From: Schmidtea polychroa
Taxonomy: Eukaryota
Assembly (NCBI GenBank): GCA_044892525.1
Contig: CM097885.1
Location: forward strand, 21,950,001 to 22,014,000
Direction of reading: 5' to 3'
DNA: 64,000 nt
Every line of letters starts with the position of its first letter. Within the stretch, counting starts at the first letter, position 1. The translations under genes were made by a program, and so were the position numbers. This document shows, piece by piece, positions 1 to 64,000 of this stretch. The notes under the pieces were generated by a model that saw only the letters and a list, made by a program, of their open reading frames with translations, searched no databases and was not told the origin of the DNA.

Positions 1-1762
1 TTTTCCAAAATCATTGTTAAAAGAATACTCAATTGATATAAATTTTTTTAATTTTATTTAGTTTCATTAAATAATTATCCTGAAAAATTTCAAATAAATT
101 CAAACAAAATGATTTTCAGTTTTTACATTTTTTTAAAAAATTGTTATGTTTAACTCGAAATTCAAAATTATTTGACCAAAGATATTATACTTATCTAACC
201 TTTCTAGATGAGATAAGGCTATTAAAATGCGATTTGCTTAATCCCTTTAACGCTCATTTATTTTACACAAAACCGGCTAAAAACCATTTTTTTGTTGCAG
301 AAAATAAAAGTTGAATACAGAGATAAAAAATACTAACTTTAATTTAAAAAATTTTGTTATTTTCATGTAAACACTTTAGGCTTCATGATTCTATTACCAT
401 CCTTATCGCTTTTATTGGTTCTTACTTTTTCAGGTTTATGAATTGTCAAGAGTAAACAAACGTCTTTTTTGTCATACCATTTCATAACCATAACCTTTCC
501 TCTTTGGGCATCTATTATTCCACCCTTCTTCAGTTTTTCCTTTTTTGAGTTTCTTTAGGTGTTTCACGTCTTTTTTTCCGCATGGTTCCATATGTATCGG
601 TTTTATGGTTTTTTTAGATAATCTGCCAATTGTGGTGAAGTATATAAATTGTCTTTAGTAGCCTTGATCTACTTGAGATGTTATTGGGACTTTTTTATAC
701 TTATCCGTTACAGTGATACCCTTTCCTGTGTATATTATGGACGAAAACAAATAGCCAAATTTCGATTTACACAGGAAATAAAATTTCATACCAAAACGAA
801 ATGTTTTCAGTGGTAAATATTGGACCCAGCCCAATCGTCTTTTATACAACATCAATCTTTTGTCAATCGTAATATCTCGTTCTGGTATATACAAAATTGA
901 GCACTTGTTATTTATATGGTAAAAACGAGATAAAGTTTTGTTTAGTTTTGGACAAGGATCATTTCTGGATCAAAATCATCATTATAAGTGAAATGTAAAT
1001 TTTTTTATAATTACACATCTTCTTTGCGATATCAATCTTGGAAAAACAGGAAAAAATATTTCGTTTGTTGTCCGGTACATTTTTTCTCAGGTACTTTCAA
1101 CAGCCCCATAAGATTAATAATTGTTAAAAATAACGCCATTTCTTCTTTCCTATCAACTAATATCCAAGAATTCGATGAACTTCCTGGCTGTTGTTGCGCG
1201 TACCTGTGTGTTTAATTTATTAATAAATCAACTAGATCATTATCAATGAATAACGAAAAATATTCAAGAGAATTGTCCTTGTTTGACAAATAGAAAGTAC
1301 AACCAGGTACGCCAATAAATAGAAACCTCACAGGAGGTACATCTGGCTGATCTACACTTATCCTGTACCAATCTTCGGGCAAATTTAAATCTTTTTTAGA
1401 TCTACATATTCAACATCTGAGTCCTCTGAACTATGACCTTAAAATATTTTTCTACTATTATAAATTTATTTGACTCACCAATTCAGCATACCAAAAAATC
1501 GAACACAAAATATCTTCAATTTTACAACAATATTTTACTAATGTGTTCACCGAAGATAAAAGTACAGTAAATCATAAATTGATAATGAATAATCAAATAT
1601 AAGTCATTATAACAGATTTTATGCTTTTTTTTCTTTTTTCCGAGTTAATACGGACGTGATCAAAGAGTTATGGTAAATATTGTAAAACCCGTAATATTAA
1701 GGGTTTGCACAAATTTGCTAGTAATGCATACCAGTAATATTTCGGGTTTGCGCATTAACTGG
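1..1762 (-). mobile_element. Degenerate piggyBac DNA transposon (5' end and broken transposase)
   Basis: ORF 655-894 (YIPERDITIDKRLMLYKRRLGWVQYLPLK..RFGMKFYFLC...YTGKG) resembles the piggyBac DDD catalytic core. Flanking frames have stops and frameshifts. Putative end ...AACTGG|TTAA at 1762/1763-1766, with subterminal repeats at ~1688 and ~1731. Confidence 0.85.
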
Positions 1763-3144
1763 TTAAAGAAACAATAAAAAAATTAGCTTAAAAAAGAGGA
1801 ATTCAAGATTCTTAAAAAATTATTTTAGACATTTTCGGCAATTTCTTCATAAATGCACCAGGAAAACTGAAATTCTCAGGAACTTAAATGGTTAATAAAT
1901 GATATATCAATTATTATTAAATACATACTGAAAAAATAAAATTAACTTATATCGAAACAAATATGAAATCACGCCTTTAACAAGCGTAGCCATGTGAGTG
2001 CAGTGGGTGGTAATGGGTTAATTAACTTCATTAAATTAGTGAATTTGCGGTTTATTTTAATTTGATACGTACGAAATTGTCTTTATTTTAATTGGTTGAC
2101 TTTATTCAATTAAAATTAATAAATGTAAATTATTTTAAACATTGAAAATTAAAAAAAATTAATATTATTTTAGATTCTTTTAAATAATATCAGCGGGGTA
2201 AGTGATATTAGTTTTAATCTAAAGTTTAGTTTTGAATTTATTTTTGAAAAATTTATTAGATTTTTTAGTAGTATAAATTAAATTAATATCAATTTTTTAA
2301 AAACAAACAAGATTTAATTATTAATGCTTAATTTATTGTCTGAAAATAAATTACTATTTTTAGATTAAAATGAAATGTATAAATAGGATTAATTAAAAAA
2401 AATTTTTTAATGATTTTACAGAAGACTCTTGATTATATTAATTTATAGGAAAAAGAAAAGACACGAATAATTTCTACAACACAAAATTAAGTAAAACAAA
2501 AGTATAAAAAAATTGGGTAAAGTGGAATATCCCCCCCCCCCCCTCCATTTATATTTTATTTAAAAATCAATTTTATAATTATATTATATATGCAGAAATG
2601 TAATCTTTATCCAAAATCACTTGAATTAAGGCAATGCCGAAAATTCGTGAATATAAAAAAACAGTAAAACTGGCACGCGACAAAATTAAAGAATACGAAC
2701 TAAATTCACCAACCCACATTTTGTTAAAACACCTCTCTGATGTATGCTTTCATGGAACCATTTTTCACTCAATCAACCATTTTTCAATCAATATTAAAAC
2801 TTATTTCTATTTTTTATGTCATTTAAACAATTCGAACATAGGCTATTTTGATGACACCATTCAGTGGCCATAATGGTTTATACCACTTGAATCTTCCAAC
2901 AAACTCGACATTAATTTATGGATATTCTTACATTTGAATTTTTTGTAACATCTATATATTAAATTGTGAAATTATATCAAATTCCAATTGAATTTCAGTG
3001 GTAAATGTGTTAGCTTTATTGTCCTAGCATCCAGTTGATAGACTTTATACAGTTTTTATGTGATAGATGAGAATATAATTAAATTAATTAAAACTATCAA
3101 CATTTTAAAACAGCAATTTAATAAATGTGTGAATGTATGTTGCT

Positions 3145-3335
3145 TACGGGGCCTAAGACAAAAAGTGTTTTTAGGGCCACTTTTTAATGAAAAATAAAAA
3201 AATAGTTAGCAACAAAACAATATAAAAGCAAATTTTATTATATTAAAGATTTTCGGGCTTTTGAATTTGCAAATTTATCAATTATTTCACTAAAATTAGG
3301 GTTTCTTGCAGTATCATTATTAATATGCAGCATTC
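3145..3335 (-). mobile_element. hAT transposase C-terminal remnant
   Basis: Minus strand reads MLHINNDTARNPNFSEIIDKFANSKARKSLI*, like the end of the hAT dimerisation domain, followed by GGCCC/GGGGCC subterminal motifs. Confidence 0.6.
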
Positions 3336-4632
3336 AACTGGAAATTTTAGAAATATTTTAAGCCGTTTAATTTAATTTTTTTTACCAAATATTATTAAAT
3401 TGTAATGAAATTTAAAATTTTAATTTCAAATTCCACATTAGTTGAAATTGTGGGGTTTGAATATTATAAGTTTTATATTTATATGTATTATTGTTTGTAT
3501 CTTTAAAGTAAAATGTGTGGTGGAGAATTTTGTAGAACCCGATAGAGTCACCTATAAAAAGTGTCGGAACAATCGGGGTGTTTGTGTGTGATTAGATGAA
3601 CAATACATAACGATAGTGAAAAATCCAACAAATTTTATTAACTTTTGAAACCGAATTGTAAATAGTTTATAATGAGTTAATAGTGTTCAATGAACAATAT
3701 AGAATGATAATGATAATTTGAACAAATTTTATATACTTTTGAAACTGAATTATAATTAATTTGTAATGGGTTTTCTTGAACTATGAGATATTTTTCTAAT
3801 ATAGCTTTCTTGTAATTAGTAATAGGTAAAGGTTATTCCGATGGTTCCATGATCGAATCGACTTGCATTTGGGTTGTATTGAAACTGAGTGTAATTTAAT
3901 TTAGTTTATTTTCTTGAATTTATTATCCGTTGAATTTTCTTCGAACTTATATTCTTCTGTTCTTTTTGATAGGTATCTAGTAAATTCAAATCCTTTTATT
4001 ATTTTATAGATTTTTTTCGATTTTTTGCATTTGTCATTTCTCTATAGTAAATTATTACTATAGAGAAATATTCTATATAGTTCCATTTATTGATTCGTAA
4101 AAACTATGTCTCGAATAAAAATCATAATCACAATTTGTAATTACTTTTAGAAAACTACATTCAACAAATAAACGCTACACTACAGTTGAGTTTAAATTAG
4201 GGGCAACAACTCGCATGACACATCATTAATTTATAAATATCTTGAATCATATTTCTAAAATAGCTCTTATGTTATTCATAGATTTTCATAACGATTTAGC
4301 TATCGTAAATGACAAATTTCTTATCTTAGATCAACCTAATTTATGTAAAAACACGTTAGATTGATGTATAAGAGGAAAGGCCCATCCTCTCCTGGGGCTT
4401 GTTTGTTTAATTCCTTTTTTATAAACTACTAGATTGAAAGCATTTTTTCTTGTGGATTCGTTTAAATAATATTTTCGAGAAGTCACGCTTTTGAATAATT
4501 AGATTTTAAAATAACTTGTTATTATGGATGTCATTAGCACCAACACTGTAGTAAATATGATGTAAATCTGGCTTATAAAATAAGAGCACGAGAATTAATC
4601 TAAAATAATATTTTCAAAATTCATACATTTAG

Positions 4633-4872
4633 ATGGAAAGAAGATTAGCTCAGTTACAAAATGCCTACCACGAGGATATATTAAAGCTAAGAAACCAAAA
4701 CGAAATCGAAATACAGAATATAATAAATAGGAAAAATGCAGAGATAGAACTAATTCGTACAAATTTCAAAGAAAAGATTCAAGAACAAGAAATTCAGATG
4801 CAAGTATTGGAGACCAAAGCAAATGATTGTATGAAACAATTACACTTGTTTCAGGAAATCAAGTTAAAAGAG
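4633..4872 (+). CDS. CEP112: CEP112-like exon (first found in window)
   Basis: tttag|ATGGAAAGA...AAAGAG|gttatt; 80 codons of coiled coil (IQNIINRKNAEIELIR). Confidence 0.85.
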
Positions 4873-7800
4873 GTTATTTTATATTTTGACTGTTGTTATT
4901 ATATTATGCTGCTATAATAATTTGGCTGTTGTTATAATAAAATGCTATCCATCAAGAAGTTTGGAAAAGATAAGTAATCCACGAGATTCAGGTTTTTGAT
5001 AATATTGATTTTGGACAGGGACGGGCAACCAGTCGATCGCCGAACTATTTTTGTCGATCTCAAAGTATTTGAAAAATTATGCCATTTCTTAATTTTTCAA
5101 AAAAAAATTGTATTTGATGAAGACATTTTAAGTTCTTTCTGTAAATCAATTACTTTATTTTATAACTTTGTTTATTTACTCGTTCTTTTGTACTTGGTAG
5201 ATCAGTATTTATTTTATAATGCCAAAGTAGATCGCAAGTTAAAACAAGTTTGCCACCATGATTTTGGATAAGGCTTCACAGTATATGCTATAATCAGGCA
5301 TTATAAGATTCCCAGAATTAATCCATTGGCCATTTATTTATATAATTATTAATTAATTAATTTTGTTTTACTCCGTAATATAATAATAATTAATAATAAT
5401 AATAATTATTATTTATTTTCTTAATTTTCCATTATTTATAACAATAATTTGTGTTCTGTTTATATTCTGAAAAATATAATTGTTTATAATTCCAAAGGAA
5501 GTTAAGTAGAACTTGTTTATTCTTGAAACTGAATCATTTATATATATTCATGAATAAAGTTTGAACTTTTAATTCGAAAATGATTCCTGGAATTAAATGT
5601 CTGTTATTAATATTTCTCTATTTTATAAACTCTGAAGCGGTAAAAGATTTTAATAAGCTGAATTTAGTCCGTGTCAACATTTCTGATTTTGTTTATAAAA
5701 AGTTAATGATAAGCAAAGATAATATCTTGTCAGCTACACCTTTGGCATTACTGGATGTTAAATTATTGAAAAAATATCATTGTTACAAAAATATTCGAAG
5801 TAATTTATGGTCGCTTCCTATTCCTGTTATTTTTTGGTCTGATTGGTACATGGACAGAATTACGGAGAGCGTGAAAAAAGGAAATTTACTAAGAAACTTC
5901 ACTGGTGATAAAGTGTCGATTTTGCCACCCTCGGGTATTGTTGCGTTTAGGATAACTTGGAGGCGGAGTTATATTGAAAATTTAGATTATACAAATATTT
6001 CCTTGGATACTTCTTGGCAAGACATGCAAACTGACTACGTTTTACCCATGCGTCATAATTTTGTGATGGAGTTTAATGATTATACGGACGGCAAAAAGTT
6101 GTGCGTCGATACAAAGAATAAACTTCTAAATGATTCGATGCAAATCTCTGAAATGACAATAGATTTTCAGAAGATTGTTGGTAGGAGACGAAATATCCCT
6201 GATATTCAAATAAAAATTAGTGATGTTCGATCAGTTAAAATGTATAATGAATCAGACTGTAAAACAAAGTCAGAAGATAAATGTTTTGTGTCGAAAGAAT
6301 TTGCCGAGAAGTGGTCATATGACGTTAGCACTAGAATGATGGAGAATGTAGATATTATTCATTTGAATTTGCAAAAGGATATTTTCGATGCGGTTTTTGA
6401 ATATTTATGTAAAAATCGCATGTCAATTTTTGATATCGAGTTGAAAACTGTTAGGCGATTATCCAAGGGAATTGATAATGAAATGGCTTGTAAAATACCA
6501 AATAAATTATATATAATCAAACCAAAGCCATGTTTACCAAAATATGACCGATATGGTTATCTTCGAGTATGTCCGCATGAAATTCTAGACTACGGAAGCG
6601 ATGTTATATCAAAATTAAACCCTTATCATTCTTATAGTGAAAAAAGTCAATTTTCTATTCCTATTGTGAAGCTTGACAATTTATAACTGAATTATTTGTC
6701 AATTCATTAATTTTTTTTTCAATTGCCTATTTTAAAAATTTGATTGTTCTTCTAAGTTAAGAAGAATTAATAAAAATCATTTCTGTAATTTTTTGCTTGA
6801 GATATTTTTTATTTTTTATTTATCTATTTATGATGTATATTTTTGTCTATAAAAAAAAGAAAATAAATTTAATTTAAGATAAAAATGAAATAATTAAAAA
6901 AAATAACTGTGGTTTTAATAACTCATATATTTATCTTTTTTAACAGAGATAACCTGAAAGAAATAAGGAAGTGCACCTCACTTTCATTTAGAGGAAGGTT
7001 TAAAATTTAAAGATCAAGCAATTTACAACATTGACCAAAATATGGCCGAGAAACTAGTTAAATTGTTCTATGTTGCAAATCTTTGGTGTTCTGAGGATTA
7101 GCTAGATTGATTCGAGACACGCCATTTAATTTTTTTGGATTAATGACCGGAGAGTCGAAATCTGTAAACGTATAGGTTACAAAGGAATAACTGATCAACA
7201 TATGCCACGTTTTGAAATCGACCTATAAGGATCAAAATATATTTCATGGTAATTAAATTGGCTTATTCTAAACGTTTACCCAAATTAAAATTTTAAATTT
7301 AAAAGTGAACATCTCCATGAAGAAATTCTGCTATTTATGCTCGTGCAAATTCCTGTTATGTTTTTCATGAAAGCAGGGAAATAGGAAAGTAGGATTTTGA
7401 TAGAAGATAGTTAAATCAAAACAAAATTCAGTGAAAATTTACGGATTATTTTTGTTCTCATTTATATAAAAATTATTATTTTTGATTGTTTAAAATTTCT
7501 AATAAATACAATGTCAATTGAAAAGAACCCTTAAAAGCATTCTGTTGTATATCTGCAACAATTTATTTAAGGGCTTATAACTCAGTATACTTGCAATAAA
7601 AGAACTCTAATGTATAGGGCTGTAAAAGTGTAACAAAACACCGAGCCATTGTGATTTCAAATTATTCTAATAGATGTCTTGATATTTTAAAAATATTTTT
7701 ATTTTTGAATTTGGAAAAATCATGCATTTATGAGTTAATGGAATTATAATTATTTATTTTTGAAATATCGAAATAATTAGGGGAAAATGTTACTAATAAA

Positions 7801-10800
7801 TAATTAGTAATAAATTAGTAAAACGCCATTTAAACAAAAAATGAAATACATTTCAAAGACATCGTCGTATCGTCTCTTCAATATATGACATTGTACTAAT
7901 TACAATGTTTCAGTCGTTTCTTTTTCAGTTGCATTTTCTGTACTTTTCGATACACTATCTTAGAAAAATAAAGCGTTCAGAAAGAAAAAGCGGAGATATT
8001 TGATTTACTGCAAACATTATTTATAACATATTTTATCAGACAAATCAAGAAAGGAAATATTTAATTATTTTACAATAATTATTCAAATATATTTCCCAAA
8101 AATCGAAATTGAAATTTTCGGAAAAATCTTGTTTGTCTTTTAATTTATACTTCATAGATTGAACAGATAAAGCGAAATCACATAGAAAACATGGAAAATT
8201 ATAACCATGAAAATGAATTGAAAATCACTAATCTAATGGAAGATTTCCAAAATGAAAAACAGAAACTTATCGAAGAAAATAGAAGACGCGAAGAAATGTT
8301 TTCTAAAGAAACGAAAGAATACTTTGAAAAGGTAAAGCATGAATTTAATGAAAAATCTACCAACACAGTAAATATTTTATTAGCTAATAATCATTGGGAT
8401 GATATTTTCTTACAGAACCGACAAATTATCGACTTAGAAGCCGATATTATGGAGTTGAAAAATTCAAAAAATAAAATTCTAGAGCAGAATGAAAAATTAA
8501 AGTTAGAACGAGATAATCTATTCGGCGAAGTGCGAAAACTGCAAAACGATTTAAGTGAATCCCAAAAGAGGTAATAGTTTATTTGGATTTGTCGCCTGAC
8601 ATTTTTATAGAACTAACGCTAAGATTTCTAATGTTATTTCAGTTTTTACTACCAAATGTAAATTTGGTTACTTATTCCATTTTTATGAGGCCAAAGAACT
8701 AATTTGAATCAAACATTTATGAATCACCTTGAAAATATAATCCCCAAACAAAACATACTAAATAAAGAGAGCCAAGAAATGACATTATAAATTTATAAAT
8801 AATTTCATTATTAATTATATCAATGTTACCCAACCAATGACCAAAAGGGCCCCGGACAATTACACGATATTTTGTTATTTTTAGTCTCTTACTTAAATTT
8901 AATTATTCTAAATAAAAGAACAGAATATAATATAATTTACAAATGAAACAGAATTCACTAGAACTAAAATTAAAAATCTTAATAAAGATTAAATAGAAAA
9001 ACACTTCTTTTTTCTTTTGAATATTTAATGAAAGAGAAATGAAAAAAATTTCCTCGAATGATTTCATAAAAATATGTAAAATTAAATAACTTCATTTTTG
9101 TATTAATTATTATATGAAATAAATTGAACATAATTGTTAGTATATATTTTATATTGCAATATTTATCGGTTGTAATTTATACTTAATGTTTAATTGCCAG
9201 ATGTGGTTCATATATATCATATTTATTTTGTGCTATTATGGAATTATTTCACCATATTTTTGACCAATTAATAATTTTAATTTTTGTGCGTGTTTGGAAA
9301 AACAGTACAAATAAGCCATTGAAAGCTGAACCAATTCGTAATTAAATTTAGACGGATTAAAAATTAAGCGTCAAATTGTAGGGAAAAATGTTTCTTTAAA
9401 AATATATATACGATTAAGGAAATTGTGAATTCAAGGAATGTTTTCAGTAAGTGGAAATATAATATTAATTGATTGATTAATGTGTATACTAGGGTCATGA
9501 TTTTGGGAACTTTTTTCAAAACATTTTTCATGTGATTTCTGTGGATGAAAATTTGTATAAATCATTCATTTTTGAGGTTTTTAATTTAAAAATTATAATA
9601 TGCAGACCAGAACATAAATGTAGCTTTAATAGTTATATTTTTTAATATAATTTGTAATATACGTCTAATTATATTCTATGAATTAACCTTTAGTTTATTT
9701 ATACCTTCAAATATAATAGTCAATTTAAGAATTTTAAGAACCAGATATTTAATTTAGATATCAATTTATTGACAGTCAACATAACCGTCTCATGATGTCT
9801 CACGAAAAGGATATTATTTCTGTTAAAGAAACGTTGGAAACAGCATTGCACAAAGCTGAAATTACTAAAGACGAAATTGAGACTAAAGCTCATGATAAGA
9901 TCGAAGAACTTGAAAATCAGGTTTTTACTTTTTTTAATTAAAAATTGCAAACTTACAGATTCTTAAATCTTGCATAACAATTTACTAGATTTGATTTAAA
10001 AAAACACGTATATACTATTGAGTCTATGGTCGCTAATTGAATGATATTTTCCAAAAATCAAGCTAATCTTTAAGGAAAATAATTTAAAATTTGTTTCCCG
10101 ATTTACTACTAAATATATTAAATACATTTATCACTTTTGAAAGGTTCCTTTCAAATTATTCAGAATGTTCCGGCCGGAGGTATAATTTATATAATAGAAT
10201 CTGACAAACTGTGTGAGAGTACTACAGGTTTATTCACAATTATTTGTAATATAATATAATATGTATTATAATATAATATAATATAATATAATATAATATA
10301 ATATAATATAATATAATATAATATAATATAATATAATATAATATAATATAATGTATTATAATATAATATATAATATAATATAATATAATATAAGAAGCAT
10401 AAAACAACTAACATATAAAACTGATTATATAAACTTCAAATTTTACAAGAATAACCATCAAATAGTCCAAAATTAATTTTTTTCCCATGTAATCATAAAA
10501 ATTTCGAAATTATTTCTTGCATTTATTTTATAAAAATATTTTGATTTTTGTTTTGAATGTTTGATTCTGGGATCGGTTTTTGTTTTTACAACAGAAAAAT
10601 TCTTTAAACGGTATTATATATCATAGATAGATAGATAATTTCTCGGACTAAAAAATCTTCGATTTGAAGAATTATTGTATATCTGAAATTCTTTAACAAT
10701 GAAAGTATAAAAGTGTTATCTAGATTAAAGATCTACAGATCAAACTTCTTGATGCTCATCGAACTTATAAAAAGGAATTAGAAAACATCAATATGAATTA

Positions 10801-13800
10801 TGGTAATGAAAAGTTTCGATCCAAACAAGCCTTTGAGGATGAATTAGAAAGTGTAAAGATCCAACTTAGAAATTATAAATTCCAATCTGAACCTAAAATC
10901 CAAGATCTATTAAAGAAATTAGAATTAAAAGATGTGATTTCAATTTATTTATTTGAGTTAGTTTTTATTAGAAAATTATTTAGACCCAATTAAATCAAGC
11001 AAATAAAGAATTGGAAATTAAAGAGAAAATATCAGTGCAATTGGTTGAAGATATAAAACAAGAGTTGTCTCATAATCATGATCGGCAAATACGTAAAAAA
11101 CATTTTGAATTCGAACAGATAGAATTAGAATTGAAACAGGAAATTCAAGAAAAAAATAAAGAAGTTAGATTATTATTTTTAAATTTTATTTCAAATTCGG
11201 CTATCCAATTTCATTATTTCTGTAAACCCAAGTTGGAATAATATGACGATTTGCATCGCTTTTTATCATTCTTTGATATTCGTTGCTATTTTTAATGATT
11301 AACTAGTTTTGTGCTTATTTAGATCTCATCGGTACTATGTAAGAATCTCAATCCCACTCAATGATTTTGCTTCACAATTGCTTTACCAATATTAGCAAAT
11401 ATATAAATGCGTTTAACACCTTACAAAGTATGTAATGTAAAAACTAAATGCTATAACTATGATGTAACCAATGTATCAAAATATTACTGCGGTATAAATA
11501 CAAATCAGTACTTAAGCACAATAAGAAAAATTATTTTTTTACAATTTATAACATTCTAATAAAATAATTTTTATTTATATATTATTATGTTTATTGATTA
11601 TTGGTATATTTACCGTGTCTTTAGATTGTTTGTTTCATTATTAATTGTGCTCCATAAAATTACATTGTTAATTAAAAGAATAAAATCACATTCGATCTTG
11701 ATCAAAGAACTATGAGTGGATATGATAAAGCTCTTTTGCGTTATATTTTTCTGAAATGAGAGGAAATAAAATTTTATTAGAGTTGAATTTTAAATGAAAT
11801 AGGAAAACATATTATTTTTAAAATCAGAATAAACATTTGTAATATATTCTAGGTAATAGATTTAATGCACCAGTTGAGTAATCACAAACAGGAAACGGAA
11901 TTGAAACTTTCGGAAATAAGAAAATGGTCTGATAATCAAATATTAAGTTTAACAAACGACTGGAAACAGGAAAAATTATCACTGGAAAAAGATTACCAAC
12001 TTCAGTTATCAAAAGTTAGATTTAAAATATTTATATTTTAATAATTGATTTAAATTTATTAAAATTTATTAAAATTTATTAAAATTTTCACTGCGCAATG
12101 AAAATAACCGAAAATAACTCTGTTATTGTGAAAACCTGCTTAACAAATATTTTTTCTCATGTTCCAGTTCAATTTGAGTACATTAAATACTGTACAATAA
12201 AACCCGTTTATCGCGAAACTCGGTTGATGTGAATATGTTTTGTAGATCCCTTGGATATCATCACATTAATCGGATTTTAATTTTTATTATTTTAAATAAA
12301 TTTTATTATACGAATAATCTTTTATCTGATAAATTTAATTGTGATATTATTGGCAATAATAGTTGTTTTAACCCTTTGCGGTCCTATTTCGAGTCTTTTT
12401 GAATTATTATTTATATCGTATGATTGTCATAAAATAAAATTTTAATTCCAAAAAATACCTTTTATTAAAAAAAACCCTATTTAAGTTCAAGAAAATCATA
12501 TATACAAAAAATCATTAAAACAATGTGGACCTGGTGGGTAACTTTTTTTACGGACCGCAAAGGGTTAATTTGAATATGTAACTCTAGACCAGGTATGCAC
12601 AAAGATCAATGAATGATTGACGAAAAATTGCCGATTACAAAAAATGATGGTCGCAAAAATTTTTTAATTCAATTCAATACACTAGCCAAATGACTTTATT
12701 ATATATATTAATCATTTCTTAAATAAAACTTATTTATAAAGAAAAGCGAGAACACAGATTTCCTTAAATTGAAAATCAATTTTTATTTTCTGAAAATAAA
12801 ATGCAAAATATTTTTTTCATATTTTAATCACTATGGTAATGGCCGCAATAAAAAGGAAACTGGACGAACTTTGGGCACCTCTGCTTAAGAATTTAGGATC
12901 TAATGATAACCTTTTTTTATGATTTGTATTGTCACTGTAACAAAGTTTATATTCTTTTTGTGATTATTAAATATTTAAAATCTTTAAATGATTATAAAAT
13001 GTAGATAGCAATTAAAGTAACAGTTTCTATTAGTTTGGCGGAATCGTTTTGCTGATTTCTATAGTCAGCAAAATAAATACATTACATACTTCAATGGTGT
13101 TATTTTTGACTATGGCAAAGACATTGAGTCATTACATAATTACGTCACACCAAAAATGACTCATCTATAATGTTACAAAAATCAATATATGTATATTATA
13201 TAAACATATAAACTTAACTGTGTGTTTAGTTTTAGCGTTGCAATGAATAAACGCATTTAATATATAAAGTGAGAAAGTGGTAGAAAAAATAAACTGGCAC
13301 ACACAGACACAACACATAGTAAGAAATGCATGCAAAATGTTGTTATGTAGAATCGTTGTAATGAATAAACGCACTATAATAAATCATTTACATAAATTTT
13401 TAAAACAAATTGGCGGAAAAATTTTAAAGAAAATTTTGAAAACTTAACTTTGAGTTGTAGAGATAATGTTGACATAATTTCGTAAGATTTATTTTCAATT
13501 TTTGAAAAAATTAATAGTTTTAGTATTTTAATAATTTCAGCAATTTTCAGAATTTCTTACTTTTATTGCGAATTTTGAGGCATTTTAAGACATTATTTAG
13601 GTTTTATGCGATTTTTTGAGTAAATGGAATGTATCTATCATTTTGCATATAGATATGTCTTTTATGTGCGAATTTTCAAGGAACGTATTTATCGCATACA
13701 AAGAGAATTAAGTGTATTTAATAACGTGAGTTTGACGAATTAATTGATTGTGTAAAGAATTTTTTAATTAAATGTATGATGATAACGATTACATTTAACT

Positions 13801-16800
13801 GCTCAAATATAAAGGGGTAATCATTCTAAAAAGACAGAATAATATTGTTATCTTAAATAATTTATATGGTTGTTAAAACGTTTAATAGTGTCAATCACCG
13901 TACGGTAATTATTAGTTTCAAAAACTTTGAGATGGTAACAGAAATCTAAGTAAAAGTATCGTTCCGATCTGCCAACGTATGTTAATAATGAGCGATCATA
14001 ATTGATAATTTTTAGATTCATACCAAACAATAAGACAAATTACATAAATGGTAGTCTTAGACAAATTAACCAATTGTGACTACTTTCAACAAAGTGGTTA
14101 AACTCGAAAGATGGACGTGTCCATACATATTAATCGAAAATAAAATTCCAATACTTTCAATTTGTACGTGATTATTGGCGCGTAATAAACGCAAAACATA
14201 ATTTGATTGTATCATGTAAAAATTGAGTTGTATATGATAATTTAAAATGTTCTGGTCAATAGTTAAACGTAAATACCCAACGTGCCCAAGTTTGAAAATC
14301 ATAATTTTACAGATAGATATTTCCAATTTTCAAGTGTTATCTAGGGGTTTTAAATTATTGTCACATATACACCTGAGAAGATTTGATGCTACAATCATTT
14401 AAACCTAAAAATAAATATAGAAAATTCAATATCCACGTGCATTTTAAGATTATCTAATTAATTTTACTAATATTAATAAATTTTATTGAATAACGCACAT
14501 ATGATTTTGGAATTACAACTGAATTATAAGTTTTATTATTTATATTTAATAAAATAGTTTTCAAACTTCACCCGTTAAAAATTTGTATTTACATTTTTAC
14601 ATTTTTATATTTAGGCTTTTAAATAATATTATAAGAACTTTTTTTTCAAATTTCACCACTGATTATTTTTTCCATTGAATTTATTAAAAAGAGAGCTTGA
14701 AAACTCTAAATCAGTAATATATCGATGTTTGTTGATACTCACAAATTTTCGGCACTGGCTTTTTTCAAGTGAATTTAAATTTTCATATTCCCCTTGCTGA
14801 CATTTTAGATATTTATTTCATTAGGTTTTCCTTATTTTCCTGTTGATATGCAAATTAATTAGAGTTTTGCTGTATATTTTAGTTTGTAAAAGAAATAGAA
14901 GAAAATTTTAAGTTAATGCTTTATAAATATCTAGGAAATCGAAGAACACAAAAAAGCTATAGAAAATCTAAATGAAGAAAAAGCAAAGAAAATTTCTGAA
15001 TTAGAAAATTCATTTGAATCGAAATCTCATGAAATACCAATCTTGAAACGTGAACTTTACCAACAAGCACAAAATCACAAAAACGAGACCAACGACTTGA
15101 TTCATATGTACGAATCCGAGAAAGCAAAAATCATCGAAGACCATAAAATTGCTTTGGAAAATTTGACTCGACAAACTAACGAATTAAAAGCCAATTTAGA
15201 AGAAAAACAAGCTGAAAATATTTCTCAAATCTTATCGAAGGTAATATTTTTAGTCTTATGATTATCTTTGTATCCACATCAATATTTTATTACTATTTAT
15301 TCTATATTAATGTTGAGACATTTTATTTTTAGATAATACGCATATTGATGGAATGAAAAAGAAAACTTCCAATGATAATTGAATAAAATATAGATCACAT
15401 CAATAAAATATTAGTTAAAATGCAAACCTCCATCATTTTAATAATGCTTCTATATATAATCTTTAGAATATTGAAAAATAAACGTTTTGTCACATAACTT
15501 CTGTGCTGATGAAAATAATTTTTATTTGATCGACAGATATTCCGCCATCACTATTCCAATATCCAACAAATACATTCATTAAATTGAAATAAAAGTAATC
15601 CAGGAACATTTATTTGAAATCCAAAGATATATTAAAACTTTTCAAAATTAACAGAAACAAAACCAAACGATAATTCAATTTCTCTTTTAATAGGTAACAC
15701 AAGTTCGAAACAGCAAATGAATTCACTCATAATATTAATTACACTAGAAACCACTCAGATACGTTTTCTATAATATAAGAAAAAAATCGATAAGCTAATA
15801 TTATAGAAACATACATACTTACTTTGATTTCACGCTGATGTTCTCATTGATAGTGCAATGAGATGCGCCTTACACTATCGAAATCTTAAGTGGTAAAAAA
15901 ATTAAATACTGCACATAATAACACAACACATACTAAAAACACATGCAAACTTTCAATATATAGAAATGCGATGCTGAGATAAGTTTCTATAATAACTTTA
16001 TTTTAGACAATTTTGAGAAAAAAAAGATTGCCGAAATGTTTTTAAATGTATTTTTAAAGAAACTACGTTAAATTGTCATGAAATGATGAAATATCATCGT
16101 AAGAATTATTTTTGAGTTAAAATTAAGTTAAACATTCATTAGAATTTCAGATATTTGTTTTAGAAATATTTTAGAAAAATACATTTTTGGTGATTGATTA
16201 TTTAATTATAATTAAAAATTGATCTAAAATAAATTTCATAAAATTCTTAAAAATTCTGAAAATTAATTAAAAATAATTTATAATACAAATGTTGACTAAA
16301 AGTAATATTTAAGAACTTGAATAATAATTATATGGATCTCATATCTATATGGATCAAAATCTAAACCTTAAAATTTACATAAAATTAGACATCTTACCTG
16401 AAAAATGGCTAAAATTAATTTCTAGAAAAATGAAATTCATTAAATTAGCACAATTATATGCTAAGTTCCACAATTAAACCAACCACACACACATACAGTA
16501 GGCGCATGTGTATAATACAATAGACACATTTACAAAACACAAAATGAAAAGAGGTCAAAAAGCATGCACACATACACTCTCTTTTGGTTTGTGTTTGCCA
16601 ATCATGACCTAAATTTCAGTCATGTCAGATACATCAACCTGCAGTGGATAAGCTTCTAAATGACATTGATTTAACTTTTAACTAACTGACATTGAATTGG
16701 TTCGGTGACATTAAATAGGCTTTTACACTACAAGGATAGAAAAAATCGCTGTTGAAAGAAAAATAAATAAATACACACAAACATGGTTTCCAAAATGTCA

Positions 16801-19800
16801 ATAATAAAAAATACACACAATTGGACAATGAATAAGCTTCTTAACATTTAATAAGTTCCAAATTTTCAATTTTAAAACGAAATATTAATATGTATGAGTG
16901 TATATTGAATGCTTCTTCGGAATTAATTATTTCCATCTCAAGAAATCCATAGAAATGTATAAGTTTCTGATTAAATTTTAGTTAATTTTTAAAACCTTTC
17001 TATATATGATAAAATAAATTATTGACGCAATGGAAAGCGGTCATGAATTTTACGAAATTGTCCATATTCCTGGAGTCAAAAAGACAACAGTAATGTGTTA
17101 AAATATAATATAGATAGACTGAAATTTAACAAATTAATTAAAAAATTAATTCCATAAAACCGAGCACAATATGGAATTAGAAAGTAGTGTACATGTAAAT
17201 AATGGTCTGTTTGTATTGTTGTATTTGAAGTGATACTTATTGTAAAATGATGATATGTAAAGATGTTAAAAATTATTAAATTTAATAAAAAAAGGTTTTT
17301 TAATTAAAATTTAAAAATTTTTCATTTTAAAATAAAATTTATTTTTAAATAAAATAATTTTTTAAATATTTATAAATTATTTGGTAAAGGATTTTATAAA
17401 ACTTTATAATTTTGTTCGAATAAGTAATTTAGAATCAAATAGTTTTTTCGTTTCTACTTGATGATGACAGTGAACCTGTCGGAATATATAGTATATGTGA
17501 TGTTCGAGTAGCGTTTTCTAATATTTATTTAATTTTTATTTACAATCTTGTTATCGAGAAAGCTGATGATTTCAACACTCGTATATACAAAGTAATTAAT
17601 CCTTTAAAGTTCAGTATGATATAACAGACATTTTAATAAGTAGATATATGTAATCTATCTGACACAAAACATTAACCTTCCATTTTCACCTGGAGAAAAC
17701 TTTTAATTTACCTCGCACTAACTCCTTGGTGTGTGGTTGACTATTTGATGATATATTGCCGTCAATTTTTGGATGTGGTTTTTGTTGAATTTTGTGAGTT
17801 TTTAAATGTGATTTTTAGTCGATGTTAAGTTTTAATTTTAATTGTGTCTAATAATCCATGTTGAAATTTGTAAATATTCATAGAGTTGGAATTTATGATT
17901 AATAATGATTATAAGTTTTATAATTTTTTAGTTACTTTTGTTTTAGACAAATAACAAATTAAAGGAAATTGAAAATGAATATGGCGAAAGATCGATGCAA
18001 TCTTTTAAAGTAAGTGTATTGTTAAAAATTAAAAATTTCCTAACCTTCGAACGGGTGCGTGACATTTTTTATAACAAAAACTTTCTGATCTGCTATGTGA
18101 TTGCCATTGAATTTTTTTGTAAAATAAGTAAAATTTCATTAGAACTATAGAAATATTTATTTTTATTGGCAAATAACTAAAATATAATTCCCAAAACGAA
18201 AACGTTAAATAAAATCTTATTAAGAATCATTGTATTTATTAAAAAGCTTGACTATGAATCAGTAAATATATCGATGTTTTTTTTATATATTTACTGATTC
18301 ATAGTCAAGTTTTTAATAAATACAATGTCAATTGAAAAGAAATCAGTGGTGAAATTTGAAAAAAGTTCTTATAATTTTTAAGAAACAACTAAATTTATAG
18401 TAACTTTTACGACAAAGCGTCTGCTCAAAGGTTAATTTATTTATATTTTATTACATGATTATTACTCGTAAATAATAAGAATAATTTAGTATGAGTATTC
18501 GTATAATATCAGTCCATTTGAAACAATGGTTACCTGATTTTAATTATCTTTACCATAACTACTTGACAAAAATTAGTATCCATATTTGGTGGTATTCTGC
18601 GTTATTTAATTACACGTTGTTATAGTTCTAGTGTACTTGACCGACTTACACCAAGGGGTTTTGATCTGTACAGATGGTTACGTGGTTATTATGAACCAAT
18701 TCTAAATTCTAGAATTTCCTTAGAAGAATGGTCGTTTGCATAACTCATCCTTTCCAGTCCGATTGATCTCGTAGGGTTTTGCAGTGTCTTTCGGTTTTAC
18801 AATCCTTTTATATTCGTAATTGTTATAGTTCTCGAATTTTCGGCACTGCCTTTTTCAAAATTCGTGAGTATCAAAAACATCGATACATTACAAGCTCTCT
18901 TTTTAATAAATATATATAGACAAAATGAACAAGTGAAAGTATTTGATGTAATAAACTAAAATTTGAATCAAAGATAAAATTTAACAATGAAAATTACAAA
19001 ATTTTATAATTAACATTTAACATTATGTATTAATTAATTAATTAAATATTTTATAAATTTAGCTTATTAGTGAGTTAAAAGTGACTGCTGAAAAATTGAA
19101 AGAAGAAAAGATTGAATTGCTAAATGCTCAAGAAGAAGCGAAAATAAATTTTAACAAAAAGTACAACAGCGACATTGATAATTTGCAAAAGGCTATGAAA
19201 AATAATCTAGAAGTATATTTACTATATATATTATATTCATTTTCAAATTACTGAACTTTTTCATTGGAATTCCCTTATTCGAACTTGTAATTAATTTAGA
19301 ATGATTTTGAAATTATTTGCCGATAAGATTAATTTAGAATAACATCTTTTTTATTTTTGTGGTTCCTATGAAAATCTGTGATAATAAAAATATAATATTC
19401 AAGTAAAAAACATTAAAAAACTACATTTATTAACAGTATATATTAACTGCCATCTTCAGCTGGGTCAACAAAATTCGGCCTGCTGGGCATGCATAGATGT
19501 CGTGATTTTTTAGAGTAATATGAATATTTTCTTGTTGATGTCGCTTTATATATTTATTTTCCAATTCTTTACGCGAGTAGGTAGATAGTAGCTCACTGCA
19601 ACAATTACCCCCCCCCGGGGGGGGGTTGTTGCAACTTTTTTTTTGTTGCAACTTTTGATTACGCAATTTTTCAGACTATAGTGAGGGGGTCTCGATGGTC
19701 CTAGGATTTTCAATACAAAAAATTTTTTTCTATACAAAAACGATGGTCCTGGGATTTTCAATACAAAAAAAATTTTTCTATACAAAAATCCGACTACCAC

Positions 19801-22800
19801 TAAAAAAGCATGGAATTTTCACACTATAGTGAGGGGGTCTCGATGGTCCTAGGATTTTCAATACAAAAAATTTTTTTCTATACAAAAATCCTACTATCAA
19901 TAAAAAAGCATGGAATTTTCACACTATAGTGAGGGGGTCTCGATGGTCCTGGGATTTTCAATACAAAAAATTTTTTTCTATACAAAAATCCGACTACCAC
20001 TAAAAAAGCCAAGGATTTTTCAGACTATAGTCAGGTGAGTCTCCTTGGTCCTGAGAAATAGGTGGTCTACACTAAAAAAGCATGGTAATTTAAGGTCTCA
20101 GGATATTTTCAATACAAAAAGCTGGTCTACACTAAAAAAGCCAAGGATTTTTCAGACTATAGTGAGGCGAGTCTCCTTGGTCCTGAGAAATAGGCGGTCT
20201 TCAATAAAGAAGCATGGTAATTTAAGGTCTCAGGATATTTTCAATACAAAAATCCGACTACCACTAAAAAAGCCAAGGATTTTTCAGACTATAGTCAGGT
20301 GAGTCTCCTTGGTCCTGAGAAATAGGTGGTCTACACTAAAAAAGCATGGTAATTTAAGGTCTCAGGATATTTTCAATACAAAAAGCTGGTCTACACTAAA
20401 AAAGCCAAGGATTTTTCAGACTATAGTGAGGCGAGTCTCCTTGGTCCTGAGAAATAGGCGGTCTTCAATAAAAAGCATGGTAATTTAAGGTCTCAGGATA
20501 TTTTCAATACAAAAATCCGACTACCACTAAAAAAGCCAAGGATTTTTCAGACTATAGTCAGGTGAGTCTCCTTGGTCCTGAGAAATAGGTGGTCTACACT
20601 AAAAAAGCATGGTAATTTAAGGTCTCAGGATATTTTCAATACAAAAAGCTGGTCTACACTAAAAAAGCCAAGGATTTTTCAGACTATAGTGAGGCGAGTC
20701 TCCTTGGTCCTGAGAAATAGGCGGTCTTCAATAAAAAGCATGGTAATTTAAGGTCTCAGGATATTTTCAATACAAAAATCCGACTACCACTAAAAAAGCC
20801 AAGGATTTTTCAGACTATAGTCAGGTGAGTCTCCTTGGTCCTGAGAAATAGGTGGTCTACACTAAAAAAGCATGGTAATTTAAGGTCTCAGGATATTTTC
20901 AATACAAAAAGCTGGTCTACACTAAAAAAGCCAAGGATTTTTCAGACTATAGTGAGGCAGTCTCCTTGGTCCTGAGAAATAGGTGGTCTGCACTAAAAAA
21001 AACGTGGTAAATTTTTCAATTAAAGTAAATAATGGTCCAAATTTTTAAATTAAAGTAAATTATGGTTCTAAAAATTAAATTACAGTAAATTATGGTCCAA
21101 ATTTTTCAAATACAGTAAATTATGGTCCTAAAAATTAAATTACAGTAAATTATGGCTCAAATTTTTCAATTAAAGTAAATAATGGTTCTAAAAAATTAAA
21201 TTACAGTAAATAATGGCTCAAAAATTTAAATTAAAGTAAATTATGGTCCAAATTTTTCAATTAAAGTAAATAATGATCCAAAAATTAAAATTAAAGTAAA
21301 TTATGGCTCAAATTTTTCAATTAAAGTAAATAATGGTTCTAAAAAATTAAATTACAGTAAATTATGGTCCAAATTTTTAAATTAAAGTAAATAATGGTTC
21401 TAAAAATTAAATTAAAGTTAATTAAGGTCTAAATTTTAAATTAAGTAATCAATGGTAAAAAATTTTAAATAAGTAATAATTTTTAAATAAGTAAATTAAA
21501 GTAAGATTTTAAAATTTAATTACAAAAAGTTGAAGGTGTTTGAGAATTGAAATTTTTTAATGAAAATTTTCAATGGTAATTTTTAATGAAAATTTTTATG
21601 GAATATTTTTTTAAGTAATTTTTAATAGAAAATTTTATGAAATATTTTTCAATGGTAATTTTTAATGGAAATTTTTATGAAATATTTTTCAATGATAATT
21701 TTTAATGGAAATTTTTAAGAAATATTTTTCAAAGACAAATTTTAATAATAATTCAACAACAAATCAACAACTTAGTACCAACAACCAGTAACTTACGAAC
21801 ATGTATTACCAACCAGATACCTACAACCAGTTACCTGATACCAAGTACCAACAACCAAAAACATGCAACCAACTAGCTACCAACTACTAACAACTAACTA
21901 CCAAGTACATACAACCAACAACAACCAGGTACTAATCATTATTAACCACCTACTAAGTACCAACAACCAGTAACTTACGAACATGTATTACCAACCAGAT
22001 ACCTAAAACTAGTTACTAACAACCAGTTACCTGATACCAAGTACTAACAACCCACAACAATTAGCTAACAACTAACTACCACCTACCAAGTACCTACAAC
22101 CAACTACTAAGTACTAACAACCAAAAACAACCAACTAGGTACTAGATACCAAGTACTTACAACAAACATCAACCAAGTACCTACTACCACCTACCAAGTA
22201 CTTACAACTAGTTACTAACAACCAGTTACCTGCTACCAAGTACTTACAACTAGTTACTAACAACCAGTTACCTGCTACCAAGTACTTACAACTAGTTACT
22301 AACAACCAATTACCTGCTACCAAGTACTTACAACTAGATACCACGTACTAACAACCGTCAACAACCAGGTACTAAGCCTTATCAACCTACAACTAGTTAC
22401 TAACAACCAGTTACCTGATACCAAGTACCAACAATCAAAAACAACCAACCAACTAGGTACTAGATACCAAGTACATACAACCAACATCAACCAGGTACTA
22501 AGCATTAATTACCAACTACTAAGCACCTACAACCTACAACTAGATACTAACAACCAGTTACCTGATACCAAATACTTACAACTAGATACCAAGTACTATC
22601 AACCAAAAATCACCAACCAACTAGATACCAAGTACTTACAACTAACTACCAAGTACATACAACCACCTACTAAGTACCTACAACCACCTACCCATTAACT
22701 AGCTACAACCAGCTAACTAGGTACTAGATACCAAGTACTAACAACCAGTTACCTGCTACTAAGTACCTACAACCACCTACTAAGTACCAACAACCGACAA

Positions 22801-23964
22801 CAACCAAGTACTAAGCATTAATTACCAACTACTAAGTACCTACCAAGTACCTACAACCACCTAACAAGTACTAACAACCAAAAACAAGCAACCAACTAGG
22901 TACCAAGTACTAACAACTAGCTACCACCTACCAAGTACTAACAACTAACTACCACCTACCAAGTACTAACAACCGACAACAACCAGCTATTAACTAACTA
23001 CCACCTAACAAGTACTAACAACCAACAACAACCAAGTACTAAGCATTAATTACCAACTACTAAGTACCTACAACCAACTACTAAGTACCTACAACCAACA
23101 TCAACCTGATACCTACAACTAGATACTAACAACCAATTACCTGCTACCAAGTACTTACAACTAGATACCACGTACTAACTAACTCTCAACCCCCACCTAC
23201 CCATTAACTAGCTACTAAGTACTAACAACCAGCTAACAACTAGATACCAAGTACTTACAACCAACATCAACCAGGTACTAAGCATTATCAACCAACTAAA
23301 TACTAAGTACTAACAACCAACACTCAACTAGCTACCAACTACTAAGTACCTACAACCAACTAACTACCACCTACCAAGTACCTACAACTAGATACTAACA
23401 ACCAGTTACCCATTAACTAGCTACAACCAACACTCAACTAGCTACCAACTACTAAGTACCTACAACCAACTAGCTACCACCTACCAAGTACATACAACCA
23501 ACAACTAAGCATTATCAACCAAGTACTAACAACCAAGTAACTTACCTAGTAATAAGCACTGTCAACTAGATACCAAACACTTACAACCAGATGACCACAT
23601 GAAATTATTGGTTAAATATGAAAATAAGGGTTATAATTAGTTGTTTAGTAAATTATGGTGTAAAATTAAGAAATAAAGAATAATTAGGTAAATTAATACT
23701 TAGGATAAGTAAATTAAAGTTCAAAATTTTAAATTAAAGAAAACAATGGTTTTAATTTTAAATTAAAGCTAAATGAGTAAATTAAAGTAATAATTTTTAA
23801 ATAAGGAAAATAAGGTTCAAAATCTAAAATTAAGTAACCAATGGTTCAAATTTTTAATTAAAGCTAAATAAGTAAATTAAAGTAAGATTTTTAAATTTAT
23901 TATCAAAAGATTGAATAACCACCAACTTTTTTGAGAAATGTAATTTTTAATGAAAATTTAAATG

Positions 23965-24015
<51 letters not shown>

Positions 24016-27000
24016 TAATAATAATAATAATTCAACAGTTACCAACAATCGGTTACTAAATATTTTTAACTAGGTGCTAACAAATACTTTCAACATGATA
24101 CCACGTACTAACTAACTCTCAAACAACCACATACTTACAACTAACTACTTACAATCAACTAAATATTCTTTATTGTATTTTATGAAATGCTTTTTAAATT
24201 AATATTTTTTATACAGCTTCTATAATAATTTTAATTACAATCAGTAGAAAAACCTTTTCAAAATGTCTAAATTTAACAAAAATGTTGATTTTCATCAAAA
24301 AACCACAACTCAACCACTTTAAAACACCACGTGGAATTCAAAATAATTACAATGAAAGACTAATGAATTCTAATTTACAAAACATTCTTCTTTTAAATGA
24401 TAACTACTGACTTATTATTGCAATGTAAAAATCGCATTCAATAAATACTTATTGTTGATCAGTTTTATTATATATACTCTGAGTTTATCCGACAGGATGT
24501 TTTGACCCCCTAAGGGTACAGGTCGTAAGGGTACTAGTCGTAAGGGTATTGGTAACACTCAACCACAACCTACCCATTAACTAGTTACTAAGTACTATCA
24601 ACAAGCTATCAACCAGATACCAAGTACTCACAACCGACAACAACCAGGTACTAAGCATTATCAACCTACAACTATATAACAACAATCAGTAAACAACATT
24701 GTACCTACTACCAAATACAAGATACCAACAACTTAGTACCAACAATCAACTAACAACACATAAAAATAATAGCAATTAAATACAAAATATTCTTCATCGC
24801 ATACACTATTTTCTTATCAAAATCTAAAAAGTCAACCAACTACTTACAACCTACAACTATGTACTAACAAATTGATCTTTAAAAGCAAATACTCATCACT
24901 TGAAAAATTAGATGGAAAATTATTTGAACTCAAGGCATCAATAACTAGGTAAAATTTGATTAAATTATTGTAAAAATTTAAATTATTCAAAATAAATATC
25001 ATAAAAATTTAATTAATGGACAGGAAAAAATTCTAATCATTAATCATCCAGTAAATAAAAAAAATACTGATCATTCAAGTTGAATCAACTAAGATAATAA
25101 ATTAATAAAAGTTTTGAAATAAGATCTAGATTTAGATTGAATAAAATTAATTTTAATTATTTCTGTAAAAGTAATACATGTACTCAAATTGATTGACTGA
25201 TTTCTCAATATATTCAAAAAATCAGTATAAATTCATTACAATCATCAATGTCATCAATCTACAATAAAAATAATTATCATTAAATTCCAAGAGAGACTAG
25301 AAAACTAATGATAACATCTAATAAACCAGTAAATTCATTTAAATAATTGGAATATCCTAGTGAATTCTCCAATTTCTCATTTCCTCCCAAATATATCAAT
25401 ATGTAAAGATTGGTATTGTAATGATAAATACTTGTTAAAGATCATATATTCACCTCAAACTAACAAGATTCCTTAAAATCCCTTAAATGACTATATTTCT
25501 ACCCTTAATTCATATTATTACAAATATCATCTAAAAAGCATCAAATTTCATTGAAATAACACTATCTTTTAAGATTGATATTTTAATGATAAGTACTTGT
25601 TAAAGATCATATATTCCCCTCAGACTAATAAGATTGCTTAAAATCCCCTTTAAATGACTATAATTCTAACTTTAATTCCTATTATCATACATGTTTCACT
25701 ATTGATAAAACCAGTTATAATTAAATTTTTGTTAATCACTGTAAATTTTTGTAAATCACTGTACTTGAAATTTAAAATAAATATAACTGACTAGGTCCCA
25801 TTGAAAGATTAAATTTATCCATTCAATAAAATATATTTCTTCAAATGATCATTTTTACCAATATTCAACCGATTTAATTACTAATTAAAATCAAGTTTTC
25901 TTTCAATAAAGATCAATTTTATTTAGTGTTTGTCGATGTTTTAAGTCCATATTTCTCAACTTTTGTCATTCTCCGCCTAAATAAAGATAAAAATAAATTA
26001 AAGTTGAAGTCAATCCCAATTATCTATAAAGATTTCATTGTCAAAACCAAGTAAATCGATCATTATCCCTACTTAATAAAACATTGTTCTAAATTAATTT
26101 ACTGTGCATTAATCACAACCTAATAAAACGATATAATTATTATTGATTCATAACTGACTAATGTATTGCAATTTCCTTAAAAAACATTGATATTTTACCA
26201 ACATCACCCTTAAAAAATCATATATTCCCATCGAAACCCTTCCCTCATTAAAAGCAACCGACTATATCTCCCTTACAATAATATATTCCCATCTTAACCC
26301 ATCTCACATTAAATCTAACCGACTATATCCCCTTAAAAGATCATATTTTCCCCATCTTAACCGATCTCTCATTAAATCTAACCGATGGGGGTTGAGAGTT
26401 AGTTAGTACGTGGTATCTAGTTGTAAGTACTTGGTAGCAGGTAATTGGTTGTTAGTATCTAGTTGTAGGTATCAGGTTGATGTTGGTTGTAGGTACTTAG
26501 TAGTTGGTTGTAGGTACTTAGTAGTTGGTAATTAATGCTTAGTACTTGGTTGTTGTTGGTTGTTAGTACTTGTTAGGTGGTAGTTAGTTGTTAGTACTTG
26601 GTAGGTGGTAGCTAGTTGTTAGTACTTGGTACCTAGTTGGTTGCTTGTTTTTGGTTGTTAGTACTTGTTAGGTGGTTGTAGGTACTTGGTAGGTACTTAG
26701 TAGTTGGTAATTAATGCTTAGTACTTGGTTGTTGTCGGTTGTTGGTACTTAGTAGGTGGTTGTAGGTACTTAGTAGCAGGTAACTGGTTGTTAGTACTTG
26801 GTATCTAGTACCTAGTTAGCTGGTTGTAGCTAGTTAATGGGTAGGTGGTTGTAGGTACTTAGTAGGTGGTTGTATGTACTTGGTAGTTAGTTGTAAGTAC
26901 TTGGTATCTAGTTGGTTGGTGATTTTTGGTTGATAGTACTTGGTATCTAGTTGTAAGTATTTGGTATCAGGTAACTGGTTGTTAGTATCTAGTTGTAGGT

Positions 27001-30000
27001 TGTAGGTGCTTAGTAGTTGGTAATTAATGCTTAGTACCTGGTTGATGTTGGTTGTATGTACTTGGTATCTAGTACCTAGTTGGTTGGTTGTTTTTGATTG
27101 TTGGTACTTGGTATCAGGTAACTGGTTGTTAGTAACTAGTTGTAGGTTGATAAGGCTTAGTACCTGGTTGTTGACGGTTGTTAGTACGTGGTATCTAGTT
27201 GTAAGTACTTGGTAGCAGGTAATTGGTTGTTAGTAACTAGTTGTAAGTACTTGGTAGCAGGTAACTGGTTGTTAGTAACTAGTTGTAAGTACTTGGTAGG
27301 TGGTAGTAGGTACTTGGTTGATGTTTGTTGTAAGTACTTGGTATCTAGTACCTAGTTGGTTGTTTTTGGTTGTTAGTACTTAGTAGTTGGTTGTAGGTAC
27401 TTGGTAGGTGGTAGTTAGTTGTTAGCTAATTGTTGTGGGTTGTTAGTACTTGGTATCAGGTAACTGGTTGTTAGTAACTAGTTGTAGGTATCTGGTTGGT
27501 AATACATGTTCGTAAGTTACTGGTTGTTGGTACTTGGTATCAGGTAACTGGTTGTAGGTATCTGGTTGGTAATACATGTTCGTAAGTTACTGGTTGTTGG
27601 TACTAAGTTGTTGATTTGTTGTTGAATTATTATTAAAATTTGTCTTTGAAAAATATTTCTTAAAAATTTCCATTAAAAATTATCATTGAAAAATATTTCA
27701 TAAAAATTTCCATTAAAAATTACCATTGAAAAATATTTCATAAAATTTTCTATTAAAAATTACTTAAAAATATTCCATAAAAATTTTCATTAAAAATTAG
27801 CATTGAAAATTTTCATTAAAAAATTTCAATTCTCAAACACCTTCAACTTTTTGTAATTAAATTTTAAAATCTTACTTTAATTTACTTATTACATTACTTT
27901 AATTTACTTATTTAAAAATTATTACTTTAATTTACTTATTTAAAAATTATTACTTATTTAAAATTTTTTACCATTGATTACTTAATTTAAAATTTAGACC
28001 TTAATTAACTTTAATTTAATTTTTAGAACCATTATTTACTTTAATTTAAAAATTTGGACCATAATTTACTGTAATTTAATTTTTTAGAACCATTATTTAC
28101 TTTAATTGAAAAATTTGAGCCATAATTTATTTTAATTTTAATTTTTGGATCATTATTTACTTTAATTGAAAAATTTGGACCATAATTTACTTTAATTTAA
28201 ATTTTTGAGCCATTATTTACTGTAATTTAATTTTTTAGAACCATTATTTACTTTAATTGAAAAATTTGAGCCATAATTTACTGTAATTTAATTTTTAGGA
28301 CCATAATTTACTGTATTTGAAAAATTTGGACCATAATTTACTGTAATTTAATTTTTAGAACCATAATTTACTTTAATTTAAAAATTTGGACCATTATTTA
28401 CTTTAATTGAAAAATTTACCACGTTTTTTTTAGTGCAGACCACCTATTTCTCAGGACCAAGGAGACTGCCTCACTATAGTCTGAAAAATCCTTGGCTTTT
28501 TTAGTGTAGACCAGCTTTTTGTATTGAAAATATCCTGAGACCTTAAATTACCATGCTTTTTTAGTGTAGACCACCTATTTCTCAGGACCAAGGAGACTCA
28601 CCTGACTATAGTCTGAAAAATCCTTGGCTTTTTTAGTGGTAGTCGGATTTTTGTATTGAAAATATCCTGAGACCTTAAATTACCATGCTTTTTATTGAAG
28701 ACCGCCTATTTCTCAGGACCAAGGAGACTCGCCTCACTATAGTCTGAAAAATCCTTGGCTTTTTTAGTGTAGACCAGCTTTTTGTATTGAAAATATCCTG
28801 AGACCTTAAATTACCATGCTTTTTTAGTGTAGACCACCTATTTCTCAGGACCAAGGAGACTCACCTGACTATAGTCTGAAAAATCCTTGGCTTTTTTAGT
28901 GGTAGTCGGATTTTTGTATAGAAAAAAATTTTTTGTATTGAAAATCCCAGGACCATCGAGACCCCCTCACTATAGTGTGAAAATTCCATGCTTTTTTATT
29001 GATAGTAGGATTTTTGTATAGAAAAAAATTTTTTGTATTGAAAATCCCAGGACCATCGAGACCCCCTCACTATAGTGTGAAAATTCCATGCTTTTTTAGT
29101 GGTAGTCGGATTTTTGTATAGAAAAATTTTTTTTGTATTGAAAATCCCAGGACCATCGTTTTTGTATAGAAAAAAATTTTTTTTATTGAAAATCCTAGGA
29201 CCATCGAGACCCCCTCACTATAGTCTGAAAAATTGCGTAATCAAAAGTTGCAACAAAAAAAAAGTTGCAACAACCCCCCCCCCCCCCCGGGGGGGTTATT
29301 GTTGCAGTGGGCTACTATCTACCTACTTACGCGATTCATTTTTAACTATTAAGAAATTATTAACATTAGTATTATCTCTTCTCTCTCTAAGCAATGGCAC
29401 TACTAGCTTGTAAACTCCTTTATCATAGTAACAAAGTTTATCCCCTCTTATCTCGAATTTTTTTCCAGTGGCCTTATTAAACGAAAGTTACGAATTTTAT
29501 CCTCGATTCTGGTTCATTGGTTATTCTTTTTTAATCGTATATTTCATAATTTTTTGAATATCAAAATTATAATTTTTGTCCACCGTCGTTATCCAAATCT
29601 CTTATTCTATAGACAAAGCTAAAATTAAATCAGATACTTGACATTAAATAGACGTTTATGGTAGAAATATAAAAAATCACTGAGAGCAGAAAAATAAATT
29701 GCAACACACAAGCACGTTTTACAAAATTTCTATAATACACCCGTTTGCAGTGAACAAACGCAAATGTAAAAATAAAATCAATACGTGTAAATTATACAAA
29801 CATACAAACTTACCTGTGTGTTGATTTTTAGCGTTGCAATGAACAAACGCTTTTAATATAGAAAGTGAGAAAGTGGTGGAAAAAATAAACTGACACCCAC
29901 AAACGCAATACATAGTAAAAAATGCATGCAAATTTTCGATATGTAGAATCGTTATAATGAAAAAACGCACCATAATAAATTAATTACAGACATTTTTAGA

Positions 30001-33000
30001 AAAAAATGACCGATAAAATTTTGACGAAAATTCCGAAAACTCAACTTTGAGTTATAGAGATAATAAAGAGATTATTTCGTAAGGTTTATCTTCAATTTTT
30101 AATAAATTTAATATTAGTTTTTTTAATAGAACATGACAAAATTCGACTAATTACTTTATATTTTTATATTTAAAAATATATCTGACTTACATTTTATCGA
30201 AATAATTCCAAATAACTTCATAAAAATCCTAAAAAACCTTGAAATTTAATTATAATTTATTATAAAATTGTTGATAAAAAGTAATATTTAAGAGCTTGAA
30301 TAACGATCTATATGGATCGAAATTCATGTCTTAAAATTTACTTTAAATAAAAAAAATTACTTAAAAGCCATTTCTAAAATGGCTAAAATAGTTAATCATA
30401 AATTAACTATTTCATCAGAAATACATAATGCTTATAAACTGGAATACATTCCATCACAAATAATGACGCATCTATAATTGGTTGTACGCAACAACCCATA
30501 TTATAGATGCATTTATTCAGTGCAAACGGGTGTTTCTTGTAAAAACATCCCCAATTGAACATTAAATAAGTGTGTTGACATTTAATTAGTTCCAAAATTA
30601 AAATTATTAATGCTATAAAAACTTATTTCACATAACTAAAACAAAGCGTGTTTATGTAAAAAATTTAGTTATAATTTGGTTTAAAACAAGTGAAATAATT
30701 ATAATGAAAAAGTCATTAGACCTGATTAGAGGTAATAAAACTAATATAAAAAAGTCAGTTGAAAAAGGGTGTGGCGAAAATTCGTGAATATCATAAAAAC
30801 ATCGATATCTTTACTGATTCATAGTCGATTGAAAAGAAACCGGAAATGAAATTATGTCAATCGCGTAATTAAATAAAATCAAATTTGCAAAAATATGTTT
30901 ATTAAATTAAAAATATAAAAGTTATTCATGAAGTTGTTTAATTCTTTTAATCCTGTAAGGATATATTGTCCCAGTGAAGTTCTGATATATACTAAAATTA
31001 TATTAAATGCTTACAAATGTATTGGGATTTTGAATTTCATTACTGTACAATCATTGGTCAGTAGAAAAGTCTATTCCTGCATAATTTTTACATCATACTT
31101 AGTTGACGATAAATTTTAGGTGAAATAAAATTTCTATGAATTAAACTAAAATCTTATTGAAAGGGTTAAAAGGTTAATTAATTACTTAAATTAATTACAT
31201 AAAATAAATTAAAAAATATGTTTAATGTCTTAAAAACATTTAAATGAACTAATATTATTTTCACTACACCATTATTACGTAACATGTGCGTATTGAATAA
31301 ATAAATATTACTTACAAACTCAGTAGTAACCTAAAAATAAAAAATTAATGTGTAGAAATTTATCGAGATATATTTGTTAATAAATAGGGTGATTTAATAT
31401 TATAATTAAGTTTTAAATTCGTTTTAGTAATTTCCCTATCAACTAAAATTTCGATTTGAATTTTTTTATTATTATACAAATATTTCTTTTTTAATATTTG
31501 AAAAGGGATTTTATTCAAAAATATTCTAGTGATGTTCAATTAAGGCAATGATAAATATTTGGATTAAAATGTAGAATTTCATTGTAGCTATAAATCTCAA
31601 AATGTTTGAAAAAATATATTCGTCACATGGTAGCTCTCTAGTTTTGGATCTTTTAATTTTTAAATTTAAATTAACAAAATGTATTTACAAAAGAATTTTT
31701 TTAATTTTTAAGCGCAATTATTTCCTTGATTTTTTAACACTAGAACTACTAACATTTTATGTGAATCTAGTTGTATCAATCCGTCAATTTGACGGATGTA
31801 TGAAAAATAGAAATAATAAAAAAAATTGTATATAATTTATGTGGCACATTTCTTACAAATTGATATGTTTTTGTTGTGCACTTCCCATACATATATTTCT
31901 TGCATTTAAAACAGATGGAATTTATTTTGTTTTTATTCCAGAATCCAATTAAACAGGATTTTCGCTGCATATTTTCTTTAGAATTTTCCGGAGTTGAATA
32001 AATGGTCTCTGTATTCTAATTTTCTGGCTGAGTAGATTTCGATCTTTTACTATATGCAAATTCATTAGATAATTTATACAAAAATTGTTTTCTAGTTATA
32101 TTTTCGTCAGTAGTATCTTTATATAATATCCATGCATTGATTCCTGCTAAATTCAAAATATTATAGAAAATCTCCAATGGACATCTACGAAAACTTGGTT
32201 TTACACTCTACTTGCGAGGGTAGCATTTTAATTTTTTATTTCACTTTATAATAGGATTTTTCCACACTTTTTTGTTATAAAAAACTGTTACCTTTTCAAA
32301 ATATGAAATTTCTGTAATAAATATCATTATCCAACTAAAAATCATCAGCTTAATAGCGTAAAAAAAGCGTAAATAGTCAAAATAAAATTCTAAAAATTGC
32401 CGCGTAAATAAGAGGTTTTGCGTTTTCATTCAAATAAATGAAATTTCGGCTCATATGTCTAAGTATAAAAACAAAATTATTAGTTCCGTCTTTTTGATGG
32501 GTTGATAGATAAAGGTACATGTCAGATTGTTCCTTAATATTAAAGGGTTGATAAACAAGAGGAAAGTTAATTTGTGAGTACATTTGTGTCATATTAAAAG
32601 TCATCATAAATTTTCAAAACAATATTTACACAACAATAATAAAATTTATGCCTAAATATACCAATCCGTCAAAATGTAGTGTTAAATGAAAACTCGCCTC
32701 CATAGCAATTATATAAATTATTTTTTAACGAAATTTGATATTATTGAGATGGTGCCAAATATTCCTCGCACGGATAAAGACCACGAGCTGGACCTGCATA
32801 TATATATATATATTTCATTTTGGAAGATATGTTTCACTTTCTGTTATCACATACTCAATAAAATTTATAAATTTTGAATTTATTTACCTTGCAAATAAGT
32901 AGTCGAAACTATGAAAGGAAATGAAAATGAAAAGAAATTGGAACATGGTAATTACCAGGTTTAAAGAGATATGAACACTGTTCGTAGCAAAATAGATTCA

Positions 33001-34636
33001 TGTCTTCTCAAGTTGGGCTCGCTAATCTTAGATTTCAGTATCGCAATAGTTACATTTAAGAAACATTATGTTATTATTGGACAAGTGTAAATAAATGTCA
33101 TAGGCCATATGATTAGTAACGTATACATTATATTAAGACAATACTCGAACGGACAATCCAATTCATAAGCATTTAATTATCCTAATAAAAAATTCTGTCT
33201 ATTAAAGGTGGTTAAAATAGCATAATTTTTGATTCGCCCATAAAGTTTTGAGTCGAGGATATTTCCCCTTTGGACATTTCGAAGGTTTATAATAAACCTT
33301 CAAAGCGTTAAAAACCTCAGAATTTTTCAAACCTTATAATATGTATATCAAACAAAAGGTATTTTCCCTTTTTATGGGTACTGCTCACGGGGGTACTGGT
33401 CACACTCAACAGCTCAAAATATTATTATTATTAATATTATTATATTTTTTCAAGGTCATTGATGACTCATTCAAGGTCAAATATATAGACAGCCTGGAGT
33501 TCCTGTGTTGTATTGCCCACAACCTTCATCTTTGAAGTAGTAAAATCTGATTAACATTTATTTTTAGTCTGTTATTTTAAATTTTATATTTTGTATTCTG
33601 CTGAATAAATTTTTGTGTCGAATGACAAAGGGGAGGGGGAGAATTTCCAGGTGAAATATCCAGTGGGGGAATGACAGGGGGAAATATCCTGTTCCCAAAG
33701 TTTTATATTTTTATTTTCAATATCATTTTTTATTTGTTCGCAGATTATACTGATATGGCTTTGTAAAAACAAAATTTTGATTCAGATTTCATATTGATAA
33801 ATAATTGCAAAATTATACATCCTATTTGTATTTCACTATTTATTTACAGTTAGAAAGTTTATATTTTTGTTTTTTTATCATTGCAAATGACGTAACCCAA
33901 GAGATGTGATGGGTTCGACGGTTTCGCCTTTATATAAAGCCGTATCGGGACAAATTGTATGCTGAGTACTGTACAAAATAAAATGAATAAAATTGGACTT
34001 TGTAAAATAACAACTTTCATTCATAAAATACAATTAAAATAATTTTATTTGTAAAGCTCTATTTGGCATCTCGGCAGACGTTTGATTTGGTTATAATATA
34101 TTTCCCAGAATTTTAATTTTTTTTCTTTATCAATTATCTCTATTGAAAACTCGTATTTCATTTGAAATTAGTTTAAAGGAGGAAATTATTGAAAAAATAA
34201 CAAAAATAATAGATTGAAATTTCCTTCATTTCGATAATTATTTGACGCGTGAACCTTGCGAGTTTCACTTGTTGTTATCACCGCCTCTCAATAACATTTA
34301 TTATTTTTGAATAATTATATTTAGTCCTACAAAAAGGAGCTCAGTAATGAACAGGTAAGGTGTCGAAGCTTGGAAAAGCAATTAGAAAGAAAAGATCATG
34401 AAATAAAAAAGCAAATAAATTTTGTTAAATTGGAATATGAAACTAAATTGTCCAAATTAATGCCAGTAGAAGTTCAGAATGATTATGAAGAAACTATTCA
34501 GTCTCTGAGAACTCAAATATCGTTTTTGCAACAGAAGATTGGAATACTTGAAGACGAAGTAACATCGACAAACATGTTCAAAACTTATCAGACCAATGGT
34601 TTTTCCAAGCATAAATGTGACCAATTATTTGAATAG
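4633..34636 (+). CDS. CEP112: Centrosomal protein CEP112/CCDC46-like coiled-coil protein, 5'-partial. Exons 4633-4872, 8158-8331, 8416-8570, 9758-9920, 10724-10933, 10984-11163, 11853-12014, 14935-15240, 17947-18009, 19063-19212, 34325-34636
   Basis: All internal junctions are GT-AG and splice in frame to ~704 codons of heptad-rich sequence. The last exon (EYETKLSKLMPVEVQNDYEETIQSLRTQISFLQQKIGILEDEV) matches the vertebrate CEP112 C-terminus as recalled (EYETKLKGLMPASLRQELEDTISSLKSQVNFLQKR). AATAAA at 34732. Confidence 0.85.
5016..5260. mobile_element. hAT-type MITE
   Basis: Imperfect TIRs CAGGGACGGGCAAC / GTTTGCCACCATG, flanked by a perfect 8-bp TSD ATTTTGGA (5008-5015, 5261-5268). Confidence 0.8.
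5580..6686 (+). CDS. Intronless 368-aa uncharacterised protein with predicted signal peptide, nested in a CEP112 intron
   Basis: 1.1-kb uninterrupted ORF in very AT-rich DNA. Hydrophobic N-terminus MIPGIKCLLLIFLYFINSEA, TATA-like run at ~5537, AATAAA at ~6769. Confidence 0.75.
   Translation: MIPGIKCLLLIFLYFINSEAVKDFNKLNLVRVNISDFVYKKLMISKDNILSATPLALLDVKLLKKYHCYKNIRSNLWSLPIPVIFWSDWYMDRITESVKKGNLLRNFTGDKVSILPPSGIVAFRITWRRSYIENLDYTNISLDTSWQDMQTDYVLPMRHNFVMEFNDYTDGKKLCVDTKNKLLNDSMQISEMTIDFQKIVGRRRNIPDIQIKISDVRSVKMYNESDCKTKSEDKCFVSKEFAEKWSYDVSTRMMENVDIIHLNLQKDIFDAVFEYLCKNRMSIFDIELKTVRRLSKGIDNEMACKIPNKLYIIKPKPCLPKYDRYGYLRVCPHEILDYGSDVISKLNPYHSYSEKSQFSIPIVKLDNL
8158..8570 (+). CDS. CEP112: CEP112-like exons 8158-8331 and 8416-8570 (84-nt intron)
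   Basis: catag|ATT...AAG|gtaaag and ttacag|AAC...AG|gtaata; coiled-coil translation. Confidence 0.8.
9758..9920 (+). CDS. CEP112: CEP112-like exon
   Basis: tttag|ATAT...CAG|gttttt; completes the phase-2 codon AGA; YQFIDSQHNRLMMSHEKDIISVKETLE. Confidence 0.8.
10248..10392. repeat. (ATAAT)n pentanucleotide microsatellite
   Basis: Tandem ATATA/ATAAT run read directly. Confidence 0.9.
10724..11163 (+). CDS. CEP112: CEP112-like exons 10724-10933 and 10984-11163 (50-nt intron)
   Basis: GT-AG junctions in phase 0; overlap the ORF-track entries at 10793 and 11011. Confidence 0.85.
11853..12014 (+). CDS. CEP112: CEP112-like exon
   Basis: tctag|GTAATA...TCAAAA|gttaga; 54 open codons of coiled coil. 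Confidence 0.8.
12372..12564. mobile_element. piggyBac-type MITE
   Basis: Perfect 13-bp TIR CCCTTTGCGGTCC / GGACCGCAAAGGG with TTAA on both sides. Confidence 0.9.
12590..12883. mobile_element. Probable hAT (Charlie-like) MITE
   Basis: Imperfect TIRs CAGGTATGCACAAAG / CTTTGGGCACCTCTG; left flank CTCTAGAC; TSD only 5/8 conserved. Confidence 0.5.
13147..13520 (+). repeat. Interspersed repeat, also at ~29705-30400; related to the TA-TSD MITE at 55936-56802
   Basis: Shared sequence (e.g. GTGAGAAAGTGG, TTTTAGCGTTGCAATGAA). ORF-track entries 13165 and 29719 are homologous. Confidence 0.7.
14628..14765 (-). repeat. ~150-bp interspersed repeat (copies or fragments at ~2630, 7500, 18230-18380, 18830-18910, 30765-30840, 44710-44830)
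   Basis: Recurring GCCGAAAATTCGTGAATATC..AACATCGATAT..TTACTGATT..GTGAAATTTGAAAAAAGTTCTTATAAT motif in both orientations. Confidence 0.7.
14935..15240 (+). CDS. CEP112: CEP112-like exon
   Basis: tctag|GAAATC...TCGAAG|gtaata; 102 codons. Confidence 0.85.
15741..16450 (+). mobile_element. Degraded copy of the Tc1/mariner-type MITE at 55936-56802
   Basis: Colinear similarity (ATTATAGAAACATACATACTTACT, AAAGTAATATTTAAGAACTTGAATAAT, ATCTATATGGATCAAAAT). Confidence 0.75.
17947..18009 (+). CDS. CEP112: CEP112-like exon (63 nt)
   Basis: tttag|ACAAAT...TTTAAA|gtaagt; TNNKLKEIENEYGERSMQSFK. Confidence 0.85.
19063..19212 (+). CDS. CEP112: CEP112-like penultimate exon
   Basis: tttag|CTTATT...CTAGAA|gtatat; LISELKVTAEKLKEEK. 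Confidence 0.85.
20017..20995 (+). repeat. ~132-bp tandem repeat forming a ~263-bp dimer (left arm)
   Basis: CAGACTATAG units at 20021, 20153, 20285, 20417, 20548, 20680, 20811 and 20943 alternate TCAGG/TGAGG variants. Four inverted units at ~28435-28900. Confidence 0.95.
21005..21745 (+). repeat. ~30-bp AT-rich minisatellites (AAATTAAAGTAAATTATGGTCC-type, then AATTTTTAATGGAAA-type)
   Basis: Tandem units read directly; inverted copy at ~27630-28425. Confidence 0.9.
21755..23590 (+). repeat. Shuffled, strand-asymmetric A/C-rich repeat (ACCAAGTACTAACAAC / CTACAACTAG words)
   Basis: Low complexity, very G-poor on the + strand; inverted copy at 26386-27625. Confidence 0.9.
31738..32681 (-). mobile_element. 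Internally deleted piggyBac element
   Basis: TTAA|CACTAG...TAGTG|TTAA ends and AATCCGTCAA subterminal repeats. Minus strand encodes RRCPLEIFYNILNLAGINAWILYK..RKQFLYKL and a Cys-rich tail (ICFKCKKYMYGKC). Confidence 0.8.
33255..33541 (+). repeat. Fragment related to the element at 57885-64000
   Basis: TTTTTCAAACCTTATAATATGTATATCAAACAAAAGGT is similar to 60420-60460; also contains TCAAGGTCA and GATGACTCAT. Confidence 0.65.
34325..34636 (+). CDS. CEP112: CEP112-like terminal exon
   Basis: tttag|TCCTAC... to TAG; conserved C-terminal motif KLMP....YEETIQSLRTQISFLQ. Confidence 0.9.
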   Translation, partial: SYKKELSNEQVRCRSLEKQLERKDHEIKKQINFVKLEYETKLSKLMPVEVQNDYEETIQSLRTQISFLQQKIGILEDEVTSTNMFKTYQTNGFSKHKCDQLFE

Positions 34637-35016
34637 TATTGTAACTGATTGTGATTTCTTGGGATAATTATTATATAATCAATGAGTTTGATATCGTCGT
34701 CTGACATCATGATTTATTTCATTGTAATTAAAATAAAAAATTATGTCCTTTTCATGAAAATATCCAATAAAAGTCCCATCAAACTTGAATAATGAAGCAA
34801 GCTCTGGCCAGCATCACGAAAGGAGAAAATATTTACATAATTGAAAAATGGCAAATAACAAAGTATAAGTGCATTTGCAAAAGGTTTGAGATTTGTATTT
34901 TGCATCCATATTTCAAAAACAAAACAAAACTATATTTTTAAAAACGACACAAAATCTCTCTTATTTAAACAATTTCTGTTTTTAGTTTTGAGGATATTTT
35001 CGCAAGCATGAGTTAA

Positions 35017-35248
35017 CCCTTAAATGCATGATTTTTCCTTTTTTAATACTATAAATTGACACAGATAAATAATTAAGCATAGATAAAGGGAAAAATAAAG
35101 AAAAAAATATTATTTTCCAAAAAGTATATTTTTATAAAAAAATCTTACTGATGTAGATCTACAAAAAATACTGTGTTTGAGTTACCGTTTAGAAATTATT
35201 TAAGGACAAATACACTGATGTATAAATACATCATCATGCATTTAAGGG
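35017..35248. mobile_element. piggyBac-type MITE
   Basis: Perfect 15-bp TIR CCCTTAAATGCATGA with TTAA on both sides. Confidence 0.9.
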
Positions 35249-35444
35249 TTAATAATTGAATGGGGAATATTCGTACGCAAGCATTCAATAAATATTTTAT
35301 ATTTTAATTTTCAATCATTCTTAAATATATTTAATTTATTATTTTAATTTATAATTTTATTATCTACTTTTATTATATTATTTAAATTTATTCAAAACTG
35401 GAAATTAAATACTAATTCTATTTAATTACTTTAACAATTATGAT

Positions 35445-35729
35445 TAGGGTAACCACCCGGAAAGAAACCTGGAGAATTTGAAAAAAACGGATAATTTATT
35501 TTCACTAATTTTAGTCTCATTTTATTCAAGATTTTAATTGGATAAAGAATTTATTAAAATAAAATAATTTATTAAATTTAAACGCATATTTTTGGCATTT
35601 TTAATGAAATCTGACTGAGCATGAATGTGTAATTTCAAATTTATGAATTAAAATATTTTAAATCACTTAACGAACTAATATAAAAAACCAGCAAAATGGC
35701 TTCACCCAACGGGAGATTTGGGCACCCTA
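35445..35729. mobile_element. hAT-type MITE
   Basis: TAGGGTAACC...GGCACCCTA ends; 8-bp TSD ATTATGAT/ATCATGAT (7/8). Confidence 0.7.
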
Positions 35730-36384
35730 ATCATGATCATTATTGCAATTACCATTGATACGGTTTGTTATGTTTAATTTCTTGGGACTTCTTATTCTCA
35801 GTTAAGAAACTAATCGAAAATTAAATTTAAAAAGAAACCGTTATGTAAAAAATAAATGAGTAAAGTTATAACAAAAAAGAAAAAATTAAAATTATATTTA
35901 AAAACAAATTGACTGATAATGACTGCAAATATCAGTTGTCGTAAATTATGTCTGTGAGGTGTTTTCAGCTGAGAGTTAAATATTTCAATGGTTTATCAAA
36001 ATAATTTTAAATTGTAAATAATTGACTATTAAAATAACTTTAAATAATTTTTAAATTTGATTTTTTATGTTGAAATTTTTAAATTAAAAATTAAAATAGC
36101 TTTTTAAAAAAGAAGTTTTATTAATAAAAAATTTTAAATAAATATGTTTTAAATATGGAAATATTTTGATAAATGGTTTTGAAAATATTTTATTCAACGC
36201 GGAAAATTTGTTTGGAAATTATACAATATTTCATTAAATAAATATTTGAAATTATGTCTTTAACTTTTGAACCGGATTTAAAAAACAATTTAGAAGATGT
36301 TTTAGCAGTTTCTAATTATGTCAGTTTGTATTTTAAAAGGTTTTTGATTTTGTAATGATAATAATAATAATTTGATTGAAAATA

Positions 36385-36575
36385 CCGTATCTACTCGTGT
36401 ATAAGTCCTAAATTGGAAACCCGCGTATAAGTCCAAGTAACAAAAATAAAAAAAAGGTTTAATGATTTCATTAAAAATTAATTTGTAAGTTTTTTGACCT
36501 GCGTATAAGTCGAAGTGGCTATTTTGACTTGAAAATTTGATGTATTTTTCTCGACTTATACGCGATTATATACGG
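36385..36575. mobile_element. pogo/Tigger-type MITE
   Basis: TA|CCGTATCTACTCGTGTATAAGTC ... GACTTATACGCGATTATATACGG|TA, with internal GCGTATAAGTC repeats. Confidence 0.8.
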
Positions 36576-37129
36576 TAAGTTATTGTATTTATTATGAATT
36601 TCAGGTTCTTGATGATTTATATTTAAAAAAATAAAATTTATCAAATTTAAATATAGATTTTTACAGCTACCAAAATATTTTTGTTCTCCACTAATAATTT
36701 CTGGAAATTTTTGTATGATATTATAGTAATTTCCTCATCGTTCTGTGACTTCGATCAACCTTTTGATCAATTTATGAATATCTAAAACATTGAATTTTAA
36801 ATTTAATATTTCACTTCAATAATATTTCTTTCAATACTTTTCTAGATTTTCCATATCTTTTAGACAATCCAAATTTCCAAATTTCTAAAAAGGTTTTTAA
36901 ATTAGAAAATTTTTAAATAAATTATAATTTGCAGTTCTCTTAACTTCTCTTTACTCCCCTTCTACTCATTGAAAAGTGGAATGTGATAACGCTCTGAAAA
37001 TATCCTCAAATTGCATATTTTTATAATTAGAAATTCCCTAAATTAAAATTATTGCTGCTCATAATTTTTACCCCATTGTGTAAATTTTTTATTATGTGGT
37101 TGTAATGTGTAGTGTATGTGTGTTTGTAT

Positions 37130-37330
37130 TTTATTTTTCTCACCAAAATCTTTTTTGTTTTCTTAAGTGTTATTGTGATGTTTGTGAGTAACATTCGTAA
37201 GTCTTCACGAAGACTAATTACCATTCGGTTTCGGTGTTTTTTGAAGAGGTTCGTAACAACACTGAATTCTCGTCCTACTGAATAGAATAGCAGGAAGCCA
37301 ATTAACCGTTTCTGTACAGTCGTCTATAAT
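37130..37330 (-). mobile_element. hAT (Buster/Charlie-like) transposase C-terminal remnant
   Basis: Frameshifted minus-strand reading ..REFSVVTNL..NRMVISLREDLRMLLTNI resembles the ERGFS..TNL..KRNRL...DLRL.LTNI ending. Confidence 0.5.
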
Positions 37331-39249
37331 AAAAAATATAAAATTGGTATTTTTTCATGTAATTAGAATTTGCGGTAACTGTGGTGGCCTATTCTTGTTG
37401 GAAAGGTTTTCTTAGAGAAAGTTCGCAGCTGTAAAATTATTAGAAAATGCAGTGGCTATTTCTAATATGTGCATATTCTAATATGTGCAGGGTGTGCATT
37501 GCACACCCTGGCAAAATTATGAAAGATAATCAAAATCAGAGTTTTATGATCATGTAGTTGATGATTTTGTTAGTAGTGTTGGGCTAGAACTGATTCCTAG
37601 ACCCAAACTTCTAATTGTGACTGGAATGCGTAGGTACACAACATGCAAAAAGCAAAAAGTATAGTTAAATATTAAAAACCACACCAAATAAACAATAGTA
37701 ATTAAAGGAAAAACAACAAAAACCTAAAACACAGAAATTAAATAAAATTCATACAAAAGCAAGCAGTTATGCCAAATCTAACTCAAAAATAACCAAATAA
37801 ACATAGAATTACAAAAAGCAAACTCGAATAACTTAAAAGACGATAAAAACAGTAAAAAGATTCCAGAAAAACCCAGAACATTCCATAAAAATGGCGATGA
37901 CCATCATAAAAGCTATTTTAAACAATAAAATTTAGAAAAATAAATAAATTAGTAGTAAAAGAAAAAAAAATCGTAAAAAGAAATTCATAAAAACATCAAT
38001 TAAAATAAAAATTAAATTAAAAGTAATATATAATGTTCTGGAACCGTTCCAAATCCATCATGGACGTAAATTAATGAAAAAATAATTAGAAAATAAAAAT
38101 TTAAAAATAAAAACAAAAATTATAGCACTAAAATTTCCATTAAAAATATCAAAATCACGAAATAGAAAATTCTGGAATAAAAAGAATTCGAGTTTGTTTA
38201 AATGCATCAATACATACACGTGTACAAAATAGGTATATATACCGACGCATTTTGGTCACAATTTAATCTTTTTATGCCAAAATTTTTCTTGAAAAATTCG
38301 GAACCCACTAATAGTAAGGACGATTGATTAATTTTATCATGATTGTTATTTAATTTATAATTGTTATTTTATTATTTGTGATTTCATTTCATTATATTGA
38401 TTAACTTTTTTTTTTTTTTTTTTTTTTAGTTTAATCTTACTATTACGAAATAAGAGTGAACAGCATTGTGAACGGGTTATAGTCACTATACTGGTCAGCC
38501 TTGTTTCCAATTTAAAGACTACATGCACCATTTTTGGGTCTACGACCCCACATGCATAAAATATAAACCCCTTTTATTAACCGGAGGTCGCCACGAACTA
38601 ATGGTTCTAACCAGGAGTAGGGCGGTAAACCCATACCGGTAGTTGGCATAGTCATAGGGACTATGCGGACGAAATAAACTTCGGGAAAGTAATCGCGGGA
38701 AACATACTACAATAAGGCCTATCGTACCGTATCCAGTTGGGTCGGGAAAGTAGGAAAATTCTAATTAATTTGACTTTTCAGTAAACAACATACCAAAAAT
38801 CAACACTTAATTCTGATATAGGAAACAGACCACTAGGATCATCTAAACGGGAAATATCCCAGACTCAAATTAATATAGAGACTTTCGGTAGTCGGCTAAT
38901 TGCTTAAACTCATATCTGATATTAACTAAATTTAGTATTGTTATTCATAATTTTGTTTAATGTATTTTGGTTCACGATCAATAAATATTTTATAAATCCC
39001 TCAACAATTTTTATTGCCTTTATGCATATCGAAATGTAAATGATATAAAATCTTCAAAGAAAATTTTGAGTCCTAATAATATTATCCATTTGGGTGCCCT
39101 TACTACTATCATGCTTGGTTTTCTAACATTACCTTAGTTAAGGGTATATCCTTGCCATATAATGGCATATATAAGCATATTAAACTTTCTTAATACATAT
39201 TTACCTTATGTTTAGAAAAGGATAAATCATAGATTTTCTCAAATGACCC

Positions 39250-39362
<113 letters not shown>

Positions 39363-39819
39363 ACCCAAATGTCCTAAAGGAACCTATTTTAATGCATAGT
39401 TTTAGATAGTGATATGTTCAAATGATAATTTAGCAATTCCCATCCTTAGGATCCTTATTATTATTAATTATTATTATTAATTTCCAAAAATGTATTATCT
39501 TATGGAAGTATATAGGAGTATACAGTTCCCTTAAAGTATATTTAACTTATATTAGGTTCAGAGAAAGCTAAATCACAACTTTCTTAAATGACCCCCCCCC
39601 CCGAAATATACCTTCATTAACCGTTGTGCCCTATTATTATTATCATCTCCATCATTCTTACTAATATTATTGTTACAACGAGCATTATTATTAATATATT
39701 TCGTGTTAGGATTATTACTATTAATTTAATATTGCTATTACAATGAGTATTATTATTATTACTACTAATTTAATATTGTTATTACAATGGGTATTATTGT
39801 AAAAATATTTCGTATCATC

Positions 39820-39846
39820 ATCATTATTATGATTATTATTATTATG

Positions 39847-39902
<56 letters not shown>

Positions 39903-40015
39903 TATTATTGCTATTATTATCCTTATCATTAGTCATTATTATTACTGTTATGATTATTATTGTAGTTACTATCACTGTTGTCATTATTATTATTATTAGG
40001 ATGATCATTATTAAT
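39820..40015. repeat. (ATT)n microsatellite
   Basis: Trinucleotide run with degenerate flanks. Confidence 0.95.
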
Positions 40016-41657
40016 GTTCTTAATATTACTGATTTAGCGCTATTACCATTAACACTTCCACTCTTATCATTGCCACTATTATTATCACTACCCTTGTCAT
40101 TGCGTTATTAATTAATTATTACAAATTTTTTTTATTTAATTAGCGATCTATGGGATTTCTCTAGGTCTAAATTTAGTTACAATGATCCTACCCCCCTTTG
40201 TTCCCTATATAATTTACTCCAACCAATATATCGATTTTCTGAAATGTTTCTATTAATAGAAAAATTCAAAACCGACATCAATTATTGCCCTTTCCCTAAT
40301 GAAAACTCTAACCAATAAAATTGGTTCTATTTATAGAAGTAACCCTGAATACTAAGGGGTGCCCTCAGTGAAATTACCCTGACCGACCAAATGGACGATG
40401 CATGCGTGTTCGCAAACGAACCAATCACCATCAGCCTCGACAACGGAAGTCCTGATCCTTGACTAAGAACCCGATATCTTGGCGAATTTAACCCTGTTAT
40501 TCCCCAAGATGGATCCAACACATCGACCATTCAAGCTAGGACACATATACCTCATGATCATAGACGAAAAGTAAGGAGTAGTAATGGGTCCTATGATTAC
40601 AATCGTTGATTATGTAAATGTAAGAGAAAACAATTGACAAAAACATATAAAAATTATTACATAACGTTAAAGCGAGTTATTCAATTAAATTTAATAAGAA
40701 CAAAATTTTTATTTTTTAAATAAAATTATAATACTTATAGACAGGAAAGATTATCAGTCACCGCAAAATGCTTAACAACGATGTAGACAGAGGAATGAGC
40801 AGAAAGCCTCACTAAATCCTCTTCAGATTAACATCTTGTCCTGTATTCCCCCACCTGTATATCCATAAACACGAGAATGGGGTTACCCATAATCTGGGGC
40901 ACAAATGCGTCACAAATGGAGGAATTGGCATACGTTAGATTATTATTAGGCCACGACTGTTGCAAAATTCATCCGAATACACTCCTCGTTGAGACTGAAA
41001 GCTGGAAGGATCGAATTCCTAAAAATTAAACAAATGGAAAACTAACCAATTTTTTTTGTCCTTTTACTTATCCAACTGGGATGATGGTGGAGCTACTCAC
41101 AACCCTTACGGTTAGGTATTGCTAGAGACCGAGTAAAATTTCTCGATATGTAGTAATGTCCCTCCTCGTAGTAGGTCTTAGTAGCATAGTAATTGCATAT
41201 TATCGTTAAACCAAAATTTGAAGAATATTAGATATTAAGAATAACAAATTTAATTTTTAATCAAATTAAACAAAATCTTTGAAATATGCGATTCTAATTT
41301 AATTTACGAAATTCTAATTTTTGTCTTAATTTAATTTACGAAATTTTAATTTTTTCTTTGTCTTAAATTTAATTTACGAAATTTTAATTTATTTTTTAAA
41401 TGGTTAAACCAAACTTACCAACCGTCAATGTACAAATTTAATTTAATTTAGTAATCCGCGATCTAATCGGATAAATAAATCAATATGGAAATTAATTAGT
41501 AATTTAATCTACTTCACATACAAAATCATTGGTCTATGGGATTGAATGCCTAGTATGCTTGGATGTAAATCGTAATGGGGGGTTTAGACATGTTGGAGTA
41601 AACGACCACAGATAGAGGGACAAAGATTCGCCTAATACCTCTTTTATCATTACAGCC

Positions 41658-42140
41658 ATGCTCAGTACCGAACCAAAGAAGATACGAGAAGGTCACTCGT
41701 CGACCGACTGGAACCGCGGAGGTAGCGGCGAAGAGGCAGATGAAGCCGTCAGATTGAGGGAAGAATCGGAAATCACTCGCCTAAGGTCTAGATGGATCTG
41801 GTACAAGATCCATGATTGGACTTACCAGAACGTGATCCCCGTAATTCCGAAGGTGGAGCCGTACCTCAACCACGCGTCGTTAGCCTTGATCGACGCTTTT
41901 GACGAAGTGACGGATGCGATAGACCGATTACACCGGCTCGAGAAAGCGACTCTGGCTGGCGAGGTAGAAGACTGCGACGGCTACGCTCGAGCCCAATGTC
42001 ACCCGAAACGGACCGCGGCTCTTCAGCGTGGATTAAAATACCCAAGACGGCCTCAACGAGGACCAGGACGACCAAGGACACGCGGACGCACGCGAACGTC
42101 CACCCGCTCGACCAAGGAGAGCGCGGGATTCGGAGAGTAG
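41658..42140 (+). CDS. Element-borne hypothetical protein (160 aa) with a basic C-terminal AT-hook-like RGPGRPR motif
   Basis: GC-rich open frame, ATG in GCCATG context after a polypyrimidine/CAG, AATAAA at ~42243. Confidence 0.5.
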   Translation: MLSTEPKKIREGHSSTDWNRGGSGEEADEAVRLREESEITRLRSRWIWYKIHDWTYQNVIPVIPKVEPYLNHASLALIDAFDEVTDAIDRLHRLEKATLAGEVEDCDGYARAQCHPKRTAALQRGLKYPRRPQRGPGRPRTRGRTRTSTRSTKESAGFGE

Positions 42141-42557
42141 GCGGAAAACTCGTGATCAAAACTAATCATTTTGTGCTGACCTTAGTGTCGGGTGTATTAG
42201 GTGATATTATGTACTGGATTAAACCTCTTTAATCCAGGATTGAATAAAATATGTTAGGCCTTAACAGTTCATCATAATTATTTAATGTTTGTTTGTGTCT
42301 TGATGGTCGGTGACAATTTAATTGTGTGGATTGTTTGAATTTTTGTAATGTCCATGACGTGGACTATCATCATTGTTGAATACACATTTCTATAACGACA
42401 ACAACCCTATAGGTTGAGTAAGACAAATAGGTCTCGGTCTTGGGGTGCGCATAGCGAAGGACTACGACGAGGGGATTACTTTCTTTTAGCCTTAATGCCC
42501 ATAATAATGCTCGACCCTCGATGTCGATGTAAAAATCATTGATCTAACCTTTGTTTA

Positions 42558-43022
42558 GTGCAGAAACTCTTGGAAGAGATGCGAGCCGATAGGGAACAGG
42601 CACAACGACAGGTAGACGAATACCGGACTAAGTGGACACGAGTCAAGGCCCACTGTCGGAACTTCGAGTGCACCTGGTTCCCACCAGCGGAGATGAAGAA
42701 GAAGATGAAGTTAATCACCCAACTACAACTTCAGAATGCTCAAGAACAGATTGAGTTGCGGGCCCTCCGCTTAAGGGTGAGGGAACTGGAAGTCAAGGTG
42801 CACCAACATGAGCTGGAGCGAGAGGTCATTGCCAAGATCCGGCCTTTAGATGAGTTGCTCCATCGACCGAAAGGACCTGCCCCCTCAACAGAAGCCCCAA
42901 GGAAGAAGATTCGGCCGGGAATAGCGGCCCGAGCGAGGATAAGGCAGGCCAGCCAGGCCCAATTAGCTCTCCGTGCTACTGAATCGGAGGCTGCTCCAAG
43001 AGAACCAACTATCACACGATAA
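42558..43022 (+). CDS. Element-borne hypothetical coiled-coil protein (ETWFxP-type); start uncertain, possibly spliced
   Basis: GC-rich ORF homologous to the minus-strand ORF at 52241-52534; AATAAA at ~43040. Confidence 0.6.
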   Translation: MQKLLEEMRADREQAQRQVDEYRTKWTRVKAHCRNFECTWFPPAEMKKKMKLITQLQLQNAQEQIELRALRLRVRELEVKVHQHELEREVIAKIRPLDELLHRPKGPAPSTEAPRKKIRPGIAARARIRQASQAQLALRATESEAAPREPTITR

Positions 43023-43598
43023 GCTAGGCATGTTGTCCAAATAAAACCCTTCCTAGCGCGTTCATAGCGATGCATTTTGATTTTCTTTTATTAAAATGTT
43101 AATTGTCGTAACGGGGACGAAAAGAAATCGGACATAGGCCTTCTATCGGCAGTCCGTGAACCCCAGCGGGTGCTAGACAATTATAGTATGTTAAGCATGC
43201 TCACTTTTTGCTAGCGCCCAAACCCTTGATACAGTACCAACGTTGATTGCTCAACGGGTATCAAGTGGTCAGCTATAAAGTGTATCCTTGGTTACGCTGG
43301 AAACAGCATGAGGAGGTAAAAAGATTTACAGTACCTGTAACCCACCAGTAGTACGGATAGACATATGGATTTTGAGTACAAATAAATAATAAAAAATTAA
43401 AGGCGTCTTTAATGTACACTTTTATGGTTTTTTAATATTATTGTTGTCGTTCTCTGCACACCCTGCATGAAAACCAACTGTGTGCCACTGCGAAAATGGC
43501 TTCTTAATTGAGTCATGATAAAACATTAAATAGACAATCTTTAAACATTCATAATTCACCTCAATTCAAATTCATTAGTGCAATTAAATATTTAGTTA

Positions 43599-44540
43599 TC
43601 TAATATATAATCGTGAGTGTGTGTCTGTCTGTCTGTATATTTACTATATAAATCCAAATTTCTGAGGATATCTCAACCAAATTTTTCACAGCTTCCTCTT
43701 TTACCCAGGCTGAGATTAAAACCTACTTTCTACACAGAAATGTTGACCCCGTTTGGTATCTTATTTATTGATCCTGTTTTCTGATTATTACGCAAATTAC
43801 CAGTAAACAGCATAATTCAGAAAGTTATCAGAAACAAAAAGTGTTCCTTGGCGTGGGTTTGAATAACAAATTGTTCATGATTTTTTGACAGCCTCTTACC
43901 CAAACCGTTTAGGTTACACTAGGATAAAACGGAGTCAATGGGTCAAAATAAGGCACAGTGTTTGAAGCAAATGTTGTTTATCCGGGTGGGTTTATATAAC
44001 AAAATTTTAATTTCAGTGAGGTAAAATGGCATAGGGAGCGGAGGGATCACCGAGAGAGCAAAATAATCTAGCTATTAGCCGTTAATGATTGAGGTTCAAA
44101 GATTTTTAGTACTTTCCTTTTCGAACATGCCCTGACTGCACCATTCTCGCCAAAAATCACCAAGATCAATAACAGGCCTTGGAGGCAAATATATCTGAAA
44201 TACAACTTGGGATTTAATAATTTACTTCATATCTGCTAATTTCTATGTCTCTCATTACTTTGTAACAGCTATAAATAGCTACTACACATAAGAACATGAA
44301 TCACTTTGTGAGACAAAACTAAAGCTCTAAGTTTAGTCAAAGCTGCAATAATTTCAAATAGAAAGGTGGAAATAAGCGAAACTGGATTAAAACTTTTGTA
44401 AAGGTTAAGATTCTTTGTTTAATTCAACTTCTTATTTATTTTTTGGTTATATTCATTAGTGCAATTAGTGTTTTTGTTGAAAGAGAACAATTTTACAACA
44501 CAACTTATGTTGCCCTGGGCCGACCGGGTACCCCAGGTTG
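43599..44540 (+). mobile_element. Non-autonomous Helitron
   Basis: 5' A|TCTAATATATAA...GTGTCTGTCTGTCTGT. 3' GC-rich hairpin GCCCTGGGCCGACCGGGT followed by a degenerate CTAG-type end (CAGGTTG|T). No TSD. Confidence 0.7.
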
Positions 44541-45868
44541 TCATATATATTTCGGAACAACAAAATTCAAACAAATTTTATTTATTTAAAGTATATTTTA
44601 GAATATGGAAAAGCATTTATTCCACTTGATGTGATCAAACAATACAAAATACAAATTAAAATATAAAGAAATCACAAAATAGTTCAATAAAACTTTTACA
44701 TTAAATATATTATAAGAACTTTTAATTTTCACCTCTGATTTCTTTTCATTTTCAATTAAAAAATTAATATGAATCGGTAAAGATATCGATGCTTTTTATT
44801 GATTTTCACGAATTTTCGACACAGCCTTTTTCCTTTTTCACTTGAATAAATAATAAGACATAAATGAGTTAGAATTCATAGTAATAAAGGAAATAGAAAG
44901 ATTTTGTAGAGACTAAAGAATGAATTGAAATTATAAGAAAACGATGAAATCAATAAAATTGCTAGGAAAATGGCGAAATCCAAAATAATGGCGAACCCAC
45001 TCAAATGTTCGGCGATGAAGAACCGTTAAGTGCTGACAATAAGCAGGAAAAACTACATCCCGTTTTTGAAATTTTGAAAGATTTGGAAACTGGTAGCATT
45101 TTCTCTCCAAATTTTGAATCTAAAGGAGAGGTTTTTCTACAAACGCAAATAATATATGTTTAGTTTATGACCTTTTAACTTCAAATTGGTTTAGTGAAAC
45201 TAAGCAAATTAGTCCGTATTATAAGATATGTCATTTTTTTGAATTATTTAAATTGAGCCACAAATCATTGTTTCCTTTGGTCTGAGTCAAAGAGTACATA
45301 AAATCAATCCAAACAATGAACTTCCGTTGTAAATAGCTACCCACTGAAATAGACCACCAGCCACAAATCCACACATGTTTTTCACGCCATTCATACAAAA
45401 ACTGTTTTCCCTGGTTTGGCCATAACACTCATAGATATTTTAACTGTTAAAGCACCTTCATTATCAATTTAAACATTCGCTTTCTAATTCCTATAGAAGT
45501 TAATTGATTAAAATTAATAAAGATATATATTGTCATTTAATTTCAGGTTCCAATAATTTGGTAGACCCCAAGCTAACAATTCTCATTTAAAAATAATTTA
45601 GTATATTCTTTATTTTTAATTGTATTCTTTTATTTAACAGAGTAATTTTAATGTTTTATAGAAAACTTTAAGATCAAATAACCGTTACTAGCAATTTAAA
45701 ATTTCAATAATCGAATTATTTTATATAAGTTAACTGATGAAATATGTTTAAATTGACCATTGAACTAGGGCGCATTAATCAAATGTTATCTATTTAATAA
45801 TATTAAATTAATTGTGTAATTCATTAATAACAATATTTAATTTGTTTATAATTACAAAATATTTTTAA

Positions 45869-46362
45869 ATGGATATTGATTGTGCGATATGTTATCAAAA
45901 GGCTGTTCATCCTACTGAAATGCCTTGTAAGCACATATTTTGCTATCTTTGTATTAAAGGTGTTGCGGCCAGAAATCGTAAGTGTCCTCTATGTCGCGGT
46001 GATGTAAAAATTGAATATTTAAAGAATCCTAAAATAATTAAGCAAGATTCATCAACAAGTTATTAATTTTCTTTCTAAAATTAAATTTCATATATTATAT
46101 TATAGATGTTAATCAATATAAATGGTATTATGAAGGTATTGAAGGCTGGTGGGAATATGAAATTAGATCATGTGATGAAATTGAGAATGCATTTAATTCC
46201 GGTGCTATTGAATGTGATATAGACGTTTCAGGATACACTTATAAAATTGATTTTAAAAACATGCTACAGTACAGGATTGACCGTCCAAACAGAAAACGTA
46301 CAATCAAGCGAGACTTAAGCTGTAATAACAGGAAAGGCGTTGCTGGAATTTTATATCAATGA
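45869..46362 (+). CDS. RNF146: E3 ubiquitin ligase RNF146/Iduna-like (RING + WWE), exons 45869-46058 and 46106-46362, 148 aa
   Basis: C3HC4 RING CAIC..HP..MPCKHIFCYLCIKGVA....CPLCR. A 47-nt GT-AG intron (phase 1) precedes the WWE domain WYYEG..GWWEYE...MLQYR...RKRTIKRD....KGVAG. Confidence 0.93.
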
Positions 46363-46949
46363 TAATTTGAACAATTCATGAACAACGTAATTTTCTTTTG
46401 TCGTACTTTCGTGAATCAGAATTTTCTAGTTTCTATTATCATCTAACTCGATTCAATAATTTTTTGTTTTCGAAATTGAAATGGTCAAATATTTATTGGG
46501 TTTTTGTTAGTATTAAATCAGCATGAAATATTTTAATTTGAATGTTTCAAGGATAACGGATATTGATTTTATTTATATAGTTTATTTTAAATGATTTTCA
46601 AAAAAAAGCAAATTTTATATAGATTTCTAAATAATAAAATTTTATTCATTAATACTGGAAAAATGTATGTGAGGATAGAAAAATAAAGATAGAAAGCAAA
46701 ATCGATAAAAAGCACTTTCGATGATAAAGAATGCACACATTCAAAATTTTTATTCATTATCCCTCTAATGCCCAAATTTTTTATCGCCGCGCAAAATCCT
46801 TACTTGCATAAATGAATGCTGCTGAAAATAAATCTGTATTCAATTTTTGTTATCGGTATATTGTCACTTGGTATACCTGCTAAAGTGTTTTCCGCATTAT
46901 GGCGGAGTTGGGAAATAGAGGGTTAGGGTAATGCTGGGTTGATAAACGC

Positions 46950-48250
46950 AAATCATTATTAAGGCCATATATCTATTGTTTCAGTATCAACCATGCTGAG
47001 GCAACCCTTCCTGTGTGAACAATGTATGCTCTTAAAAGAGTAACATATGAGCTAGGCGGAACAGCGGATGCTAATGGAATGTACGTAATGGATAAATTTG
47101 GTTGTAACGAATTTCCAATGTATATAAAATTCAATAAATTGGAACGATCCGTAGACGCTAAATCTCCAGGACAACCAAGATTATTTTTTTAAAAATGCCT
47201 ACCAACCTTGAATATCAAACAATGTAATGACGCAAATGCAATTAGTGGACACGAGAAACCATCCTATTTGAACCCATTTGCTGATCCTCCAAGAGAATCA
47301 TTTCTATGTAGAATAAAGGAAGAATGGTCCGGTTACCAACAGCTACTTATGGGTAAAAGTAATCCTTTAACAGATAATTTAGATCATACACAACCTAGTA
47401 CATTTAGAGACCACAGATATTATCATAGAATAGCACAATATTGATAGCAATGCAATTAAAGAATGCAATTAATAGTAATCATTCAACGTTAGATTATGCT
47501 AGACATAGTTATAATGAGATTAAAGAATATGAATGCACCTGGATAAAAAAAGATCACAGTCTCAAGAAATAAGATGAAAGGAGTGTCTATACCCTGGAAA
47601 CCAATTAATCGAATTAACAGAAGAAGATGTGGGAGTACAGATGGGACATCATTACGGTAATGCAATGTTTCAATGGGATCAAAATAGAATTAGCTGTAAT
47701 GCTTATGATATCAAGGAGGAAGACGCTAAAAATATTATTATTTCAAAATGGAGAAGATGGATCATTTCGTAATCAACATCAATATCCAACAGAGTATCCA
47801 GAAAATTTATACAGATGTTATGAATGGAGATGTACCAGATGTACTATTAATGATTCCTTGGCTAAAATAGGAATTGGGTGGTAGTTAGGTAGTTGGTCCT
47901 GTGGAGGAAAATAAAACACAGAGTTTATATAAAACTGCATCCGAAGGTATACCAGAAGATTTTGAAGATGCTGAAGAAGAAGAGATTCCAGTTGAGACGG
48001 AGGAGCCAGATACTATAGAGATAATTGGTGAACCACCAGAAAATTTAAGATGTCCTGTTTGTAAAAAACTATTTAGTGTTCCATTTAATATAAAATCTTG
48101 TTTATCTAAACTAAATAGAGCATTCGATACGCGCATTATTGGAGAAATAAAGGTGACAGTGACGATATTAAGGAGTCGTTAGAGCAAGATACATAGGAAA
48201 ACGTCCGCTCCGCAAAGCGCATCTATCGGAATAGAGTCAAGCGCACCTAT
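46950..48250 (+). pseudogene. Degraded coding-like region of unknown origin
   Basis: Several frameshifted, GC-richer open stretches (47208, 47627, 47901 with an acidic tract and CPVC), adjacent to a Polinton-related fragment. Confidence 0.35.
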
Positions 48251-48254
48251 TTAG

Positions 48255-48954
48255 CAATGAATTTATATTGAATTTTCTAAATAATTTGAGTAATTAGTCA
48301 ATCAAATTGAGTATACATGTGATAAGTTTACTGATAAGTAATTTTTAAAATTAGTTTATTTCAATTAATTTATTCAATCTAAATAAATTACTTACTAGAT
48401 ATTTTTAAGTGATTATTCTCTTGAAGGAAGATCTTTGATTATTGTTATTTAAATTAATTAATAACTTGAATGATCAGTCTTTAAGATAAACTTTTAGTAT
48501 TTGCTTGTTAGTAGCTGGTTGTTGGTACCTTGTTGAGTTGCAAGAAAGCAATTCAAGGCGATATCAAGTATCAGATTCAAAACTTGCAAATTCAATATCC
48601 TAGTATTATGATTGAATATTTAGTTAAGTGGTTTAAGCATCATTTTCTACGACAATTTTATTTCAAAATAACAACGTTATTTATTTAATTTAATGTGTGT
48701 CTTAATGATCTGAAAATTTATTCAAAGGTCTATCAAAGGTATTCTAAATCTAACTACTCATTGTAATTTACTTTAAAATATTTTTGAATTCTAACACAAA
48801 TAAAACGATTAATTTATTTAAAAAGCATTTCATAAAATACACTGAAGAAATAAAATTTTTAGTTGGTTAATTTGTTATTGTGTACACCATTTAATGTATA
48901 GAGAATTCTGTGATTTGTACAAATTCTTCAAAGTTAATTTGTCCTTTTAGACAC
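48255..48954 (-). mobile_element. Degraded fragment related to the spacer of the 19576-29327 element (continues at 55409-55570)
   Basis: 48258-48385 ~ reverse complement of 25120-25236; 48810-48860 ~ reverse complement of 24160-24200; 55480-55560 ~ reverse complement of 24730-24800. Confidence 0.65.
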
Positions 48955-49657
48955 TGTTAGGTACTGATCAGGTGGATTGATTCTTCATAACACAGATTAT
49001 ATCTGACTCCAAAGATATAAATATAAATATATTCGTGTAGGTACAAATAATTTAATATGGATTAAATCAAGGCGTGAATATGAAAAGATTTATTGAATAT
49101 GCACAAATAAATATACAACTGTAATAATTGTGTTTCCCAGAAATGCCGTTCAACTCTAAGTAAAGAAATCGGTTATACAAACCGTCCTCAAATAAAGCAC
49201 AAACGCTGGAACTAATGCCTCACAGCACTATATAAAAGAATGGGACAAGATGAGAGATCTCCCGGATTTAGCGCGATCGCGTAGATCAAGCTCGATCTAC
49301 CGTTACCTAGATTTTACCTAGATTAATGTTCTTTCAATGTTCTTTCAATTAATGTTCTTTCTTTAATTATTTTTGTCGAAGCAGAAATTGCTCTAGCAAA
49401 AATTGTGTGACTGTAAACAATTAATTTTGCACATCTTGTAATCGTTTCTTTCCTCAGTGGAGTTAATGAATAATTTCCTTTCCTTTTCACTGCTGTTAAT
49501 TAATATTGATTTTCAGCTTAAATTGTATTTTCTTTATTGCTACTAATCCGAATCGATTTTAACAGAAAATTATTTTCTGATTTCTACAGAAACTTAATCT
49601 TATTTATATAAAATTATATTCTATTATACCTAATTTTAGTAATTATAAATTTCTAAT

Positions 49658-51406
49658 CAGTGGCGTACGCAGGGGGAGGGGTTACTGGGGGTGATTCCAT
49701 GATTCCAACAACAATATAAAAAACTATAATTATATATAATTATATAAATATATAAACTTAAAACAATTTAAGAAAAATTCCGAATGCCGATATATATATA
49801 TATATAGGCCCGACAAAAGGGGGGGGGGGTTTGATGGGGAAATACCCTGGGTTCTAGGGGCCCCGGAGAAAAAATCTATCATGATTTAAATCACTTGATT
49901 TTTTTATGAAAAAATCATGATTTCAATTTGTAGGAACTATGTTCTTCCTTTTGTAGTGCGTGTTTGTGGGGTACGACTGGAGAGTGTCCGTTGCCAAGAT
50001 TGCTTTCGAAACCCCCGTTGCGAAAAAGTCAACACGGCACAAACGCATCTTGCAGTAATGGTAAGCACATGTGGCAATCTTTTGTTTGTCAAGAGTCAAG
50101 TGCTTGCTATCACTGTTCTGGCGCCAGCGCCTTAAGGACCTTAAGGGATGCGTGTGGGCCGACTAGGGAACCGTGTGCGGGACACGGTTATTTTCACGCG
50201 AGTTCATCCTGTACCGCACACGATCAGTCAATCCAAATATATACTAGTTTTTGACATTTTGAGCCTGTTTCATTATTTACAAACTCTATTATCATTTAAC
50301 TAAAAGAAAAATTACAAACATTAATAGTGTAGTAAGTGTAGTTGTTTGATCAATGTGAAAATCTCCAGGAAGAAGCGGATAAAGTAATCGTGTTTGTGAA
50401 CTAAGCCGAAAGTGAATAAGAAATTAACCTAAGCGTTGGGCTGCAAAGCATTTCTTTACCGGTGATGGAGTGCTGAAGTCTAATTTTCGATTATTAGTAA
50501 TTAGCAGTCAATGGGAGACCGCCATCGACTCCGATATTCGCGACGTGGATGAATTAGAAATGACGCCAAGTGACGAATTCAGAACAAATGTTTTCAATGT
50601 TTTCCTAAATTTGTATTATTGGAAATATTGCAAGAAGATTTAATGCGGCTAAAGAAATTGATTCGTTATTTAATGTATTATGGTTATTTCATAACCTTAA
50701 TGATGAAGAAATACAAAAGAAGTCCGAAAAATTACAAAAGGTATATGAAAATAATATTGACCATAATCTTGGTGAAGAAATACTCCATTTAAAATCAATT
50801 TATGATGTCAATATACAAAACAAATCTCTCTCGCCCATTGAGTTACTAAACATCATTAAAAAAATGAAACTGGATGTATTGTTTCCCAACATAATAATAG
50901 CAATAAGATTATTTTGTACGATCCCTGTAACCGTTGCTGAAGCAGAACGATCCTTTAGTGTTTTAAAAAGGGTAAAAGATGTTTTGAGATCCACAATGTC
51001 ACAACACCGATTGAATGATTTAGGAATGTTGTCGATTGAATCTGAAATGGCTAAGAAAATTGATTTTCAAGACGTAATTAATTTGTTTGCTAGGTGCAAG
51101 GTTCGGAAAGCAACATTCTAAAAAATAATTTGTTTTTTGTACTTTTTTTGTAATTTTAGTTGTAAACGTTTTCATTTTTGTAAGAGAATTTTTGATGAAT
51201 ACATTGTTCCAATAACAATTAGGACATTTTTCGGTTTCCGGCTTCATTTATAAATAGCCCAAAGTCCGAGGGGAAAATTTTTTTTCACGCTCTTGGTAGG
51301 GGCCCCCACAAGAAGTATATCCCCGGGCCCCAAAAGTCCTCTCGGCGGCCCTGTATATATATATATATATATACCCCCCCATGTATTCATCCTGCGTACG
51401 CGCCTG
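49658..51406. mobile_element. hAT MITE containing a nested hAT derivative
   Basis: TIR CAGTGGCGTACGCAGG / CCTGCGTACGCGCCTG; perfect 8-bp TSD TTTCTAAT. Confidence 0.9.
49805..51353 (+). mobile_element. Internally deleted hAT transposon (ZMYM1-like dimerisation domain) inserted in a (TA)n tract
   Basis: ORF 50864-51121 FPNIIIAIRLFCTIPVTVAEAERSFSVLKRVKDVLRSTMSQHRLNDLGMLSIE is a hATC domain. Imperfect TIRs, GGCCCC subterminal motifs, TATATATA flanks. Confidence 0.88.
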
Positions 51407-52054
51407 TTTCTAATTAAATATATATTTATTTATAAATTACTATAATAAGTATTTATCTAAATATAGTAATTTGATGATACTATTTTTATTTATACTTTAT
51501 TTTAGGTTACAAACTATTACTATTTTTGTACTTATACTATTTTTAACAATTATTATTAGAATTTACCTAAAATTATTATTATACCTATTATCCTAGCCTC
51601 TATACGGCTAATAAACTTGCGCTCAGAACGAGCCAATCTAACTACTATAGCCAACAAAATGAAACGATAGTTCAAATGTTATTATTTACAAGATTCCACG
51701 CTCTTATCCACGACGGGTAAGATTTTCAAGCAGTTCTTTCGGGATTCCGTCAATCACCTTTTTACATCACCTCTCCTTCGGTCAGCAGGGCATCAATGTC
51801 AACCTACAGCCAAGGGTCTTTCGGTGGAGTCGTTGTCGCCGACGAAATCACTCGGAAGGTATCATGTGAGGTCGCTGGTTGGAGTTTAGCATTGCTGTGA
51901 GCAATCGCTTATTTAGCAGCGAATAAGGATGCTTCGAGCTCTTCGATCTTCTCTCTCCTTTTCGCTAATTTTTTTAGTTATACTAGACGGTTGACTGTTA
52001 TTGACTATGGGAACGCTAGGAAGCGGCACGAAGGGGATTTGTGCAGAAAGAGAA

Positions 52055-52534
52055 CTAGATGCAGGGGTTTACGATTTTTGGAAGATCCGGCCCATGTCCC
52101 GCACGATTGAACAATGCTGCGACGTCCATCTCGTCTGCCCTGTGATGGAGTGGGAACACATTTACTCCGTCCTTGATTGGATATTCGCGAACTCTACTTT
52201 GCAATTCGGACTCTGTATAAACCTGATGAAGGGCCTCGGATTATGCCTTGATGGTTAGTTGCTGACAGCGACTTTCTTCTAAGAGACTGTCCCGACAGTG
52301 CTCTAACCTGAGGATCTTCATTTTTTCCTCCTTCATTTGTGGCGGGGAGAACCACGTATGTTCTAGCGTTTCGATACGCTTTTTAAGAACCCCTATGTGT
52401 TCGTGTAACTTCTTTATATCCTTATTTTTGTCGGAGCACGAGAAACACGGTCTCCGCTCACTTTTAGGTAGGTTGGGTTCTGACATATCTAAATACAAGA
52501 ACTCGTTTACAATTCGTCGATCTATCGGTCTCAA
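52055..52534 (-). pseudogene. Homolog of the 42558-43022 ORF with an in-frame premature TAA at 52241-52243
   Basis: ETLEHTWFSPPQMKEEKMKILRL...LTIKA*SEALHQ aligns to NFECTWFPPAEMKKKMKLITQL...LRVRELEVKVHQ; the frame continues ~60 codons past the stop. Confidence 0.6.
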
Positions 52535-55500
52535 CTCTACTCAGACACTCCAGTTGAATTATCGGGCACTCATACATTCAAATTCAGCCGGAAAAGTTTG
52601 CATTGCCCTCCCTTTCCTACACTCGACGTAAAAATTTATATTTCCACACGATCAATTGCTAAGCAAGACATTCTCTGTGATAAACGGAAATTTCTGTACT
52701 AAGTTACGATTTAACGGTCAAATTTCATTATGCTGTTATTATTGCTCACCCCTATATTGTAATTTGAGTTTATAATGGATTAATGTTTCAGGTAAATGTT
52801 GGTTAATTGTCGTCTGTCGATTTTTTCGTCGAGGAATTATTATATTTTATAACGGATGTCGCCTATTTGATTTTTGGATTTCTTTCTGGCTGACAAACAC
52901 TTGTTATACGACTTCCCGCTAATTTGATAATTAACTCACCTAGATATAACTCATGTTACTTATCTAAATTCTCTGATTTTAATTCAATGTCTTTCATATA
53001 TTGGTGTACACTTCACTATTTAATTACCCAAATTTGTGATTTCATGTTCGTTTAATTACTTTATCGTTTATAATGTAAATTTTAACGCGAGACTTTTGAA
53101 GTTTGTTTATCTTTCAGTTTTATTTGTTTATATAACAGTTATTTGGTCGTTGATCGCGAATGACGATCCCTTATGTGAAAATTATCAAAGAGACTAATCT
53201 ATCGATTGACCGATTTGTTTAAGAAATATAGTGTAAACGATGTATCAATGATTATAATTACTTATCTGTACGTTTTTTAAGTAATGCTGACAAATTTGGA
53301 TTTAATCGATGTGAACGGAAACGAAAAATACGATTGTCGACGGGCTTGTTTATACTCAATGGATCGCAATATCATGTTCATTGGAGTGTTTACGGCATCA
53401 AGATGTTCATCTCGTTTTGGGCAGCTTAACAAAATCGATATTAAATCTGGAATCTGTACGAAATTCATTGCAACTTCCGTCCATCTGTGATCATCAAATA
53501 TATCCAAGTGAAAATGAATTTCCTACCGTCTGAGAAATCTGGTTATTTGGACGATGACTAGAATCTATAGAAGATGATGGAAATTACCCTAATTATATGT
53601 AAAGATGGATTTTGGACCATTTCGTTGGTTCACAAGCAAAATTCACTTAGTAAATTTTCCAAGATTTCATTATAATGCCAACTTTATATGGGCAAAATCT
53701 TATAAGTCGTAAATTGATATTGTTGAGGTTTTTAGGCGGATATTTATTGCACTAAGTCAATCGTGCTATTATAATACAATCAGAAATTCCTAAGTTAATA
53801 TCGATTTACTAAAAACTATGTTTTTTGAATTAGTGATTTCTGCTTTTAAACCGACGATTTATTGAAATTGGATGTGAAGATCGAAACAAAATGCCCGACG
53901 TGACTGTTTTTTGCTCCGTGACTCGATGTACGTCGAATATTGTGTACTCTCAATATGTCGTTTACGCATGATGGTTACTCGCACCTCTATCTTGCTCACA
54001 CTTCGAAAATGATACTGAGAAGTCTCCAGGTCAGTTTGAAAATCGACATTCTATTACTGGTCTCTCCACCTTTCACGGTTCACTCGAAAACCACCGGTAC
54101 AAGTACTGACTATTATCGAACGACCGTGCCAGGCGGATTGACCGTACTGCCATTTATGTTTATAAAATTATAGACTTATAAAATTACTTCAAAAAGTTAA
54201 ATATTATAAATAAATTCTTACTAACGACCATAATCCTTGCCTCTGCGCATGATAATTCCGGAACTACCCATCGACCCAGTCAGGGCACTTAACACTAATT
54301 CGTACTAAATCGACAATGTTTTCCTCTCCTAACATCATTCGAATCTCGTTGGAAATTTCATAATACTCGGAATTCATAATGTTCTTCTTCACAAATTTGT
54401 TGAATTGTCGCAGATGATGCACAGCTGTCCAAGTAGTATCGTCGTCAGGCATCGTGAAGAGAAATCGAAATATAGCTATCAGTGATATTTTGTCTATTAC
54501 ATTTACAATCGTAATGATAAAATATAACAATAAAAGTTAGTTTACTTTTTCCGATTTTGTTGTCTCGAAATTTGTTGAATGAGGTTATAGGAATCTTCTC
54601 CGGTGTCTCGAAATCGTTATGATCTGAGATGATGTTTTCAAAGTTCTACTGTAAAATTTCTAAGTCCTAGTTCTAGTGATTGATATCGTTAAATTAATAG
54701 TAGTCATGTAGTATGAGTTTTCCTGTCGAAAATTTGATAAGTTTCTATCTTTGAGTTCCCGTTTAAGTTCTGTCAAAAATTTTTAGAAGTTGTTTTACCA
54801 TTAAAACAATTTTTACCTGTCGAAAATATTTAGAAGTTAAACTAACTACTAAACGACCACTTTATATAGTATTTTTCGTCCAATCAGGACTTAGTTGGGT
54901 GTATTTTCTATTATTTCCTTGTTTTTTGGATTTTTATTTGTTTTTATTTATTTATTTTATTTAATTATTTTATTCGTTTATTTAATTTCTATTTTTTCCT
55001 ATTTTTTGGTTGGTTTCTATTACTAATTCTACGTATGGTTTGTTATTTTAATTTCTTTTGTTTTTATTTTATGTGTTTAGGATTGACTTTTCCTGTTTCC
55101 TTATTTATTCTGATTCCCCGCTATTTTGTTATTTCATTTAATTATTTTTCCTATATTTGTTTGCTAGGGTTACCTAATTTGGGTTAGTTGGTCATTATTC
55201 GTGGTATCTTTATGCTGATTTTTTTGGTTAGTGTTTTTCTCTTTTTATTATTTAATTTCTTTTATACTTAGCTATTTTGTTTAATTCTATTTAATACGGT
55301 GTCTCAATTTTTTAATTTATTTGTAGGAAACATCATTTTTCTAACGACTCGCCACCGTTTTTCAATTCCTACAACCTCACTTCAGCTTTTTTGGCTCCGA
55401 GCCCAACACTGTGATGAATATAAGAAGAAAGAAGTAGTACACAATCTACTTGTTGAATTAAGAAGACTATAAGCAATTATATGATCAAGAATATACTTAT

Positions 55501-55935
55501 TATTTTGTCTTTAATTGTCATTATTTTTATATGTTTATTAATACCTAGTTGTAAGTACTAGATGTCAGTTTGTAGAAATAATACTATTACTTATATAAGT
55601 AAATAATGAACATTTAAGTTTCGAGTTCTATGATTTATCCTTTGGTGAATAAAATGTTCAGTTATGATAAGGTCTCGATAATTGAGGTTCTCAACTTTGC
55701 TGTCTCCTATTTATTTCTATTAAAAATAACACAAACAGAAGATGTTGGTTTTAAAAATTTATTTAAAGAAATATTTACCAATAAAATTGCAAACACTTTT
55801 TGTTTTGAATCACACTCAATCATCTCCGCAAATTTCAATATAAAAGATGCGTGCTATGGATTGTGTGAATGTTGTATTCTTTCTTGCTGTGTTTTGTGCA
55901 CTTTTTGACATTTTTGTTGTGTCTATCGTATACTA

Positions 55936-56802
55936 CACCAAACGCCACTGAGATGCATTTCCTATAATATAACAAAAAAATCAATAATCTTACATTATAG
56001 AAACATACATACTTACTCTGATTTCACGTTGATGTTCTCATTTAGAGTGCAGTCAGATACATCCTATACTATAGAAATCTGAAAAGTGGAAGAAAAAATA
56101 AAAACTGCACACAAACACAACACATACTAAAAAACACATACAAACTTTTGATTCATCGAAATGCACCGCTGAGATACATTTCTATAATAATTCTATTTTA
56201 GACAATTTTTGGATAAAAAAAGATCGCTGAAAATTTTTAAAAATATATTTTTTAATGAAATTTCAAGAGCAGATGAATTTTGTTCAATGTCTTTTCAATC
56301 CATATTTCCTTTCCTGAAAGAAGCTCCTCATATTGAGCTCAGAAAAAAAATTACAAAAATTATTTTATTTTTATTATTCGGGGATTTTTCCCAAAATGTT
56401 TTAGAAAAGTACATATTTTTGGTAATTCATTTATTTTAATTATAATTAAAAAACATATCTAACTCACATTTTTTCGAAAATATTCCAAAATACTTGTCAT
56501 AAAATATCAAAAATCCCTGAAAATTAATTAAAAATAATTTATAATTATAATGTTGAGTAAAAGTAATATTTAAGAACTTGAATAATGATCTCATATCTAT
56601 ATGGATCAAAATTCAAGACTTAAACTTTACTTAAAATTAAATATCTTACCTGAAAGCCATTTCTAAAATGGCTAAAATAAATTTCAGAAAAAACATTCAT
56701 TATCAAATTCATATTCAAATTGATGATGATACAGCCAATTGGTGAGTGAATTTTTACACGCCAACCACCACTATAGAGAATGTATCTCAGTGGTGTTTGG
56801 TG
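55936..56802. mobile_element. Tc1/mariner-type MITE (867 bp)
   Basis: ~31-bp TIR CACCAAACGCCACTGAGATGCATT / AATGTATCTCAGTGGTGTTTGGTG with TA TSD. Confidence 0.88.
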
Positions 56803-56991
56803 TAAAGTCTTAAGGGATTAACCTTTTTAGATTAATTACAGCTATTTATAAATTTTCGGGAATCTGTTATTATAATAATTAAATAAATTTTTTAAGGGTC
56901 ATTAATTTCTTTAAGATTATGATATTTTAAGGAGTATTAATTATTACTATTAGATTTTTTCCCCCGACATATAATTAAGGCTACAAGTATA

Positions 56992-57884
56992 CAGGAAACC
57001 CTCGATTAACGCGGTTAATTGCTTCACGAAAAACGTCGTGTTAATCAAAACCGCGTTATTTGAAGTTAATAAGCAATGTGAAAAATTATAATTCGTTCCA
57101 AGTCCTTCAGAATAGCAACCAACATTTCTTTAAATTTAATTTTTATCTCTATTTAGCGTACCATAGATTATAAACAAAGGATAATAATATATATTTGCGG
57201 CAAAGGTTTATTAAAATACACAAATAAATACCATTTCCTTGCAAAAGAATGAATTTATAGTACATACAATATGTATGCAATGTACACATTTTGAAAAAAG
57301 TTATTATAGACGCACCAGTAGCTATTAATGCAGAATAAAAAAAACCTATTGATTGATTTATAGAACATGACACCGTACATAAAAAAACACATTTAAAGTT
57401 ACATTTTAGGAAAATTCAAAAGTTAACAATTTATTCTCATTTTTTAAATAATTTCAAATGCTGGTTTGCACAGATTTTTGTTTTTTGTTTTCCTCGTAAA
57501 TTTGTTTGTAAGACGAAAGAGTCTTGTCAATGTTTCTGCAAATTTGCATGGCTCAATCGATTTCTGGATTTGCAGCAATGACAACATCTTTCAGCTGTTC
57601 GGCTATTCGAAAAATCTCTTCAAATTCTTTATTTGAAAACTTTTTTGTAGTGTTTACTACCTCACAAACTTCTTCTTCTTCTTCTGCAAATTCTTGTGAC
57701 TGATAAATATTCAAGAGGTGCAAGTCATTTAATTCCTCGGAATGTGAATTTAATGTCTCGCGGATGCCATCATTATCAATTTCATCTAAGCCAAGTTCTC
57801 TTCCAATATCAGTAATTTCTTGAATGACATTGTCGATATGAGAGAATCCTGCAAAATCATTTGAGCAATGTGGTAATAGATGTT
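56992..57884 (-). mobile_element. pogo/Tigger transposon 3' remnant, interrupted at 57885
   Basis: TA|CAGGAAACCCTCGATTAACGCGG TIR. Minus strand encodes LLPHCSNDFAGFSHIDNVIQEITDIGRELGLDEIDNDGIRETLNSHSEELND, like a Tigger-type C-terminus. Confidence 0.8.
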
Positions 57885-58824
57885 AGTAGAGAGAAGTGTG
57901 CTCCATGACTCATCGTTTTTTGTCATTTTTTTGCACTACCCCCCCCCGATGACTCAGCGCAAAACAAAGACATATGACTCATCGATGACTCATCCATAGC
58001 AACAGCGGTAACTGGATCAAGGTCATATGACTCACCCATAGCAACCGTGGTAACCATGGTAACTAGATCAAGGTCGCATGACTCATCCATAGCAACGGTG
58101 GTCCCCATGGCAACTAGGCCAAGGTCATTCTATTTTTAGCAACAAGGTCACATGACGTCATCGATGACTCATCAAGGTCATTCTATTTTAGTAAATAGGT
58201 CAAGGTCATTCTATTTTTAGTAACAAGGTCACATGACTCATCATTTTTAAACAAAGACGATGACTCATCATTAAAGTACATATGATTCATCACCGTTGAT
58301 CCTGCCCGATGACTCATCATTTTTAAACAAAGAAGATGACTCATCAAGGTCATTCTATTTTTATTAACAAGGTCATATGACTCATCATTTTTGGAACAAA
58401 GCCAACTTACTCATTATTAAAGTATGTATGACTCATCATTTTTTAAAACAAAGAAATATTTAATATTTAAATAAATACATTTAAACAAAGACATTTAATC
58501 AAATATTTAAACAATGACATGTAAACAAATATTTAAAAAAAATACATTTAAACAAATATTTAAACAAAGACATTTAATCAAATATTTAAATAATGACATG
58601 TAAACAAATATTTAAATAAATACATTTAAACAAAGACATATAGACAAAGACTCATCGATGACTCATAGTTTAAATAAGGAGTTATTATTTTTTTTTGTGC
58701 ACTACCCCCCACCCCTTGTATGACTCATCGATGACTTTTTTGAACAAAGACCAATCATTTATTTTTAAGACAAAGACTATCACACACGATTAGAACGATG
58801 ACTCAGGACTCCACTAGAACAAAG

Positions 58825-58995
<171 letters not shown>

Positions 58996-59799
58996 TAAAA
59001 TAAACAGTACAAGCTTTGTGATACCCAGTGCAAATCCCAATAGTAGACTAGTTTCGAGCTTTTGGCTCTCATCAGTACTATGCGGGAGACACGAAGATTT
59101 CTCTTCGCGCCAGGTAAGTATACAATATTGTTGATTCAACTCTATTGCATACTTTCCCCGGTACACTGGAAATCACATCGCTTGAAAAATAGCTTGGTCA
59201 CAGAAAAAAATCTGTAAACTTGTTGGCGTATGAAAAATCATAATCACCTCTGCGGACTAAAAAATTAGTCGATACACAGAAACTATTATTATTATTATTA
59301 ATATTACTTATTATTATATATGTTTATTAATATTACTTATTATTATCAATAGTATTATTATTTTCAATGTAATATTATTATTTTATTATAATTATTATTA
59401 CTATTATTATTATCAAATTAATATTATTTCAAAATATTATTTCAAAGTAATTACAAAGTAATAAAAAACATTACCATTTCTGATATAATTTTCTCCATAA
59501 AAACATATTCTTCATAAAAAATTCATAATAAAATTTCATAAAAAATTCATAAATTGATTTCATAATTTCTAAAAAACATTATAATTAAAAACATAATAAT
59601 TAAAATTTACTTTTTCATCCACGAGCATTTTGAAAAAAGCATAGAGTATATGTATCGTCTATCCAATCAGAATAACGATAGGATAGAGAAATATACGCAC
59701 ACATACTCTATGCTTTGTTCTAAAATGATGAGTCATCAATGACTCACATAGTAACAAATAATGTCTTTGTTTATAAACTGATGGGTTACTTAAAAAATC

Positions 59800-60470
59800 T
59801 TTTCAAACCTTATCATTCGAAAGGTATTTCAGAGGTATATTTAATGGTCATATCTTCGAATGGTATAACCTTCAAAGGGTCAAAAACCTTCGAATTTTTT
59901 CAAACTTTATAATATATATCATTCGAAAGGTATTTCAGAGGTCTATCTAATGTTCATATCTTCGAAGGTGTATGGTTGGTCAATAACCCTTCAAAGGTCA
60001 AAAACCTTCAATTTTTTTCAAACTTTATAATATATATATCATTCGAAAGGTATTTAAGAGGTCTATCTAATGGTCATATCTTCGAAGGTGTATGGTTGGT
60101 CAATAACCTTCAAAGGGTCAAAAACCTTCAATTTTTTTAAAATCTCATAATATATATATTAAACAAAAGGAAATTCAAAGATGAGTATGATGGTCCAAGT
60201 TTAAAGGGTCCAAGGTTTAAATTTTGAAAACATTATAATATACATATCAAACAAAAGGTAATACAAAGATGAGTATGATGGTCCAAGGGTCGAAGGTATA
60301 TGGTGGGTCAATAACCTTCAAAGGGTCAAAAACTTTCGAACTTTATAATATACATATCAAACAAAAGGTAATACAAAGATGAGTATGATGGTCCAAGTTT
60401 AAAGGGTCCAAGGTTCAAATTTTTCAAACCTTATAATATACATATCAAACAAAAGGTACTACAAAGGTAG
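59800..60470 (+). repeat. ~120-bp tandem repeat (TATCATTCGAAAGGTATT / TATCAAACAAAAGGT units)
   Basis: About six diverging units read directly. Confidence 0.85.
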
Positions 60471-60624
60471 TCATCGCTGACTTTTTATAACAAAGACAAT
60501 GACTCATCACTTTTTAAAACAAAGACATCTGTTTTCAGAATGACGCACCCATGGGATTTATTATTATTAATATCAAAATTATTATTATTATCAATAGTAT
60601 TATTATTATTTTTATTATTATTAA

Positions 60625-60735
<111 letters not shown>

Positions 60736-60994
60736 ATTATATTCATGTCTTTGTTAATCATGCACGTTTATTGCAAAGTCTTTGTTAATTATGCAAGTGT
60801 ATTGCAAATTTATTAGTCATACCTTGATATTAATTTTACACACATACTCAATCCATTATTATTATTGCAAGTATTAGAGATAAATCTAAAATATTTACAC
60901 ACACAAGTCTATTCGAAAGTATACATGCTAGGATTACACACCTTAAGGGTAGAAAAATATTTCTGAGTGATTGTGTGTGCAATAGCCAAAAATA

Positions 60995-62320
60995 ATAAAT
61001 TTTATCAAATACATGTATAAATTTAGGTAAATTTTATGAAAAATCTATGTGTGTGTTACGGGTATAGTATGTGTGTGCGTAAATATATGAAATTTTATCA
61101 AATACATGTAAATTTAGTTAAATTTTATGAAAAATCTGTGTGTGTGTGTTACGGGTATAGTATGTGTGTGTAAAAATATGAAATTTTATCAAATACATGT
61201 ATAAATTTAGGTAAATTTTATGAAAAATCTATGTTTTTGTGTGTGTGTGTTACGGGTATAGTATGTGTGTGCGTAAATATATGAAATTTTATCAAATACA
61301 TGTAAATTTAGGTAAATTTTATGAAAAATCTATGTGTGTGTGTTACGGGTAGAGTATGTGTGTGTGTAAAAATTTTATCAAATACATGTAAATTTAGTTA
61401 AATTTTATGAAAAATCTATGTGTGTGTGTGTTATGGGTAGAGTATGTGTGTATGTACAAATTTTATCAAATACATGTAAATTTCTTTAAAAAAAAATCTA
61501 TATGTGTGTTTGTCCTATGGGGTAGAGAATTATTGTATATGTGTGTAAAAATTATATCAAATTTCTTTAAAATTTATGAAAAATCTATATATGTGTGTGT
61601 TATGGGGTAGAGTATGTGTGCGTAAAAAACTTTTATCAAATACATGTAAATTTCTTTCAAAAATCTATGTTTTCTGTGTGTGCTATGGTTAGAGAATTAT
61701 TATGGGTGTATGTGTGTAAAAATATTAAATTTTATCAAATACATGTAAATTTCTTTCAAAAATCTATGTTTTCTGTGTGTGCTATGGTTAGAGAATTATT
61801 ATGGGTGTATGTGTGTAAAAATATTAAATTTTATCAAATACATGTAAATTTCTTTCAAAAATCTATGTTTTCTGTGTGTGTGTGTGGTATGGGTAATTAT
61901 TATGGGTGTGTAAAAACTTTTATCAAATACATGTAAATTTCTTTAAAAAATCTATGTGTGTGCTATGGTTAGAGAATTATTATATGTGTATTTGTGTACA
62001 AATAATAAATTTTATAAAAATCATGTAAATTTCATTAAAAAATCTATGTTTTCTGTGTGTGTGTGCTATAGAGTAGAGTATGTGTGTGTAAAAATATGAA
62101 ATACATGTAAATTTCTTTAAAATATCTACGTGTGTGTGTTATGGGTAATTATTATGTGTATGTATGTGTAAAAATATGAAATTTTATCAAATACATGTAG
62201 ATTTCTTTAAAAATCTATGTTTACTGTGTGTGTACTATGGGGTATAGTATATGTGTGTGTAAAAAATTTTATCAAATTTCTTTAAAATTATTGAAAAATC
62301 TATGTTTTTGTGTGCATTGT
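60995..62320 (+). repeat. ~85-110-bp tandem repeat (AAATTTTATCAAATACATGTAAATTT...AAAATCTATG(TG)n)
   Basis: More than 12 units; also visible as a repeated peptide in ORF 61595-61936. Confidence 0.9.
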
Positions 62321-62611
62321 ACATGTATTGGACATGCCTATTTTAACATGGGTATATATGTGGGTACTACTGCTTACATGTCTGAGTATGGGTAATACTG
62401 CTAATGTCAGTATATTAAATTCTGACCAATCAAAATCAAGGAAGGGGTAGGAAAAATAAATATATTCTGACCAATCAATTAAGGGGTAGAACAAAAATAT
62501 ATTACGTTGCGGTATTTTAAAACTTAAATATATTTTGATACCATTTTTTACATTTTCATCAATTATTATTATTAACGCCGGGGGATATTATTATTATTTA
62601 TAATATTTTCA

Positions 62612-62684
<73 letters not shown>

Positions 62685-62690
<6 letters not shown>

Positions 62691-62945
62691 TTCAAAGTTA
62701 TTTTCAAATTATTATTTTCAAAATATTATTTTCAAAGTATTATTTTCAAAGTATTATTTTCAAAGTAATATTATTTTCAAAGTATTATTATTTTCAAAGT
62801 AATATTATTTTCAAAGTATTATTTTCAAAGTATTAATATTTTCAAAGTGTTATTTTCAAAGTATTTTTATTTTCATAGGTTTTTTCAAAGTATTATTTTC
62901 AAAATATTATTTTCAGAGTATTATTTTCAAAGATATTTTCGAAGT
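62685..62945 (+). repeat. 14-bp minisatellite (TTATTTTCAAAGTA)n
   Basis: Read directly. Confidence 0.9.
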
Positions 62946-63357
62946 TTCAATATTATTTACTTAATTTCTACATCAATTTCATAATTTTCACGATTTTCGA
63001 AATTTTCATAATTTTCAACTGTATTTCGTCCATCATTATTCACTAAAAAATCGTAAAAATAATAATTTACCTATTGATCCACGATCGTTGTTCATTTTGA
63101 AATATTTTTGTATAAATGAAAAAGAATTACAAAAGCATAGAGTATATCTATCCAATCAGAATGCAGGAAAAAAAACGTACACATATTCATGTCTTTGTTT
63201 AAAAAAGAATGAGTCATCGATGAGTCATTGTTACTAAGTGAGCAACATAAAGACATCTTTGTTACTCATTGTCTTTGTTAAATTTGCACGTGACATGAGT
63301 TCAACATGTCTTTATAATAATAATATTTATGTGAATAATAATAAAATAAAAAATTAA

Positions 63358-63430
<73 letters not shown>

Positions 63431-64000
63431 TTAATAATAATAATAATAATAATTTTAATAATAATAATAATAATAATAACATTAATAATAATAATAATAA
63501 ACTTGTAACAAAACATTTAATTGGGGGTAGTTTCGAATAAAATTCATACTTTGTGAGTATTTTATAAATATTGAGGAAAACATTGTTTCTGCGAAATATC
63601 GTTATTTAGCAATTTCATTTCACATTTATATTCAATTTATATGCATGATAGAAAAACATGATTATTTTAGAAATCAATTCATAGATAAAACAAGATTATT
63701 TAAGGTATCTTTCAGTCAAATATTTAGGTAATATAGTATTTTTTAGTTAATTTATGAATATCTGTATTAGGATATATACAACAAATTAATCAATAAAGAT
63801 TGTAAATTCTTTTATATACTCAGAGTTTATCCGACAAGATATTTTGTCCCCCTATGGGTATTTGTCGTAAAGGTACTGGTCGCAAGGGTAATTAAGGCAC
63901 ATGTATATAAAATTTTAGGTAATTTAGTGAGAAATATTTGGGTAATATTTTAAATGTAACTTTATTCTTATTTCGAACGATTAATTTATTGATTAACTTT

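What the first reader, a model, noticed from the sequence alone, without database searches (positions are those of the whole stretch)
19576..29327. 9.75-kb non-coding giant foldback element with Polinton/Maverick termini and ~3-3.6-kb inverted arms
Seen: 5'-AGTAG...CTACT-3' ends, a perfect 6-bp TSD (TACGCG), near-identical arms making up about two-thirds of the element, and a 3.2-kb spacer with no pPolB, integrase, capsid or ATPase ORF. Established: AG..CT termini with 6-bp TSDs are hallmarks of Polintons/Mavericks, whose TIRs are usually hundreds of bp to about 1 kb. Inference: a recently mobilised non-autonomous Polinton derivative (a giant MITE-like or defective-interfering form) that depends on a helper element. 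It keeps only cis ends, which have expanded by satellite growth.
Basis: partly seen in the sequence, partly recalled or inferred. Interest (0 to 1): 0.8.

Follow-up and report, generated by a model that had tools for sequence, protein, structure and literature searches.

The report
Lopsided fold-back Polinton satellite element
This 9.75-kb gene-free insertion is real and consists of one long element end plus a mirror copy of its outer half; it likely moves by borrowing the enzymes of virus-like Polinton transposons, and its lopsided shape likely records a longer palindrome that lost its centre.

Summary
Structure confirmed: TACGCG duplication, AGTAG…CTACT ends, arms of 3,620 and 2,942 bp (2,879 of 2,888 aligned bases match), 3,190-bp spacer, no gene found. 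Contigs of two runs bridge the left junction. In two runs of another study the flank leaves the element exactly there, likely the empty site. 16–40 contigs per run join the same end to unrelated flanks.

New here: the "spacer" is not a centre. It continues the left arm without a break, is at least 2,700 times deeper than single-copy flank in 4 of 4 runs, shares a block with a second AGTAG-ended element in the window, and meets the right arm at an abrupt junction. The element is 6.8 kb of one end plus an inverted copy of its first 3.6 kb. Best reading: a helper-dependent Polinton derivative cut down from a longer palindrome; copy-back replication is the close rival. No helper was seen and the inner junction was not shown in reads. 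This scan noted gene-less palindromic Polinton satellites before, in this genome and one other. I found none in print.

The parts
19570..19575 (+). left target-site duplication TACGCG
19576..23195 (+). left arm, 3,620 bp; 2,997 bp in tandem arrays
19576..19660 (+). terminus: AGTAGG end, C9G9 run and GTTGCAAC repeats; predicted to fold into two small hairpins (-17.5 kcal/mol, no shuffle control); likely origin and integrase site (inferred)
   Evidence: joined to many unrelated flanks
19693..21000 (+). arrays of 48-, 100- and 132/263-bp units; 3.9 copies of the 263-bp unit here against 1.9 in the right arm
21009..21746 (+). AT-rich arrays of 30/151-bp and 13/40-bp units
21760..23597 (+). C/A-rich satellite of 7/14/21-bp units that runs across the arm-spacer border at 23195/23196 without a break
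   Evidence: 23180-23293 has a 90% copy at 24553-24666 that spans the border
23196..26385 (+). 'spacer': unpaired continuation of the left end; high-copy family DNA; 1,196 of 3,190 bp resemble the left arm at low stringency
23647..23959 (+). old direct copy (70%) of arm segment 21235-21569
23966..24031 (+). (AAT)22 run
24465..24548 (+). 84-bp block shared (84.5%, E 3.5e-21) with a second AGTAG-ended element, at a similar distance from the end and after an (AAT)n run in both; candidate cis signal or gene remnant
   Evidence: protein search of the second element's frame found nothing
24770..26200 (+). AT-rich stretch with no coding signal (39-56 stops per frame against 41.7 in shuffles)
26203..26385 (+). 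61-bp repeat, 2.9 copies, cut off by the junction
   Evidence: loose ends
26385..26386 (.). abrupt junction from spacer into right arm; 0 bases of microhomology
   Evidence: no bridging contig among the rows shown
26386..29327 (-). right arm, 2,942 bp; inverted copy of the first 3,620 bp of the left end
29328..29333 (+). right target-site duplication TACGCG

Best explanation
The element is a gene-free insertion made of 6.8 kb of one element end followed by an inverted copy of its first 3.6 kb, and it is likely a helper-dependent Polinton/Maverick derivative that arose when a longer palindromic element lost its centre and the inner part of one arm. Shown: the ends, the 6-bp duplication, near-identical arms, no gene found, many other insertions with the same end, and a high-copy spacer continuous with the left arm. 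Inferred: (1) a Polinton polymerase acting in trans copies it from the two AGTAG ends by protein priming, which would keep the arms alike; (2) a Polinton integrase in trans inserted it, likely into an intron, leaving TACGCG twice; (3) a break near the centre of the longer palindrome was repaired by end joining, leaving the orphan half-arm as the 'spacer'. Whether step 3 came before or after insertion is open. I put the class (helper-dependent Polinton derivative) at about 0.85 and this whole route at 0.5.
For: Ends and duplication resemble the 6-bp duplications and AG-type end motifs of Mavericks (PMC8097293). 20, 40, 16 and 23 contigs in X4, X6, X1 and X2 carry unrelated letters before 19576 (agreement 0.44-0.46), so the same end sits at many sites. 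X4 and X6 bridge the left junction with 0 differences. X1 and X2 follow the flank to 19576 and then leave it for 424 and 427 bases, which is likely the empty site. The spacer from 24035 is covered in 30 of 30 bins in 4 of 4 runs at 2,700 times single-copy depth or more, also in the two runs that seem to lack this insertion. The left border is native satellite. The right junction is abrupt with no microhomology, and loose ends at 26378-26383 show other copies going on with more 61-bp repeat. The second element in the window has the same block 5.9 kb from its end, so it is end-proximal DNA. No inverted repeat remains inside the spacer. Long palindromes in animal cells are stabilised by symmetry-breaking deletions (PMC8701086).
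Against: No Polinton gene or helper was seen here; the link rests on end sequence and duplication length. The end is AGTAGG, not exactly (AGT)2 or (AG)3. No longer palindrome with this sequence was seen: two look-ups by sequence in the scan's notes found none in this genome, and I do not know how fully that index covers long elements. The deletions described in PMC8701086 are mostly small, and this one would be over 3.2 kb. Copy-back gives the same anatomy. Summed contig depth is not copy number. X4 and X6 may come from the assembled sample. The empty site was seen from one side only.
Confidence: 0.5

Rival explanations
1. Copy-back product: a Polinton polymerase copied 6.8 kb from one end, switched to the new strand at 3.6 kb and copied back. 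This made a panhandle genome with two identical ends that then spread as a 9.75-kb unit, like copy-back defective genomes of RNA viruses.
For: Stem plus loop from a single end is the copy-back layout (PMC6140465). The ends and duplication are intact. Letters other than the listed variant reach at least 85 and 47 times single-copy depth at all 40 variant sites shown in X4 and X6, which leaves room for tens of copies like this one.
Against: No microhomology or short inverted repeat at the switch point. The junction was not shown at other loci. Two of 7 arm substitutions lie in the outer 31 bases (post hoc p 0.002), which a single copy-back event does not predict.
Confidence: 0.3
2. One reading: ordinary internal deletion of an autonomous Polinton whose terminal repeats had grown to 3-3.6 kb by satellite expansion, with a leftover internal spacer.
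For: The arms are 83-84% tandem repeat and differ by whole units. Satellite growth lengthens terminal repeats in Galileo (PMC3573991). About 2-kb repeats occur in butterfly polintons.
Against: The arm border on the left is not a boundary of anything: the satellite runs through it. The break would have to fall at or inside the right repeat, so the parent repeat was at least this long. No coding remnant was found in the spacer.
Confidence: 0.12
3. A Foldback/Galileo-like non-autonomous cut-and-paste element moved by an unrelated transposase that also makes 6-bp duplications.
For: Long, internally repetitive inverted repeats with no gene are the Foldback/Galileo 2-TIR layout. No Polinton gene is present.
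Against: Galileo repeats reach about 1.26 kb and its duplications are 7 bp. AGTAG ends, shared with a second element in the window, fit Mavericks better.
Confidence: 0.04
4. Assembly artefact: one arm mirrored, or two neighbouring copies collapsed into one.
For: The region is made of very high-copy repeats. No listed contig spans the element or the inner junction.
Against: A perfect duplication joins two unique flanks. The arms differ at 7 substitutions and 7 gaps. The left junction is in contigs of two runs.
Confidence: 0.04

Closest known systems
Polintons/Mavericks (PMC8097293, passages and section 7 read; PMC3014272, passages)
   Same: 6-bp target duplication, 5'-AG…CT-3' ends with a short repeated motif, long terminal inverted repeats.
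   Different: No polymerase, integrase, ATPase, protease or capsid gene found. 9.75 kb against 12.7-24.6 kb; repeats of 2.9-3.6 kb against 46-1,447 bp in intact vertebrate elements.
Incomplete but apparently mobile Polinton-type elements (C. elegans TIR-only and integrase-less loci, 10.1101/2024.01.15.575659; polB-less butterfly polintons, 10.1101/2025.02.07.637071; fragments with TIRs and TSDs in Halocafeteria, 10.64898/2026.07.28.741278; passages read)
   Same: Keep the ends while lacking core genes; presumed to depend on complete copies.
   Different: In the passages seen none is described as a gene-free, multi-kilobase fold-back of one end.
Galileo 2-TIR and extended-TIR copies, Foldback-like (PMC3573991, passages)
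   Same: Gene-free copies built almost wholly of internally repetitive inverted repeats, which lengthen by tandem expansion and by recruiting internal DNA.
   Different: P-element superfamily, 7-bp duplication, repeats up to about 1.26 kb, elements 1.7-2.2 kb.
Copy-back (panhandle) defective viral genomes (PMC6140465, passages)
   Same: One genome end repeated in reverse complement around a loop; needs a helper's replication machinery.
   Different: Described mainly for RNA viruses and not integrated; interference is untested here.
Gene-less palindromic Polinton satellites noted earlier in this scan (12-17.5 kb; AI notes, unchecked)
   Same: Same genome, no genes, mirror-image arms, Polinton-type ends.
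   Different: Those are described as almost fully palindromic; this copy is shorter, with a third of its length unpaired. Sequence identity with them could not be tested.

Membership tests
Polinton/Maverick (autonomous) | 6-bp target-site duplication | tested here: met
   TACGCG on both sides
Polinton/Maverick (autonomous) | 5'-AG…CT-3' ends with (AGT)2 or (AG)3 motif | tested here: inconclusive
   AG…CT met; AGTAGG matches (AGT)2 at 5 of 6 bases
Polinton/Maverick (autonomous) | protein-primed polymerase and retroviral-like integrase genes | tested here: not met
   no frame over 131 codons; no family in 6 spacer frames; no protein hit for 1 frame
Polinton/Maverick (autonomous) | ATPase, protease and capsid genes | tested here: not met
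   same calls
Polinton/Maverick (autonomous) | terminal repeats of 46-1,447 bp and length of 12.7-24.6 kb (vertebrate set) | tested here: not met
   2,942-3,620 bp arms, 9,752 bp in all
Non-autonomous Polinton derivative | intact ends and duplication without coding capacity | tested here: met
Non-autonomous Polinton derivative | same end at many independent sites | tested here: met
   16-40 contigs per run with unrelated flanks before 19576; their duplications and interiors were not seen
Non-autonomous Polinton derivative | ends shared with a polymerase- and integrase-coding element in the same genome | not testable with these tools
   no genome held; earlier notes claim it for other palindromes; viral-contig matches were 17-18 bases only
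Non-autonomous Polinton derivative | recent mobility (empty site exists) | tested here: inconclusive
   X1 and X2 contigs leave the element at the junction; their far side was not matched to the right flank
MITE | short length, usually under 600 bp | tested here: not met
   9,752 bp; size criterion from PMC3573991
Foldback-like / Galileo | long internally repetitive inverted repeats | tested here: met
   83-84% of the arms in tandem arrays
Foldback-like / Galileo | 7-bp duplication (Galileo) | tested here: not met
   6 bp here
Copy-back defective genome | one end repeated in reverse complement around a loop of end-proximal sequence | tested here: met
Copy-back defective genome | made during replication, replicates outside the chromosome and interferes with a helper | not testable with these tools
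   needs long reads of free DNA and bench work

The most novel reading that the evidence does not exclude
The 9.75-kb form is itself a mobile copy-back defective genome of a DNA virus-like Polinton. It was made by template switching during protein-primed replication, amplifies in trans, and has spread recently in one population. Inner junctions like 26385/26386 would then map where the Polinton polymerase turns back, giving a genomic record of a replication cycle that has so far been modelled rather than observed.
Probability: 0.25. Interest if true: 0.75.

Novelty: new variant of a known kind. Interest (0 to 1): 0.5.

Why it matters
Polinton replication through a single strand whose ends pair up is a model (described in PMC4046053), and gene-free fold-back derivatives are the by-products it predicts. 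This copy is useful because it is lopsided. One junction separates the two ways such elements can arise, and counting that junction across the genome decides between them. It also warns that the 'spacer' of such elements can be orphan arm DNA, and that 10-kb inverted repeats are polymorphic inside likely host introns. The kind was already noted many times in this scan, so this copy adds a test case and not a new class.

Tried and rejected
Whole-genome search: no genome held. Decayed gene in the spacer: no stop depletion at 24770-26200 and longest open run 59 codons against a shuffle median of 63; Pfam, PHROGs and a one-frame search of 1.84 billion proteins were empty. The shared 84-bp block reads as a short peptide-like stretch with 3 synonymous changes of 12, but a search with the second element's frame gave 0 hits among 6 candidates; left open. 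RNA genes: none. The 17-base end occurs in 4 viral contigs, internally, with no further likeness: chance. A short inverted repeat or microhomology at the junction, and a leftover palindrome centre in the spacer: none. Host gene name: the exon at 34325 gave 0 hits among 207 candidates; a CEP112-like label is recalled only. Look-ups by sequence and by nearness in the scan's notes gave nothing relevant. Paper search was swamped by an unrelated term and was repeated. Depth as copy number: rejected, because overlapping contigs are summed. Kapitonov and Jurka 2006 is not held; PMC9863843 gave only reference-list hits.
Full report
Observation. The sequence matches the finding. TACGCG flanks the element at 19570-19575 and 29328-29333, and the ends read AGTAG and CTACT. 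The chance of that hexamer recurring is 3.6e-5 by flank composition. The left arm is 19576-23195 and the right arm 26386-29327. They align with 2,879 matches, 9 mismatches and 7 gaps; two mismatches are the border of a C/G run, which leaves 7 substitutions, about 0.24%. The gaps are mostly whole satellite units (527, 49 and 42 bp), but the 112-bp one is not a copy of its neighbours and looks like a loss from the right arm. Tandem arrays cover 2,997 of 3,620 bases of the left arm, 2,469 of 2,942 of the right and 999 of 3,190 of the spacer.

Coding. The longest stop-free frame is 131 codons of satellite. All 6 spacer frames, read through stops, gave no Pfam or PHROG family. One frame from 24160 gave no hit among 1.84 billion proteins; the other five were not searched there, and the arms were not scanned against families. 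Stops at 24770-26200 are as frequent as in shuffles. A very old gene remnant is not excluded.

Is it real and mobile? No genome is held. Seven runs from two studies hold the flank; I laid 4 of them. In X4 and X6 (study P2) contigs of 756 and 767 bases cross the left junction with no difference and with 41 and 48 bases inside the element. These runs may come from the assembled sample. In X1 and X2 (study P1) contigs of 571 and 574 bases follow the flank from 19430 to 19576 and then run on for 424 and 427 bases unlike the element. The one extra matching base is what an empty site predicts, but I did not match their far side to the right flank. P1 differs from the window by about 1-2% in unique flank, more than the arms differ from each other, which fits an insertion younger than that split. 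In the four runs 20, 40, 16 and 23 contigs carry unrelated letters before 19576, so the same end sits at many sites. Coiled-coil exon-like frames lie on both sides (4633 to 19063, and 34325), so the site is likely an intron.

The spacer. Laid on 24035-26425, all 30 bins are covered in all 4 runs. The lowest bin is 118,000-1,160,000 against 28-425 for single-copy flank, at least 2,700-fold. This is summed contig depth and not a copy number. The terminal bin 19588-19631 gives 1,300-3,900-fold by the same division, so the spacer is no rarer than the ends; that weakly fits relatives carrying it on both arms. Of 76 variant places, 40 were shown. At these, letters other than the listed variant, which include the window's, are under half the depth at 26, 28, 35 and 37 of 40 sites in X4, X6, X1 and X2. 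Their minimum is 85, 47, 6 and 0 times single copy. So this copy belongs to a minority type that is commoner in P2 than in P1, which may simply reflect divergent populations.

The borders differ. On the left the C/A-rich satellite runs through 23195/23196, and a 90% internal copy spans the border. On the right a 61-bp repeat stops abruptly with no microhomology, and loose ends show other copies continuing that repeat. No contig among the rows shown bridges this junction, but the tables were cut. A second element begins AGTAG at 57885 and runs off the window. Its only likeness to this one is an 84-bp block, 5.9 kb from its end against 4.9 kb here, after an (AAT)n run in both. The spacer is therefore end-proximal DNA, and the element is 6,810 bases of one end plus a mirror of the first 3,620.

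Mechanism. Intact AG ends and a 6-bp duplication without genes point to a Polinton polymerase and integrase acting in trans; this is inferred and no helper was seen. Two routes give the lopsided shape. A longer palindrome can lose its centre and part of one arm; symmetry-breaking deletions stabilise long palindromes in mice, though most were small (PMC8701086, passages). Or a polymerase can turn back on its own product, the copy-back layout of defective RNA virus genomes (PMC6140465, passages). I favour the first (0.5 against 0.3) because the junction has no homology and because earlier notes describe many 12-17.5-kb palindromes in this genome. Those notes gave me this reading, and I could not test them; look-ups by sequence returned none of them. 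One thing neither route explains: 2 of the 7 substitutions lie in the outer 31 bases (post hoc p 0.002), which may mean the extreme ends are exchanged among copies.

Comparison with print. Intact vertebrate Mavericks are 12.7-24.6 kb with repeats of 46-1,447 bp, 6-bp duplications and (AGT)2 or (AG)3 ends (PMC8097293, passages and section 7). The anole has a 584-bp repeat and apparently no non-autonomous copies (PMC3014272, passages). Butterfly polintons have about 2-kb repeats that hold genes, and some lack polB (10.1101/2025.02.07.637071, passages). C. elegans has TIR-only and integrase-less loci (10.1101/2024.01.15.575659, passages). Halocafeteria has fragments with repeats and duplications (10.64898/2026.07.28.741278, passages). 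Galileo 2-TIR copies are the nearest structural analogue (PMC3573991, passages). I also saw passages of PMC6431247, PMC5499653, PMC4443254 and PMC4046053. That Kapitonov and Jurka 2006 described non-autonomous Polintons is recalled; the paper is not held. Searches (listings, limited to the rows shown) showed no report of gene-free multi-kilobase fold-back Polinton derivatives. The library lacks most subscription journals and Repbase, and I read no supplements; those of the preprints are closed and may list such elements.

Verdict. A real, likely young, gene-free insertion. It is not a Polinton by the defining genes, but it likely works as a Polinton satellite. New variant of a known kind, already noted on other DNA by this scan; what this copy adds is the nature of the spacer and one junction that separates two origins. 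Interest 0.5.

Noticed in passing
window 57885-64000: A second AGTAG-ended element (after GATGTT) cuts off an open frame at 57553-57882 (-). It is built of satellites for over 6.1 kb to the window end, holds 21 TGACTCA/TGAGTCA motifs against 0 in the studied element (AP-1-like label recalled), and shares only the 84-bp block. Its other end is outside the window.
   Followed up: partly
window 24465-24548 and 63807-63890: Block conserved between two otherwise unalignable elements; begins with a TATATA word and ends in a 15-bp repeat. Cis signal or end of a lost gene; protein search empty.
   Followed up: partly
window 19593, 19606, 19607-19624: The two termini differ more than the rest of the arms: 2 of 7 substitutions plus a different C/G run length.
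   Followed up: partly
window 4633-19251 and 34325-34636 (+): Six coiled-coil exon-like frames on one strand flank the insertion; likely one host gene (CEP112-like by recall; search empty).
   Followed up: partly
window 5565-6686 (+): Uninterrupted 373-codon frame with a signal-peptide-like start, between the coiled-coil exons; no Pfam or PHROG family.
   Followed up: no
window 18857-18890: A piece of about 35 bases with very high depth in all four runs, likely the end of another repeat family.
   Followed up: no
window 41600-43100: GC-rich stretch (up to 48%) with frames of 174 and 159 codons and no Pfam or PHROG family.
   Followed up: no
window 655-969, 46042-46362, 50609-51121: DDE_Tnp_1_7 transposase fragment, a WWE-domain exon and a hAT dimerisation domain.
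   Followed up: no
window 48256-48365: 110-bp piece 76% like spacer 25136-25237, on the opposite strand.
   Followed up: no
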